A stretch of 62,401 nt of DNA, the filler included, from Sphacelaria rigidula (taxonomy: Eukaryota), in NCBI GenBank assembly GCA_964200075.2. It is 10 parts of 10 records of this genome, joined end to end, with 100 filler letters (N's around TTAATTAATTAA, not from the genome) between each part and the next. Parts side by side here need not be neighbours in the genome. Positions count along the whole stretch, not along the records: positions 31,255 to 37,404 come from CAXNAA020021923.1; 9 more parts are not named here. One strand, 5' to 3'. The notes under the pieces were generated by a model that saw nothing but the letters and a program-made list of their open reading frames with translations, was not told the origin of the DNA and ran no database searches. This document shows, piece after piece, positions 1-62,401 of the stretch (its first letter is position 1; each line of letters begins with the position of its first letter). The position numbers and the translations under genes were made by a program.

Positions 1-403
1 CTCCAACATTCTGGCGCTCATTACTTTCTTTCCGTAGCTCATTACATTTTAACGGGGGGGGAAGGGGGAGAAACAAGCAACATATGGAATCACTTTGGGA
101 GCAAAAAATGGACTCCACCACAGGTTGGGAAAACATGGGGTCACCCGCCTCGTACGAGGAACTCCGGACGCCAATTTTGTTCGCATCTCTCATTATTCCT
201 AGTATAAGGGGGGGTATGCTGTATTGCTGCACTCAAACGTTGAAGACAACTGGCGTATTCCCAATTTTTCCACATACGCACGGTTGCTGTCGTGCCCGTC
301 GTGCTGCCTTGCGATCTGTACTGTGCGGCCATGACGGCTAGGCCTTGCAAGCAAACAAATAGCACCTTTCGTCGCACTTCCTATATCATTGAGCTTAACT
401 CAC

Positions 404-3400
404 CTGTCTCTCACTAGAAATGCCTTCCTTGGTCCAGCCGGTGATACCACCGGTGGGAGGCAGAAACTGTTCTGCGCTGGCTTCGTCCAGCACACGCCCC
501 CACTGTTGCGCGTTGGTAGCGAAGTGAGTTGCAAGGGGGTGCAGTGCAGGGAGTGACATCAACGCAGCCACGTCGCGGGACTGCCGCTCGGAGAGACTGC
601 GCCCAGGGATGATGGTTGCCGTTTCTGCCAAAAGTACGTCAGCGGCAAATAGTTCAAGAACGTCGCAAAAAGTTTGACTGGGTAAGGTGGCAATAATGCG
701 TCTATTTAATGGTGGTGATGGTGATGCTACACTACCGCCGCGCCCGGCTGGTCAAATGATACCACTGAATCCATTATGTCAGAAGAATGCGATGCTTCGG
801 TTCCCAGCAGATGCAGATGCCTTGAGGAGTATTTCAGGAAACGCATCGGCGTTCCATCGTTGAAATTATGAGAACATGAGCGGCAAAAACCCTTCGTTTT
901 AATTTGACGATAATCGACGCGGTGCAGGAGCACTGGTCAACACACCCACGCGATACCATACTGAAAGGCGTGTACCAGGGGAGAAATGGCTTGATCCCTT
1001 GACACCACGCACTCGTCTCGAGTAAGGGGAGGGCTTAAACGTGTGCCGAGGGAAAAGAGGACAGTTATGGGTGGGACTGAGGTAGGCCTTTGCCCCGTAG
1101 ACTCTTTTGGGACGAAAATGAACATGTTTTTGGCCCCAAAGAGCCTAAGGAGCAAAAGCCTAGACTGCGGGTTGATTTTGGGCACCATATTTCGGGAAAG
1201 TGTGCATGGACACCTGTCCACAACAAAAAATTAAACCTGAACGAGCCAACCAATAACAATCACAAGTATATACGCATCACCTCATAATAACGACCCGGCC
1301 TTCATGGAATGTACCATGTAGTACGTTTCTATAACAAGCCTGTGACTGACGTTGCTGTACATCTATACATGGGGACACAACAAGAGGAGGATAGAAGCTG
1401 TGTTCCTGTTACTGTTGTGCCCCAGTTGTTGCACTAGAGTTCTGCTGATGTTTGTTAATTAGCATTCAAGAAGCAAACGGCCGCGAGCCATCACACCACG
1501 GTCACCGTCCTTGTGAGCATTACGAGACAATAATACGAGCAGCAGCAGTAGTAGTCGCCGCCACAGACCACAGTAGCAGCAGGGAACGTTTTCCTGGCAT
1601 GCTACTGTTACAGTACCGCCAACATGCTGCTGGTCCCAGATCCGAGAGTACCGGTCTTTCCACACGGATTTCCCGGCAACCAAGCACAGGATTGGACTGC
1701 GATTTCTTGCGTGCGTTTGCCTCACACCCAAAATAGGGCACTATCCAATAAATTCCGGTGACGCGTTCCACAAAAGTTGCCCCAAACCAGAGTGTACTAA
1801 AAAAGGCTGTTTCTTGCTTTTTGGGGTTCACTGTGGCGATCTGAGCAAATTGATTTCCCGATTCCCTAGCTTTTGTGCTTGTGTGTGTGCGGGGCGCTGT
1901 CAAGTACCACAGGTCGGCTTGCTTCCCATGTCGAGAAAAACGCTATGAAAGGGCTACATTTGTATACAACAATCAAGTTAATTGGGGAGCGAAGATCGTC
2001 TCGATTCGGAACAGCTCGGAACAGCTGATGAAGTGTTCATCATTCCCCCGCGTTTTTTTCTGTTTTTTACATGTTTTCTTCTTGTTATGGCCCTCATTCC
2101 CACCCATAACAGTGCTAGATGCGATTTATAGCGGTGGAAGCCGGCTCGCATCATTACTCCCCCAGGCGGTAAAGGCCAATCCACTCCACGGCTGGGTCCC
2201 ACTTCGAGGCGATCGGTCAAGTTCTGCCTGTACTAGTTGTGTACCGCCAATTAGTGAGACCCCACTCTAACTTATATCAATTGTTAGGGTTGTGACAGAC
2301 CAAAATAGTCCTCAATTCTACCACGTAGGAATTGCCAGGGAGCTGACGGTAGGCAGCACATGAAAGCGTGGGACGAAGGAACACTGCTGTATCCTCACCA
2401 GACGCCGGCGTTGCACCTCCAGTCCCAGTCGCTCTAAGCAGCACTTCGAGCTCTTCCTGCGTGGGCGACCTGTCCTTGTCTCCCTCTACGTACAGCTGGA
2501 TTATGACACCACCAGAATACCACCGCGCCAAAATACGCAACATCAAGTGTTCGGCTATTATGAGCAATACACGTCAAGTCCGTAGTTATGATGAGCGATG
2601 ACCTTACATCGCACAGGGGTTCAACGTTATTCAAAAACAATCTCCGCTAGTATCATGCACCACGGAGATGAGTGCTCCAGAGGCAAGACATCACAATACG
2701 CTTGCCGTGTGCTTGCCCAACACAGCCAATGTCAGAGGGGTGGGGTGGGAGGATCTAAGGATCTCCCACGTACAAGGCACCCTATCTTAAAAACCACATC
2801 AAAGCCGGCCGCGAAAAATGAAAAAAGTTCAATAACCGGAGATGCACCGGTTCAGTAAAATGGACACGCGACGCTGCTCGTACGGAAAGCCTCCGACAGA
2901 AATGAAACAAAACCAACGGAACACCATCTCCTGCAAAGCAGCTTGTTGTCATCCTAGCATGCTATCCACAGAGGCATAATGCATTGGGTCATGTTTTGTT
3001 TGGACCGATTCAAGAGGACTACATCCGCGTAAAAATACAACAATATCAAAAATCACAGACGCCACAACAACGAGGCCAAAAATAACTCTTGGACGGCAAA
3101 TTGCGCGGGCAATTTCCCAACAAGCCCGTCAACTATTATTTATAGAAACAGGCAAGCAAATATCATAATTCCAAGAGACCGTAACAAAGCTGTGTCACTG
3201 ATATCTGCACATGAATAGGGGAGCAAACATTCGGGTACAGCAAACACTAAGAGCACACATGGCGGAATTGCAAAGTGTACCCAAATCTGTCCAAGTGCGG
3301 ACCTGCGCGAGACGGAGCGCGAAGAGCAATCGGTCCTTGTTGAGCAGGCTTCTGCACACCCGGCGGGACACGGTCTTGAACAGCCGGGACTTCAGAACGC

Positions 3401-5609
3401 GCAGCCTTGCCTGTGGGTTGGCGTTGACCTTCATTTTCCCGCTGCTGTCTGTCTTCGAGACCTCCTTCGAGTTCGCCAAAACCTATCATACGGTTTATTC
3501 GTAAATTTAGTGTGGACGGAGGGTCAGAAAGTCAACCCCAACCATAACCAGCAACATATATACCGCTACATGTGTGATGCTAGGGATGTTACAAATCTTG
3601 TTGCGATAGCTACTGCCAGCTATGCACAAGAAGAGTCGGTAGCTACCTCAGCGAGTATATCTTGGAAGAATCTCAGAGAGAAGTGGTAAAGGAAGTGAAC
3701 GTCCCTCAGAGTCTCCAGTGCGAAGTAGAGCTGGCTGCACGCCACGGCAAGAGACTCGTATTGTCCAGACACGGCTTCCACCTCCAACATCACATCCGAC
3801 GTGTGTGCCACCTGTGTCGAATCAACATCGGGCACAGAAAACACAAAACAACGCAGCGCGTGCCGCCATGGCCGTGAACTTAAAGTCAACACTTAGTGGG
3901 AGAGGCGGGGTGTTCGCTGGGAAAGCACAGCGTGATGCACGTGAAAAATACGAAAATCATCAGTAACCACCTGAAATCACAGAGACAGAGTTAGCACAGA
4001 TGACCAGCAGGTACGATTGCCGATTCGACTATGCTGACGGTTGTCCGCGGACGAAGAGCTTTTTCTTTTACTCTCGACAAAGTGTATAATATTCATAGTT
4101 TGACGTTCCTACTTGTGCGGGACAGGTTTCGGTGATTTTTCCGCTCCCGTGTAGGGAGACCCTGAAAACTATTATCGGTCATGTACAAACGCACGAGACG
4201 CGTAAGAGTGACTCACCTCCTTGGCGACGTCGCCTGCCTCTGCCTTGAGGTCTTCCAGAGCCTGCACCACGGTGTCATCATCCAGGATAGTGCCCTCCAC
4301 CGCAGAGATTGTGTCCAACAGTCGCTCCTCCAGTTGACGGAGCTGTATACATTTACAATTGAAAACATCAGATTCCAGTTCAGTGGAGTACATGAGCTAA
4401 AATAAATGATACGGCGTACAACACCTCGAGCCGAAGAACGCATGGGATATCACAGGCACGACACTCCGTGTGTTTGACTAATGAAAACACTGTCCTGAAG
4501 CAACAAGCAAATGTGATATTACACGCCTTTAGGACAATTAAAGTATACGTACACGTCAGTGATGCACTGGTTTGCGTGGCAGAATGATTCGATCAAAATC
4601 GGAGGGCTGCGACAGAGCAGATTCGATGCTCAACACACGAGTGCAAGCTAACGACGCATCCATAGGCGTTACCGAGGCTCGCCTCAAGACAACAACAAAA
4701 ATAAGCCATGAACATACACGTCAACACTCCGTTGGGCAAGACTTACGGCTCATCACAAAAGGTACGACAGAATCAACATTGTTTGGCACTGAATGCGTCC
4801 ATGACACGCTTGGTGTGCCATGACTAGCTTGGTGGGTACCTTGACGCTCTGCTCTCCCTGCAGCTGCAGCATCTTGGTTCTCCGCTCCTCCACATCAGGC
4901 CTCTCTGCTCGAAGTAGTGATCCCAGGGCCTGAAGGATGGTCGAAGGGTGGTCGAACAGGAAAAGGAGGAAGGGGAGGTCGAAAGTGGTTTGTGTAGAAT
5001 TTGTGAGCTGACACCCATTACCCAACGTGACACACCACTCGACCGTTCCAAAATGTTCTTGGTCAGAAAGAAAGAGGAACATAAGCCTGAGCGTGTTTAC
5101 TACGGATCGCTGCCCTTACAAGCCACCTTGCAATCAGCACCAACCGGAACATTACCACGACTGCAAATACAAAAAAAGGCATCACGGCGGGATACAAGAT
5201 GACTGGCCACATCCGGTCCTACAAGCCGGCAGGCGCGCCGGCGGTAATCTTGACCACCATCGTGCTCACAGAGAGATGACGCACCGACACTCTGGAAAAC
5301 GATACTGAGCGATGACAGGCTCATAATACTGAACAACGAGAGGCGAACTGCTTTTGGCACTGCTACAGCTACTTCATGGCGCACCTGGCTCTGCAAGCTG
5401 GCAGGCGTGACCGTAAAGTTCACCAAGGTTACCCTCGAGCACAGATCTGGAGCGAACCTAGCCCCCGGGTTCCTCGTGACGAGGAACAACAGGAAGTCGG
5501 GACTGTAGTCGATATCTTCCGAACCCAGACGGATTAAAGTGCGCCCGCCCGTCCGTTGCAGCTCGCGGTTCAGAAGAGGGTTGAGCACGGGGTCCACCGT
5601 TTCCACGTC
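404..5609 (-). CDS. DYNC1H1: Cytoplasmic dynein 1 heavy chain, internal fragment (AAA5-AAA6 region), 7 exons
   Basis: Phase-compatible GT-AG exons: 5385-5609 ([75 protein letters not shown]), 4840-4929 ([30 protein letters not shown]), 4217-4342 ([42 protein letters not shown]), 3647-3811 ([18 protein letters not shown]...[17 protein letters not shown]), 3303-3482, 2399-2495 and 404-624. The joined peptide follows the known cytoplasmic dynein HC sequence. Confidence 0.95.
735..1040 (+). mobile_element. Degenerate copy of tRNA-derived SINE family A, in a dynein intron
   Basis: Aligns by eye with 10760-11105 (e.g. tttgacga...gcggtgcaggag...ccacgcactcgtctcgag). The A and B boxes are eroded. Confidence 0.55.
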
Positions 5610-6151
5610 CTTCTCGCAGAAAGTCAACGATGGGAAACGGGAATGTATGAGCATTTGGTTGAAAAAACAACACGGACGCGACGACGGTGTTTTCGTGACA
5701 GCCACAAAACCCCTACGAGCCGGGCCAGCCCAGAAACGGATTTAACCTGGCAGAGCAATATCTCATCACCGAAAATGAATTGGGCCGTGGTCTGCATATC
5801 GTATTAGTCGTCGAATCAAGGGGAAGGTGCCCATCTACTCAAAAGTTTGGGCTCATATTTTCTCGTTGATTACCCCGTGTCTAGTATTCCTTTACCTAAG
5901 GGAGATAGCGCCAATACTAAAATCTCTGTGAAACTATCGATTTATGCATTTAGCCGATGGCGACGAAAATTGGTGTGGAGAACCGCAGAAGAGTGCCGAA
6001 TAAAATAAAATAAAATGGGCCTTCGTTTATTTTTTTATTTATAGAGATTGGAGCATTCTCGTGAAGAAATGGTCTTCACCATACTAACACGCCCTCAACC
6101 AGTGAAAAAATGGATTAAAAAAAATCTGGTCCACTGAGTTTTGTTAATTAT

Positions 6152-6251
6152 NNNNNNNNNNNNNNNNNNNNNNNNNNNNNNNNNNNNNNNNNNNNTTAAT
6201 TAATTAANNNNNNNNNNNNNNNNNNNNNNNNNNNNNNNNNNNNNNNNNNNN
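6152..6251. other. Artificial contig-joining spacer (44 N + TTAATTAATTAA all-frame stop + 44 N)
   Basis: Identical spacers at 12403-12502, 18654-18753, 24905-25004, 31155-31254, 37405-37504, 43655-43754, 49904-50003 and 56153-56252. Contig lengths fall from 6151 to 6149, so they are size-sorted. Confidence 0.99.
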
Positions 6252-9200
6252 GCAACTTCGCCCACATGAGAGGCGTGTAGCAGTCCGAAATCAGCTATAA
6301 CGCCCAAATCAGTCGCGTCGTTCAGCACGAAACCAGCTTTAACGACACTTATGATCATCGCCTCCGTGCACGTTTTTGGCCGTTTTTTTGGGGGGGGGGC
6401 TATCTCGGCAGCAGTCCTCCCTGGATAACTTGGGTAAGGTTTGTCCAATCATACCACGCAACGGATGAAGTGTGTCCAATTATATCCATCGACAATAATT
6501 AGCAAAATCACTACGAAACATTCCATTCAAAATATAGCAATGGGCTCCAGGGTCCAACCCGACACGTTTGTATATTAGCATTTGTAGATGAGGGAAGCAC
6601 CGCTTTGACGGGCTGCAGCATCGGGTGGCGAGTTTTCCAAGCCACACCGGACATACAGCATAGTATGGCTGAACCCAGCGAAATCCCGTCACCACATGTG
6701 GAAGGCACAGTGGCTTGTGCGGGCGGTACATGGCGGGCGGAATCGCAGGAGTCCGAACAGGCGATATACATGTACGCGGGAGGGAGCCAACGGACACCGC
6801 CTACCGTAATCAGGCCAGATGAAAAACACTACAGTCAGTAAATACAGTAGGTTACAGTATTGACTTGCGGCTACACTCCGTGCAAGATAAATATGGGCAT
6901 GTCGTGAAGAGTCGGCTACGAGAGTAGACGGCACGAGACGATAGCGGTAGCCGGCGTCATGAATCTCATGCAGCATGAAGTATGTCTGTGCATCGGTCGG
7001 GAACGATCAACCCGCGGTATATATTTGGGGGGGAAACTGTGCCTTACGCTACGCGGTTGTGTAATACTCAGCCCGAAGTATGATGTCGGCACGTACTTGG
7101 CAGAGCGCAGTTCTGTGCATGCCCCGCGTTTTACAGAGATATTTCTGAAATACAAAACAGACATGACACGAAGCAGTAAGGTATCACCCCTGGGGCGACG
7201 GCACTTGGCAGACTCTACACCACAGTGACGGTGCATAACTGCAGGGCACATGGCGTCTCCGTCGCCTTTACCCATTTTTCAAAGGGCGGGATGGTGCTGT
7301 CGGAACGTGCATGAGCGCGATGTTGTGCATGACGTGAGTCTGCAGTTGAGATCACCCCAAACTGCTGTAAACACACCCAGTACTGTACAGGGCAGTGTCG
7401 CAGCACCCCCGGCGGCACGGAAAGGTGACTGCCTGGGATTGTATTGCACCGCCAGTTCATAAATTTAGCGAATGTGCCATCGGCGTTGCCCTTGTTGCTA
7501 TGACACTGCAAAGAGTATAAACCGCCGTGGGCAGGGCGTGCAGATCAGGCGGGAAGCATGCTTCACAGAGGCCTGCCGCGCACTGTGGCCGGCGCAGGAA
7601 CTCCTGAGTGTAAAAAAAAACTCCCACGGGTCGCAGCAAGAAAATAGGAAACCTTCTCTTGTTCCACTTGTCACTCGTTCAGGTCTGAAAAATACGCGTT
7701 TGGCCAAAATTGTTGCGTCTAAGCTGTAAACTATCAACCATATCTTGCTCAAAAACCGTCGATTGCAAATGATCGATTTTCCATTGTGAGTTCCGAAAGG
7801 GTTAACTTCACTTTCAAGTTCAATAACCGATCGGAGTTGGGGAGAGGACTCAGAACACAATTCCCAATGCTGTGCTGTCCGGCTTTCCGGAGTAAAAATC
7901 CGTTTATCAAAGGGTGTTATTGAACGTATATGGCTCGAAAACACGGTTGATCGTCCGGAGCGCGACGAGCAGCCGAAAATAAGCGAGACCCTGAAGCTAT
8001 GCACTCGCCCCCGACGACCGGCTCGCCCTCAAGTCGCTCGTAACTGATCGCAGAAAATATAATATTGTAGGAATTTGTGCTGGGTAGGTACTAGTGGCTC
8101 TTGACTCTTGACTCTCGACTTTCAAAGTGGGGGATCACCCGGTAACCGCGATGAGTCTTGTGAGTCTCAATGACCGAAGAAACCGAAGAAATCGGCTCCA
8201 ATCGTTTTTTTTTCTTCATATTTCGAGTACAACAGTAGGGACATACATGGTCTCAACTGGCTGTAGTGATGCCGGAAGCCAGTGTGCCTTGAGCCGGGCA
8301 ACCGCACGGAGTTTTATCACGAGAGCTTCAACGATAACCCAGGCTGGTTACGCTGGCGTACTCCCCCGTCCATCCCCTCAAATAGGATCCGTGCCGTTAC
8401 ATCGTACTGTACAATGTGCACAGTGAAATATTTTGAGGTGTAATTTAGTCTGGGCTGCCCGAGTACTGGTCGCGTTGAGCATACATTACAGTATCCCGAA
8501 AACTATGGAATCTCGTTCATCTTCCCCCCCCAAAACGGTTGATACGTTTCCCCCGAAAAAGGGTTAATACGTCGGCCTGGATTGATCCGAACCCTGGCCC
8601 CGGATGCGTGAAGCATCACAAACGCGAACCGTACCTCTGACCTTGACCACCACACCGTACGCGTGGAGTGTCGGCACAGCTGAAGTCGGCGCCTGGTTGG
8701 TTAATCGGCGCGCCCAGATTCGGATTTGAGCAGGGACAGCACTCTGGGGAAAACCTCAGTACAGCCACCACATAAACGTCTGAAGAATGCGCTGGAGCTC
8801 CCAACATTCTGTATTTGTATACCCCAACTGTTTCTGCCAACACTGCTAGTGTAGTGAAAAAAAACTGTGTAATTAGCTCTTGTACTGTTAGATGGAGGCC
8901 TGGGAGCCGGTCAGAGGCAGATGTGTAGTTGGACCTTTGAGATAAGGAATATATTTTTCTTCGAACTTTGTATGGTGAAACCCTTGTTTCTTCTCGTGGT
9001 CGTGTCGGGAGCTCACGGACTCCTTTGGCCGTCAAATAGCCACAGCGTCGCAAATCACAGCGGGAAAAGTGACGATAGCAGACACCGCTGCGGGTTTCGG
9101 TAAATACTTGGACTGCTACTGGGGGGGTGAGGTGGCGGCACAAGCCAAAACGTCTCATTGTTGGCCGGGGTCCATGAAAAACCCGTCTTATTGGTGGTGG

Positions 9201-9962
9201 GAAGCCCGCAATAAGACGGGTGATGACGGACGAAACAAGTCCCGCCTTGATGGGAGAAATGTTGTGACATGCCGAAAGCACCCGCCGTATTGGTAGCCCC
9301 ACCGTATGAGATGTCGTCTGGACACGGGTTCACCACGGCATAGTGCTCTCCCAAAGCTGACCTTAACGAGGTGACGTGTGATGACATCATTATCAGTCTG
9401 CGTTAATAATTTGTATACATTTTGAGTTTCACTATAGCTCTGGCTTCTTTCTTCGAAGCCTGCCAATCGCAACAGCATCATCAGGCCGTGCTTTTCCATG
9501 TTTTGCTTCGATCGAAAACAAGCTGTGGAACAGACTTTTCGTATCTGATACGTCCACGTCATTCATGCTCTCGGATGGCTACGATAATTCGCGCGCAGCC
9601 GGCAGGGTGAAAAACAGAAAAACGTACTAATTGCGCTCGAAAACATGCAGCGGAATAGAACGAAGAGGCACTCGACTCCTATGTTGCACACCACCACGCA
9701 TGCAGATAGTGTGGACAGTCCTGTGCTGTCTATACTGTATGTTGTGCCCTTTTTCACATCCTGCCGTATGAAACACACATACTGTGCGACAGTATACTGT
9801 ATAAACAGCACTGTACTGTCCGCGCTGAATACAACTGGACAAGTGCCGCTTCACGAATTCCTCTGTCTTTTTCTATCGAAAGCGTGCAAATGCGATCGAC
9901 CTAAACCGTGCACGACGAATGAATTATATTCCGCCGCAAAAATTCGTCCCATAAAAAACTAC

Positions 9963-10110
9963 CTTTCGATCGTAAAAGAGCGGGGGGGAAGAAAATATTC
10001 GATCTGATGGGTCAAGATGGGTCGTCATATATGTCCACGCCATTTATGTTGGTATGACGACCTATCAGATCAGATGTTTTTTCTTCGACCGCACTTTTCG
10101 ATCGAAAAAA
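9963..10110. repeat. Imperfect inverted repeat, MITE-like hairpin
   Basis: tttcgatcgtaaaagagcgg...gatctgatgggtc...gtcata pairs with tatgacgacctatcagatc...cgcacttttcgatcgaaa. Confidence 0.55.
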
Positions 10111-10759
10111 TAATTCGCCAAGACACACCCTCACCCGTATTGCGCTTCATGATGAAACACGCTTCAAGAAAACCACTCGATGGAACAGTGTTGCTGTCAC
10201 TTTCCAATTGGAAATTTATGTATACTGCGCTGTGCTGTGCTGTGCTTTTGTACAGGCCTGTTATGACGATTTCACCTTCCGCCGGGGCCAAGCTCATTCT
10301 ACGGATGACGAAGCCCTGCCCTGCCCTGCGAAACATGGGATCGAGTTGGTGCCAGGAATGCCATCTGGCACAGTAGAGCTTACGCATTAGTTAGCAGCGT
10401 CCCCACAACATTTTTTTGTTGCGACGTCAATTTGAGGTCTGCTAACACACTTGGCAGAGATCAAAATTTGCACCCATCTTGCCAGAGATACGATCTGCAC
10501 CCCGCAGAAGCTTCACTTGAATGGCACAGAGGAAGTACTGTACTTCAGAAGTCACCATCACCAACATTGTTTTTGTAACAGACATGATTAGCCGAGTTCA
10601 CTCGACTGACAACACCCCCTCTCCTTCTCTCAAAACGCAGCATAAGAACACACAAACAAATATTCCGATTGTTGAGATGTTCTTGGCAGGAGATAGATGT
10701 AGAGGCTATTCGACGCGAAGCTTCGTCACAGCATACGTTTTTGGTCATTGGTCACAACT

Positions 10760-11105
10760 GCCGCGGCACCCCGGTGGTGTAAATTAAAACGGTCCGACTG
10801 TCATCATCACGGTGAAGAGGACGTGGATTCGATTCCCGATGCGCTCGGTTTTCTCTGCAGAGTTTTCGATTTTCACCGTCGGAAGCGTAAATATGCGAGT
10901 AAACAAAAAGCACTTGACCCAGTTTGTTTGACGAGAGCTGACCCGGTGCGGGAGTGGAGTGCTGATAGTCATGACCTAATCCCCGAGACCAAAATGCAAG
11001 GCGTGAGCCGGGGAGATATGGGTCAATCTTTCGAGACCACGGACTCGTCCCGAGGAGAGGGGGGGTTCAAATTGCGACAAATAAAGCAAAAAAATTATAT
11101 GTGTA
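10760..11105 (+). mobile_element. tRNA-derived SINE family A, near full length
   Basis: A-box-like CCGGTGGTGTAA..ACGGT, B-box GGATTCGATTCCC (10825-10837), a body shared with 45950-46286 (minus strand) and an A-rich tail. Confidence 0.75.
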
Positions 11106-11233
11106 AATATATATAATGATAAGCACACCGTCTGTTGCCACGAGCAACTACCTGCTCCATGGTCGTGTACTCTGCTGTTGCCTCTGGGCGGGCTGCTGCG
11201 TTATGTTCGGGAAATCGCTAAGGTTTCCAACCC

Positions 11234-11372
11234 TCTTGGATCTTTGGTGTTGCCGGGGTCATGAGCGGTATTGTGGAATCACTGACGGGCAAAACAAGAG
11301 GCACTTGGATCTTTGATGTTGCCGGGGTCATAAGCGGTATTATTAAATCGCTGACGAACTAAAAAAGAGGCA
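11234..11372. repeat. Tandem duplication of ~69 bp
   Basis: cttggatcttt(g/a)gtgttgccggggtcat(g/a)agcggtatt...ctgacg...aagaggcact occurs twice in tandem. Confidence 0.75.
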
Positions 11373-12502
11373 CTCGAAAGCTCAGTGCAAAATTTATAGC
11401 ATGCTTGCTTTCTGCCGGTTGTGTGCTCAGTTACACTCACCACATCACGAGCTGTAGACATTACCTGTCGTGCAGACCGTGCGGTAGGGCACACTCTGTG
11501 CAGCACAGCAGGCAGGTGGGTCGCTGATGGATAATCTGCTCATTTCCAGAACAAATCAGTTTCTCTCTGGTATGCCTGCAACCGGCGACCACACTTGACC
11601 CCATCACCGCAGCCAGCGCTGCCGACATACACACCGTCAAAGAAGATTGTATCGGGTGTGCTCGGGGGTTGTGAATACAGTAGCTTACTCAACCGTTCGG
11701 TGCGGTGCTGATAATATCTTGTTTGCAGTGGATGCGCTAGTGATGCACCTGTACAAACAAACAACAAAACCATTTTTCAACCGCCCTGCGGCTCATACGC
11801 TTGGGCCATCATTTAAGCTGCACCGCGGCACCTTCGTACCATACTGCCCTTCTCTGCGCGCGCTGATTGGCTATGCACATCAATGTACTTCATGATTTTT
11901 TTAATGGCGAGGCGTTTGGCCCTGTCTAAGGCCCTGTCTTATCGAGAAAGAAAAACAAAAGAGAAACGCAACATGCGTCCAATAGCAGCGCGTTGATTGA
12001 TCGCCGGGCGGGTCTATGGTTGCGGCGACCAATTATTATGCTGCTCTTCAACGCTCGCTTTTCAACGCACGCGTCATTCTACGCTTCTGTTTTCTGTCTC
12101 GATAAGTCACGATCTGACACAAGTCACGACCTGACACAAGTCACGACACCAAAAATAAGAGAGCCATAATCGAGAGTTTCGGAAACACAAATCAGAACTC
12201 AGGGATAAAAGCGAGAACGACTGGATTGTTTATGCTTAAACCCAGGTTTGTCTTTATTTATTTTCACCACGTCGGTGTGGACCGTGGCCAACTTTTCAGG
12301 GTCTAGTTTTTTCTGTTCCGAATGCCACGTGGTCGGTGTCATGAGTTGAAAAGGTACAAGTCGCGCCGTGGTTTTCTGCGCTTGTACTGTGTGCCTACCC
12401 ATNNNNNNNNNNNNNNNNNNNNNNNNNNNNNNNNNNNNNNNNNNNNTTAATTAATTAANNNNNNNNNNNNNNNNNNNNNNNNNNNNNNNNNNNNNNNNNN
12501 NN

Positions 12503-15500
12503 CACAGGCCAAATCTGGGGCGCCCGGCAAGATCACGTCTGCGAACGGCGCAAAGCGGTGGCTGTAGAAAGCCAATCGTTGTTGGACCGTGGCATGCACT
12601 AACCAGTTGTCCGCTGCTCGAGCGTCCGGCGCCCTCACCTCGAGGATCACCATGCTCTTGCGTCCCTGCATACAGCAGTAGTACCATACATACGTGTGGT
12701 GTACGCATATCAGACCGTTGGAATCGCTTACATACACTTATCCAAGGTGGAGCGGAAGCAACACACAAGAGACGGCACGGACTCTAGTACACATATCCAT
12801 GCTACTTTCGTACAGTATCTTGTGTAGATAATGGTGCACCAACATACTGAGGGCATGGCAGCCAGCCATACAAGCGTATTCAAAATATTTATATTGTGGA
12901 AAGGCGATTCCTTGACTGAGACAGATCCGGCATGTCTCCACAGCAGATTGAATTTCAGCCAGTTCAAAGCGACTTCGATTACCGAATACTGTCAATCTCG
13001 CAAGGAACTTCGGCATTCTTGGACTCAGCTATACCACACAAGAGGTTGTGTGTTCATGTACGAGTAGTGAAACAGCACGGACCTTCTTCATGGGGGACAG
13101 CACGGTGAAGCACGTATCGTCGCCGCTCTTGCACCCTCGCTCCAACACCATGCCATCCAGGGATATACCCTGCACACACATATGGCACATGGCACATGAT
13201 ACATGACCTAAGACACGCCCTGTTGAAATACCGTGACAAGGCTTCGTATCCGCTTCCCCCCCGCTGCCCGGAAGAGTCATGAGACCCGACAAAATACAAA
13301 AATGCACCACATGAAAGCATTGCACGGTGCAGTACACCCTCTTGCCTGACACCAAAGGCCCAGCTATCATTAGTGTCCACCTCATGGGTAGAACAACATT
13401 CCAACATTTCACAGGGGACGGTCATTTCCGACTCGCCGCCGGGTATATGTGGTCCAATCACTGGTCCATCGCCCTTCGGTCGGTACTGCTGCGGTACTTC
13501 TTGAAAGAAGGCGAAAAACGATTGCCGGGGGAAAAAAAGAGGGGGAAATCCTAGACGATAACGGCTCAAGGACAACACAACACACGACTCTCTACAGCGG
13601 GAGAGCGCTGAAAGGATCACATCCAGAGTACATGATACCTACAACAGTACTGGGCGATCTAACTAGTCAGGGGTGTCTCGGGGGTTTTCCTCGCGTACTA
13701 ATCTTTGATAGAACTCGAAGTTGCTAGCGTCGGTAGATTATTGGAACAACTAAAAGATCACCCACGAAACACATTACCCAACTCAGTGTTGGTTGGTGTT
13801 ATTGGGCGATACGAATAAATACCCTTTTATCAGGAGGGTGTTATTGACGGTGGAACACAGCTTTTCGACTCTAGTGCGATGAGTGGGTAGAACTTGAAAA
13901 CGAAACTGTACATTTCTTCACAAATATGATCGAGACAGCCTCGATCGACCGAAAATACCGAAGAGTAAGAATCTGGGCTGAAACGTGGCAGGACCCCCGA
14001 TGACCGGTCAGCCCGTAACTCACTCAACATTGAGTACAGATGATTTTGTTTCTTGGAATGTAAAGCGGATACACATGTCTTCAGATCACCAATGTGATAG
14101 GCGGTGGCAAGCGAAAAGATGTCAAGAAAATCGTTAATTACGAAAAAATCACAAAATGCCACAAAATGAATAGTTAGACCGCCCACTACTGTCAGCGAAA
14201 TATCAAACCATAAACGCACACGCTCGCACACAAAACGAGATTTTCTTTTCATGAAAAAACAAGCACTTGCATAGAGGAGTCTTAATTAGGGACCTGTTCT
14301 GTCTTCTCCCACGTCTCCGAATTTGTTAGAAAAGAAAAAAAACTCTCTCCGAAAAAATGTGAGGGTAGAGTTGTCAAACAGGTCAGGCAATAGATCAAAA
14401 TCCAAATCTGACTGCCCATTTCTCTGAGAATCCAACACCGTACGTTTCTCTCAGCGATTTTGCAAGGGACGTTTCGGGAAAATACTCTAATTTATCGGAA
14501 TATGCCGAAAATTGTGGATAGTAATACCCTGAAGGCAGACGAGAAACTCCTATGAAAACACAATCATAGTCCATCTCGTACGAACAGTAGAAATCGCCGA
14601 AATATTTTTTATTAGTTGTATGACGAAGGAACAACGACCAAAGGAGCACCGAATTGTGACCCATTGACATCAAGAAATGGTAACCCATCAACATACCGTA
14701 CGGAATTTAGAACCAACTGGTGGACGGAAAAGGAAGCTCACCTACAGGGCGAAAAAATAATACCGTGAGAGCACAACGACATCATTCCTCTAGAAATCAA
14801 ACAGCTACATATTTCGCAACCAAGCAAGCGCCTTGAATTCCGGTGCAGGTCGCATGCCGCCATACACTAGAACAATCATCCCCCATTCTAGCTGTACCGC
14901 ATCCAAGTGCCATCCTACGCTATACCTTCTGCTTATGGATCTCGCCGTGAGGAGAGCTTACTGTCATGAGACCGCGAGCCATAGAAAGCTGCTTCCTCTT
15001 CCACGTCCTGATGATGGAGCCCTCGCGGACCTCGACGTCTCCCTGATGTTTCCCCGAAGAGAAGCAAACATGTTGGTAGGCTCGAGATGAGTACAGTCAT
15101 CGGTCATCGGTCAGACACGGTGTTGAGGGGGTGACAACAAGATCGGAGCGGTATGTATGCATCTTCACCACCACTGATATGTACTCTGTGCCCTCGAGCT
15201 GTCGGAGGAGGAGGTGGCCTATACATATACAGCATGAGCACACACCACCGCCCCTCGGTGATATGATAACTCGAAGGACCTCAAGGGCAGAACGTGCGAT
15301 AAGAGTGGATATGGTGCGGGAGTGTTGGCAAAAGGCCAGGCAAGTCAGGCATATACCGGAGGAGAGGCGGCGTCTCGATCCCTCGAGGCTACGGTAGTAC
15401 TCATCCGGACGAGGTGGAGCGGTTGCACCCATGATCAAAGTATCGAAGTACACGCCGAGAAGAATACTCTTCATGAAGAGGCATCCACTGCATTCAACTG

Positions 15501-15730
15501 CTGCTACTAAAATACCCTCACATACCACCACGGCTACAACTCCACACCCCGCAGACGCAGACACGAGCCTGACCGCGTCCTTGTCTTTGTCCATAACCGT
15601 ATCAAGTATGCATACTCACGTGAACGGTCTTGTCGTCATCCCTTTTGACGTACTCCAGCATCAAGTTCATCACTCCGACCTCGTGCGGTTCCCCGGAGAA
15701 CATCGCGACCCTCCTGAGCTCTTCCAGGTG
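12503..15730 (-). CDS. PH-domain-containing protein, internal fragment (6 exons)
   Basis: Phase-compatible exons: 15620-15730 (HLEELRRVAMFSGEPHEVGVMNLMLEYVKRDDDKTVH), 15357-15468, ~15169-15218, 14926-15042 (GDVEVREGSIIRTWKRKQLSMARGLMTVSSPHGEIHKQK), 13083-13169 (GISLDGMVLERGCKSGDDTCFTVLSPMKK) and 12665 to the contig end (GRKSMVILEVRAPDARAADNWLVHATVQQ...). The last three give the PH pattern G..V..G....W.R...I.L...F.V...RA.....W. Confidence 0.7.
13830..14694 (-). pseudogene. Decayed, intronless, AT-rich ORF (~290 codons) nested in an intron; origin unknown, possibly viral or TE
   Basis: ORFs 14395-14694 and 13830-14252 join through one frameshift near 14400 and one in-frame TAA at 14286-14288. 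They lie inside intron 13170-14925 of the PH gene. Confidence 0.4.
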
Positions 15731-17194
15731 CTAACAACACAGTAGCACGAGCGCCCGAAATACGTGGGCAAACAACAGAAAGACGCGGAAGGTGTGTTAT
15801 CTTACCTCGGGTGCGTGCACATGGTTGTTGCGCAGTTGAGTAGATCAATGCGTCCTGCCTACAGTAGCCCGAATGGTCACATGAAACATTGGAACTAAGG
15901 CGAATAGCAGTTTCCCCCCCCCCCTCTTCTTTTTCCATGCTGATATTATCATTACTTTCGTTTGTTTGCTTATTTCTTGTACCACGTCTGTGTGAATTTT
16001 TCCGGGTCCGACTCCATTTTTTTTTTTTATCACCCTTTTCTGGGGTAGTTAGCCTATGACCACGGAAGGCGTCCGCATCAGATGTCGGAACGGTTTTTCA
16101 TGTATCGATGACATCAACATCAGAACTTGATTACCTACTATATGCGCTTGAGCGCCAGACACCACCGTCCGACCACACTAATGAAAAGTAGATGGACCCC
16201 CTGCGAACTACTGTAGTGAAAAACAGTCCGTCACCTTAGGGTATAGTGGTTGAACATAATACAGTACATGAAGCAAAGGACATGCGTTCACCTACGGCTC
16301 TGTTTTCAGCCCATTATTATCGACGCGCTATTTTCGGACATCTCAGAAATTTCTAGATTCTTCGGACGCTGCGTTCAGACTTCTTCGAAAACGAAGCGAC
16401 GAAAAATTCGCACTGCAAACGCAGCACTCCGGAGAGCTGCCGTGTGTGTACGCTTTGGCGCTCACGAGCATTCAAAAGTCATTAGTTACCTTGCCAGTCC
16501 CACAAGTTCCGGACACCAACTCTAATGGGAGCCGTTCAGGAATCCTGCTTTTTGGACCCTTCTCCGTCGTGTCACGCCTGAAAAGAGGGCTATAAATAGG
16601 CGGATGTGGGCACCTTGGAATGGCTCGCTCTACTCGTTGAGACCGTTCCAGGGCCACTTTGCATTTCCCGCTGGCCGCAGTTTTATTTTAGCCGAACTTG
16701 CATTTTCAATAACAAACGGTCAAGTGATGAAAAAAAAGGGGGGAAACTGCCAGTATTTTGATCCCCTGACCGTTTTATATTAAAGATGCAAGTTTGGCCA
16801 AAAACATCGAAAACTTGCTCTCCCACGGTACTTTTTCGATCGACAGAAGATGTGCCAAAACACGTCCTGAGGCTACTTCTTATGTGTAAAAAAAAGTGTA
16901 TAAAAAAACGCGTTTTGTGATAAATGACCAAAAAACCACTCATTATGTGGGCAGAAAACGCACTTTCTGGTGGAATATTTTTTGATAACTTTTTCCGATA
17001 GCCCAAATTTATCAGAAAATCAGGATTCTCCGATAACCTCGGGCTACCGAATAATGTTATCGAAAACGCGTTTGAACATCGTTTGAAGACACCTTACAGC
17101 CCACGACAGCAGCCATGATGGCTTGGCTGTCATCACCACTGCTGTCGTTGGTGCTCGCGGGCAGTCAGCGTTTTGCTTTGTTATCCTTCGCTCG

Positions 17195-17406
17195 CCAGTA
17201 TAGATTATCACTTGGGTATGGCCTTGATACTCTACTCAAAATTTGAGTAGTTCGAGTGCGGCCTCTAATAGTTGACTCAATTTTTGCGTAAGCACTCTCG
17301 GTAGTACTCGAGTGTAAAGTTTGACTTGGGTATGACCTCATTACTCGAATCACTTTTTGGGTAGATTGAGCAGATGACCGCAAATACTCTACTCGACCTG
17401 CCCTTG
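17195..17406. mobile_element. Right-end fragment of the hAT-like element family seen at 29614-31148
   Basis: Contains tactctactcaaaatttgagtag units and ends in TACTCTACTCGACCTGCCCTTG, matching the TIR at 31127-31148. Confidence 0.75.
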
Positions 17407-17597
17407 CACGCTGCACTACTCGTACGGCATATGTATCACCATGACGAACGGTACTGTAACAAATGCTACTGTATTAGTAAGACACGCTCTAGAGCTAAGC
17501 TTTGTCGATCGAAAACATGCAGTGGAAAGGCACGAAGCGGCACTTGACTCCCACCTACGGGCTGGTTCACAGTGATCACCTAAAAAACACTCATCGG

Positions 17598-18270
17598 CAA
17601 AACCTCACGCCGTTTTAAGGAGTTAAATCCTGAATTTTTGCACAGATGTTCTATGGGTCATTACGCAACTTCGAAGAACGAGTTTTTATTTTTACTTCTT
17701 GACTTTTTTTCACCGTTTTTCGATGGTCCCCATTTTCTTGGGAAAACATTGATTCAATCAGACCCCCGTAAAACGGTGCGTAAAAAAACTCGTTCTTCCA
17801 AAGTTGCGGATCACCCATAGCGTAGTTGTGCAACACTTCAGGGTTCAGGGTCTAACTCCTCAAGACGGCGTGAGGTTTTTCGCTTTTGTGCGATGAATCT
17901 TGGCGTACCGAACTACGACCTACTTGATTTTTTTTACCAAAACGGCGTTTTTGGGCCTTCCTTGACGAGAACATGAAAATTCAAGCATCAGTTGATCGAT
18001 TTTTGCGACCACGTTGTGTGGGGCGCTTCCTTGGGTCACGCGGCGACATATCGTGCGCGAAAAAGATGAAAAACATATTGTCGTGCCGGTTTTCCGGGGT
18101 TCCAGAATGGAGACTACTTTGAAAAACGACTTGGATCCTGTCGGACACACAGAAAACGGTGAAAACCTCAACAAGTAAAAAAACCTCGCCCGTAGAAAGT
18201 TGCGTGATGATGCATGGCATGTTTGTGCAAAGTTTCAGGATCTAACTCCTAATAACGGCGTGAAGGTTTG
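17598..18270. mobile_element. Fold-back/MITE-like element with ~95-bp inverted arms
   Basis: Arm aaaacctcacgccgttttaaggagttaaatcctgaa...gcaacttcgaagaacgagttttt (17598-17690) is inverted at 17780-17880 and again at 18175-18270. Confidence 0.6.
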
Positions 18271-20129
18271 CGACGACAATAAAAAGATAACCTTGCCGAT
18301 CGAAGGCCATTGCGGACGATAATATTGGCATCTGCTGCAGCAGAATTCTATTGCTATTGCAATACAGGCTGGGCCGCCTAAGAAGGGGACTTTCTTTCAG
18401 CCGGTTCTAATTGACGTTCTATCGCGAGTCGTGCCTACTATGACACATCATGGTAACCTGCAAATCAACGCGCGTCTTCCACTTTACGTAGCACTGCGAT
18501 GTGACGAGTTCCCATCAAACGAAATGCCAAACTGTAGTCAGATGCGAAGTGTAGAGAGTTGAGGGTGGCATGTGCGGCGGAATTAGGGGGGGAAAGCGGC
18601 TGACATCGCATTTACGGTTACAGTCGGTTTTGCCGCGGCCGCAAAGTGATGGTNNNNNNNNNNNNNNNNNNNNNNNNNNNNNNNNNNNNNNNNNNNNTTA
18701 ATTAATTAANNNNNNNNNNNNNNNNNNNNNNNNNNNNNNNNNNNNNNNNNNNNCCAGTGATTGGTCGCTGCGATACCACCCCCCTCCCCCCCCACAAAAA
18801 AAAAAAGTCCCCTCAATGTGCACAGAAATCCCCTCTAGAGAGAGGATTTCAGGAAGTTCAAAACCACTTCCTGAAATCTCCCTTTCAAAGGGGGATTTTC
18901 GGACACCTTGAAGGGGAACATACGTGTCCGGTTGACAGGGGCACATGCAAAGGCTCACCACACAGCCTAACACAATCAGAGCTGAATCTGAGGAACTTGG
19001 TGGCCCCGCAAACCGAAAATACACAGCTCAAGCCCTAGCTACTCATCAGCTGTGCACGTTGTTCGTGACCTTGCTCAAATCTGTTCAGAATTCATTTAGA
19101 AATGATGATTTGTGTGAGACGCGCGCGCAGAACACGCTTACAAAACGGTCAGCAACGACACGTTTTCGGTTGTTTTTGACGCGCAAGCGGCCGCCACTCG
19201 TCCAAGACAGAACGGATTTTCGTCAAACAAAGACTGTCGTGTGTAGGTTAACAAGACCTACCAGTGAAACTAATGCGCGTGATTGGTGAGTGTTTGTGCG
19301 TGTTTTTTCGGGGCTGGGTGTGTAGGTGTTGTGTTACCTTGTTGTGCATTGTCCGCAGCATTACACAGACCTTGGACCTGCTTGGTTTAACGACCACTTC
19401 TAGACCCGCCGCGTTTCTCAACCTGTGTGCAGATCTGGGTTCCAATTTGTACAAAACTGCTTGTCGATAGGGCTCGAGACTGGTCGTTATGGGGCCAATC
19501 CCCTGTCAAAAGGGGATTGTGAAAAAGGGGATAATCCCCTTCGTTAAGAAGGGCCCTAACAAGTACAGGAGTTTCCACTAGCTTGCGATACGTTGAAAGT
19601 GAGCGTTGGATTATGACAGTTATCCAGGATGGAAAGTAGGATTAGTTCCTCCGCCCCGTCCCCGTCCCCGTTTTTGTATTCATGAACATGATAAAACGTG
19701 GCGACTTTTGAGCGAAAAACTAGATGAAATGTGGGAGTCTGGCTGTGCACCTGCACTTGGCAACGCTTACGTATACTTGCTGGCGAACAGCGCTTTTTCT
19801 TGGATAGGCGGCAGCGAAAACGTGCGAAATGTTCAATTAGATCTCGGGTCATTATCTGCTCCGAGTCTGGGTGGACAAGCTGTCCGGACCGCTTCGGCAC
19901 CGATGAAGCACTCGTCGCTATCGGCATGTGCGATCACACGAAACCGTAGCAGCCATCCCCAGAATAATGTAGAAGTTGAAGGCAGTTAGCAGTATGGCAG
20001 ATCAGCCGAAACATTCAACACTGTCGGTTGCTGCCAATACACTTTCTGTGTGTCCCCAATCCCTAAGCGGCCATATTGTCCACCTCGTGGCGTACGTGTT
20101 ATTTTCCACTGTGGCTTGCGACATGACAG

Positions 20130-23100
20130 CTTTTGCACTGCATAAGTTTCGACGACAAGGTGAAAGGAGGAGAGTCGACATTCTTGGATGTCTTCGAAGC
20201 AGCCAAGCAGTTCAGGAAAGAACAACCAGAAATGTTCGAGGTATGTTTGACAATGACTCGTGTGGTATGATGTGTGCGGGTATTTTGCAGGGGGGTGCAT
20301 CGACACAATCTATGTGCGCTCTATCGTCTACTCTGTTGCTTTAGAATGTGGTTTTGAAAGGTGCAGTGTTTACTGTTTCCGTTATTTTTCTCCTTCCCTG
20401 TCCTTACCCATTCGTCCCCTCTGGGAAGGTGGTTTGGAACCTTTTTGAGTCAAGTTGGTGTGTTTTTTTCATGCGTGTGGGGGTCCATTTGGAGACTGTG
20501 CCAGTACAGCGTTTGATTCGGTTGGTTTTTCAGCTGTTCAGTTGGTTAGGCTGTTCGGTTGTGGTTGATTGGTTTATTGACTGGTTGGTGAGTATTTCTG
20601 ACTGATTGGCTAGTGAAGTGATTGGTTGTTTTATTGACTGGGTGATCGCTGGTTGATGGGTTGACTGACCAAGAGAGTGGGTAATCGCTTCGTTAGCTGT
20701 TTCGCAGCCTACCGGCGAAGACGCGGGTTATTCCCCGGTGGTATTACTCGCCTCATCAGGGTTGCTGCGTGGGTTTACCTCAGAAAGTATGGCGCCAACT
20801 CTTGCAACGAATGGAGCGCGAGGCGCAGCTAGCTGCATGATGCAACCGCAATCAACGCCCTACGCCGTCCGCCTCACGTTTCACTTCCCCATACAAGTAC
20901 GTGAAATTCAAAACGTTTACTCGCACTGTACGAGCTGGGCCGGCCGCGAATCTCGTACTCCTTCGACACACGATATACTCTTTTCAGTTACCTGAATCGA
21001 CCCCATTGAGGTATATCGCTGTGAACTAACTGCTGACTAACATGATGATGCACGCTCTTCCGCTGTCCTATTGGCGCAGTTTTTTCGGCGATGAGGTCCT
21101 TGTACACTGCATTGACTACCGGCAGTGCGTCTCATGCCGTGGCGTGAAACCGTGTTGATTTGTTGTTGTTGTTGTTGTTGTTGTTGTTATGGTGGTGGTG
21201 GTGGTATAAGCGCCGGCAGATTACTTTGAACAATTATACCGCACCGGGCATGTGACAACTTGGACACGCACAGTCAAAAGCGCACTCGTAATGCTGCGCG
21301 ATGGCATCAAGCTCAGCAGCAGCTCCAGCGTGGGAGAAGACCTCCGAGCCGATTGTTACATCTACAACGAGCGCGGGCACATATAGTTTTGGAAAGTACG
21401 GTACACTCGGCCCCAAAATAAGACCACGAACAGAATGTTCCGCCGTAAGAAATCACCTCAGCGACGGAAAGCAGGTTCTGCTAGAATCGAAATATCTGTC
21501 GGGATTCGAACTTGTGACCTCCGCATCTGGAGGCTCCTGCACCAGTAACAGAACATGGGGGCGCAGCGAGTTCACACAAAAAGTGTAATCCCACGCCAAA
21601 TTTTTGGGAGTTTTGAGCCGAATTTGATTTTACAATAACCTTATTTTGCACGCAAGTTCGAAAGTCTTCACGGAAGCAACCAGAGCTTTAGCTTTGAATC
21701 GTTTTCAAGGAGGTATCCCCTTTTGTTTCTAGATTCCAAATAGCTTCAAGTATCTGTTTTTGTTTCCCTTCTTTCCTTGGTTGCTTTCGCTACTTTCCGC
21801 GTGTTGATGATGGAAATTTCGTGCAGAAATTCAGCTTCGAACTCCTGAAATTCAGCAGGGCAACACTGTTCAACCCTCACCAGGAATTCTCCGCTGGCCT
21901 AGCTCGTACTTCCATCCCGTGAAGAAAGATCAGTCTGCTCATTGTAGGTGTCGTTGGGGATGGCCCGTTTTACCCACACTTTTTCAGTGCCCTCCTCATT
22001 TCGTTTGCCGTTCAGTCTTCGAAGGCCTAAGGACCCGTGACGTATATCTGTGCCCCAGGATTGAAACACGAACCCAATACCTACAGTAGCGCGATCTGTT
22101 CCACCCCGCCGCCGCTTGAAGTAAGTAGATCGTGTTGTAACCGCTCATTATTTCAGAGGTTATCTTCCGCAAACCGATCAGAATTTTGTCTCTGAGGCAT
22201 ATAAATACCGCGATTTTGACTCGAAACGTTGGTGCCCGGAACTCCATGTTCGGGCTACTTCCTTCTGCATCAATATAGATATATACATAACAGTGCGTAT
22301 GTTGAATTATGACAAATATGTACATATATTATGCCATACTCCAAAATGCACCTAACAATCAACTCCATCACTAGGGCAAACCAGAAGAGTCCTACTACTC
22401 TCTGCCCCGGCTGTGGCCTGCTTGGGGCAGCATACCCCCCTTTCCCCCGTCACCCCCCGCGCACCCACGCTCTCTCACTATTCAATAGGGAGTTGTAGTG
22501 GAGTTCCAGTGGTGATTTATTATGGACAGAGTTTTCGCCGGATTGAGATTGCAGTGTTGATTGAGAGTGACGTTTATGATTCCCCCCAACTTGATTATGT
22601 TTTTGGTCTCGTATATGTTTTTTTTTGGCTTGTAAGTAACACTATCGTGTGCGTACAGGCTACTACTCCGGGTTATCAGAGGCTTCAATGGTAAGCTACC
22701 ACGGAAAGACTATGAGGAGGCCTCATGTAAGGCCTGGAGAGGCATTTCGGAATTGAAAGTGTTTCAGGCTTTGATCGACCATTCCTAGAAATTCAGTCTC
22801 GGATTCCTGCCGATTCACGAGGTCGCTGCAACAAAAATGTACCATAAGATCCATCTTACGGCTATTATAAGAGGTTTCATTCGAGCAGCTCCACTCCTGG
22901 CTTGGCGGAGTTATTCCCCGAGAAACACCAGTTGGTATATATATATATATATATATTTATTTTCAAATATTTGGGGTTTCCCTCTCAATCAAACGGAGAG
23001 TCTGAGTCAATTTGCCGAAAACCCTGTTTCTATTGTTTTGTATGGTGCATTATTCGTTGGCTTGCTGTGTTTACGATTTGCTTGGTTTTGCTGCTGGTTG

Positions 23101-23826
23101 AATACTCGTGGTGTATCTGTTTTTGAACATACACGGTACGCGGAACATTCACAATCTGATTGCTGTAGTAGACGTTGATGAGCATGTACGTCTACACATA
23201 CAACGTTTGTTCTCGGCACAACGGAGACGGCAAACGAAGGCAGAAAAGCCCGTCCTCGTGCGGGATACATATGTGTACTTTACAAAAACTCCCTCGTGTT
23301 CTTCTTAGAAATAACTCGTCTGACAATTCTTCATTTTCATAGTTGATTCACTCCTGCAATTCCTTCTTTTGCTAATCGATCCATTCATTTTATCGTCCGC
23401 CTATTTATCCATTCATCAATCGATTCTCACCAGTAAATATTTGTTCGATAGATCGTCTTGGGGTTATCACCATCATTGTCTCATCATTCCTGGAACTCTC
23501 TTTTTCTGAGAGCAACGCTGGCCTTGCCGGTCTCTTCTGCTCTCGTTCTGTTGTACCGCGTGCCTTAATCGTTTGTCGCGCAGACGTTGTGTCGGGTGCC
23601 CGCCACATTCCAAAAAGTTCGCGCTGGGATTACAGGCGCCTCGCAGCAAGACAGGTATGTCGTACTCTTTTCACAAGAATGGATGCGTCTACATGCACAT
23701 TCAGGTTCCAACCCTTCGGGCGCGACTACCTCACCCTGATTTTCTTGTCCGTCCTTTTCTGTTCCTAACAGGAACAAGGACGCCCTATCCCCCGCGTACA
23801 TGGTGTACCAACGACCACACTTCCAG
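20130..23826 (+). CDS. TauD/TfdA-family 2-oxoglutarate dioxygenase (gamma-butyrobetaine hydroxylase/TMLH-like), internal fragment, 3 exons
   Basis: Exons 20130-20240 (LLHCISFDDKVKGGESTFLDVFEAAKQFRKEQPEMFE), 23584-23654 (TLCRVPATFQKVRAGITGASQQDR) and 23772-23826 (NKDALSPAYMVYQRPHFQ). All are GT-AG and phase-compatible. LLHC..GGES.F.D.F..A..LR...P..F..L..VP..F is the BBOX/TauD motif. Confidence 0.85.
21160..21206. repeat. (GTT)n/(GGT)n microsatellite
   Basis: Seen directly in the sequence. Confidence 0.85.
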
Positions 23827-25454
23827 GTAAAAGAGAGAGAGGGGGGTCGAACAGCGACAGCTGATTTTGTTTTGTTCTCAAGTCGTACGATGTATGACTT
23901 GATTCGTGTTCACGTGGGTCTTTACTGGTTTGGTTTCCGCGTGTCTTTTGTCTTTGGGCTGTGTCGAAAGCGGCCTCGGTGAGAGCTTTGATATTCAACT
24001 TCTTTTTTGCCCCTTTTTGTTTTTTCTCCCCGCATGAATTTGGACACGCATGGTTTGTAATCGTATTGAACGTTATCTCCACCCCCTCCCCGTGAGCGCG
24101 ATACCTCTTCTGGGACCAGTTTTTTTCACCTATTGGCTTTCATCGCCGGCAACGGTGACGCTACAGCTGAGCATTTTTTCCTTGTTTGAATGGACACCAC
24201 TACCCTCCTCCACCAATGGAAACATGCCAAAGTCGCTCAGGGTAGGGCACGTACCCTGAAGTGCCCTGGGTTCTTTTTCAGAACATTTTGAGCACCTAAG
24301 ACTCCAGGGCACGTGAGATATCAACTACCGAAGCTAGAGAGAACCCCGTAACACCAGGAGCATCGACAAAGAAATATTCAGTATGCCGTGGTACTCGCGG
24401 GAATATTGTACCCTGCGGTACCGTGTACACCTGTGGGTGATGATCCCTGGGACTGACGATAAGTTAGCGACAAATCATCTAGATAGTTCTACTGTCTTGC
24501 CTCCCGCCCCCTCCCCTTGCTCCAGGGTTGTCGGTCTCCCTTGTGTTTTTCGTATAGTTTGTCGTTTCATCGACCTTCGGTACGGACATTCCATTTTGGC
24601 CTCGTGCTGGTTGGTGCCTGGAGTTCCTATTACACCCTGGTTTCGGTGTTCTAAATCACAATGTTACGAGGTCCCAGGGATCATAACCCACCATTGGTCG
24701 GTTCGGCTAGGGCACAAGGCCGCGGGTTCGAATCCCGACATATACAATTTTCAGATGCATCGACTTTTTTTAGCATAACGTGGTGTTAACATGCATATGT
24801 GCACATGTACAAGCGTCAAGCTCCAAAGCTTGTTTTCGTTTTATTCAAGCACGCTTCCACCCCCAGCGCGCCCCACCTCCTCCCCCCAACCCACACTCTC
24901 ATTANNNNNNNNNNNNNNNNNNNNNNNNNNNNNNNNNNNNNNNNNNNNTTAATTAATTAANNNNNNNNNNNNNNNNNNNNNNNNNNNNNNNNNNNNNNNN
25001 NNNNCAACACAGGGTCAGCCCTGTGTTAGTGGGGGTCCGGTCCCAAAAGAGTTGAGCAGACCTAGGCAACGGGGTTTACGGTATAAGAACTCAGAATCAC
25101 AAGAGTCACCGCATGAATCCTGGTTGACAACGGACCGGTACGCTGTACCGACCCGTTCACTCGTTCTTCTAGCCTACCCTTGACCACGGTCGCATCCTTG
25201 CCCAAATGACAAGAAGGAGAATTACGCCTCGCTCTGGAGATCCCTCGGCAGCAGGGTACGACAACGTTCTTCTTCGGGACCCGTAAGTCTACTACCTCAC
25301 TCCTAGCGAAGCTTAGTTCATATGTCTCATTTTTTGGTTCATTATGCCCTAGCGAGGTCCCACACAAAATTCCACAACACAAGTACCTAACCTGGGCCTC
25401 TACGTGGCCAGCAAAATATTGTTGCGAATTTCGACCGGCGCGGTTTCTAAATCC

Positions 25455-25736
25455 CCCCACCTCACCTCAATTTTGAGAGTTGGGGTTTCAAATTTGGAAC
25501 GGAGAATGAATAGGACATGATAATGAAATCGAGACCATGACTTTTTTTTCCATGACGAGCTCACGACATTTTTTTCTCGGGCATGAGCTAACGGCATTTT
25601 ACTGAAAATGGTTACTGATTATTGCCTTCGAATAATAAAAAAAAGCTCGTGATCTCGTTCTTTTTCTTCGTCATGCCCTATCCATTCTCCGTGCCGAATT
25701 CGAAAGTCCTGCTCTCAAAGCTGAGGTGAGGCGGGG
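25455..25736. mobile_element. MITE with long imperfect terminal inverted repeats
   Basis: ccccacctcacctcaattttgagag...ggaacggagaatgaataggacatga pairs with tcatgccctatccattctccgtgcc...ctctcaaagctgaggtgaggcgggg. Confidence 0.65.
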
Positions 25737-26499
25737 CCTGAAACCTACAAATTTGCGTCTGGGCTGGACCAGCTCGTACGCCGTAACCGTGTCATCGAAG
25801 CGAGATATCCCAAGCCTCAACTTATGTTTTTCGCGAACCTATACGAAGATTCGCTGAAGATAATGTTAAGATGTAATGTACATCCCCTGCAGTATCGTCT
25901 TCAACAGGGGGAAAATGATGAGATCTGTTTAGCTACGTAGTTGTACAAGCACGAGTGTCAAGATGATTTTTGCAGTCTAAAGGAAGGGGGGCGGGATACT
26001 CGCGTTCTTCATGCCGTGGCCGCTAGCCTTTCAACGGCATGTCCTCGAGAGGATGGGTACATTTTCACGGTGAGCGGAGGCGATCCTGTACTACTCAGGC
26101 TGTATTTCTTTCGGTTAGGTAAGAAAAAGGGCCCAAGAAGCTGAGCTGAAGTATTGGCCCAATTCTAGTCTTCAACTGCTGTGTTTATCTTCGAGCGAGG
26201 ATATGAAACGAGCTTGTAGCCTGATCGAAAATCATGTTTCTTACAAGCGGCCAGGTACTGTACTCCGCGGAAACCAGGCATGAGACGATATCTGATTATT
26301 CATATGGCTACGGGCCGTTACACAAACACGAACATTCAACACACATGATATCAGAAACGAGAAATAACCACCTGGCGAGGTAATAGGCAACGCTTGATAG
26401 AGGATGGAGTACAACACCGGTATGAACATCCGAATGTCTCGATAGGCAATCTCACGTGGATACAAACACGTTTAAGCACAGCAACAAGCTTCGACTTAC

Positions 26500-27092
26500 C
26501 ACGTATGACAGAAACTGTGCAGACACGACGTCAGAGTGACAGGGTCCTCGAACCTTCCCAAGCAAATCGGACAAACGCGGTCGACCTCTCTCCCACTTGC
26601 CACTCCAGTACCACCCAAACCCATCCGATCTTCCGCCGACCCTCCCGTAACCGCTTCGTCATGCCTACTATCCCGCGCGTCGCCTATTCCCGTGCCACCG
26701 TCACGTGTGTCGCCAAACAGCTCGCTTTTGACCAAGCTACTGCCTGTGACAAACTCTTGCGGACGCGGTTGGTGTTCAAGCCGAAACCTTCCCCTCGACG
26801 ATGAATCCCACGCTCTGCCGCTACCGCTATTTGTTGCTGAACTTCTGGTTGACGCTTGATGCTGTGGATAATAACAACGCTCAATAAGCGATTGGTTACG
26901 TCGTTCCTCATGCGCGTTTGCCGCGGATGGTGGTGTCGAGGCGGCTTGAAAAAACACCGGGTGCGCCACGCACTCAAATCCGCTCGGCACGAAGATTTGA
27001 CGAGCGCCAGCAGCATCCGAACCACGGTCACACGGAGAGAGTACTGGGTTGTTGGACGAGGTCTGCTGCTCTGCTACATGGGATGTCGCCAT
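26500..27092 (-). CDS. RING-finger (C3HC4-type) protein, probable first coding exon
   Basis: Long open frame from an ATG (MATSHVAEQQ...) to CPICLGRFEDPVTLTSCLHSFCHT, ending at a phase-2 TG|GTAAGT donor that supplies the next Cys. Downstream exons were not resolved with confidence. Confidence 0.75.
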
Positions 27093-27349
27093 TTCGGAAT
27101 AAAGTGGAGTTCTTGTTGACACCACGACCTGAGTTGGTGTGCCGAAGGCATAGGATAAGAACATGATCACACAACAGTGCGTGGTGCGAACAGGGCAAGA
27201 GCAAAACTGTGATACATGGCACCGACGTCACGTGGTAGCACACCTTTGACGCAGGCTCGTGGATTACTGTCAGGCTCTCATATGAGTATAGTAGTTACCG
27301 GCTGAGAAGGGCGAACTTTGTTATTTTGTTTTAGTTGCCGCTTTTCAAA

Positions 27350-27760
27350 AGTCTCGGAATTGTGTCCTCAGCACGACCTGCTTCTATTCCTCGATGTATA
27401 TCGACTTTTGCACTTTCGATTGCTGAGGGAGAATATTATGCGAGAAAACTCGGAAAAATACCCCACTAGAGGAATTGCCTACATGATTCGTGTATGGTAC
27501 AGAGGGATGAACCAATCCCGATGGTTGTCATGAATAAATTGCCAGATCCATATTTTTGACTTTCGATCTTCTCATGCAAGGACCGAAAAAAATGTGTTAT
27601 GGGGAAAAAACGGTTAATAACACCCTCAGTCAATGTTCATAGTTGGGTGTGATATTTTAATATTGTCGCATAGTCAACTTCCTCAAGCACTCGAAAGTGC
27701 TACAGCCGATCAATATTGGGGAAACAAGTAGGTCGTGTTTCGGACACAATCTCCAAGTCA
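27350..27760. mobile_element. Old MITE-like inverted repeat
   Basis: aattgtgtcctcagcacgacctgcttctattcctc...gcactttcgattgctgaggg pairs with cctcaagcactcgaaagtgc...ggggaaacaagtaggtcgtgtttcggacacaat. Confidence 0.5.
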
Positions 27761-29613
27761 GTGCCATCGGGGTGATACGGAGGAAGACCTCGTTTATCAG
27801 GGGGTGCAACTTACCATCACAAGTCCAAAATACACTGTTTTTCTTGTCCCTAGCGCAACGAATACGTGAAATTTAGAAAAAGGTTCGGTCCTGTGTTCGG
27901 GAAGAATCGATGTTTCGTGCAGAAGCAGGTAGAATTTTCGCAGATGTTTATGGCGGTTGAAGTTTCTATAAGCAATTTCAGAACACATTGACCTGCATGC
28001 ACGATTGCCTGTGTGATGAGCCGGGTGGAATGGTTCAGTGTGGTAAAAACAGCAAGGTACAAGGGCAAGCGCATCTGCGGTTGAGTGAAAATGACGGTGT
28101 GAGGATGAAGTTCGACGTTTGCGAGATCCGGGAGACGGGTATGGCGCGACTATCAGCTGGTGACAGCATTTCGAAACGTTGCCGTCTACTGTAATTGTTT
28201 ACATACATTTGTTCACGAGAACGATCGGGGTTACTTCGATCCCGCAAAAATATCGAAGAGTCAGATCCTGAGGCTGTGTAGTTGCAGGACTCCCGAGGAT
28301 CGGTCAGAGGCCGGAAACCATCCAATATTGAGCAATTATATATATATATATATATAGATATATATTCGGAATGTGGGGGGAATGCTAGTATCACCTGATC
28401 CTTAATCACGGGGTAGCTACGACAGTGCTGTTCCTCATCAATTATATGGAGGCGGTATTTCGGAGGATCAGGTGCCCAAACACAGCACACCCGGCGTCTC
28501 ATGATGCTGAAACGTATGTCGGCTTGAAGCCGCAGGTAGGTGTTGACGTAGCAGCTTCGGCGACCCAAGGTGTTTTGTGCGCTGCGTGGCTGGCAAGGAT
28601 GATTATACAAGATGCTGCGGTGATTCAGAAAATTATTTCACTTTCTTGTAATAATTTGACAGGAAAACGATATGAAATCCGGGCGGAGGCAGCGGCAAAT
28701 CTTGCCCGCCGTGCTCAAGTCGGCCGCCTGTCGGTCGAGGCTCGTATCAAGACGGGAAATAAACAGTCAAGACTCTCCATTTTTTAGAGGGAGGTGCCTT
28801 TGGCTTTTAAACGCCGTGTCGAGCGAGACACGGGCGTATAGCCGAGCCGAACAAAGCAGTGTCTCGTGCCAAGGACCGCTGTGAAACTGTTCGGGGAGGG
28901 GGCAATGTCTTATTCCAGACAATGCCAGACACAGCGGGCCGGACACAGCGGGCCGGGCACCACGACAGGTTTACGAGGACAACGGCAGTTGCTGTAGTAC
29001 TCCTCTAGCAGAATGAACAGTAAATTCGTGTCGCAGACGCTCCCACGTAAATATCTTGGCTTTCTCCGACAGCAGTCTCATTTCCCTTTTGCGGAGTTTT
29101 TTTTTTCACGTTTCACTCGGTTCCAGAATAGGACAGAGTGGAAGTTACAGTCTCCAATTTTCACGCTTGGCTCGCGGGTATTCCAGCCCTCCCCAGGCGT
29201 GGTTCGCATCGTACAGTGAGTACTCCAGTGCAGTATTCACTGTACTGCCGGCTAGGAGCACACAGTGTCAGCTTCGTCGTGTATTACCGGGCTGCGGTAC
29301 ATTTTGTGTATCAGGTGCTCCCCCCGCAAGGACATGCATCCTTTCACATCCAGCTGACTCAGCCTGTGAGGAGGTCTATAGCACCACCTTGCCGTGCTGA
29401 TGTGGACCTCTCTGTTCCAAGGACGTCTGCCCCCCTTAGTCTCGGCATCTTTCAGGCCTTGGAGCATGACCGCCTCCAATGGACGCAGCGGATGATGACT
29501 TATAACGGCAGAAAAATACCTGTATAATATTGACAAGGAACAACGCTGAGGAGTCGTACTGTATAGAGTATCGCCTCACATTTGGGCAGGCTGAAGAGCC
29601 AGCGGGACAGTTT

Positions 29614-31148
29614 CAAGGGTAGGTCGAGTAGAGTATACTCAATACTCTGTAATTTTGAGGAGTCATACTTTTAGCACTCGAAGCTTGAGTAGAGTATTTG
29701 AGGTCGTACTCAACCTACTAAAATATTCGAGTAGAGTATTTGAGATCATACTCAGTCTACTCAAATTTGAGTAGAGTATTGAGGTCATACTCAAGTGATA
29801 CTCTATAATCGAGTTTTCCTGACAGTGCGTAATCAATGTTTGGGTAAAGTATTGGAACCCGTACTCAACGTACTCGAAATTGTAGTAGAGTATTTGAGAC
29901 CATACTCAACCTACTCAAATTTTGAGTAGAGTATTGAGGTCATACTTAAGCGATACTCTATACTCAAAAATTACTGAGAGTGCTTACTCAATATTTGAGT
30001 AGAGTATTTGAGGTCGTACTCGACCTACTCAAAAGTTGAGCAGAGTATTGGAGGCCATACTCGACCCACTCAAAATTTGAGTAGAGTATTTGAGGCCGTA
30101 CTCGGTCTACTCAAAATTTGAGTAGAGTATTTGAGGCCGCACTCGACCAACTCGAAATTTGAGTGGGAGTATCTGAGGCCGGATCCGACGTGCCGAAAAC
30201 CTATAACTTCAACTTCAATATTCAAGTTCGTACGCAAGATATTTGAACTCGGGTGGAGGAAATACCGAGGTATTCCCAGAGTTGCCCACCCATGATGGGT
30301 GTTGATTCAAGGTCAAACTGTCTTGTCAAACCGTAGCCAGTGGAGTCGCTCATTCTGATAATACCTACTCGACTACTCGTCTACTCGATTACTCGATGCT
30401 GATCGAGTAGCGCTCTGTACTGAAAGTGATATCGAAAGCGTTGCGAGGTATCGAGTATAAACTGCCGTGGGTGGGGGCTGGTGAGGGGGCGCTGGGGCAA
30501 GTAGGTTCGTTCACCTGCACGCTTCTTGATTTTTTTATGGCCATCATTCGCTCATACTCCTTGTTGGCTGTGATGTAACGCCGCCCATCTAATTGATGGC
30601 CATCGGTCGCCCATGCATCCAACATAGTCTGTGAACTGACGTCACGTAGTCACCGACTGTCAGGGGTACTCACCATACCCAAGGGGTACTCTATACCCAA
30701 GTATTACTGAGAGTACTTACTCAATATTTGAGTAAAGTATTTAAGGTTGTACTCAACCTACTCAAAATTTGAGTAGAGTATTTGAGACTGTACTCAACGT
30801 ACTCGAAATTTGAGTAAAGTATTTGAGGCCGTACTCAACCTACTCAAAATTCAAGTAGAGTATTGAGGTCATACTCAAGTGATACTCTATACTCGAGTAT
30901 TACCGAGAGTACTTACTCAAAAATTGAGAAGAGTATTTGAGGTCATACTCAACCTACTCAAAATTTGAGTAGAGTATTGAGGTCATACTCAAGTGATACT
31001 CTTTGCTCAAGTTTTACTGAGAGTGCTTACTCAAGATTTGAGTAGAGTATTGAGGTCGTACTCGACCTACTCAAACGTGGAGTAGAGTAAATACTTGAGT
31101 ATTTTACTCGAGTACTCAAAAGTACGTACTCTACTCGACCTACCCTTG
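29614..31148. mobile_element. Non-autonomous hAT-like DNA transposon with arrays of ~41-bp palindromic subterminal repeats
   Basis: Perfect 22-bp TIRs CAAGGGTAGGTCGAGTAGAGTA / TACTCTACTCGACCTACCCTTG. The left flank is GACAGTTT (29606-29613) and the right flank is GACAGT, cut by the contig end, consistent with an 8-bp TSD. Confidence 0.85.
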
Positions 31149-31254
31149 GACAGTNNNNNNNNNNNNNNNNNNNNNNNNNNNNNNNNNNNNNNNNNNNNTT
31201 AATTAATTAANNNNNNNNNNNNNNNNNNNNNNNNNNNNNNNNNNNNNNNNNNNN

Positions 31255-33145
31255 CTGATCACGGCCACCGCAGGAATCACCTCCGCCGGCGACATCACCA
31301 CCACCAGCTCCGGAAACCTACTGGTAGACGGAACCACCACGTCTACTGGCCTGCTCACAGCCTCGAACAACCTGCAGGTCGATGGAACCACCACGTCGAC
31401 TGGTCTGCTCACAGCCTCCGACAACCTGCAGGTCGCTGGGACGACCACGTCTACTGGCTTGATCACGGCCACCGCAGGAATCACCTCCGCCGGCGACATC
31501 ACCATCACCAGCTCCGGCAACCTACTGGTAGACGGAACCACCACCTCTACTGGCCTGCTCACCGCCTCAGACAACCTGCAGGTCGATGGAACCACAACCT
31601 CTACTGGTCTGCTCACCGCCTCAAACAACCTGCAGGTCGATGGGACCACCACGTCGACTGGTCTGCTCACCGCCTCCGACAACCTGCAGGTCGATGGGAC
31701 CACCACGTCGACTGGCCTGATCACGGCCACCGCAGGAATCACCTCCGCCGGCGACATCACCACCACCAGCTCCGGCAACCTACTGGTAGATGGCACCATC
31801 ACGTCGACTGGCCTGCTTACCGCCTCAGGCAACCTGCAGGTCGATGGAACCACAACGTCGACTGGCCTGATCACGGCCACCGCAGGAATTACCTCCGCCG
31901 GCGACATCACCACCACCAGCTCCGGCAACCTACTGGTAGATGGCACCACCACATCCACCGGCCTTCTTACCGCCAATGCCGCATTTTATATCACCGGTGA
32001 CAGCGACATAGTGGGTAATCTAGATGTGACGGGGTCAGTCACCGCTAGTTCTCACGTTAGGAGATCTGACCGGCGGCTGAAAGAAAACATTGCGCAACTT
32101 TCAAGCCCTCTCGAAAGTCTTCACAAAATCCGCGGGGTAAGTCGTTCGACTTGTATTGTACAGGCAGTCCATTGCGAGCGCACAGGATGCGGCAACGCGT
32201 TGCATGCCTTGATTTGAGTGTCCGACCTTGGTAATCTTCATTTTCAGGTCTTCCCCAGTTTAGCGGAGAAGTCTGCACTGCTTGTAGCGGAGGTCTTCCC
32301 CGGGTGGCCGCCGTCATAAAACAATGTTTTAGTTATCTTAAAGTCAAAAGCTATAGGGTGAACCTACAATTAAGTCGTCAAACCTTCGATGTGAAGGTTC
32401 AGATTGAAGGCCCAACTTGAATCTTTCAGCTCGAAGCGGCTCGACTTTAAGCTTCCTCTGGTGCATGCGTTCGATTCCAAGATTTGAGTGAAAAGCTGGA
32501 TTGCAAACCTTTCACGACTGTTCATTGAAGGTTGAAGTTGATACCTTTCCATTACACCTGAAGGTTTGATATTGATGGAAGGGGGAGCTTGAACCTTAAA
32601 TTTGAACGAGAAGTCTACCTTGATGTGGAAGTCGAAGAAACAAGTGAAAGCTTCATTAACTTCAAGTTGAACGTTCAACTTGAATGCACGACGATGAGGT
32701 CAGCTTTGAGCCTGCGTCCTATGTTGAACCTTCAGCTCAACTGGAACCTTCAAGTTGAAGCTTCTGTTTCAACTCTACAGTAGAGTTGGAGCTTTATCTC
32801 CAGCTTGAACGTTCAACATCTGACACGAACTTTTCACGGCTACACCCAACCTTCAACCAACTGAACCTTCATGATAGTTAATGCCGAACTTTGAAAACAG
32901 CTTGCTTCATAGCGAGTACAGATCTGAACAGACTAGATGATGCTTCACCCCATTTTTTCTGCAGCTTCTGCGAGTGGCAATGGGTCATCTCGACTAACCC
33001 CTGAGAATTCTTACACCTGGCACCCTCAGGTAAGCTTCGAGTGGCAGCAGGATGTACGGGAGGTTAACGAGAAGCTATTCCGAGGAAGAAACATCGGGTT
33101 CATTGCCCAGGAAATTGAAGAGGTCTTTCCGGAGGTCGTGCACAG
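31255..33145 (+). CDS. Tail-fibre/tailspike-like repeat protein with C-terminal Peptidase S74 intramolecular chaperone domain (spliced; partial at both ends)
   Basis: Exon <31255-32136 holds NL(L/Q)VDGTTTSTGLLTAS(D/N/G) and ...GLITATAGITSAGDITTTSSG repeats, then GNLDVTGSVTASSHVRR-SDRRLKENIAQLSSPLESLHKIRG. A GT-AG intron follows at 32137-33029. Exon 33030-33145 reads VSFEWQQDVREVNEKLFRGRNIGFIAQEIEEVFPEVVH. SDxRLKxNI and GFIAQE are the S74 hallmarks. Confidence 0.9.
32355..32870. repeat. Degenerate TTCAAGTTGAA-type short palindromic repeat region inside the S74 intron (probable TE remnant)
   Basis: Many variants of aac(c/t)ttcaagttgaa and ttgaacgttcaa. A similar motif occurs near 30205-30250. 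Confidence 0.45.
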
Positions 33146-34797
33146 GTGGGAACACACGTCCTACTATTGGGTACAAAAGGGGCCTGCGGATGTCACGTTT
33201 TGGTATTTCTTGTTTGCTGCGTTCTTATCCATTTCTTCTTTCTCTCAAACGGAAACTCGTAACTTGTCTCTGAATTCGTTGTCGGCCATAGGTGCACCTG
33301 GGAGCATTATCAGTCGAGATTAGACCCAACGCTTCTCACAATCTCCTTAATATTCCCTTGAATCTGAGCCCAGGTTTTACGCCCTATTTCTGAGTTTAAC
33401 GTAAGACGGACTATTTTCCACAATTACCCCCCCCCCCGTAGTTTTAGTTTGACGCTCCGCCTTGCTCGGAAAGACGTCCGCAGTCTCGAAAGATGACTCA
33501 TCTCTCTCCTGGTATTTTAATCCTTTGACCGCGACAGTAGGTCACCTGCTGAATCGGCATCAACATTCACGAGAAAAAAGCATGCGTGGTCCGGATGGAC
33601 TACCCGCATCGCGGTCACGGATTGAAAATACACTAGTAAGATTCAGCTTCCAGAATTCACGGGTGACCTGCAAGTACTACCTGAGGTTGCTTGCAGCGAC
33701 CTTTCACTCATCGTCTCCTCATGTCGCTGGTTTTATACTTGTATGTCTGTGCATAACTTCAGTCCGGGGTACAGGTTGGTAGTATCGCGTGATGAGAAGA
33801 ATTTCCCGGAATGGTTGGAATGAGAAATGTTATCGTAACATATTTTCCGTACCCTATATATATATGGGCGGATGCATACAGCATATCGATTGTTTATCTA
33901 GCACTGTGTTACCGAACGTTCGGTCTGGACTTTCTCAGTTCGTTTACTCTTTTTATCGATTTTTTGGACAGTCATGTCTTTGTATACCTCCAGATGGTAA
34001 CTGTATGGTACTAGTTTTCATTTCTTCAAACATTCCTTCAGATCCACGTCCGAAACATTCCTTCAAATCGACATCCGCACGCCACGAACGACAGGAAAGG
34101 GAAAAGTTATGTTGTCGGGAGTTCATCCCGCGACGTACTCCACCCCCCAACTAGTGCTGAGGGGCCAGTTTCACCGCCGGGGCTCGCACTCTGAACTATG
34201 AAAAGTGCAACACTGAGTGCGGCTGGCCGTCATCACTGGAAAATAAGCTTTGAGCGTGACTGAGACTGATACCGCGATAGCCCCCCCTCCGGGAAAGTGG
34301 CTGGTTTGAGGGGGGCAAAATCTACTTGTAAACGACGATGACAAAAGCTGAGCACGCCGAGCAGTTGGAACTCCCACGCTTGGGATCGTTTTTGCTATTT
34401 TTGTGTTTTCGTCGCCAGAGGACAGGAAGGTACCTTTCACCATGCACTTCGCTACTTCTAGTTTCGTGCAGCGCTTCCCCATCCGTCAGGCATGTCCAAC
34501 CCAGAGGGCAGACATGTCCAGCGAATGTATGGGTAGGCACCAAGGTGGGAGTGCCCCCCCCACCCAGGTAGTCTCGGACTTGGGACGAGGATATCCCTCA
34601 CCGAGCAAACCTCCTACAATGTCCCCCAGCTCGACTCTGTACACGAATCACCCTGCCCATCCGGGCGTCGGTCCTCAATCGTTTTTGCTAATATCGCCCG
34701 TATGAGGCGCTTCATGCAGTCTGAAACCAGCTATCATGCGGTGTATGTCTTTTTTTTTTCGCGCCAGTTCTGCGGCCGGTTGGGGGGGGAAGGTCGT

Positions 34798-35830
34798 ACT
34801 CATTTGTTGATTGCCTTAGTTGTTTAACCATTGACCACGCATCCCTTTCGAGGCGGAGCACCGTTCCTACTCCGTATGGAGACACCTCCAACATTCGGGC
34901 GTTCGTTACGTTTCTTCCAAACATTACACAAAAACCTTTTACATATCTTATCCCCGTCCTGTTTCGTCGTCTGTGGTCACCATCTATCTCCTAGTATAGC
35001 CATCGTTTTCTCGCTACTGTCTGATACATTCAACGATCTCATGCCACCGCCGTTTATTTCCCGCATTTCCTCATCTAGAACGTCCCGTTCTTGTAGCTAG
35101 TATTATTGTTATTGTTATTTCCGCACATTAGTCCGGTTTCCCGAACCTGTAGTCACATGTGTAGGCTCGTCTTTCCAATACCGTCCCTGCTATTCCTTTC
35201 AAGACATAAAGTCCTCCATCATTTTATTTATAGACTCCAGACTGATTACAAGAACAAACTGTGTAGTTCCACATTATGCCACTACATGAGTACTACTCTC
35301 TACTGCTATACCACAGGGGCAATTCTGTGCATCTACTTCCTCTTCCTCTCGACTACTGGTATACCTCTTCTTTCTGGCGGGTCCACGCCCCCCACCCAAA
35401 ATCGTAGTTTTAGTTTCATTCGCGGAGTCCGTTGGGCCGTGTAGATATACCTTTATTCCTATCCCCTCTATCAACCCCCGTATATCCAGGCGCTCTTCCT
35501 CGTCTACTTTCCGCCTTAGCGCTTCTTTATCCCTTATTTCCATCGTTTCTCTCATGTTCGTCTTGTACCCTCCGTATTCACCTACGGACACTATCTCGCC
35601 TTGGTGTCCTGTTATGCCGTTCCATAATTTCTCGACTACGCTATCTCATCCTATTCCAGCCCGCCGTTTCACCACTTTCTTCCATACAGCCCCACCAGCT
35701 ATGGTTGGCAATCTCTTTCCGTGCATTTTCCTCACGCTATCTCGTCATTTCAATTTTCTCGTGTCTCTATTTGTTTATACGGATACATTCCAACTCTGCT
35801 CTTAACGATGTATTACTCGTCATGGTATTT
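34798..35830 (-). mobile_element. Decayed 3' end of a non-LTR retrotransposon (LINE ORF2 C-terminus)
   Basis: Interrupted frames read KEALRRKVDEEERL...YLHGPTD...RYTSSREEEEVDAQNCPCGIAVESSTHVV (Cys/His knuckle) and ...ERDVLDEEMRE...SSEKTMAILGDRWWPQ...KRFLCNVWKKRNERPNVGGVSIRSRNGAPPRKGCVVNG. The last ~60 nt recur as solo copies elsewhere in the window. Confidence 0.7.
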
Positions 35831-35851
35831 GGTAAGGGGGAGGGGGAGGGC

Positions 35852-35915
35852 GTACTGATTTGTTGCTTGCCTCAGTCGTTTGACCATTGACCACGTATCC
35901 CTTTCGAGATGGTGC
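35852..35915 (-). mobile_element. Short 5'-truncated copy of the same LINE 3' terminus
   Basis: gtactgatttgttgcttgcctcagtcgtttgaccattgaccacgtatccctttcgagatggtgc. Related copies lie at ~48640-48708 (+), ~60522-60657 (two) and ~62360-62401. Confidence 0.7.
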
Positions 35916-38900
35916 TGGTTTGGGGGGAGGGGGGGGGGCGTTATTGTGGCATCGATCAGGACCAAGGTCCTTTGAGAAGAGTTGAACCGATGATTAAAGC
36001 CTGTCCTAAACGCTGGGTCGTCGACTTTTTTCGTGAACCAGGACATCACGCGTCCCGTCCTCTTCCCACTGACGTCGAAATGCACCGTAAGGACAGGGTC
36101 TCAGAAGATTCAAACAGGATCTCGGGTTTTATGTACCGTATGCCGATAAAGTCATGGGTGAGCCGGGAAAACAGTTTACTTCGCTATAATTGCTCAGATC
36201 GTTGCTAGCAATATCCGTCGAGTTCGGCCATCATTGAATCCGTTTACTTCGTTCAGAGTTCAAGTATTGTGCAGGCCACCAGGTCAAAGAGACTTCGCTC
36301 ACATAGCGGCATCGGTTCCGACCGACACTGCTGCGTGCCACATCATTTACGACGGCTATCTGACAGTTGTCGCTACTGGGCAGACTCTCGTAGGCATCCA
36401 ATCCCTCGTCGATCTTTTATCAGGCAGCAGGGTCCGCCCACCTGTTGTAACGTAATTCTCGCAAAGCGGACACGAATCGGCTTGAACCGTGGCAAGTGTG
36501 TACCCTACAGGCAACGGCGTGGGCTTCTACAATTGTCCTCGGCCAGAGGTGCCCATAGCCAGGAGTTGGACACATGTAGCCCGCCCCTCGGGGGTGGAAA
36601 TCCGGCTTTCGAGCACTCAAGATTTAAACCGTTGAGGATTGCATGAGTCGGTTTCTTGGCTGATGTGTGTGCTTCTCTTGCCTCTTTGCATAGTTACCAT
36701 GCGCCCACTACTTCCAGTGGAAACATTGCTTGTTGCTACCGTGATAGTACTGGTTGTGGATAACAGAACACGGTGTGGAGAGGAATGCAGACAGGTACCG
36801 CAAAAGGTACAGTAACCAGCACCCAAGTGTTTTATTTTCGATCGAAGGCGAGTTCTTCGGGTTTTTCGATCAGCAAGACCGATCACGGATAACGTTTGAT
36901 CCCAAACTCCGAGGATCCATAGATCTTCGCGCCCGAATGAAAATCCGAAAATGTGATCGTTTATACCATTGATTTCGAACGACTTAGTTACGCGGTAACC
37001 GGTCTTCGGGGGTACCACGAGTATGCAACTTGAAGTTCTCGCTATTTGACATTTTGGCTCAACCGAATCGATCTAGATTGTTATGATGAACAGTTGACTT
37101 TCTATGATTCAACTTTCAATTTTCCTAGCTTATATTGTGCTACAGCCGAAAAATCGTGTTCTTGAACTAAATTCGATCGGTAAGATTCCCCCCCCCCTAC
37201 CCCCACCCCGACGCACCCATGGGGCAGTATAAAAGCCATGGCTGTCTCCGGAAGTGGCGACACCAGAAAGTAAAGCTGTCATCCAAATGCAAGATAATCA
37301 GTAGGCTTCGGGCTGAATAATTTAAGCAGGATGCAGCCCACCCTTCATACGACTCACCAAGCACATCACGGCGCTGCGCGCTTGGTGGTTTGAGTGCGAG
37401 CCTGNNNNNNNNNNNNNNNNNNNNNNNNNNNNNNNNNNNNNNNNNNNNTTAATTAATTAANNNNNNNNNNNNNNNNNNNNNNNNNNNNNNNNNNNNNNNN
37501 NNNNCCTTTCTTGGGCAAAAAACGAGAAGGTATACCTTTTGTTGGCCATTGCCCTAATCGTTTCAATGATTGGTCTCTGATTCCTTGTGTCCATCATGGA
37601 AATACTTACGATATTCTGGACACACTGTGTTTTATGGTATATGGATTGATTATTGATTGTGGGTCTTATTTTTTGTATTTTTTATTTTGTATTTTTTATT
37701 TTATTTTTCATGGCCCCATCCGAAGAACTCACGGAACATGAGGACACCCAGTCACTGTATCGGTTCGATTTTTTTTCCCTTTATTTGTGCTTGTGCTTTT
37801 ATTTCTTATTTTTTTGTGTACATCGCCCCTTCCCGTTCTCCGTACCAAAGAGGACTCGATCTTCCAACGGAGTCTCAATTTTCTGTGGTGTGGGAGAGGT
37901 GTGCCTCGATGCAAGTTCGCCCCTTCTGAAAAGCGACTGCACTTGAACGATCCAGGGTGGGCTAATGTGATGGTAAATGACTGTGTCTGAATTAAAAGTA
38001 GTTTGGAATTTCCGGATCCCCAGAAAAGACCGACGGGTATGGAAAGATTCTAGTCGAATGTGTGTTGTGGTAAGGCAGGATTGGATTGTTGACGCAGCTG
38101 GTTGAAGGTAGATAGATTGTACCCGATTAGCCGCGTGTACCTGCTGCTACTATAGCGTTGTTTGGCAAAAGGCACAGCACGTCACGGTAATTTTGTATTA
38201 TGAAAAATTGTAAGCGAGGCAGGAGGTGTTGGGAAAACAGCGAACCATAGCTGCTCCCCACCTCCAGCCACTTGCAACCCACCTGCCAGAGAAACAGCTA
38301 CCGTAGAACTAATCACAAGAAAGACCATCAGCTTTTCATCTGCTCTACGCGACGTCTCATCTCCTGCAGGCAAGCCGTGACGAGCTATAACGAGAGTAAG
38401 CCACGAGTAATATAAGCCTTTTTGTGTGTCAATTGGTGTTTCCTTTTTCCGAAAGAGCTCGGTACTTACTTTCAATAACAACAGCTGTCTGCTGTTGACG
38501 AGTGCCTTGTGTGAGAGAGACCCTACTGTTTGACTTAACGAGCCGAAAACAGGACCAGTGTGTCACACACTCACCCATCTTGGGTTGTGGCTTGCTCTGC
38601 TTTCCGATACTACCACAAATGTGCATATCGCGCGTGTGCTGCTGTTGCACTCGGTAACAACAGCGCTCGGCAACAGCTTGTTAGTAGCACGGGCTCTAGT
38701 TGAGCAGAGGACGTGGCTATGGCAGGCGACACTGGCGACGTGTGGAAGTCGACAGCATGCTGTACACGATCCGTGGTAAGTGGGAGTGTGCGATCGCTGG
38801 GGGCAAACCAAAAACGGTCCGTGAGCGAGAAGCGAGCAATGCTTCTCCCGTTTCGATTTTGTTTCGTCCCGCGACACGAAAAGTGCAGATCGCGCGTGTG

Positions 38901-40747
38901 CTGCTTTTTCACTCGGTAACAACAGCGCTCGGCAACAGCTTGTTGGTAGCACCAACGCTAGCTGAGCAGAGGGAGTGGCTATAGCGAGCAACAACATAGC
39001 GACGAGTGGCAGTCGGCAGCATGCTGGACACGATCCATGGTGTGTTGGTGTGTGCCATCGCCGGGTGCAAAAAGGAAACGATCCCTGGGTGAGGAGCGCG
39101 CGATGCTTTTGCCGTTTCTGTTCTGTTTCGTCGTGCGACACGAAGAGTGCAGATCGCGCGTGTGCTGCTGTTGCACTCAGTAGCAACAGCGCTCGGCAGA
39201 AGCTTGCTGGTAGCACGGGCTCCCGCTGAGCAGAGGGGGTGGCCATAGCGAGCGACACCTGACAACGTGTGGCAGTCGGCAGCATGCTGGACACGATCCA
39301 TGGTGCGTTGGTGCATGCAGTAACTGAGTGCGAAATGGAAACAATCCGTGGGCTAGAAAAAGCGAGCGATGCATTTGCCGTTTTGATACTATTTCGTCGC
39401 GCGACACGAGAAGTGCAGATCGCGCGTGTGCTGCTGCTGCACTCGGTAACAACAGCGCTCGGCAACAGCTTGTTGGTAGCACGGGCTCTCGCTGAGCACA
39501 GAAACAGGCTCTAGCGAGCGACACCTGACGGCGTGTTGCAGTCGGCAGCATGCTGTATTCCACGGTACGTGGGTGTGTGCAATCGCTGGAGGCGAGGAAT
39601 CAACGATCCGTGGGCGAGAAGCGCGCGATGCACTTTTTGTTTTGATTTTGTCCCCTAGCACGACACGAAAAGTGTAGATGACGCGTGTGCTGCTGTTGTA
39701 CTCGGTAACAACAGCGCTCGGCAACAGCTTGTTGGTAGCACGGGCTCTCGCTGTGCAGAGGACGTGGCTATAGCGACTGACACCTGACGACGTGTTGCAG
39801 TCGGCAGCATGCTGTACACAATCCATGGTGCGTTGGTGCGTGCGATCGCCGGGTGCAAAAAGGAAACAGTCCGTGAGCGAGAAGCAAGCAATGCTTCTCT
39901 CGTTTCGATTATGTTTTGTCGCTCGTCACGAAAAATGCAGATCTCGCGTGTGCTGCTGTTGCACTCGGTAACAACAGCGCTCGGCAACAGCTTGTTGGTA
40001 GCTCGGGCGCAAGCTGAGCGAAGGGAGTGGCTATAGCGTGCGACAACGTAGCGATGTGTGGCAGTCGGCAGCATGCTGGACACGATCCATGGCGCGTTGG
40101 TGTGTGCGATCGCCGGGTGAAAAACAAAAAGGATCCCCGGGCGAGAAGCGCGCTATGCTTTTGCCGTTTCTGTTCTGTTCCGTCGCGCGACACGAAAAGT
40201 GCAGATCGCGCTTGTGCTGCTGTTGCACTCGGTAACAACAGCACGCGGCAGAAGCTTGCTGGTAGCACGGGCTCTCGCCGAGCAGAGGGAGTGGCCATAG
40301 CGAGCGACACCTGACGGCGTGTTGGAGTCGGCAGCACGCTGTACACGATCCATGGTGCGTTGGTGTGTGCGATCACTGAGTGCGAAATGGAAACAACCCG
40401 CGGGCTAGAAAAAGCGAGCGATGCATTTGCCGTTTTGATACTGTTTCGTCGTGCGACACGAGAAGTGCAGATCGCGGGTGTGCTGCTGCTGCACTCGGTA
40501 GCAACAGCGCTCGGCAACAGCTTGTTGGTAGCACGGGCTCTCGCTGAGTGGAGGAAGTGGCTTTAGCGAGCAACACCTGACGGCGTGTTGCAGTCGGCAG
40601 CATGCTGTACACGATTCATGGTGCGTTGGTGCGTGCAGTCACTGAGTGCGAAATGGAAACAATCCGTAGGATACAAAAAGCAAGCGATGCATTTGCCGTT
40701 TTGATATTGTTCCGTCGCGCGACACGAAAAGGGCAGGTAGCACGTGT

Positions 40748-41174
40748 AACACGGGATCCCCACAAATTAGGGATGGATCTTTTATTGGGGACGAAAAACC
40801 CGGAAAATTGAAATCTTCGTATCCACACAAAATCGTTGAAATATGGTTCCATTTCTTCAACGACTGAAAGCTATTGATAACTGCTACACACTATAGGAAT
40901 TTGGACTTCGATCACGGGAATATTGGGGTTCTAGGTGAAAAACCAATTTCGGAACCATTTTGGCGTCCGTTCGCACCTCCGAAATTCCCTAGAATTGGTG
41001 TTTCACCTGCGACGCCATTGATTCGGTTATCGATATCCAAATTTCTATGTCGTGAAGCAGTTGTCAAGAGCTATGAGTAGGTGGAGAAATGGAATAACAT
41101 TTTGAAGATTTCGCGTGGATACCAAGGTTTTGATGCTCTGGTTTTCTCATCCCCAACTTGTAAGATCCCGTGTT
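40748..41174. mobile_element. MITE inserted in the satellite, 4-bp TSD GTGT
   Basis: TIRs AACACGGGATC..ACAA.TT.GGGATG / CATCCCCAACTTGTAAGATCCCGTGTT plus longer imperfect inner arms. GTGT occurs at 40744-40747 and 41175-41178, and removing the element restores a satellite unit. Confidence 0.85.
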
Positions 41175-43120
41175 GTGTGCTGCTGTTGCACTCGGCAACA
41201 ACAGCGCTCGGCAACAGCTTGTTGGTAGCACGGGCGCTAGCTGAGCAGAGGGAGTGGTTATAGCGAGCGACAACACAGCGACGTGTGGCAGTCGGCAGCA
41301 CGCTGTCCACGATCTGTGGTAAGTGGGAGTGTGCAATGGTTGGATGCGGAATGGAAACAATCCATGGGCTAGGAAAAGCGGGCGATACTTTTACCGTTTC
41401 GGTTCTGTTCCGTCGCGCGACACGAAAAGGGCGGTTCGCGCGTATGCTACTGTTGCACTCGGTGACAACGGCGCTCGGCAACAGCTTGTTGGAAGCACGG
41501 GCTTCCGCTGAGCAAAGGGAGTGGCTATAGCGAGCGACAACGTAGCGACGTGTGGTAGTCGGCAGCATCTGTACACCATCCATGATGCGTTGATGTGTGC
41601 GATCGCCGGGTGCAAAACACAAACGATCCCTGGGCGAGAAGCGCGCTATGATTTTGCCGTTTCTGTTCTGTTCCGTCGCGCGACACCAAAAGTGAAGATC
41701 GCGCGTGTGCTGCTGTTGCACTCGGTATCAACAGCGCTCGGCAACAGCTTGCTGGTAGCACGGGCTCTCGCCGAACAGAGGACGTGGCTATAGCGACTGA
41801 CACCTGACGATTTGTTGAAGTCGGCAGCATGCTGTACACGATCCATGGTGCGTTGGTGCGTGCGAACGCTGGGTGCGAAATGGAAACAACACGTGGGCTA
41901 GAAAAAGCAAGCGATGCATTTGCCGTTTTGATCTTGTTTCGTCGCGCGACACGAGAAGTGCAGATCGCGCGTGTGCTGCTGTTGCACTCGGTAACAACAG
42001 CGCTCGGCAAGAGCTTGTAGGTAGCACGGGCTCTCGCTGAGCGGAGGACGTGGCTCTAGCCAGCCACAACATAGCGATGTGTTGTAGTCGGGAGCATGCT
42101 GAACACGATCCATGGTGCGTTGGTGTGTGCGACCGCTAGATGCGGGAAGGAAACAATCCGTGGGCGAGAAAAAGCGAGCAAAGCTTTTGCCGTTTCGATT
42201 TTGTTCCGTCGTGCAAAACGAAAAGTGCAAATCGCGCGCGTGTGCTGCTGTTGCACTCGGTAACAACAGCGCTTGGTAACAGCTTGTAGGTAGCACGGGC
42301 TCTCGCTGAGCAGAGGACGTGGCTATAGCAAACCACAACATATCGACGTGTCGCAGTCGGCAGCATGCTGTACACCATCCATTGTGCGTGAGTGTGTGCG
42401 ATCGCTGCGTGCGAACTGGAAACTATCCGTAGGCTGGAAGCAAGCGATGTATTTGCCCTTTCGATTTTGCTTCGTCGCGCGACACGAGAAGTGCAGATCG
42501 CGTGTGTGCTGCTGTTGCACTCGGTAGCAACAGCACTCGGCAGCAGCTTGTTGGTAGCACGGGCTCTCGCTGTGCAGAGGACGTGGCTATACCGACTGAC
42601 ACCTGACGACGTGTTGCAGTCGGCAGCATGCTGTACACAATCCATGGTGCGTTGGTGCGTGCGAACGCTGGGTGCGAAATGGAAACAACACGTGGGCTAG
42701 AAAAAGCAAGCGATGCATTTGCCGTTTTGATCTTGTTTCGTCGCGCGACACGAAGAGTGCAGATCGCGCGTGTGCTGCTGTTGCACTCGGTAACAACAGC
42801 GCTCGGCAAGAGCTTGTAGGTAGCACGGGCTCTCGCTGAGCGGAGGACGTGGCTCTAGCCAGCCACAACATGGCGGCGTGTTGCAGTCGGCAGCATGCTG
42901 GACGCGATCCATTGTGCGTGAGTGTGTGCGATTGCTGCGTGCGAACTGCAAACTATCCGTAGGCTGGAAGCGAGCGATGTATTTTCCCTTTCGATTTTGT
43001 TTCGTCGCGCGACACGAAAAGTGCATATCGCGCGTGTGCTGCTGTTGCACTCGGTAACAACAGCGCTTGGCAACAGCTTGTTGGTAGCACGGGCTCTCGC
43101 TGAGCAGAGGAAGTGGCTCT

Positions 43121-43378
43121 GAGTGATGCTGCGATAGGGTCTGCACTTTTGGGGCCAAAACCGGCCTGATTCAGGGGTTCCTGAAATTAGGAACTACAAA
43201 AGAGTATGGGTCAGGATATCCCCGTTTGCAAATTCATTCGGGATATCCCGAGCAAATTGGAAGAAAAACCCTGGCGTACTCTCACCTATTTCGAAAGTCG
43301 TGTTTCGGATAAGATAAAGGGTTCCTGACATTTCTACTCTCAGGCCGTGAAAGTGCTGACCCTGTCGCAGCATCACTC
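43121..43378. mobile_element. MITE with GAG...CTC termini and 4-bp TSD CTCT (Sola-like)
   Basis: TIRs GAGTGATGCTGCGATAGGGTC / GACCCTGTCGCAGCATCACTC. CTCT occurs at 43117-43120 and 43379-43382. The element interrupts the satellite motif gtggctctagcgagcg. Confidence 0.85.
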
Positions 43379-43942
43379 CTCTAGCGAGCGATATCATAGC
43401 GACGTGTTGCAGTCGGCAGCATGATATACACTCATAGTTATCATCGATCCATTCCTCCATCATCTTGTGGACGCATCACTGTCGCCCGTCGGGGAGTTAG
43501 CGCCTATCGACGTGCCAGCTTTCGTAATACCTCGGAACGTGCGTTGTGCGCGGAATCTGCAGCAGGTGGCATGGTGCACTTGCGGAAGCACTGGGGGGGG
43601 GGGAGTGTTGGTGTGAACAGCCTTTTCAGTGTAGTCTACAGTACTGACAAACCANNNNNNNNNNNNNNNNNNNNNNNNNNNNNNNNNNNNNNNNNNNNTT
43701 AATTAATTAANNNNNNNNNNNNNNNNNNNNNNNNNNNNNNNNNNNNNNNNNNNNTTTTTTTTCTTCTTTGCGGTGGCGTTCGGCCGCCAGGGCCTCAAAA
43801 GTTTTTGTGTGGCCAAACCTTTGGTTGCCCCCCCCCCCCCCTGCCCTCCTTCTCGTTTTCTTCACCTTGTTCACCTCGTCTCTTGTATATTTGTTTTGTT
43901 CTTGCCCGTATGTGTAATTACGTACATATGTTCTTTCTGAAG

Positions 43943-46900
43943 ATCTACGACGGCAGAGACGGAGATCTTTGTCAGGGCCTGCTCCGCAATCGAAGCGCGT
44001 TTGGAGCATAAGGTGAAAAAGAAAAAAAAATGCCCTACATATAATTAAAACGCCTGTATTGTACGCACAGTTTTTTTTCCATCTCTTACTGGAAGTCGTA
44101 TGATTGCTAACCCTTCTTTTTTGTTTTAACGTCATGGTTTGCGGTCACCGCGATCCTCGCATTCCTGTTCGTGTGTCGTGTTTTTGAAAAGTTGTTTCGT
44201 GTCTGGCATTATCATATAATGGACACTTTTTACGATAGCCCCCCCCCCAAAAAAAACAAAAAGTGCCTGTTCTGGGAAGGCAAAATCTTCCACGCGTCGG
44301 ACAGCTCATGAGCTAACTACCTGAAATGGCGACTCGAACAGAACTGTCATATCCATTGTACAAAAATACAGAACACGTGACAGCAGTGTCCGAAAAGCCG
44401 AAGCGTTACCTTCCCGCTACACCGCGTGCCCGGTGTCCATCGCTGTCGGGACCTCATGCGGAAATTGTGGCCAAATGAGCTGTTAATAATAGCTCATGAT
44501 CAGGATCAGTTCTCTAATAAGAAGTAATTTCCAGGTAGCTCATCATGAGGTGTCCGACGTGTGAAATCTTCACGTAAACCGAAGTGAAGAATGCCGAGCA
44601 CAACGAGCAGCTGGAAATTCCCACGCTTGGGTTCGTTCTCGCCAATGTCACCCATATGAGGCGTTTCATGTAGCCTGAATCCACACATCTCTGTATGTCC
44701 TTTTTTTCCCGTGACACTTCTGGACTGGTTTTGGGGGGAGGGCTATCGTAGAAAGTGTCAGTTATGATATATCAAGATTTTGTGTTGGTGAAATAATTTT
44801 TTCTGCAAAGCAAGTCTCGTTTGGATCCAGGTTGGTTCACTATTGTATACTGTGTGTGTAGATCTCACGGTGATTATTCCATCGTGCGTCACGAATTGCA
44901 TGTCGGAACACAAGAGCGGAGAACGGCGTCGCAATGGCGAAAGTACAGATCATTTCCATTTAAATCCGTGCTGCACGTCGATTGTATATGTGCCACACGT
45001 AGTATATTAAATAATTGTTTGTTTAAGGATGGAATGGAAATGTTTGTTGTGATGGATTTTTTTTTTACTTTTTGGACAAGGGGAAAACAATTTATCACTG
45101 CGCACTTTTTGTAGTAACTCAATGTAATGCCAAATATCCGGGTGTTCTCGCACTGGAGATCCTAGCATTTTCGGGCCCAATAATGGCATGAACATCACCA
45201 TAAATAGGATGAACATGTTGACACGAGCAAGGTACGAGCTGGGCCAGTTGACAGTGATGTACGAATGTATCCGGGCCGAGCGGGGGGTTATCCGAAGCCT
45301 TGGGCGCTGAGAATTTGGCTCGACATTTTTATCATCACTACGCACAACCTTCCCGGGGATGCCGAGAAGAAGAAGAAACAGAAAGTCGAAGCGATTTGAA
45401 GTGTATTCAGAAACTAGGAAAATGCTATAACTCCGTGAAAATAAAGAAATACGGGGGCATCTCTGGTGTAGTTGTGCGTCCTTGTGTGGAGGAGATCCTG
45501 GTAAAATATCGGCCAAAAATTCCAGATATTCGGCGCAGCATCCAACTTTTCGTGTGGCACGGCTGCGCTCGTTTAATTCAAGTGATGCAGTTGACTCCAG
45601 TTCTTGAGGTCACGAGTTCGAATCCCAACGGAGTCTTTTTTTTTGTTCCGTCGGTTAGGTGATAACATGAATTATGCAGTACATTTTTTCATCTTTTTTT
45701 CTCATTCAACGGCAGTCCCGTGCGCTACCACGTTGGTCTGCAGGTCACATCGATATACTCAAGTCGGACTGATTTGGTAAACTTGAGGAGTTATGATGTC
45801 ACATGCAAATGCGGGGATTCACTGCTGGCCCAGCTCGCACATGTATGATAAGGCCAGAAAAATCTGTAAGATTGGAAACGCCCACGTTACGCGAGGGCTT
45901 CCGGCATGCCTCGGGTTGAGGTTAGCGTTTTGGTTAGGGTGAATGTTAGTTTTCATTTATTTTTGAGATTATTCATTTATTTTATTGCTGAACTTGGAAC
46001 CCCTCCCGGCCCTCGGGATGAGTCCGTGGTCTCAAGGAATCAACCCATCGCGAGACGCCCCCGGTCCCCGCCTTGCATTTTGGTCTCGCGGGTTGGGTCA
46101 TGACTATCAGCTCTCCCGCACCGCGTTAACTCACGTCAAACAAACTCAGTGGACCACTTTGTTTACTCATGTTGTCCCGCTTTCCACGGTGGATATCAGA
46201 CATAACGAAGAAAAAACCCAGCGCATCGGGAATCGAACCCTCGTTCTCATGGCGACAGTCGGACCGTTACACCACCGGGGCGCGGCATTTTGATTTCGGT
46301 CATTTCCGAAGACGCTATGCCAATCGCTTCTACGACAAACACGTAACAGCATGACTCGTCGTAGGTGCCGAATGGAGCGAAACGCGCGGTGCGCACGATG
46401 GAAGCGCACTCGGGACTGTGAGCCCGCTAAACATCTCACACACCCGGACAGATCATGATCTGTCTGAGAATTACTTCTTCTCAGTATAGCGATCTGGATC
46501 ATGATCCGGATCATTGGGCTCCCCCTTTTCCACGTTTGCTCCTTACAGCGCCGGACGCTGAGCGCGCCGAGTAGCGCAAAGGATGCGCTTTGGCTTTTTC
46601 TGACTCCACGATCACATATTTTGTGGGGGGGTTTTGGAACAACGGATTCGAGGGTCTTCTTTGATATATATCAGACAGATCATGATTTGTCCGACGTGTG
46701 AACGATCTGAATCTGATGGGTCCTACCGTAAACTGAAACCAAGTATTTTTCAACCGTTGTGATTCGTCCATGAACTCACGTAAACGCTACCGGGAACGAC
46801 GACCCTGAATGGTGGTGCTAGCCTTGGACCGATCATCTTGTTACACACAGTTGTGTCTAGTCTTGTATTGGGTCGGTCAAATTGTCCGTGGATAGAAGAC

Positions 46901-48935
46901 GGGCAGGAGAAGGGGGCTAGCTGCATGGACTTTGACAAAATTGTGCCTGTGTCGATTGTGTGTGCGGAGGTTCATTGTATTTTGTTCACTTCACGGGTAC
47001 ATGTACTCGTTCACGCAGGTAGTACAAAAATCCAACCAAGTCATGTTCGCTTCGCTTCCTCCGCGTATCACCGACCAAAAATGTGAGATTTCGACCTTTG
47101 GTTTTAGCAGACCCTAACCCTATCCTCGCATATTTTCTCTAGATTCAATTCCCCGCCCCCGCCCCCCCCCCCCCGCCCCCCCATCCGCCTCTTCGCTCTT
47201 TCCGCTCCTCTCCGCCCCTTCGTTCTNNNNNNNNNNGCTTCTTTTTTCCCTTTTTTCTCCCCCCCCCCCCCCCCCCCCCCCCCCTTTTTCATATATTTTT
47301 ACACATTTCCGTTTTTGGTGTCCGCAGCTGGATCTACTCAAAGGAGACAGGTTTTTGGGTGACGCCGACTGGGAGCTGGTGTGGCGATACATCCCGGTCT
47401 CCACGGCAAAATCCTACTGGCACAGGATACGGTAGGGCATAGTACATTTGTACATGTTTTGGAATATAATTAAATTGGAAGGGAAAGAGTGAAATGAAAT
47501 GGAAAAGAGTGAAATGAACTGGAAAAGAGTTCGGGGAATGTCCCTAATATTATATTACTCTGTTTTCCATGTACAAGGCTCACGTTCGTTCTCTTCCGAC
47601 ACCCGATGAAGAGGGGTCGTTTGCATTTTGAAAGAACAACAGGGGTTCTCTGAACCTGTGTACGGTACTCGTACTATATAGTCGATCCAGCGCAGTTTGG
47701 GGTCGCCATCTGTGGCGTCGTCTCGTTACATTCACTTCTTCAACCCCTTTGGAAAATAATGAATTTTGTTTTTTTCCCGATTCCTCCACGAAACAAGAAT
47801 TTTTTGAGAAAAAAATCAGAGACTAGGTAGGTTCTCGGAGCAATTCGTAACCGAGGCGACCTAGAAAATTGGTCGTATATATACGGTTGATTTTTGGAAC
47901 AAACTAACGATAGCGCTAACCCTAACCCTAACCCCGACCCAAGGCGTACAAGACCCTCGGGCAAGGGGAGTGCACAGATTCCCCTAGGCAAAGTGTGCGT
48001 TGGCAGATAGACATCAAATCGACGCCGCCGGCGCCGATTCCGACAAAAACACGTTCTGAGCGAGCTGGGTCCACTGCTCACCTACCCGAAACCATAAACT
48101 TGAATTTTCTCAGGAAACTTTCTCAGCTCCAGAATCAAGCAGTCAAGTCATGTTGTCAACCATAGGTAGATATACGACCAAAGCTTTAATCTACTGTCGT
48201 AACCATCGGTGTCTTGAATTTTTATTACTTGGCGTGGTTGTGGAGGAATCTGCTCCCACATTTTTTGAAGTTTTTTTTTTTTCCAAGGGTCTAATCAATC
48301 AATACATCAAAGATGGCGTAGATTACGGAGGGGGATGTGCTCATCCACAGTACTCATGACCTTGCATGTCGTAGCCAGAATACCATCAACATACATAACC
48401 TCGTTATGTGTTACGTGGTGTCACGTTTCACGTCAAGAGTTAAGTCAGGCTAGTACTACGGTGGGGGACGGGGACCACGTGAGAAGCCCTATTCAAGAGT
48501 CAAGTGAAATCAGGGCTCCCCCACGTGGTCCCCGTCCCCCTCCGTAGTACTAGCCTGGCTTAACTTTTGACGACTTTTGACGTGAAGCGTAAACGTAACG
48601 AGTGTAACGTGTAGACCCTTGCCCCCTCCCCCCCTTTATGCTCCGTCTCGAAAGGGATGCGTGGTCAATGGTCAAACGACTGTTATAAGGCAGACAACAA
48701 ATGAATACGCCCCCGGAAGTTGGAAATTTCGTTTTGAAAAAAAAGTCGCATCGTAATAGTAACACGTCCATCCACCAGTCATGAGGATCAAACAATCAAG
48801 CAATCGATCGCACGCACGCACGCGCAGGCACGGCAATATCAACCTGTCCGAAGAGGAAGAGGAAGAAATCCACGTTAACAACCGCTTCCATGGCCGAAGA
48901 GCCGGCCGAGGCTTCAGGGAACAGATCCAGTTGAG
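43943..48935 (+). CDS. CPA1-family Na+/H+ antiporter, SOS1/NHX7 or SLC9C-like, start of the cytosolic region (3 exons)
   Basis: Phase-compatible GT-AG exons 43943-44012 (STTAETEIFVRACSAIEARLEHK), 47328-47431 (LDLLKGDRFLGDADWELVWRYIPVSTAKSYWHRIR) and 48828-48935 (HGNINLSEEEEEEIHVNNRFHGRRAGRGFREQIQL). L..D..LG.ADW..V..YI is the conserved post-membrane motif of SOS1/SLC9C exchangers. Confidence 0.7.
45950..46286 (-). mobile_element. tRNA-derived SINE family A
   Basis: The reverse complement starts GCCGCGCCCCGGTGGTGTAACGGTCCGACTGTC, has B-box GGGTTCGATTCCC (46228-46240), a body homologous to 10760-11105 and an A-rich tail. Confidence 0.75.
46439..46700. mobile_element. MITE with TIRs containing the palindrome CAGATCATGATCTG
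   Basis: cacacccggacagatcatgatctgtctga pairs with tcagacagatcatgatttgtccgacgtgtg. Confidence 0.6.
48431..48572. mobile_element. Near-perfect hairpin mini-element
   Basis: cgtcaagagttaagtcaggctagtactacggtgggggacggggaccacgtg..agccct pairs with agggct..cacgtggtccccgtccccctccgtagtactagcctggcttaacttttgacg. Confidence 0.7.
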
Positions 48936-49149
48936 GTATGTCGGAACAACCGCCGGACGATATGGTATATACTACCACGTATGTATCGTAGGTACGTTCG
49001 AGATAGCACCCCCGGCTGCGACTTCCGTCTATTGTTGGCACTATGCTGGTGAGGAATCCATTCTGCAGATGCCATGGGGGCTTGTTCCGCGAGGTGTACG
49101 TAGGGTACTGTAGGCAGACCGCACCCGACTAGAAAAGGTGGGCAGGGTA

Positions 49150-49368
49150 CCGTACTTGTGCGAGTCATCGCACACCCCCTGGACCGAACTTCAAAGCTCG
49201 ATTACTCGACAGCAAGAAGAGCGTCAGTTCTGAAAAGGGTGACACTGGAAAGATCTCGTCGATAGCTATCCGAAAACACGTCGTTTGATATTGACACCCT
49301 CTTCGTCATGGAGTAATCGAGCTTTGAAATTCGGTCCAGGGGGTGTGCGATGACTCGCACAATTACGG
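49150..49368. mobile_element. Tc1/mariner(pogo)-type MITE, TA TSD
   Basis: TA|CCGTACTTGTGCGAGTCATCGCACACCCCCTGGACCGAACTTCAAAGCTCGATTACTC ... GAGTAATCGAGCTTTGAAATTCGGTCCAGGGGGTGTGCGATGACTCGCACAATTACGG|TA. Confidence 0.85.
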
Positions 49369-50003
49369 TAGTCCGGAAACAGTGTTTGGGAAATTGAATG
49401 ACGTACATGAGATGCACGTGTCGTTACCCGTCTTCACTCGGGCAAGGCGTGCGTCGGTCGACGCAGGGTCTTGTGCGCATGGCCGTGAGAGGTGAGAATG
49501 TGTATTTTTTTTTCGAGGAACGGGTGCAGCACAATATCCCCAACTGTTGTACGTTACGATTTCAGAGCTATAACGGGGATGGTGTTTGTGGATTTTGTTG
49601 TTCTTGTTCCCAATTCCGTGTATTTAATTCAAAGTAGTACCTTTTCGGGGACGAAGAACACGAATGTATACCTTTTACTATAATACCGCAGTTATGACAA
49701 GCCTGCCCTTCTTCTTACCCCTTGATTTTTGTGTATTTTTGTCTTTCCTGTTGTGTTAAGTTATCGCCATACACGGCCAGCTGATTTTGGGTATAGGGGC
49801 GAGGACCTTCTTGTCTTTCCCCCCGCCTCAAGAATTCCGTCCGCGCAATAATGACGTTTTTTCTTCTTTTTTCACTCCCCCCCCTCCATCGCCGCCGGCA
49901 TATNNNNNNNNNNNNNNNNNNNNNNNNNNNNNNNNNNNNNNNNNNNNTTAATTAATTAANNNNNNNNNNNNNNNNNNNNNNNNNNNNNNNNNNNNNNNNN
50001 NNN

Positions 50004-50075
50004 CCGGGATTCGAACCCCCCTACTCAATCATCAGAAGGTTACGAGGTTACCAACTAAGCCACCGGGGCGACCGG
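50004..50075 (-). mobile_element. tRNA-like head of a second SINE family, cut by the contig end
   Basis: The reverse complement has A-box TGGCTTAGTTGG and B-box GGTTCGAATCCC, but the D and anticodon stems pair poorly. Other B-box-bearing relics lie near 21500, 24725 and 45615. Confidence 0.6.
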
Positions 50076-51162
50076 TTTACAGCTATGGAGTGCGAAATAC
50101 TGGAAACATCTACCGACGAAACGGTTCCTGCTTCGTGGTAGCGAGAAATGTAGCGTTCAGTATGAAAGCGGTGTTCGCCGAGGCGTTTACGAATTCTGAC
50201 AATGTGGGACGTACGTACAGAAAAACGGTACGTTGTCTGTTCTTGTTTGCCAGCTGCAGTGCCGCTGCCAGTAGAAAAGTTGGCAATCGCAGCTAGGTTG
50301 CCGCATACACAAGTGCAGACACCATCACCAGCAACGAGGAGCATTCATCTAGCAGCGGCCGACTGGTATAAGCAGCACAAGTAGGGAGAAGTAGGCACGA
50401 ACTAGCGCGCTTCGCAGAGGATCGATCGACTTTCCCACCCGCCGCCCCGTCGCCCAAGAAAGGGTGGAACCAGGGTGCAAAAAGTGGATAAGTGACTGTG
50501 CCGAGTAGCTCTACCGCAACAGTAGGGGAAGAGGTGGATAGCTGCGCAGGGGATAGTAATAACATGATCGTCAGCGTCGGTTTTCGGGTTAGCCTGATTA
50601 GTAGTATGTAGTGGTTGATGAGTTGATGGGGACAAAAATGCACCGAGTGCATACCGCATTGAGTTCGATTTGTTTTGGATGCAGGTATTTTCATTCGCGG
50701 TAATTCTAGTGGGACACTGCCGCACGTAGAAACGGGACAACACATGAAACAAGAATTCTTGAGCCGAAGCAAAATGAGCCAGAGATAATCGCGGATGTAG
50801 ATTAAAGAGCGGTCTACAGCTGGGTGCCAGCATACTTGAGAATACGCTCCTCGTCGAGGCCATCAACTCACTCGCGTCTTGCCTTTGATGGGTGGTAAAA
50901 AACGTGACACTATATCAGCAACACGTGTGTTAGCCAACACGTTGTTACAGACACAGTGTATCGTATACAGAGTACAGAGTACAACACAGTCCGCACAGAC
51001 CATTGTCTGTTGTACTGTGGAGCAGTAGGATTCATGCTGCTTGTAAAACTGACTGAAATAAATGGTAACCAACAAGCTGCACACTCCCCCACACCCGATA
51101 AAACCGTCCGAAACTACACCGGAGCAACTACTCACACAATACCGCATACAGTCGTGACCCAC

Positions 51163-51282
51163 CCTCTTCAATACAACGATAACTCGTCGTCCTTGTGAGC
51201 GATCGTCCGATTTGTCAGGAACGTCTGGCGCAGCATTCTCCGCGGGACCAGCACCAGCACCACTCGTAGCAGCTTCTGACAT
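51163..51282 (-). CDS. Probable first exon, possibly EMG1/Nep1 rRNA methyltransferase N-terminus
   Basis: ATG-initiated MSEAATSGAGAGPAENAAPDVPDKSDDRSQGRRVIVVLKR ending at a G|GTGGGT donor. RRVIVVL resembles EMG1 'KRLIVVLE', but the expected next exon (ASLETVK) was not found. Confidence 0.35.
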
Positions 51283-54200
51283 TGCTTTTCCGTCCTTCTC
51301 TCTTATGCTCAAAATCTTTCGACAATAGAACTTCCAACGTGTCCCTTCAATACGCTAAGACAAAGCGCTAGCCTTCCTCAATGAGCCTAGCGATACTCGT
51401 CTCTAGTCACACCAGTCCACACCTGAGCAAAAGCGCGGTAAGTTCACATGTGTGAGGACAAACCATACAACTGTTCTGAAAAATGCGGTAGAATTTATTT
51501 CCCTTCGCTGCGGAGGATTTGAGAATTTTTTCGTGTATGTTGTCTGTGTACCCAGCTCGATGTCCACCGTTTACTCAGAGCAGCTCAGAGCATAAAGAAC
51601 AGGACATAGAGTTCAACGGGCACATTCGCAAGGGGTGTTGTAAATGTGGTATCAAGGGGATGAAAATTGCGATCAAAATGCCGAAGGGAGGGATGAATCC
51701 AAAGTTCGCCAAGCGAAGACACTTGCTTCGATTTCCACGTCCAACATGCTTTATGTCACAGACAGTACATAACAGAAGTCTGAAGTATTGTAGCATAGTG
51801 CAGTGTGAATACGTGTCATGTACAGATCATGATCTTGTAGATACTATATCCATCCAGCACAGATGGTATACTATACAGCAATACAACAGCAGAGCGCAGC
51901 TGTCTAGTATGTGTAACTGTACCAGTCGCAGAAACGGGGAGATAGGAAGAGATTGTTCCGCCGCCCGGACAGACGAAATGGTACTGCGGAACCTCTCTCC
52001 GAACAGTGTGCGGCGACGGCACCCAGAGATTCGGACGCAGTAGGGAAATTTGCCGGGAGATGGCATTGGGGCACGCGAATGGGACGCCACCCGCGATGGA
52101 CGGGGTGATGAATGTGGAGGTTGATGATGTGCCTGATGAGGACGAGGGGCGACCGTCGCCTCTAACATGTGAAAGCAGTACCTACGGCGAGTAAAAACAC
52201 ACGAGTAGGAGGAGTAAAGACTAGAGCCATACATGTTACTCGTACAGTGCAGTGTCGTGTGGAGAACACGTCCACACATCAGACATACCTCTTATTCAAG
52301 TTAGTGCTGATTCACGCAAGTGACTATGAGTAGTGGCACCGCTCGGTGCTAGTCATGGATGGGTGGTCAGCTGGAGCACTCACTCCTCATACCTCATGCA
52401 ATTTCAAATCATAGACGGCAATCGCACCCACGTTAGTGCACTTGATGGATTAGTTAATGTCCAAACTCCCACTCCAATCCCATATACGTCGTGATATCCC
52501 GAACACTCATGTTTTGGGAGTACCGTGAGTCGTCTTCCGCCTGTGCAACAAGCTATCTAGCTATGATTCGGCGCCTGCGCATCCATGCGCACTACTAACA
52601 ATCCTGCTCTGCCTGTCACGTGGCTGCCAGACCATAATGCGGGCGATTGGGTGTGCATAGTGTACATACATAGTGCGATATGTTGCATTGGTAATCAAGT
52701 CCTCTCGAGGATGTGCTTGAGGTACATGTGCTTTCTTGCGTTCTTTGTAAAGCGGTGCACGCTGGCCACCATCACGGCTGCGATCTTGATACAAATAACT
52801 TCGCTTGGTGATCCGCGACGTTCTTACTTTTGGGGCAGTACAGGCACTCTCTGAGCAATGTTTCTTTTATGTGATGCATTACATATCACGTCGTCTCAAA
52901 TGTCCGCACGGCGTTGTACTGTACGTGCTTCAAGTCTACCCTCCATACGGGATTTTGCCATGATCGGTTTGGATACAACATTACGGAAACAGTTTGGCAC
53001 CGCTCTCCACTGCGTACGGTTTACGCTGTGTCCACCTCTGCTTAGGTTCTAAGACAGAGGGCTGCGGCTGTCTTGACACCCACAAGCTGGGGCCAGCCAG
53101 TCTCGAAGATTGTGCGAGGAAAATAAGCACCACCTTTCATGCACTCCTTCGTTTTCTGTAGTCATCACGGTTCGGGTTGAATAGCGCTCGACTGCAAGGT
53201 AGTCCGATAAATTATGTTTGAGAACAAAACGGACCAAACGACCGATCAAACCCAGGGGGATTCATGTCACGAAGTATCATGAATAAGTCCCCTCAATTCT
53301 GATGATATCCTATGCAGCAACTCACATCGACCAGACCTACACGGCAGCCGTTCTTCGAGGGAGACATCCGCGCTCATTTCGCTTGGAGCGAGGAATCTAT
53401 CAGCATGTGTGAGTGGATGAGGGGAGCAATCAAAATGGATATCCTCTTGAGTCCAGTTGCGCCGGTGCCTAAACCCCTGTGCGTATGTCTGCATCCACCC
53501 ACCAGGACAACGTCATCAAAGTTGACCCGTCGGATTGCACAGGACTAATGGTGTAGAATACACCTGGTCAATCTTCAGTTGACCATTCATGGCGCGATCG
53601 CGTACATTCCGCGCCAAGCTACTGCCGTGAAGACCTACAGTATCTCAGTTGGCATGCATCGACAGACACACACAGGTGTCCGCGGATCCCAGCTGTTTGG
53701 AGTCAAAGCCAGGGAAATGGATCACTTTCCGTGTATCGTGTACCATGTTTCGGCACCCAGGCCATAATTTGACAACGGGCATCAGAATCTCACTATGTGG
53801 TGGAGTTATATCGGCACCTATTTCGATCCGCTGTGTTTTTTGTTTCCCCTTTCAATATCAAACGAAAAACGACTTTGAACAAGATGATCGATTCCGTAGC
53901 GTGAACCTGCTCCGATCGGACCTTAACCGAGCGTTATTGCTCACGTATCTTGTCATCCTTATCCGTGTGTCCCTACGTCAAACAGAAAAGATTCGAACAA
54001 AAGGACCAACAGGCGACAAAAGGGGCAAGTTCACCATGCCAGCGGGGAATCCCTGTCACCCATGTCACAGTCCACTTCGACGTTACACCACTCGGCGTTT
54101 GCCCTTCCCACCGACGGCCCTCAGCTTGCATACGTTCATTCGTCGACGAACCAACTCGACAGGTGGGGTTCTCCGCGATTGATTCAGTCATCATGCAGAA

Positions 54201-55340
54201 TCAGACAAAAATAAAAACGTGATGCCGGAGAAAATTATTCGCCATGCTCGATTTCCCCAAGAAAATGAGCTTTTTTTTTCTCTCCCCGCAAGACGAAGCG
54301 TATTCTGGGTATGCCGCGTGTCCCGCGAAGACCTGTTCAGGGTCGGAGCTGGAAAAAGTCTTTCTCGATTACCGGCATGGATGCAGCTAGTCGAGAGATC
54401 AAGCGAACTCAGGCACCAACAACTATCCTCGTGGCAGTTCTCCCGACGATTTATAGTCGCACCATAAAAATAAAGTATTTCACACCCTGGACAAAAGATT
54501 ACATTGACAAAGAATATACTGCGCACAGAGTGGGATCTGTTGTCTATTGCAATAGACAACAGATCCCACTCTGTACGTAGTACATTTTTTGACAATGTAA
54601 TCTACTGCCCAGGGTGTGGAGTATTTTCATACGAACAACGCTTCTGTGCGTGAACTTTCCGTTCGCCACACGCAAAAAAAACGGTCCATCGCGCGTCGAG
54701 GTGGGCAGCGACAACAACGACCGACCACAAACCCAAGGGACGACGGCAAGCGCAACAAGGCATCCTAACTCAAACTCAGCTCCCAACGTGGCGGGCAGTA
54801 GCATCACAGCGACGCCGACCACTAGATGTCAGGGTGTTCAACTCCTACCCTCAGTGGGGTCTTGGGGCAGCAAACGACCAATAAGCGGTGGAATCGACGA
54901 TCTTCTAGGGGGTTATCTCATTCAAAGGGGCGGCACAGGGGGTGCGTATCGGAATGTCGGCGATGGCGGCCAATTCCAGGGAGGAGATGGGCAGGGTAGG
55001 GGGGGGGGGCGAGGGATGGGACACGTCAATTCGCAGGTAAAGCTGTCCTACCGGGGCGCTGTAAGAGGGTTTTCCCGGAAATTTCAGAGAGGATGTTGCC
55101 AAAATGTTGCAAGTAGACAAGTGCAGGATGGGTAGCGACGCGGAGGGAAGTGTTTTACGGGGTGTGGAGTGACCGTTTGCGATCGATTTTCGTGGTTATC
55201 TGTGTCTAGTTCACGCGAGTAGAGAGTCGGGTCAAACTTCGAATGCAAGAGTCGAAGATAGAACACTGCGTGGTCAGCTATCTCGTTCCGTCCTTTTTTT
55301 TCACTACCCTGAATCTTTGATTCATCGGGAGGCTAGCTAG

Positions 55341-55618
55341 AGGGCGTGGAATCAGAGTTGCGCGCGTATGCACCTTTCATGGGAGGCATCTCTCGGAATC
55401 TCTTGGGTCCGTTCTGTGTCCACAAAGCGATGCATATCTCCCAATGTCAGGGGCGAGCACACGACAGACCGGCCACGGTTCACCAAAGGTTCAACGCGAT
55501 GATGGGGGTACAGCGAGAAACGTCCGCAAGAGAGGAGGAAGGGACCTCTCACTTGGTCGACACTTTCAACGACGACCCTTCGCTGAAGCTACACTACGGC
55601 TTGCATGTGACCATGCAG
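55341..55618 (+). CDS. Possible exon of an unknown or decayed gene (weak CRN/RHS-like motif)
   Basis: Open frame bounded by AG and CAG|GTGCGT, reading ...YAPFMGGISRNLLGP...TSHLVDTFNDDPSLKLHYGLHVTMQ. Confidence 0.25.
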
Positions 55619-56294
55619 GTGCGTACATGGAGCTTTTTTTTATCCCATTTTCACAGATCTAGGGTGCATCCTTGGATTTTCGCGGTATATCCTGCAGAAA
55701 ACAAGCAAACTAAGTACTGTAAAACCTAATGTTGAACATGCGGCAGCTCCGAGCCTCACGAGAAAAATCTGTTTCGTAAGTATTTGCTACCAATCCTGCC
55801 TCTTGACGAATACAGCAGTCCGCACAACCTTTGCTAAACGGGGGATGCTACGATACGGGGGGGTGTACTCATGATCATGCATATGCATGCCATCGTCATC
55901 AGACCGATACGGGGGGAGGGGGATGATTCCACGAATAGCAGGGGCTGACAGGTGTGTCAATCGATCTAACTACTTGCGGTGTGTTTGTATTAGGGTGAAA
56001 ACGGTGTCAAGGGGTATAAATGAGGGCGTCTTGTTGGTAACAAGCGCGTTTGAACAAAGGTTACCGTTTTGAATAGGGTGGAATTTCGTGGCAGCAATGG
56101 CCCAAACTACCGAAATAAATTGGAAATCTCGAAATTGGACAGTTCTCTAGACNNNNNNNNNNNNNNNNNNNNNNNNNNNNNNNNNNNNNNNNNNNNTTAA
56201 TTAATTAANNNNNNNNNNNNNNNNNNNNNNNNNNNNNNNNNNNNNNNNNNNNTCATCCTCAATCAATAGCACCATCCTCAACATAGATGATTGG

Positions 56295-56570
56295 CTGTTT
56301 ATATTTCATATATTATGTACCATATAATATATGTTAATATTGTAGGTCTATATTACACATATGCTTATTTTCCTTCATACATACTATATTGTATATATTA
56401 TATACAATATAAATATATTATATATAATTGTATATATGAATATTCATCAAGGGGCAGCATATACTATATTATTAAATTATATATTAATATACGTAGATGC
56501 TATATAATATATAACATATGATCCTCATGTCATATATTATATATGATAAAAATGTAAATAAATATGTAAA
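56295..56570. repeat. Degenerate (TA)n low-complexity tract
   Basis: Seen directly. It explains the spurious Y/I-rich ORF 56291-56521. Confidence 0.85.
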
Positions 56571-56574
56571 GAAG

Positions 56575-57095
56575 TAGAAGCAAAGATATACCCCGCAAAG
56601 CCCACCAAACTCTTCGGATTTTGTCAATGTTCATTGATTGATTTCTTGCAACAAAGTTAACAGAAAATTTTGAAAAAAACAGGATATTTTAATTGTCGGA
56701 AATTTCCCTCCGGCATCTGAGGTCTTCGGGACAGAACGGGCAAGGAGCAGAAGCAGATACACGAACCCCACAAAGCCCACCAGACTTTTCCGTTTCTGTC
56801 AGCGTTTGTTGATCCATTTCTTGCAACAAAAGTAACAGATATAATCAAAACAGTGTTTATTGATCAATTCCTTGCGAGAAACTCAACAAAAAAAGTATCG
56901 AAAAAATCATGACAATTTTCGAAAAAATGCCCTCCGGGAGGGGGGGGGGGGGTGGCCTACGTGTCCGAAAAATTTCGCTCGACAGACCCTTGATTTATGC
57001 TATTTTTTTTGCCAATACTATTGAAGAAATTTATCAAGAGACAGACAAAAACCGAAAATCTGGTGGGCTTGGCGAGGTTCGTATATTTGCTTCTG
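56575..57095. repeat. Direct plus inverted ~100-bp repeats (TE remnant)
   Basis: gcaaagatatac..caaagcccacca(a/g)actttt...atttcttgcaacaaa at ~56578 and ~56750, and inverted at ~57015-57095. Confidence 0.55.
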
Positions 57096-59365
57096 CTCAT
57101 TGCCCGCTTTTCTGTCCCGATGACCTCGGATGCCGGCCACCCTCACACACATGTATACACACGAGCGCACGGTAGCGACGGCCTGCAGCCGAAGTAGCAA
57201 CTTTATCTCACGCCTCGCCCAACTTGCCCGGACTACTGGTGGGTACTCGAGGTCCACGGCACGGAACATGATCCAATACACCTAATCATTGTAAATGATG
57301 AGCTTGGGGGAGCGGGGTGTCCGCCATCTCATTGGTCTTTATGCCGAGGATCTCTATAGACGGTAGCTGGCCGCACCCGCCAACGCCTCGACAATAAACT
57401 AGGGGAGAGCAGGCTGGGCGTCACGCCCCCCGCCCCCCCCCAAAAGGACTCGATTTTTCGATCTTGGGGCTTACGTGTTCATTAATATTTTCTTCAAGAT
57501 ACCCTTGTCTAGGTCTCCCTTTCTTTCTCGGTGTGTTGTATATTCCGTGCTGTTTAAAAACAACCCAACACCGTTCGCTCAAATTGAATCAGAGCGAGTC
57601 TCCATGTCGCGATGAGTCGAGCTACAGCACGCACACGGCATCTCCGGAAAAAATGGGGGAGGAGCCAACTCTAGTCGTGGAACTATTCACATTTCGGAAA
57701 CAAGGAGACAAGAAGGCTGACTCGAATCACACGACTAGCTCGGGAAAGCGGGGGCGACCTGACTCCAGTCATCGCGATCACAACAAGAATGAACCACAAC
57801 TACGACTCGGGGTGGTTCCACGTGTGTGCAGATATTATGACTTGCAGTGATCTACCGTACTGTGCGTCATGCAACAGGCAACAAGCCGCAGCCAAACAAC
57901 AGGTGCCACCTCGCGGCGGCATACTCTGTGCAGGAGAACTAGTGCCACACTACCCCCCCCCTGCAACCTTGAAGGGATGGCGTTGGTTAGCAACGACGCT
58001 GTAAAGCACGGCATCCACTGCGCAAGCTAGGCCACCAGGTGAAAAAAAAAAAAATCGATTGCGTTTTTTTGCGGTAAGCGTGATGATAATAGTCGAGATT
58101 GATTATATTGTGCGGGGTGAAGGGCCCCAACTCCGCGCAAGGAGGATGATCGTACTACGCAGTGTTCCGATGACGAGACACCCATGAGACAGTATTACCC
58201 GTGACTGTCTCTGGAAGTGGAGATACCAGCAAATGAAGCAACTCTTTCGAGGCCATCGTCCATATGCAAGATAATTAGTACGCTTCGGGCCGAACAATCC
58301 CAGCAGGATACAGCTCACCCCCCATGCGACTCACGGATGGCTGTGAGCCTGGTCCAGCGAAGATCCGGCGTACTCCGCCCCGGCTTTGTAGGGGTGCGAG
58401 GTCAATGGTCTTACGACCATGGCATGCAAAACCATGAAAACATCTCCTCCTCACCTCCCCCCGCCCGCCCTCCCCCCTACCGTGAGCATGACGGTGACAA
58501 GAAGTAACAAACAGTAAAGGGAAATCGTTTGTACGGTACCCACCAACTCAAACATATACCTAAGGCCGTGTACGTTGATCATCGCACAGGAGAGAGCGAA
58601 CATACCGGTATAAAACATAATTTGTACACTTTTCCCACCGATTCCATACACGAGGGAAACTACGCTCTGTATGGATCCGTCACAGTACAGGGTACGTGTT
58701 AGCCCTGACATGATTTTTTAAATAAATCATAATATCTGAATGCTGCGCATACCAACAGATGTTTGTGCCCGCGGGCCAAACAATGCCACCTACAGCACCG
58801 TGCGGTCACCACTCTCGTGTACTTACAGAAGCAGCTATATACTTGGATCAATTGGATCCAACCCGAGCAAAACCGAATGCTCGAACGTTTTGTAAATGTC
58901 GAGACGGTCGCTTTGTCGCCTCTCTTTCCCGCTACCAAGAACTAGACTTGACATTTGTTTGCCACTTCTCTAATCCCAACGTTTTGACTCCTGTGTACTG
59001 TAGGAGCATACAAACGACACCCGACCATACATCTCAGTCAGGCCAGAGAGACACCCCCCCATAAAAAACAACGGTCACATCTTTTGAGGTAACCAAAAGA
59101 ACACAGCACAAATGATTCACATTAAATATTCTGCCGTGTATGATACCAGATGAATAACGTGATGCCGGGGTGAAACAAAATCGACAGTCATGTCCGATAT
59201 CCATGTATTCAAAAAATAAAATGACGACGATACACCACAATAATATGTACCAAACTTCCCCACGGATTTATAAAAAAATCATTATTTCAACAATGACAAC
59301 AGTTCCGCACGATCTGTCACGGGGCCAGGAATTCGAACACCGCTCAAGCACCCAGTTCCCTTCAC

Positions 59366-61738
59366 TCAACGCCGTCGCCATCTGCCATCATCACTACCCC
59401 CAGCTGCGCCGCCGTCACCCCGCTTTCTACTGCTGTCCAATACTCCGGCCTCTCCCATGGGGAAATAGGACACTTCGGGAATGCCATTCGCCCCCCCCTT
59501 TTGCAGAGCATGGACGTAGCTCTCCTGGCCGGTGTGCTCCAAATCAGGCTTATCGTTCAGGTAAGCGCGCACTAGGATGTAGTTCCACCTAGAGTAAAAA
59601 AAAACAGTGGCGACAATTTTATTGACAGGGTGGACGGCACGCCCGTCCCGGCGGCACCGCGGGAACGAGAAGGATCGGGTGTTCATACTGCGCATATCGT
59701 AGCTGCTGGACCATCGATTAAGTGTCCTCGAGAAGACCATTAGTGGTGCTTTGTTTTCACCCCCTATGACCCTCCGCCTCTCCGGATTTTCAAAATCGGT
59801 GCTTGCAAGGTTGTCTCCATACGCACAAAGAGCCGCGTGAGATGAGTTGACTGTTCTTGCCCCACAAAAGGCAGAACACTGTTGTGTTCCGTTTGTCGGC
59901 TACATTGGTTCACCACGGCGATTAACCTCTCGCGACAACGCGAAGGACGGGCTGTCAACGCGCACACATTGCCCAGCTATATCTATACACGGATGGTACG
60001 CTGAGTGCCTCATCCACCGCAGCGTGATTTCTGAAAATATCCTTGAAAAAGTAGTGCTTACTTAGCCGCGCCCAGTTACTTTGTCCACCTGCTCGAGCAC
60101 TTGAGTCGCCGATGACGTGACCAGATTGCCTACCTATCGCCCGATCTAAATACACATCGATGCTCCCACGAAACAACACGCATTTTTACCGACAACTGCA
60201 ACTGCCTGCGCCGCTTCAACAGCACTTCGACCCTACACGATAGGCGCACACGAGATACGCGTAGTAGTTGATACCAACAAATTTACCCCCCACACGCGAC
60301 GTCAATCGGAGATTCCCATCTCACATGCAATGGTCGTGGGTAACATGGTTGAAGAAATTGTTACCCGCGCGGTCGAACTCATTCCTCGAAATGCCACACA
60401 CCACGCATCGCCCGCGCAATTCCGCTTTAAGATCGGCCTCTTCGTCTCGCAGCTGCGCAAAGCTGAAAGGCCGTCGAGGATTGGAGCGCGCGAGGCGGAT
60501 GGGAGGGGGGGGGGGGGGGGGGTACTCTTTTGTTGCTTGCCTTATTAATTTGACCTTTCCCCACCCACCCCTTTCGAGCCGGAGCNNNNNNNNNNCATTT
60601 GTTGCTTGCCTTAGTCATTTGACCATTGACCACGCATCCCTTTCGAGACGGAGCACCGGGGGGGGGGGGGAAGGGGGGTTGGAGAGCAGCCACTCAACCG
60701 TGTAACATGTTACTTGCTGTCATGCATTTGTCGAGTCGCCTCAACGTGAGTTGCTTGTTTCGAATAATGGGGCAGTGCCGTTCTCATTTTCCCGAGTGTA
60801 TTGGTTCACCTCTCGCGTCTTTTCGTTCCGTAATGTAAGGGGGTCATTTTGGTGCGTTGCATTTCTCAACATATATGTATATACATATTCTGTTGTCCCT
60901 CTTCTCTTCTTTTATTTTCTTGACCTCCCCTGATGGACCTACCATTCCTGTTTTTTCTTCTCCTTTTCTTCAGGGAGTGATTCAGTTTGTTCTTGTCTCG
61001 GGTGTGTCTATCATGTGGATAATGACCACGGCTGGATCATGATTCCTGGGGGATCACTTAATGTGGAGAATAACAGTCAACCAATCAACCAATCAACCAA
61101 TGATTAAGGCTTTGGGATAAAGGAAAATGCACTGTTGCGTTTCCTTTATGTTTACTCTCAATACCGTATCAGTTCTTGGATCCCACTCCCGCGCACTTTG
61201 TGTGTGGGAGTTGCTGCGCAAATAGTGCGGTACCCAAATAACTGCCTCACAACCTTCTTCCATAGCCTTGTTCGTTTTTGCAGTCCTCTGCACCGTTTCC
61301 CCACCGGAAACCGTATGGAAGGAGCCTACCGTTCGTCTTCCCCCCGCCGTACCTTTGCGGGACAGGGGTAGATCTTAGCCCGGCGTTTATCGTACCTCCG
61401 TCTTCTGCTCTCCCTTTCCTTTCCTTTCCTGTATCTCCTCTTTTTTTTTTCTTTCACTTTACTATTTTTCGTTCTCTCTCTTTCTCCCCCCTTCCTCAAG
61501 TCCCCGTTGAGTGTGTTCCATTTTTTGTTTCTTCATTTCTTTCACCTTGGGCACACACGCCCATCTCTGGACCACGGTTGCATTCGTGGTCGATGAAACA
61601 GTTCAGGGCAATCAATCAATCAAACCAACAATCAATCAGCACTTGCCTGTCCAGGATTACACCCGACACCATGTTGAGCAGCAGCAGCGGTACCAGCACC
61701 CAATACGACACGTCGAACAAAAAGCGAGTAAACTGTGT
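59366..61738 (-). CDS. ITPR: IP3 receptor/ryanodine receptor-type Ca2+ release channel, C-terminal S6 and linker region (3 exons)
   Basis: Exons 61647-61738 (TQFTRFLFDVSYWVLVPLLLLNMVSGVILD; GC donor), 60325-60462 (SFAQLRDEEADLKAELRGRCVVCGISRNEFDRAGNNFFNHVTHDHCM) and 59588 down to ~59366 (WNYILVRAYLNDKPDLEHTGQESYVHALQ...SYFPMGEA). These match the IP3R pattern GVIIDTFADLR...CFICG..R..FD....F..H...EHNMW.Y......K...YTG.ESYV....FP. Confidence 0.92.
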
Positions 61739-62401
61739 CTGCAGCATCACAAAGTGGACATCGAGGGAGAAGGCCACCAGGGCGGGAGCAGGGAGGGGGG
61801 GCGGAGGTTGGAGACAACGTGGCGCGACTACACCCACAACCTGCGCCCGGAAGACTTTAACCCCTGTAAAACTGGGTCTGGATCCTCATCTGTGCTTACA
61901 CCTACACTCTTGAGACGGGGAAGGGGGGAATGGGAACACGGAGCAGAGAAATGGAGAACGAATTCGCTCGAGTATCGTGATGCCGGATTGCGAGCAGTCC
62001 AGACGAACTCGTAGCATCCCGCGCATTTTTTTATCCTGGGACATGTATACAGCATATATGTACCCGGCCATAATTTGGTCAAAGAAGATCATTGACGCAA
62101 GTGCCGGCGCGGCGAAGACCTCCGCTAATTCGACCTACGTCACAATAAGATGCCGCTGTGTTGAAAGCTGCCTACGCAAGAGCCGCCCTTGCTAGAGCAA
62201 CAAGAGCAGCACCAGCCCGCGAGGGAACCAATTTGGAAACGGTCGAGAGAGTGGCCTGCTCCGTACATGGGTAGGCAAGAGTGTTGGAGCGGGGGGAGGG
62301 CACGTGCGCGCGCGCGGGTGTGTGTGTGTGTACTCATGATCTTGCATGCCATAGCTATATGACCATTGACCTCACATCCCTACAAAGCCGGGACGGAGCA
62401 C

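Follow-up and report, generated by a model that had tools for sequence, protein, structure and literature searches.

Positions 31255-33145 of the window, by which I mean the whole 62,401-nt stretch of Sphacelaria rigidula DNA that was analysed, hold two exons from the interior of a nuclear gene of a brown alga. It is very probable that this is a cellular gene of a family that combines an EGF head, a beta-solenoid and a Peptidase_S74 domain, with a functional-looking ICA (the self-cleaving chaperone of phage tail fibres). The reading I favour, with a probability of roughly 0.55, is that the product is a secreted fibre, trimerised by the ICA and then self-cleaved, that is part of flagellar hairs or attached to them.

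The defining trait of the stramenopiles is the tripartite tubular hair, by which the thrust of the flagellum is reversed. The proteins of the mastigoneme shaft are known, namely the Mas/Ocm proteins (PDB 9ufe). A literature search retrieved no paper assigning a protein to the thin hair filaments and none linking mastigoneme proteins with S74/ICA, with the reservation that the publication behind PDB 9ufe may already discuss the paralogues. The combination of head, rod and ICA, kept over a range that runs from relatives of kelp to the moulds of potato blight, was in no paper found. An editorial describes CRISPR knock-out in Ectocarpus and a mas1 knock-out that is devoid of hairs; a conserved paralogue that joins a shaft-type head, a rod and a self-cleaving chaperone would be a concrete knock-out candidate for the thin filaments.

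Exons, intron and contig ends

Frame 1 is open from 31255 across the whole of exon 1 (Table 1). Residues 1-245 are made up of an 18-aa unit, GTTTSTGLLTAS[ND]NLQVD, and a 32-aa unit, GTTTSTGLITATAGITSAGDITTTSSGNLLVD; after the repeats the exon runs on as ...HVRRSDRRLKENIAQLSSPLESLHKIRG. It ends at a G/GTAAGT donor (32136/32137), and the intron closes on a CAG/G acceptor (33029/33030), preceded by a GACTAAC branch-like motif about 30 nt upstream. The peptide of exon 2 is VSFEWQQDVREVNEKLFRGRNIGFIAQEIEEVFPEVVH, with a 3' boundary that reads AG/GT (33145/33146). Both exons are open and contain all the invariant ICA residues, and the GC content of the fragment resembles that of the remainder of the window.

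Table 1. Position of the gene fragment, its parts and its surroundings in the window
Feature	Position	Strand	Content or basis
Artificial spacer, N44 + TTAATTAATTAA + N44	31155..31254	.	Marks the 5' truncation; outside the gene
Exon 1, 5'-truncated by contig end	31255..32136	+	294 codons: beta-solenoid repeats, then first S74/ICA half
Thr/Gly/Ser-rich array, 18-aa + 32-aa units	31255..31995	+	Repeat analysis; AlphaFold2 model
Predicted nucleophile/cleavage-site Ser, S271 of exon-1 peptide, SDRRLK motif	32065..32067	+	Codon location, conservation
Predicted general-base Lys, K276, five residues after the Ser	32080..32082	+	Codon location, conservation
Intron, 893 bp, GTAAGT...CAG, phase 0	32137..33029	+	Splice signals and Pfam profile continuity
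Exon 2	33030..33145	+	38 codons + 2 nt; the other half of S74 as defined by Pfam, VSFEW...IGFIAQEIEEVFPEVVH
Start of next intron (GT 33146-33147), then non-coding, very high-copy repeat DNA	33146..37404	+	HMM/motif scans, read depth

Contigs from sequencing runs provide evidence for splicing. A 275-nt contig of run X7 (record 18) lacks the 893 nt that separate the two exons, passing directly from 32135 to 33029 (with a one-base G ambiguity), and goes on for 19 nt past exon 2 into sequence absent from the genomic contig. A 384-nt contig of run X6 covers exon 2, flanked by 48 nt upstream and 217 nt downstream that have no place on the genomic contig. Intron-less contigs are available from two runs (X6 and X7), and their matches to the genome end at 33145-33147. 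Because they diverge there, a read-through of exon 2 to ...HRWEHTSYYW, prompted by an HMM alignment that reached this point, was rejected. The colinear unspliced form is represented by a contig of run X1 (record 2, a DNA-type run), which matches 31923-33556 with 0 differences. That runs X6-X8 are RNA is only a guess.

Unrelated contigs of about 6.15 kb are strung together in the window by nine spacers, all the same and recurring every 6.25 kb or so. Given the spacer at 31155-31254, 31255 is a contig end at which the gene is cut, and the DNA to its left is unrelated. On the other side, no third exon was found by applying a family C-terminal HMM to six-frame pieces of 33146-37404 and of the whole window, by tblastn with the C-terminus of the Ascophyllum homologue P0009, or by motif scans. 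The C-terminal helical part of the ICA, present in homologues, is absent from the contig and from the whole window. An ORF list of 33146-37404, inspected by eye, contained nothing recognisable, Rfam gave no match on the contig (31255-37404), and summed read depths reach up to ~1e6 at 34740-35150, 35765-35969 and 37200-37404.

Such surroundings would suit a copy that belongs to no intact, expressed gene, be it a dead fragment, a pseudogene, or the product of an assembly that collapsed a repeat-rich gene or made a chimera of it: the contig end cuts the copy off at 31255, neither the remaining 4.26 kb nor the rest of the window supplies a third exon, the DNA downstream is a high-copy repeat, and an array whose units are up to 91% identical in DNA is easily collapsed. 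I regard this as improbable, however, since the exons are open with the invariant ICA residues all kept, the splice signals are canonical, the intron-less contigs of two runs extend 19 and 217 nt past exon 2, and the DNA-type run reproduces 31923-33556 without a difference. A missing terminal exon, which the initial annotation had named as the mark of a pseudogene, is found for this contig only. The extension of the run X6 contig by 217 nt beyond exon 2 makes a fragmented assembly the likelier cause, and, as it shows the sequence going on, the gene is probably complete elsewhere.

The repeat rod and the ICA

The repeat part contains 28% T, 13.5% G, 13% L and 11% S, and Tandem Repeats Finder returned periods of 54, 150, 204 and 258 bp with matches of up to 91%. 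In the AlphaFold2 model of the array (mean pLDDT 74.6, pTM 0.66), one chain winds into a beta-solenoid whose coils span 18 residues and hold three short strands each. The rod is thus predicted to be a single-chain solenoid of 18 residues per coil instead of the triple beta-helix originally implied. A Foldseek search with this model gave no match at E<=0.001; the weak, non-significant neighbours were bacterial adhesin-type and ice-binding beta-helices. The rise of a beta-solenoid is 0.48 nm per coil. With this value and the modelled 18 aa per coil, a single-chain solenoid of ~700 aa would be ~19 nm long, which is short for a terminal filament.

The S74 domain follows this array of ~245 aa. The Pfam profile PF13884, run exon by exon, matches exon 2 alone at 30.7 bits (E 4e-7), above the gathering score of 22, over profile positions 26-58, and the tail of exon 1 at 16.2 bits over positions 1-24, so that the splice falls precisely where one half of the profile gives way to the other. 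The scores with an HMM made from 21 homologues are 24.7 bits on exon 1 and 35.1 bits on exon 2, and the S, D, R and K of the SDRRLK motif are invariant in all the aligned homologues (21/21). The part played by the Ser-Lys dyad is known from work on endoNF and MYRF. In sequence, the family ICA matches the tip of the T4 long tail fibre (6f45, E 1e-7) and the MyRF ICA (7dc3, E 5e-5). The latter is also the best Foldseek match for the model of homologue P0061 (E 3.7e-4, TM 0.66 on the target), a result that applies to the ICA, the only part to give a meaningful match in a full-length AlphaFold2 monomer that is otherwise poor (mean pLDDT 50.9). I consider it likely that the ICA of the family trimerises and self-cleaves. 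Several claims of the initial annotation are borne out at this point: more than 240 aa of regular Thr/Gly-rich repeats (residues 1-245), an ICA with an intact Ser-Lys pair behind this long rod, and a GT-AG intron of 893 bp that splits the S74 domain, with canonical signals and an intron-less counterpart in contigs of the sequencing runs.

Full-length homologues and the origin of the family

The EGF head is not encoded in the window but is present in P0003, a partial, unannotated S. rigidula protein of 797 aa (CAM9178437.1) that matches exon 1 with an E of 5e-83. The repeat units of P0003 and exon 1 are identical letter for letter (MAFFT identity 98%), and the end of P0003 and the start of the fragment at 31255 fall inside the same 32-aa unit. 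To judge by sequence, P0003 is almost certainly the missing N-terminus of the gene, although it could belong to a paralogue, since the link is made through identical repeats. The other end is provided by P0009, an Ascophyllum nodosum 'unnamed protein product' of 1218 aa with EGF_Teneurin/EGF_2 matches and a Peptidase_S74 match of 63.5 bits. In P0009, a signal peptide, the EGF head, a solenoid, the S74 domain and a C-terminal heptad-rich tail or coiled coil succeed one another, the signal peptide and the tail being read from the sequence. P0009 has the same C-terminal motif series as the fragment (SDRRLKE.I.PLS...GVSF.W...IGFIAQE...P E.VHR), whereas its repeats are unlike those of the fragment in sequence and number. 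As reconstructed from homologues, the whole protein would begin with a signal peptide and an EGF head of ~350 aa, rich in Cys and homologous to tubular mastigoneme subunits; a conserved linker would lead on to the Thr/Gly-rich solenoid, the ICA and a coiled coil.

Apart from the signal peptide, four of the five homologues tested contain no hydrophobic 19-mer. P0061, P0055 and P0059 have an N-terminal hydrophobic leader and no later 19-mer above 1.6; P0009 has one extra hydrophobic 19-mer near residue 840, inside the repeats. These profiles bear on the idea that the protein is a MYRF-like membrane-tethered regulator freed by ICA cleavage, which the match to the MyRF ICA in both sequence and fold might suggest. 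This idea is scarcely credible: the full-length homologues examined all lack a transmembrane segment behind the ICA, Pfam scans of P0009, P0061, P0326 and P0329 show no DNA-binding domain, and the protein begins with a signal peptide and continues into an EGF head rich in disulfides, residues 1-360 containing 29 Cys. The signal peptide and the Cys-rich EGF head instead indicate an extracellular product.

The head is shared by 818 proteins; among the 120 listed, PF13884 is present in 28. A tree of the head was built from 99 rows, leaving out the 21 of these 120 that cover less than 70% of it. In this tree the S74 carriers all fall in one clade, split at 100% SH-aLRT. This clade was found in brown algae, chrysophytes and oomycetes and must therefore be an ancient cellular family, not a viral insert. 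Its complete oomycete models carry S74 (P. infestans, 3445 aa; Aphanomyces, 2193 aa), and the oomycete orthologues lie on large nuclear contigs, for instance of 1.1 Mb and 3.1 Mb. A supposed oomycete clade without S74 was dropped, as longer models from the same 90% clusters do carry the domain.

The origin of the ICA itself was approached with a 156-aa family ICA fragment, for which phmmer returned 29,722 representatives at E<=1e-3. The EGF head was found in 0 of the 149 other top representatives; a Pfam scan of 44 of these identified S74 in 44/44, a T9SS tail in 2 and FG-GAP in 1. In an ICA tree of 177 rows, some of whose 'other' rows are probably family fragments, the family is not one clade and branches without resolution. 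This tree names no donor. A protein atlas search returned only generic S74 clusters, with mostly viral clusters as neighbours, and a scan of IMG/VR produced 9 pattern matches, 0 of which were confirmed, and no viral relative.

A viral gene, such as the fibre gene of an integrated phaeovirus or giant virus, or bacterial or phage contamination of the algal assembly would agree with the overwhelmingly phage and bacterial distribution of S74, with the atlas neighbours, and with the S74 proteins reported from algal giant viruses and polinton-like viruses. Either is nonetheless very improbable in view of a GT-AG intron whose spliced form is observed, a stramenopile-wide head family with orthologues on large nuclear contigs, the unconfirmed IMG/VR matches (0 of 9) and a GC content similar to that of the rest of the window. 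The initial annotation was therefore right in calling this a resident eukaryotic gene and not phage contamination, on account of the spliced intron and of the head family. Its proposal of a 'domesticated viral-type' module fares less well: the IMG/VR scan found 0 relatives, the nearest ICAs outside the family include bacterial T9SS types, and the ICA tree is without resolution.

Flagellar hairs and known systems

PDB 9ufe, the structure of the Ochromonas tubular mastigoneme, comprises the chains OCM3, OCM5 and OCM6 and three chains named 'tubular mastigoneme protein'. Residues 29-350 of P0009 align with residues 16-363 of the 368 of OCM5 (E 2.9e-40), and its head matches the other five chains with E values of 8e-39 to 6e-28. 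The heads of P0065 and P0081 from Ochromonas and of P0077 from Phytophthora likewise match 9ufe chains. A mastigoneme-type EGF head in the same gene family points to flagellar hairs, which the earlier guesses of an adhesin, a cell-wall or mucilage fibre, or a viral decoy miss. The S74-bearing Ochromonas paralogues P0065 and P0081 score only 118-158 bits against the 9ufe chains, and none of the six chains belongs to the S74 clade; the protein is therefore not a modelled shaft subunit. Moreover, a second head clade, of ~680 aa and without S74, matches 9ufe equally well, both clades scoring ~100-140 bits against every chain, so that head homology gives membership of a superfamily and not a location on the hair. 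An assignment of this ~680-aa clade as MAS1-like was abandoned as unsupported, PnMas1-3 being 598, 394 and 227 aa long.

A P. parasitica zoospore table has two sets of counts, the second of which is the flagellar fraction by inference only. In this second set, the counts of known mastigoneme proteins rise 3-5 fold. PPTG_14518 (812 aa) alone among the EGF proteins of the table is annotated 'protein autoprocessing' and is a possible family member by that annotation; its counts are 6, 5, 5, 5 and 1, 3, 9, 5, as a hint on presence in the hairs neutral to negative.

The competing possibility, which I hold to be rather unlikely, is that the fibre has a general role in the extracellular matrix, at the cell surface or in adhesion, serving spore or zoid adhesion or wall assembly; it would use the same ICA mechanism and share only the ancestry of its EGF head with mastigonemes. 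The head homology, at ~100-140 bits to all 9ufe chains for both clades, is indeed at superfamily level only; the S74 clade has no member in the six-chain mastigoneme model; PPTG_14518 shows no enrichment in the fraction presumed to be flagellar; and the weak fold neighbours of the rod, none of them significant, are of the bacterial adhesin and ice-binding types. What speaks against a general fibre is that, among the named matches listed, the head family occurs only in stramenopile lineages, that the match spans a whole mastigoneme subunit and so goes beyond isolated EGF repeats, and that both oomycetes and brown algae, which differ in their walls and adhesives, have kept the clade.

If the product is a hair-associated fibre, its assembly might proceed as follows. 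The protein would enter the secretory pathway, where the C-terminal coiled coil and the ICA would register three chains and template the folding of the rod. The invariant Ser (32065-32067), activated by the Lys five residues on, would then cut the chain at the Ser, and departure of the ICA would leave a stable extracellular fibre with three mastigoneme-type heads at one end. Through these heads the fibre could attach to the flagellar hair, forming terminal or lateral filaments or some other hair-associated fibre. That the product sits on the mastigonemes themselves is a tentative proposal. A more doubtful one is that the clade builds the thin terminal and/or lateral filaments of tripartite hairs, as trimers made via a phage-type self-cleaving chaperone acquired before the split of oomycetes and ochrophytes. 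Bouck (1971) gives 'one to three' terminal filaments by electron microscopy; were the filament reading true, these could be the three arms of one trimer, splayed or bundled, and a hallmark stramenopile structure would depend on a module whose other known bearers are phage tail fibres and MYRF. Total protein length ranges from ~800 to 3445 aa, as the rod varies widely, and this could tune the hydrodynamics of the hair. The family would represent a third independent use of the ICA, a cellular one, beside phage fibres and MYRF. If it is not flagellar, it would still be an uncharacterised, ancient family of secreted fibres of algae and oomycete plant pathogens.

Among known systems, the mastigoneme proteins (9ufe; PnMas1-3; brown-alga MAS1-3) resemble the family in that its N-terminal ~350 aa correspond to a whole OCM5-like subunit. 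By their published description, PnMas1-3 share with the S74-clade homologues a signal peptide, an EGF-like Cys pattern and the lack of a transmembrane segment. Known mastigoneme components are 209-748 aa (9ufe) or 227-598 aa (PnMas1-3) long and have neither a solenoid rod nor S74, whereas the S74 clade adds 400-3000 aa of beta-solenoid, ICA and coiled coil. The phage ICA proteins (endoNF, 3gw6; the T5 L-shaped fibre, 4uw8; the T4 gp37 tip, 6f45) have in common with the family PF13884 and a Ser-x4-Lys dyad where the domain begins; in both, the domain is C-terminal, behind an elongated beta-rich rod and with a helical segment after it. By contrast, the stramenopile family has a eukaryote host, spliceosomal introns and an EGF-headed secreted cargo, and its rod is predicted to be a single-chain solenoid in place of the triple beta-helix of phage fibres, with a putative trimer and a putative cleavage. 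MYRF (animals and Dictyostelium; 7dc3) is likewise a eukaryotic cellular ICA protein and the best structural match of the modelled domain, but it is a membrane-bound transcription factor, while the stramenopile family lacks both a DNA-binding domain and a transmembrane anchor and its product would be extracellular. Closest of all are P0003 and P0009, to which no function is assigned, and to these the S. rigidula fragment adds a genomic exon-intron structure.

A split S74 gene at a contig edge

The 62.4-kb window is divided by nine identical spacers into pieces of 6149-6151 bp and is a size-sorted row of unplaced ~6.15-kb contigs, not a single locus. Since adjoining pieces lack physical linkage, context readings across spacers are invalid. 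The gene fragment sits at the extreme start of the piece 31255-37404, so that the DNA to its left, which comes from another contig, is uninformative about the S74 gene. That preceding contig ends in arrays of a 41-bp tandem unit (TACTCAAAATTTGAGTAGAGTATTTGAGG.CGTACTCAACC) with an internal palindrome and higher-order periods of 114 and 155 bp (Tandem Repeats Finder). On the GC-richer contig 37505-43654 (GC 0.536), 'YQQAVAERC', a chance-level tblastn match, recurs in six copies ~530 bp apart, suggesting a tandem repeat of that length.

Coordinates of features in the window
Feature	Position	Remark
Spacers	6152-6251, 12403-12502, 18654-18753, 24905-25004, 31155-31254, 37405-37504, 43655-43754, 49904-50003, 56153-56252	44 N, TTAATTAATTAA, 44 N
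Exon 1	31255-32136	
Dyad Ser codon	32065-67	
Dyad Lys codon	32080-82	five residues after Ser
Intron	32137-33029	
Exon 2	33030-33145	
41-bp arrays	29685-31089	
High-copy stretches	34740-35150, 35765-35969, 37200-37404	3' of exon 2
~530-bp repeat	about 38920-41760	minus strand
'YQQAVAERC' copies	38948, 39478, 40015, 40530, 41227, 41757	

The initial annotation had proposed an S74 gene split by an 893-bp intron with the Ser and the Lys intact, and each of these elements was recovered. Frame 1 is open over all 294 codons of exon 1, of which residues 1-245 consist of two types of repeat unit, one of 18 aa (GTTTSTGLLTAS[ND]NLQVD) and one of 32 aa (GTTTSTGLITATAGITSAGDITTTSSGNLLVD), with a composition of 28% T, 13.5% G and 11% S and DNA periods of 54, 150, 204 and 258 bp (Tandem Repeats Finder). 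The peptide closes in ...RRSDRRLKENIAQLSSPLESLHKIRG at the donor G/GTAAGT, the intron carries a GACTAAC motif ~30 nt upstream of its CAG/G acceptor, and the reading frame picks up again with VSFEWQQDVREVNEKLFRGRNIGFIAQEIEEVFPEVVH. Pfam Peptidase_S74 (gathering score 22) scores 16.2 bits on the exon 1 tail (profile positions 1-24) and 30.7 bits on exon 2 (positions 26-58, E 4e-7); with a profile made from 21 homologues the scores are 24.7 and 35.1 bits, respectively. Splicing thereby makes the domain continuous again.

Assembled contigs from three sequencing runs bear on this junction. A 275-nt contig of run X7 joins 31999-32135 straight to 33029-33147, and a 384-nt contig of run X6 spans 33029-33147 with flanks (48 nt before, 217 nt after) that are absent from the genomic contig; a 1634-nt contig of run X1 runs colinearly through 31923-33556, keeps the intron and shows 0 differences. 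The observed junction agrees with the prediction, one G at the boundary being ambiguous, and exon 2 ends with a two-base ambiguity at GT. Read-through of exon 2 to ...YYW is ruled out by the X6 and X7 contigs. If these two runs are RNA, which is a guess, their contigs support transcription and splicing, short of proof.

Neither 33146-37404, which is non-coding, nor the remainder of the window yielded a further exon of the gene. The three stretches 3' of exon 2 are connected by many joints and have summed contig depths of ~1e5-1e6 in each of the four runs. They constitute a repeat or transposon family of very high copy number, which probably caused the assembly break; Rfam gave no match in them, and reading the ORF list by eye revealed nothing recognisable. 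On the 5' side, the top database match of the fragment (E 5e-83, 98% identity) is P0003, a partial S. rigidula protein of 797 aa from a 19.9-kb contig, whose C-terminal end is made of exactly the fragment's repeat units and stops within the 32-aa unit that opens the 31255 contig. I take the two sequences to be halves of one gene that the assembler broke in the repeat array, the other reading being a paralogue.

Distribution of the family

The full-length plan is given by P0009, an Ascophyllum nodosum protein of 1218 aa, in which a signal peptide is followed by a Cys-rich head with three EGF_Teneurin/EGF_2 matches, ~650 aa of repeats rich in G, S and T, SSDRRLKESIAPLS...GVSFKW...IGFIAQEV..ALPELVHR..., and finally ...LNYAGFVPLVVEGVKEL and a charged helical tail. 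A search with the head found 818 proteins; at least 28, among the 120 matches listed, carry PF13884, and the sources named among these 120 are brown algae, Bolidophyceae, chrysophytes, Chrysophaeum, Chrysoparadoxa, oomycetes and labyrinthulids. In a maximum-likelihood tree of 99 heads (21 of the 120 being left out for short coverage), a 49-row clade holding every S74-bearing row is separated, with 100% SH-aLRT, from a clade whose 50 rows are ~680-aa proteins lacking S74. The former clade has eight oomycete rows, whose listed sequences are devoid of S74, yet the 90%-identity clusters to which they belong also contain longer models that possess it. Two such models are one of 3445 aa from Phytophthora infestans, annotated as 'Chaperone of endosialidase', with S74 at 3334-3393, the motif PSDRRLK and a coiled coil at its end, and one of 2193 aa from Aphanomyces euteiches. 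The head plus S74 architecture is therefore older than the oomycete/ochrophyte split; because only the longest oomycete models reach the domain, most public models of the family are truncated. The fragment in the window is a genuine piece of an ancient stramenopile gene family. One P. infestans gene (P0077, P0327, P0326) is modelled as 668, 783 or 3445 aa across assemblies, and models of the A. euteiches gene (P0050, P0329, others) range over 497-2193 aa. The S, D, R and K of SDRRLK are invariant in 21 aligned members, as are several downstream residues, and no extra transmembrane segment was found in the homologues.

The rod and the chaperone

AlphaFold2 models the exon 1 peptide (11-row alignment; mean pLDDT 74.6, pTM 0.66) as a single-chain beta-solenoid, with three short strands predicted in every 18 residues throughout the repeat; its beta-helix neighbours in Foldseek were weak, none significant. 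The model of a full-length chrysophyte member was poor (pLDDT 50.9), and the first match of its ICA part was the MyRF ICA. The algal rod is 29-37% identical, over 55-89% of length, to bacterial-type metagenome proteins (P0004-P0007, P0010) bearing PF18886 and bactofilin (PF04519) matches; the rod repeats and bacterial beta-solenoids may share ancestry, or composition alone.

The ICA module is of phage and bacterial type. A 156-aa piece of a family ICA matched 29,722 representatives, the nearest of which carry the head in 0 of 149 cases; the nearest 44 scanned for Pfam all have S74, with T9SS sorting domains in two and FG-GAP in one. No family relative was found in IMG/VR, and the ICA tree gives no resolved branching. 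The viral-type origin proposed in the initial annotation is therefore not established; its interpretation is partly right, the S74 chaperone behind a repeat rod being borne out.

A mastigoneme-type head

Residues 29-350 of P0009 align with nearly all of the 368 aa of the OCM5 chain in the Ochromonas tubular mastigoneme (PDB 9ufe; E 2.9e-40) and also with the remaining five chains ('Tubular mastigoneme protein', OCM3, OCM6), which identifies the head as a homologue of mastigoneme subunits. In this family, a head of the flagellar-hair subunit type is joined to a rod that carries a chaperone of the phage type, predicted to cleave itself. According to Bouck (1971), hairs comprise a base, a tubular shaft and one to three terminal filaments, with lateral filaments in addition in Ochromonas. 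PnMas1-3 (598, 394 and 227 aa) are described as having a signal peptide and EGF domains without a transmembrane segment, and brown algae are reported to have MAS1-3. Given these known parts and proteins, a paralogue made of head and rod naturally suggests itself as a candidate for the thin filaments. Against this, none of the six solved shaft chains is an S74-bearing protein, the Ochromonas danica S74-bearing paralogues P0065 and P0081 differing from all of them (118-158 bits); head homology holds at superfamily level only; and a 700-aa single-chain solenoid would be only ~19 nm long.

In part 33 of supplement 1 of PMC12223298, two P. parasitica EGF/'tenascin-like' proteins of ~680 aa are, like PnMas1-3, several-fold higher in the second four columns (PPTG_06730, 2,4,3,4 vs 16,16,9,7; PPTG_08833, 8,3,4,8 vs 15,9,19,17). 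If these columns are the flagellar fraction, as I infer, other proteins with their length and annotation may be flagellar too. PPTG_14518 (812 aa, GO 'protein autoprocessing'), a possible family member, is not enriched there, which also speaks against the thin-filament assignment. No paper with this fusion turned up in literature searches on S74/PF13884 in brown algae, mastigoneme proteins and oomycete loci, which did not include the 9ufe publication.

How such a chain might mature is suggested by endosialidase, phage fibres and MYRF, where the ICA trimerises, templates and cuts itself. By analogy, the coiled coil and ICA would trimerise the chains and template folding of the rod, and the chain would be cut at the dyad Ser; three mastigoneme-type heads would then sit on one secreted fibre. 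The C-terminus of P0009 matches both the tip of the T4 long tail fibre (6f45, E 1e-7) and the ICA of MyRF (7dc3, E 5e-5).
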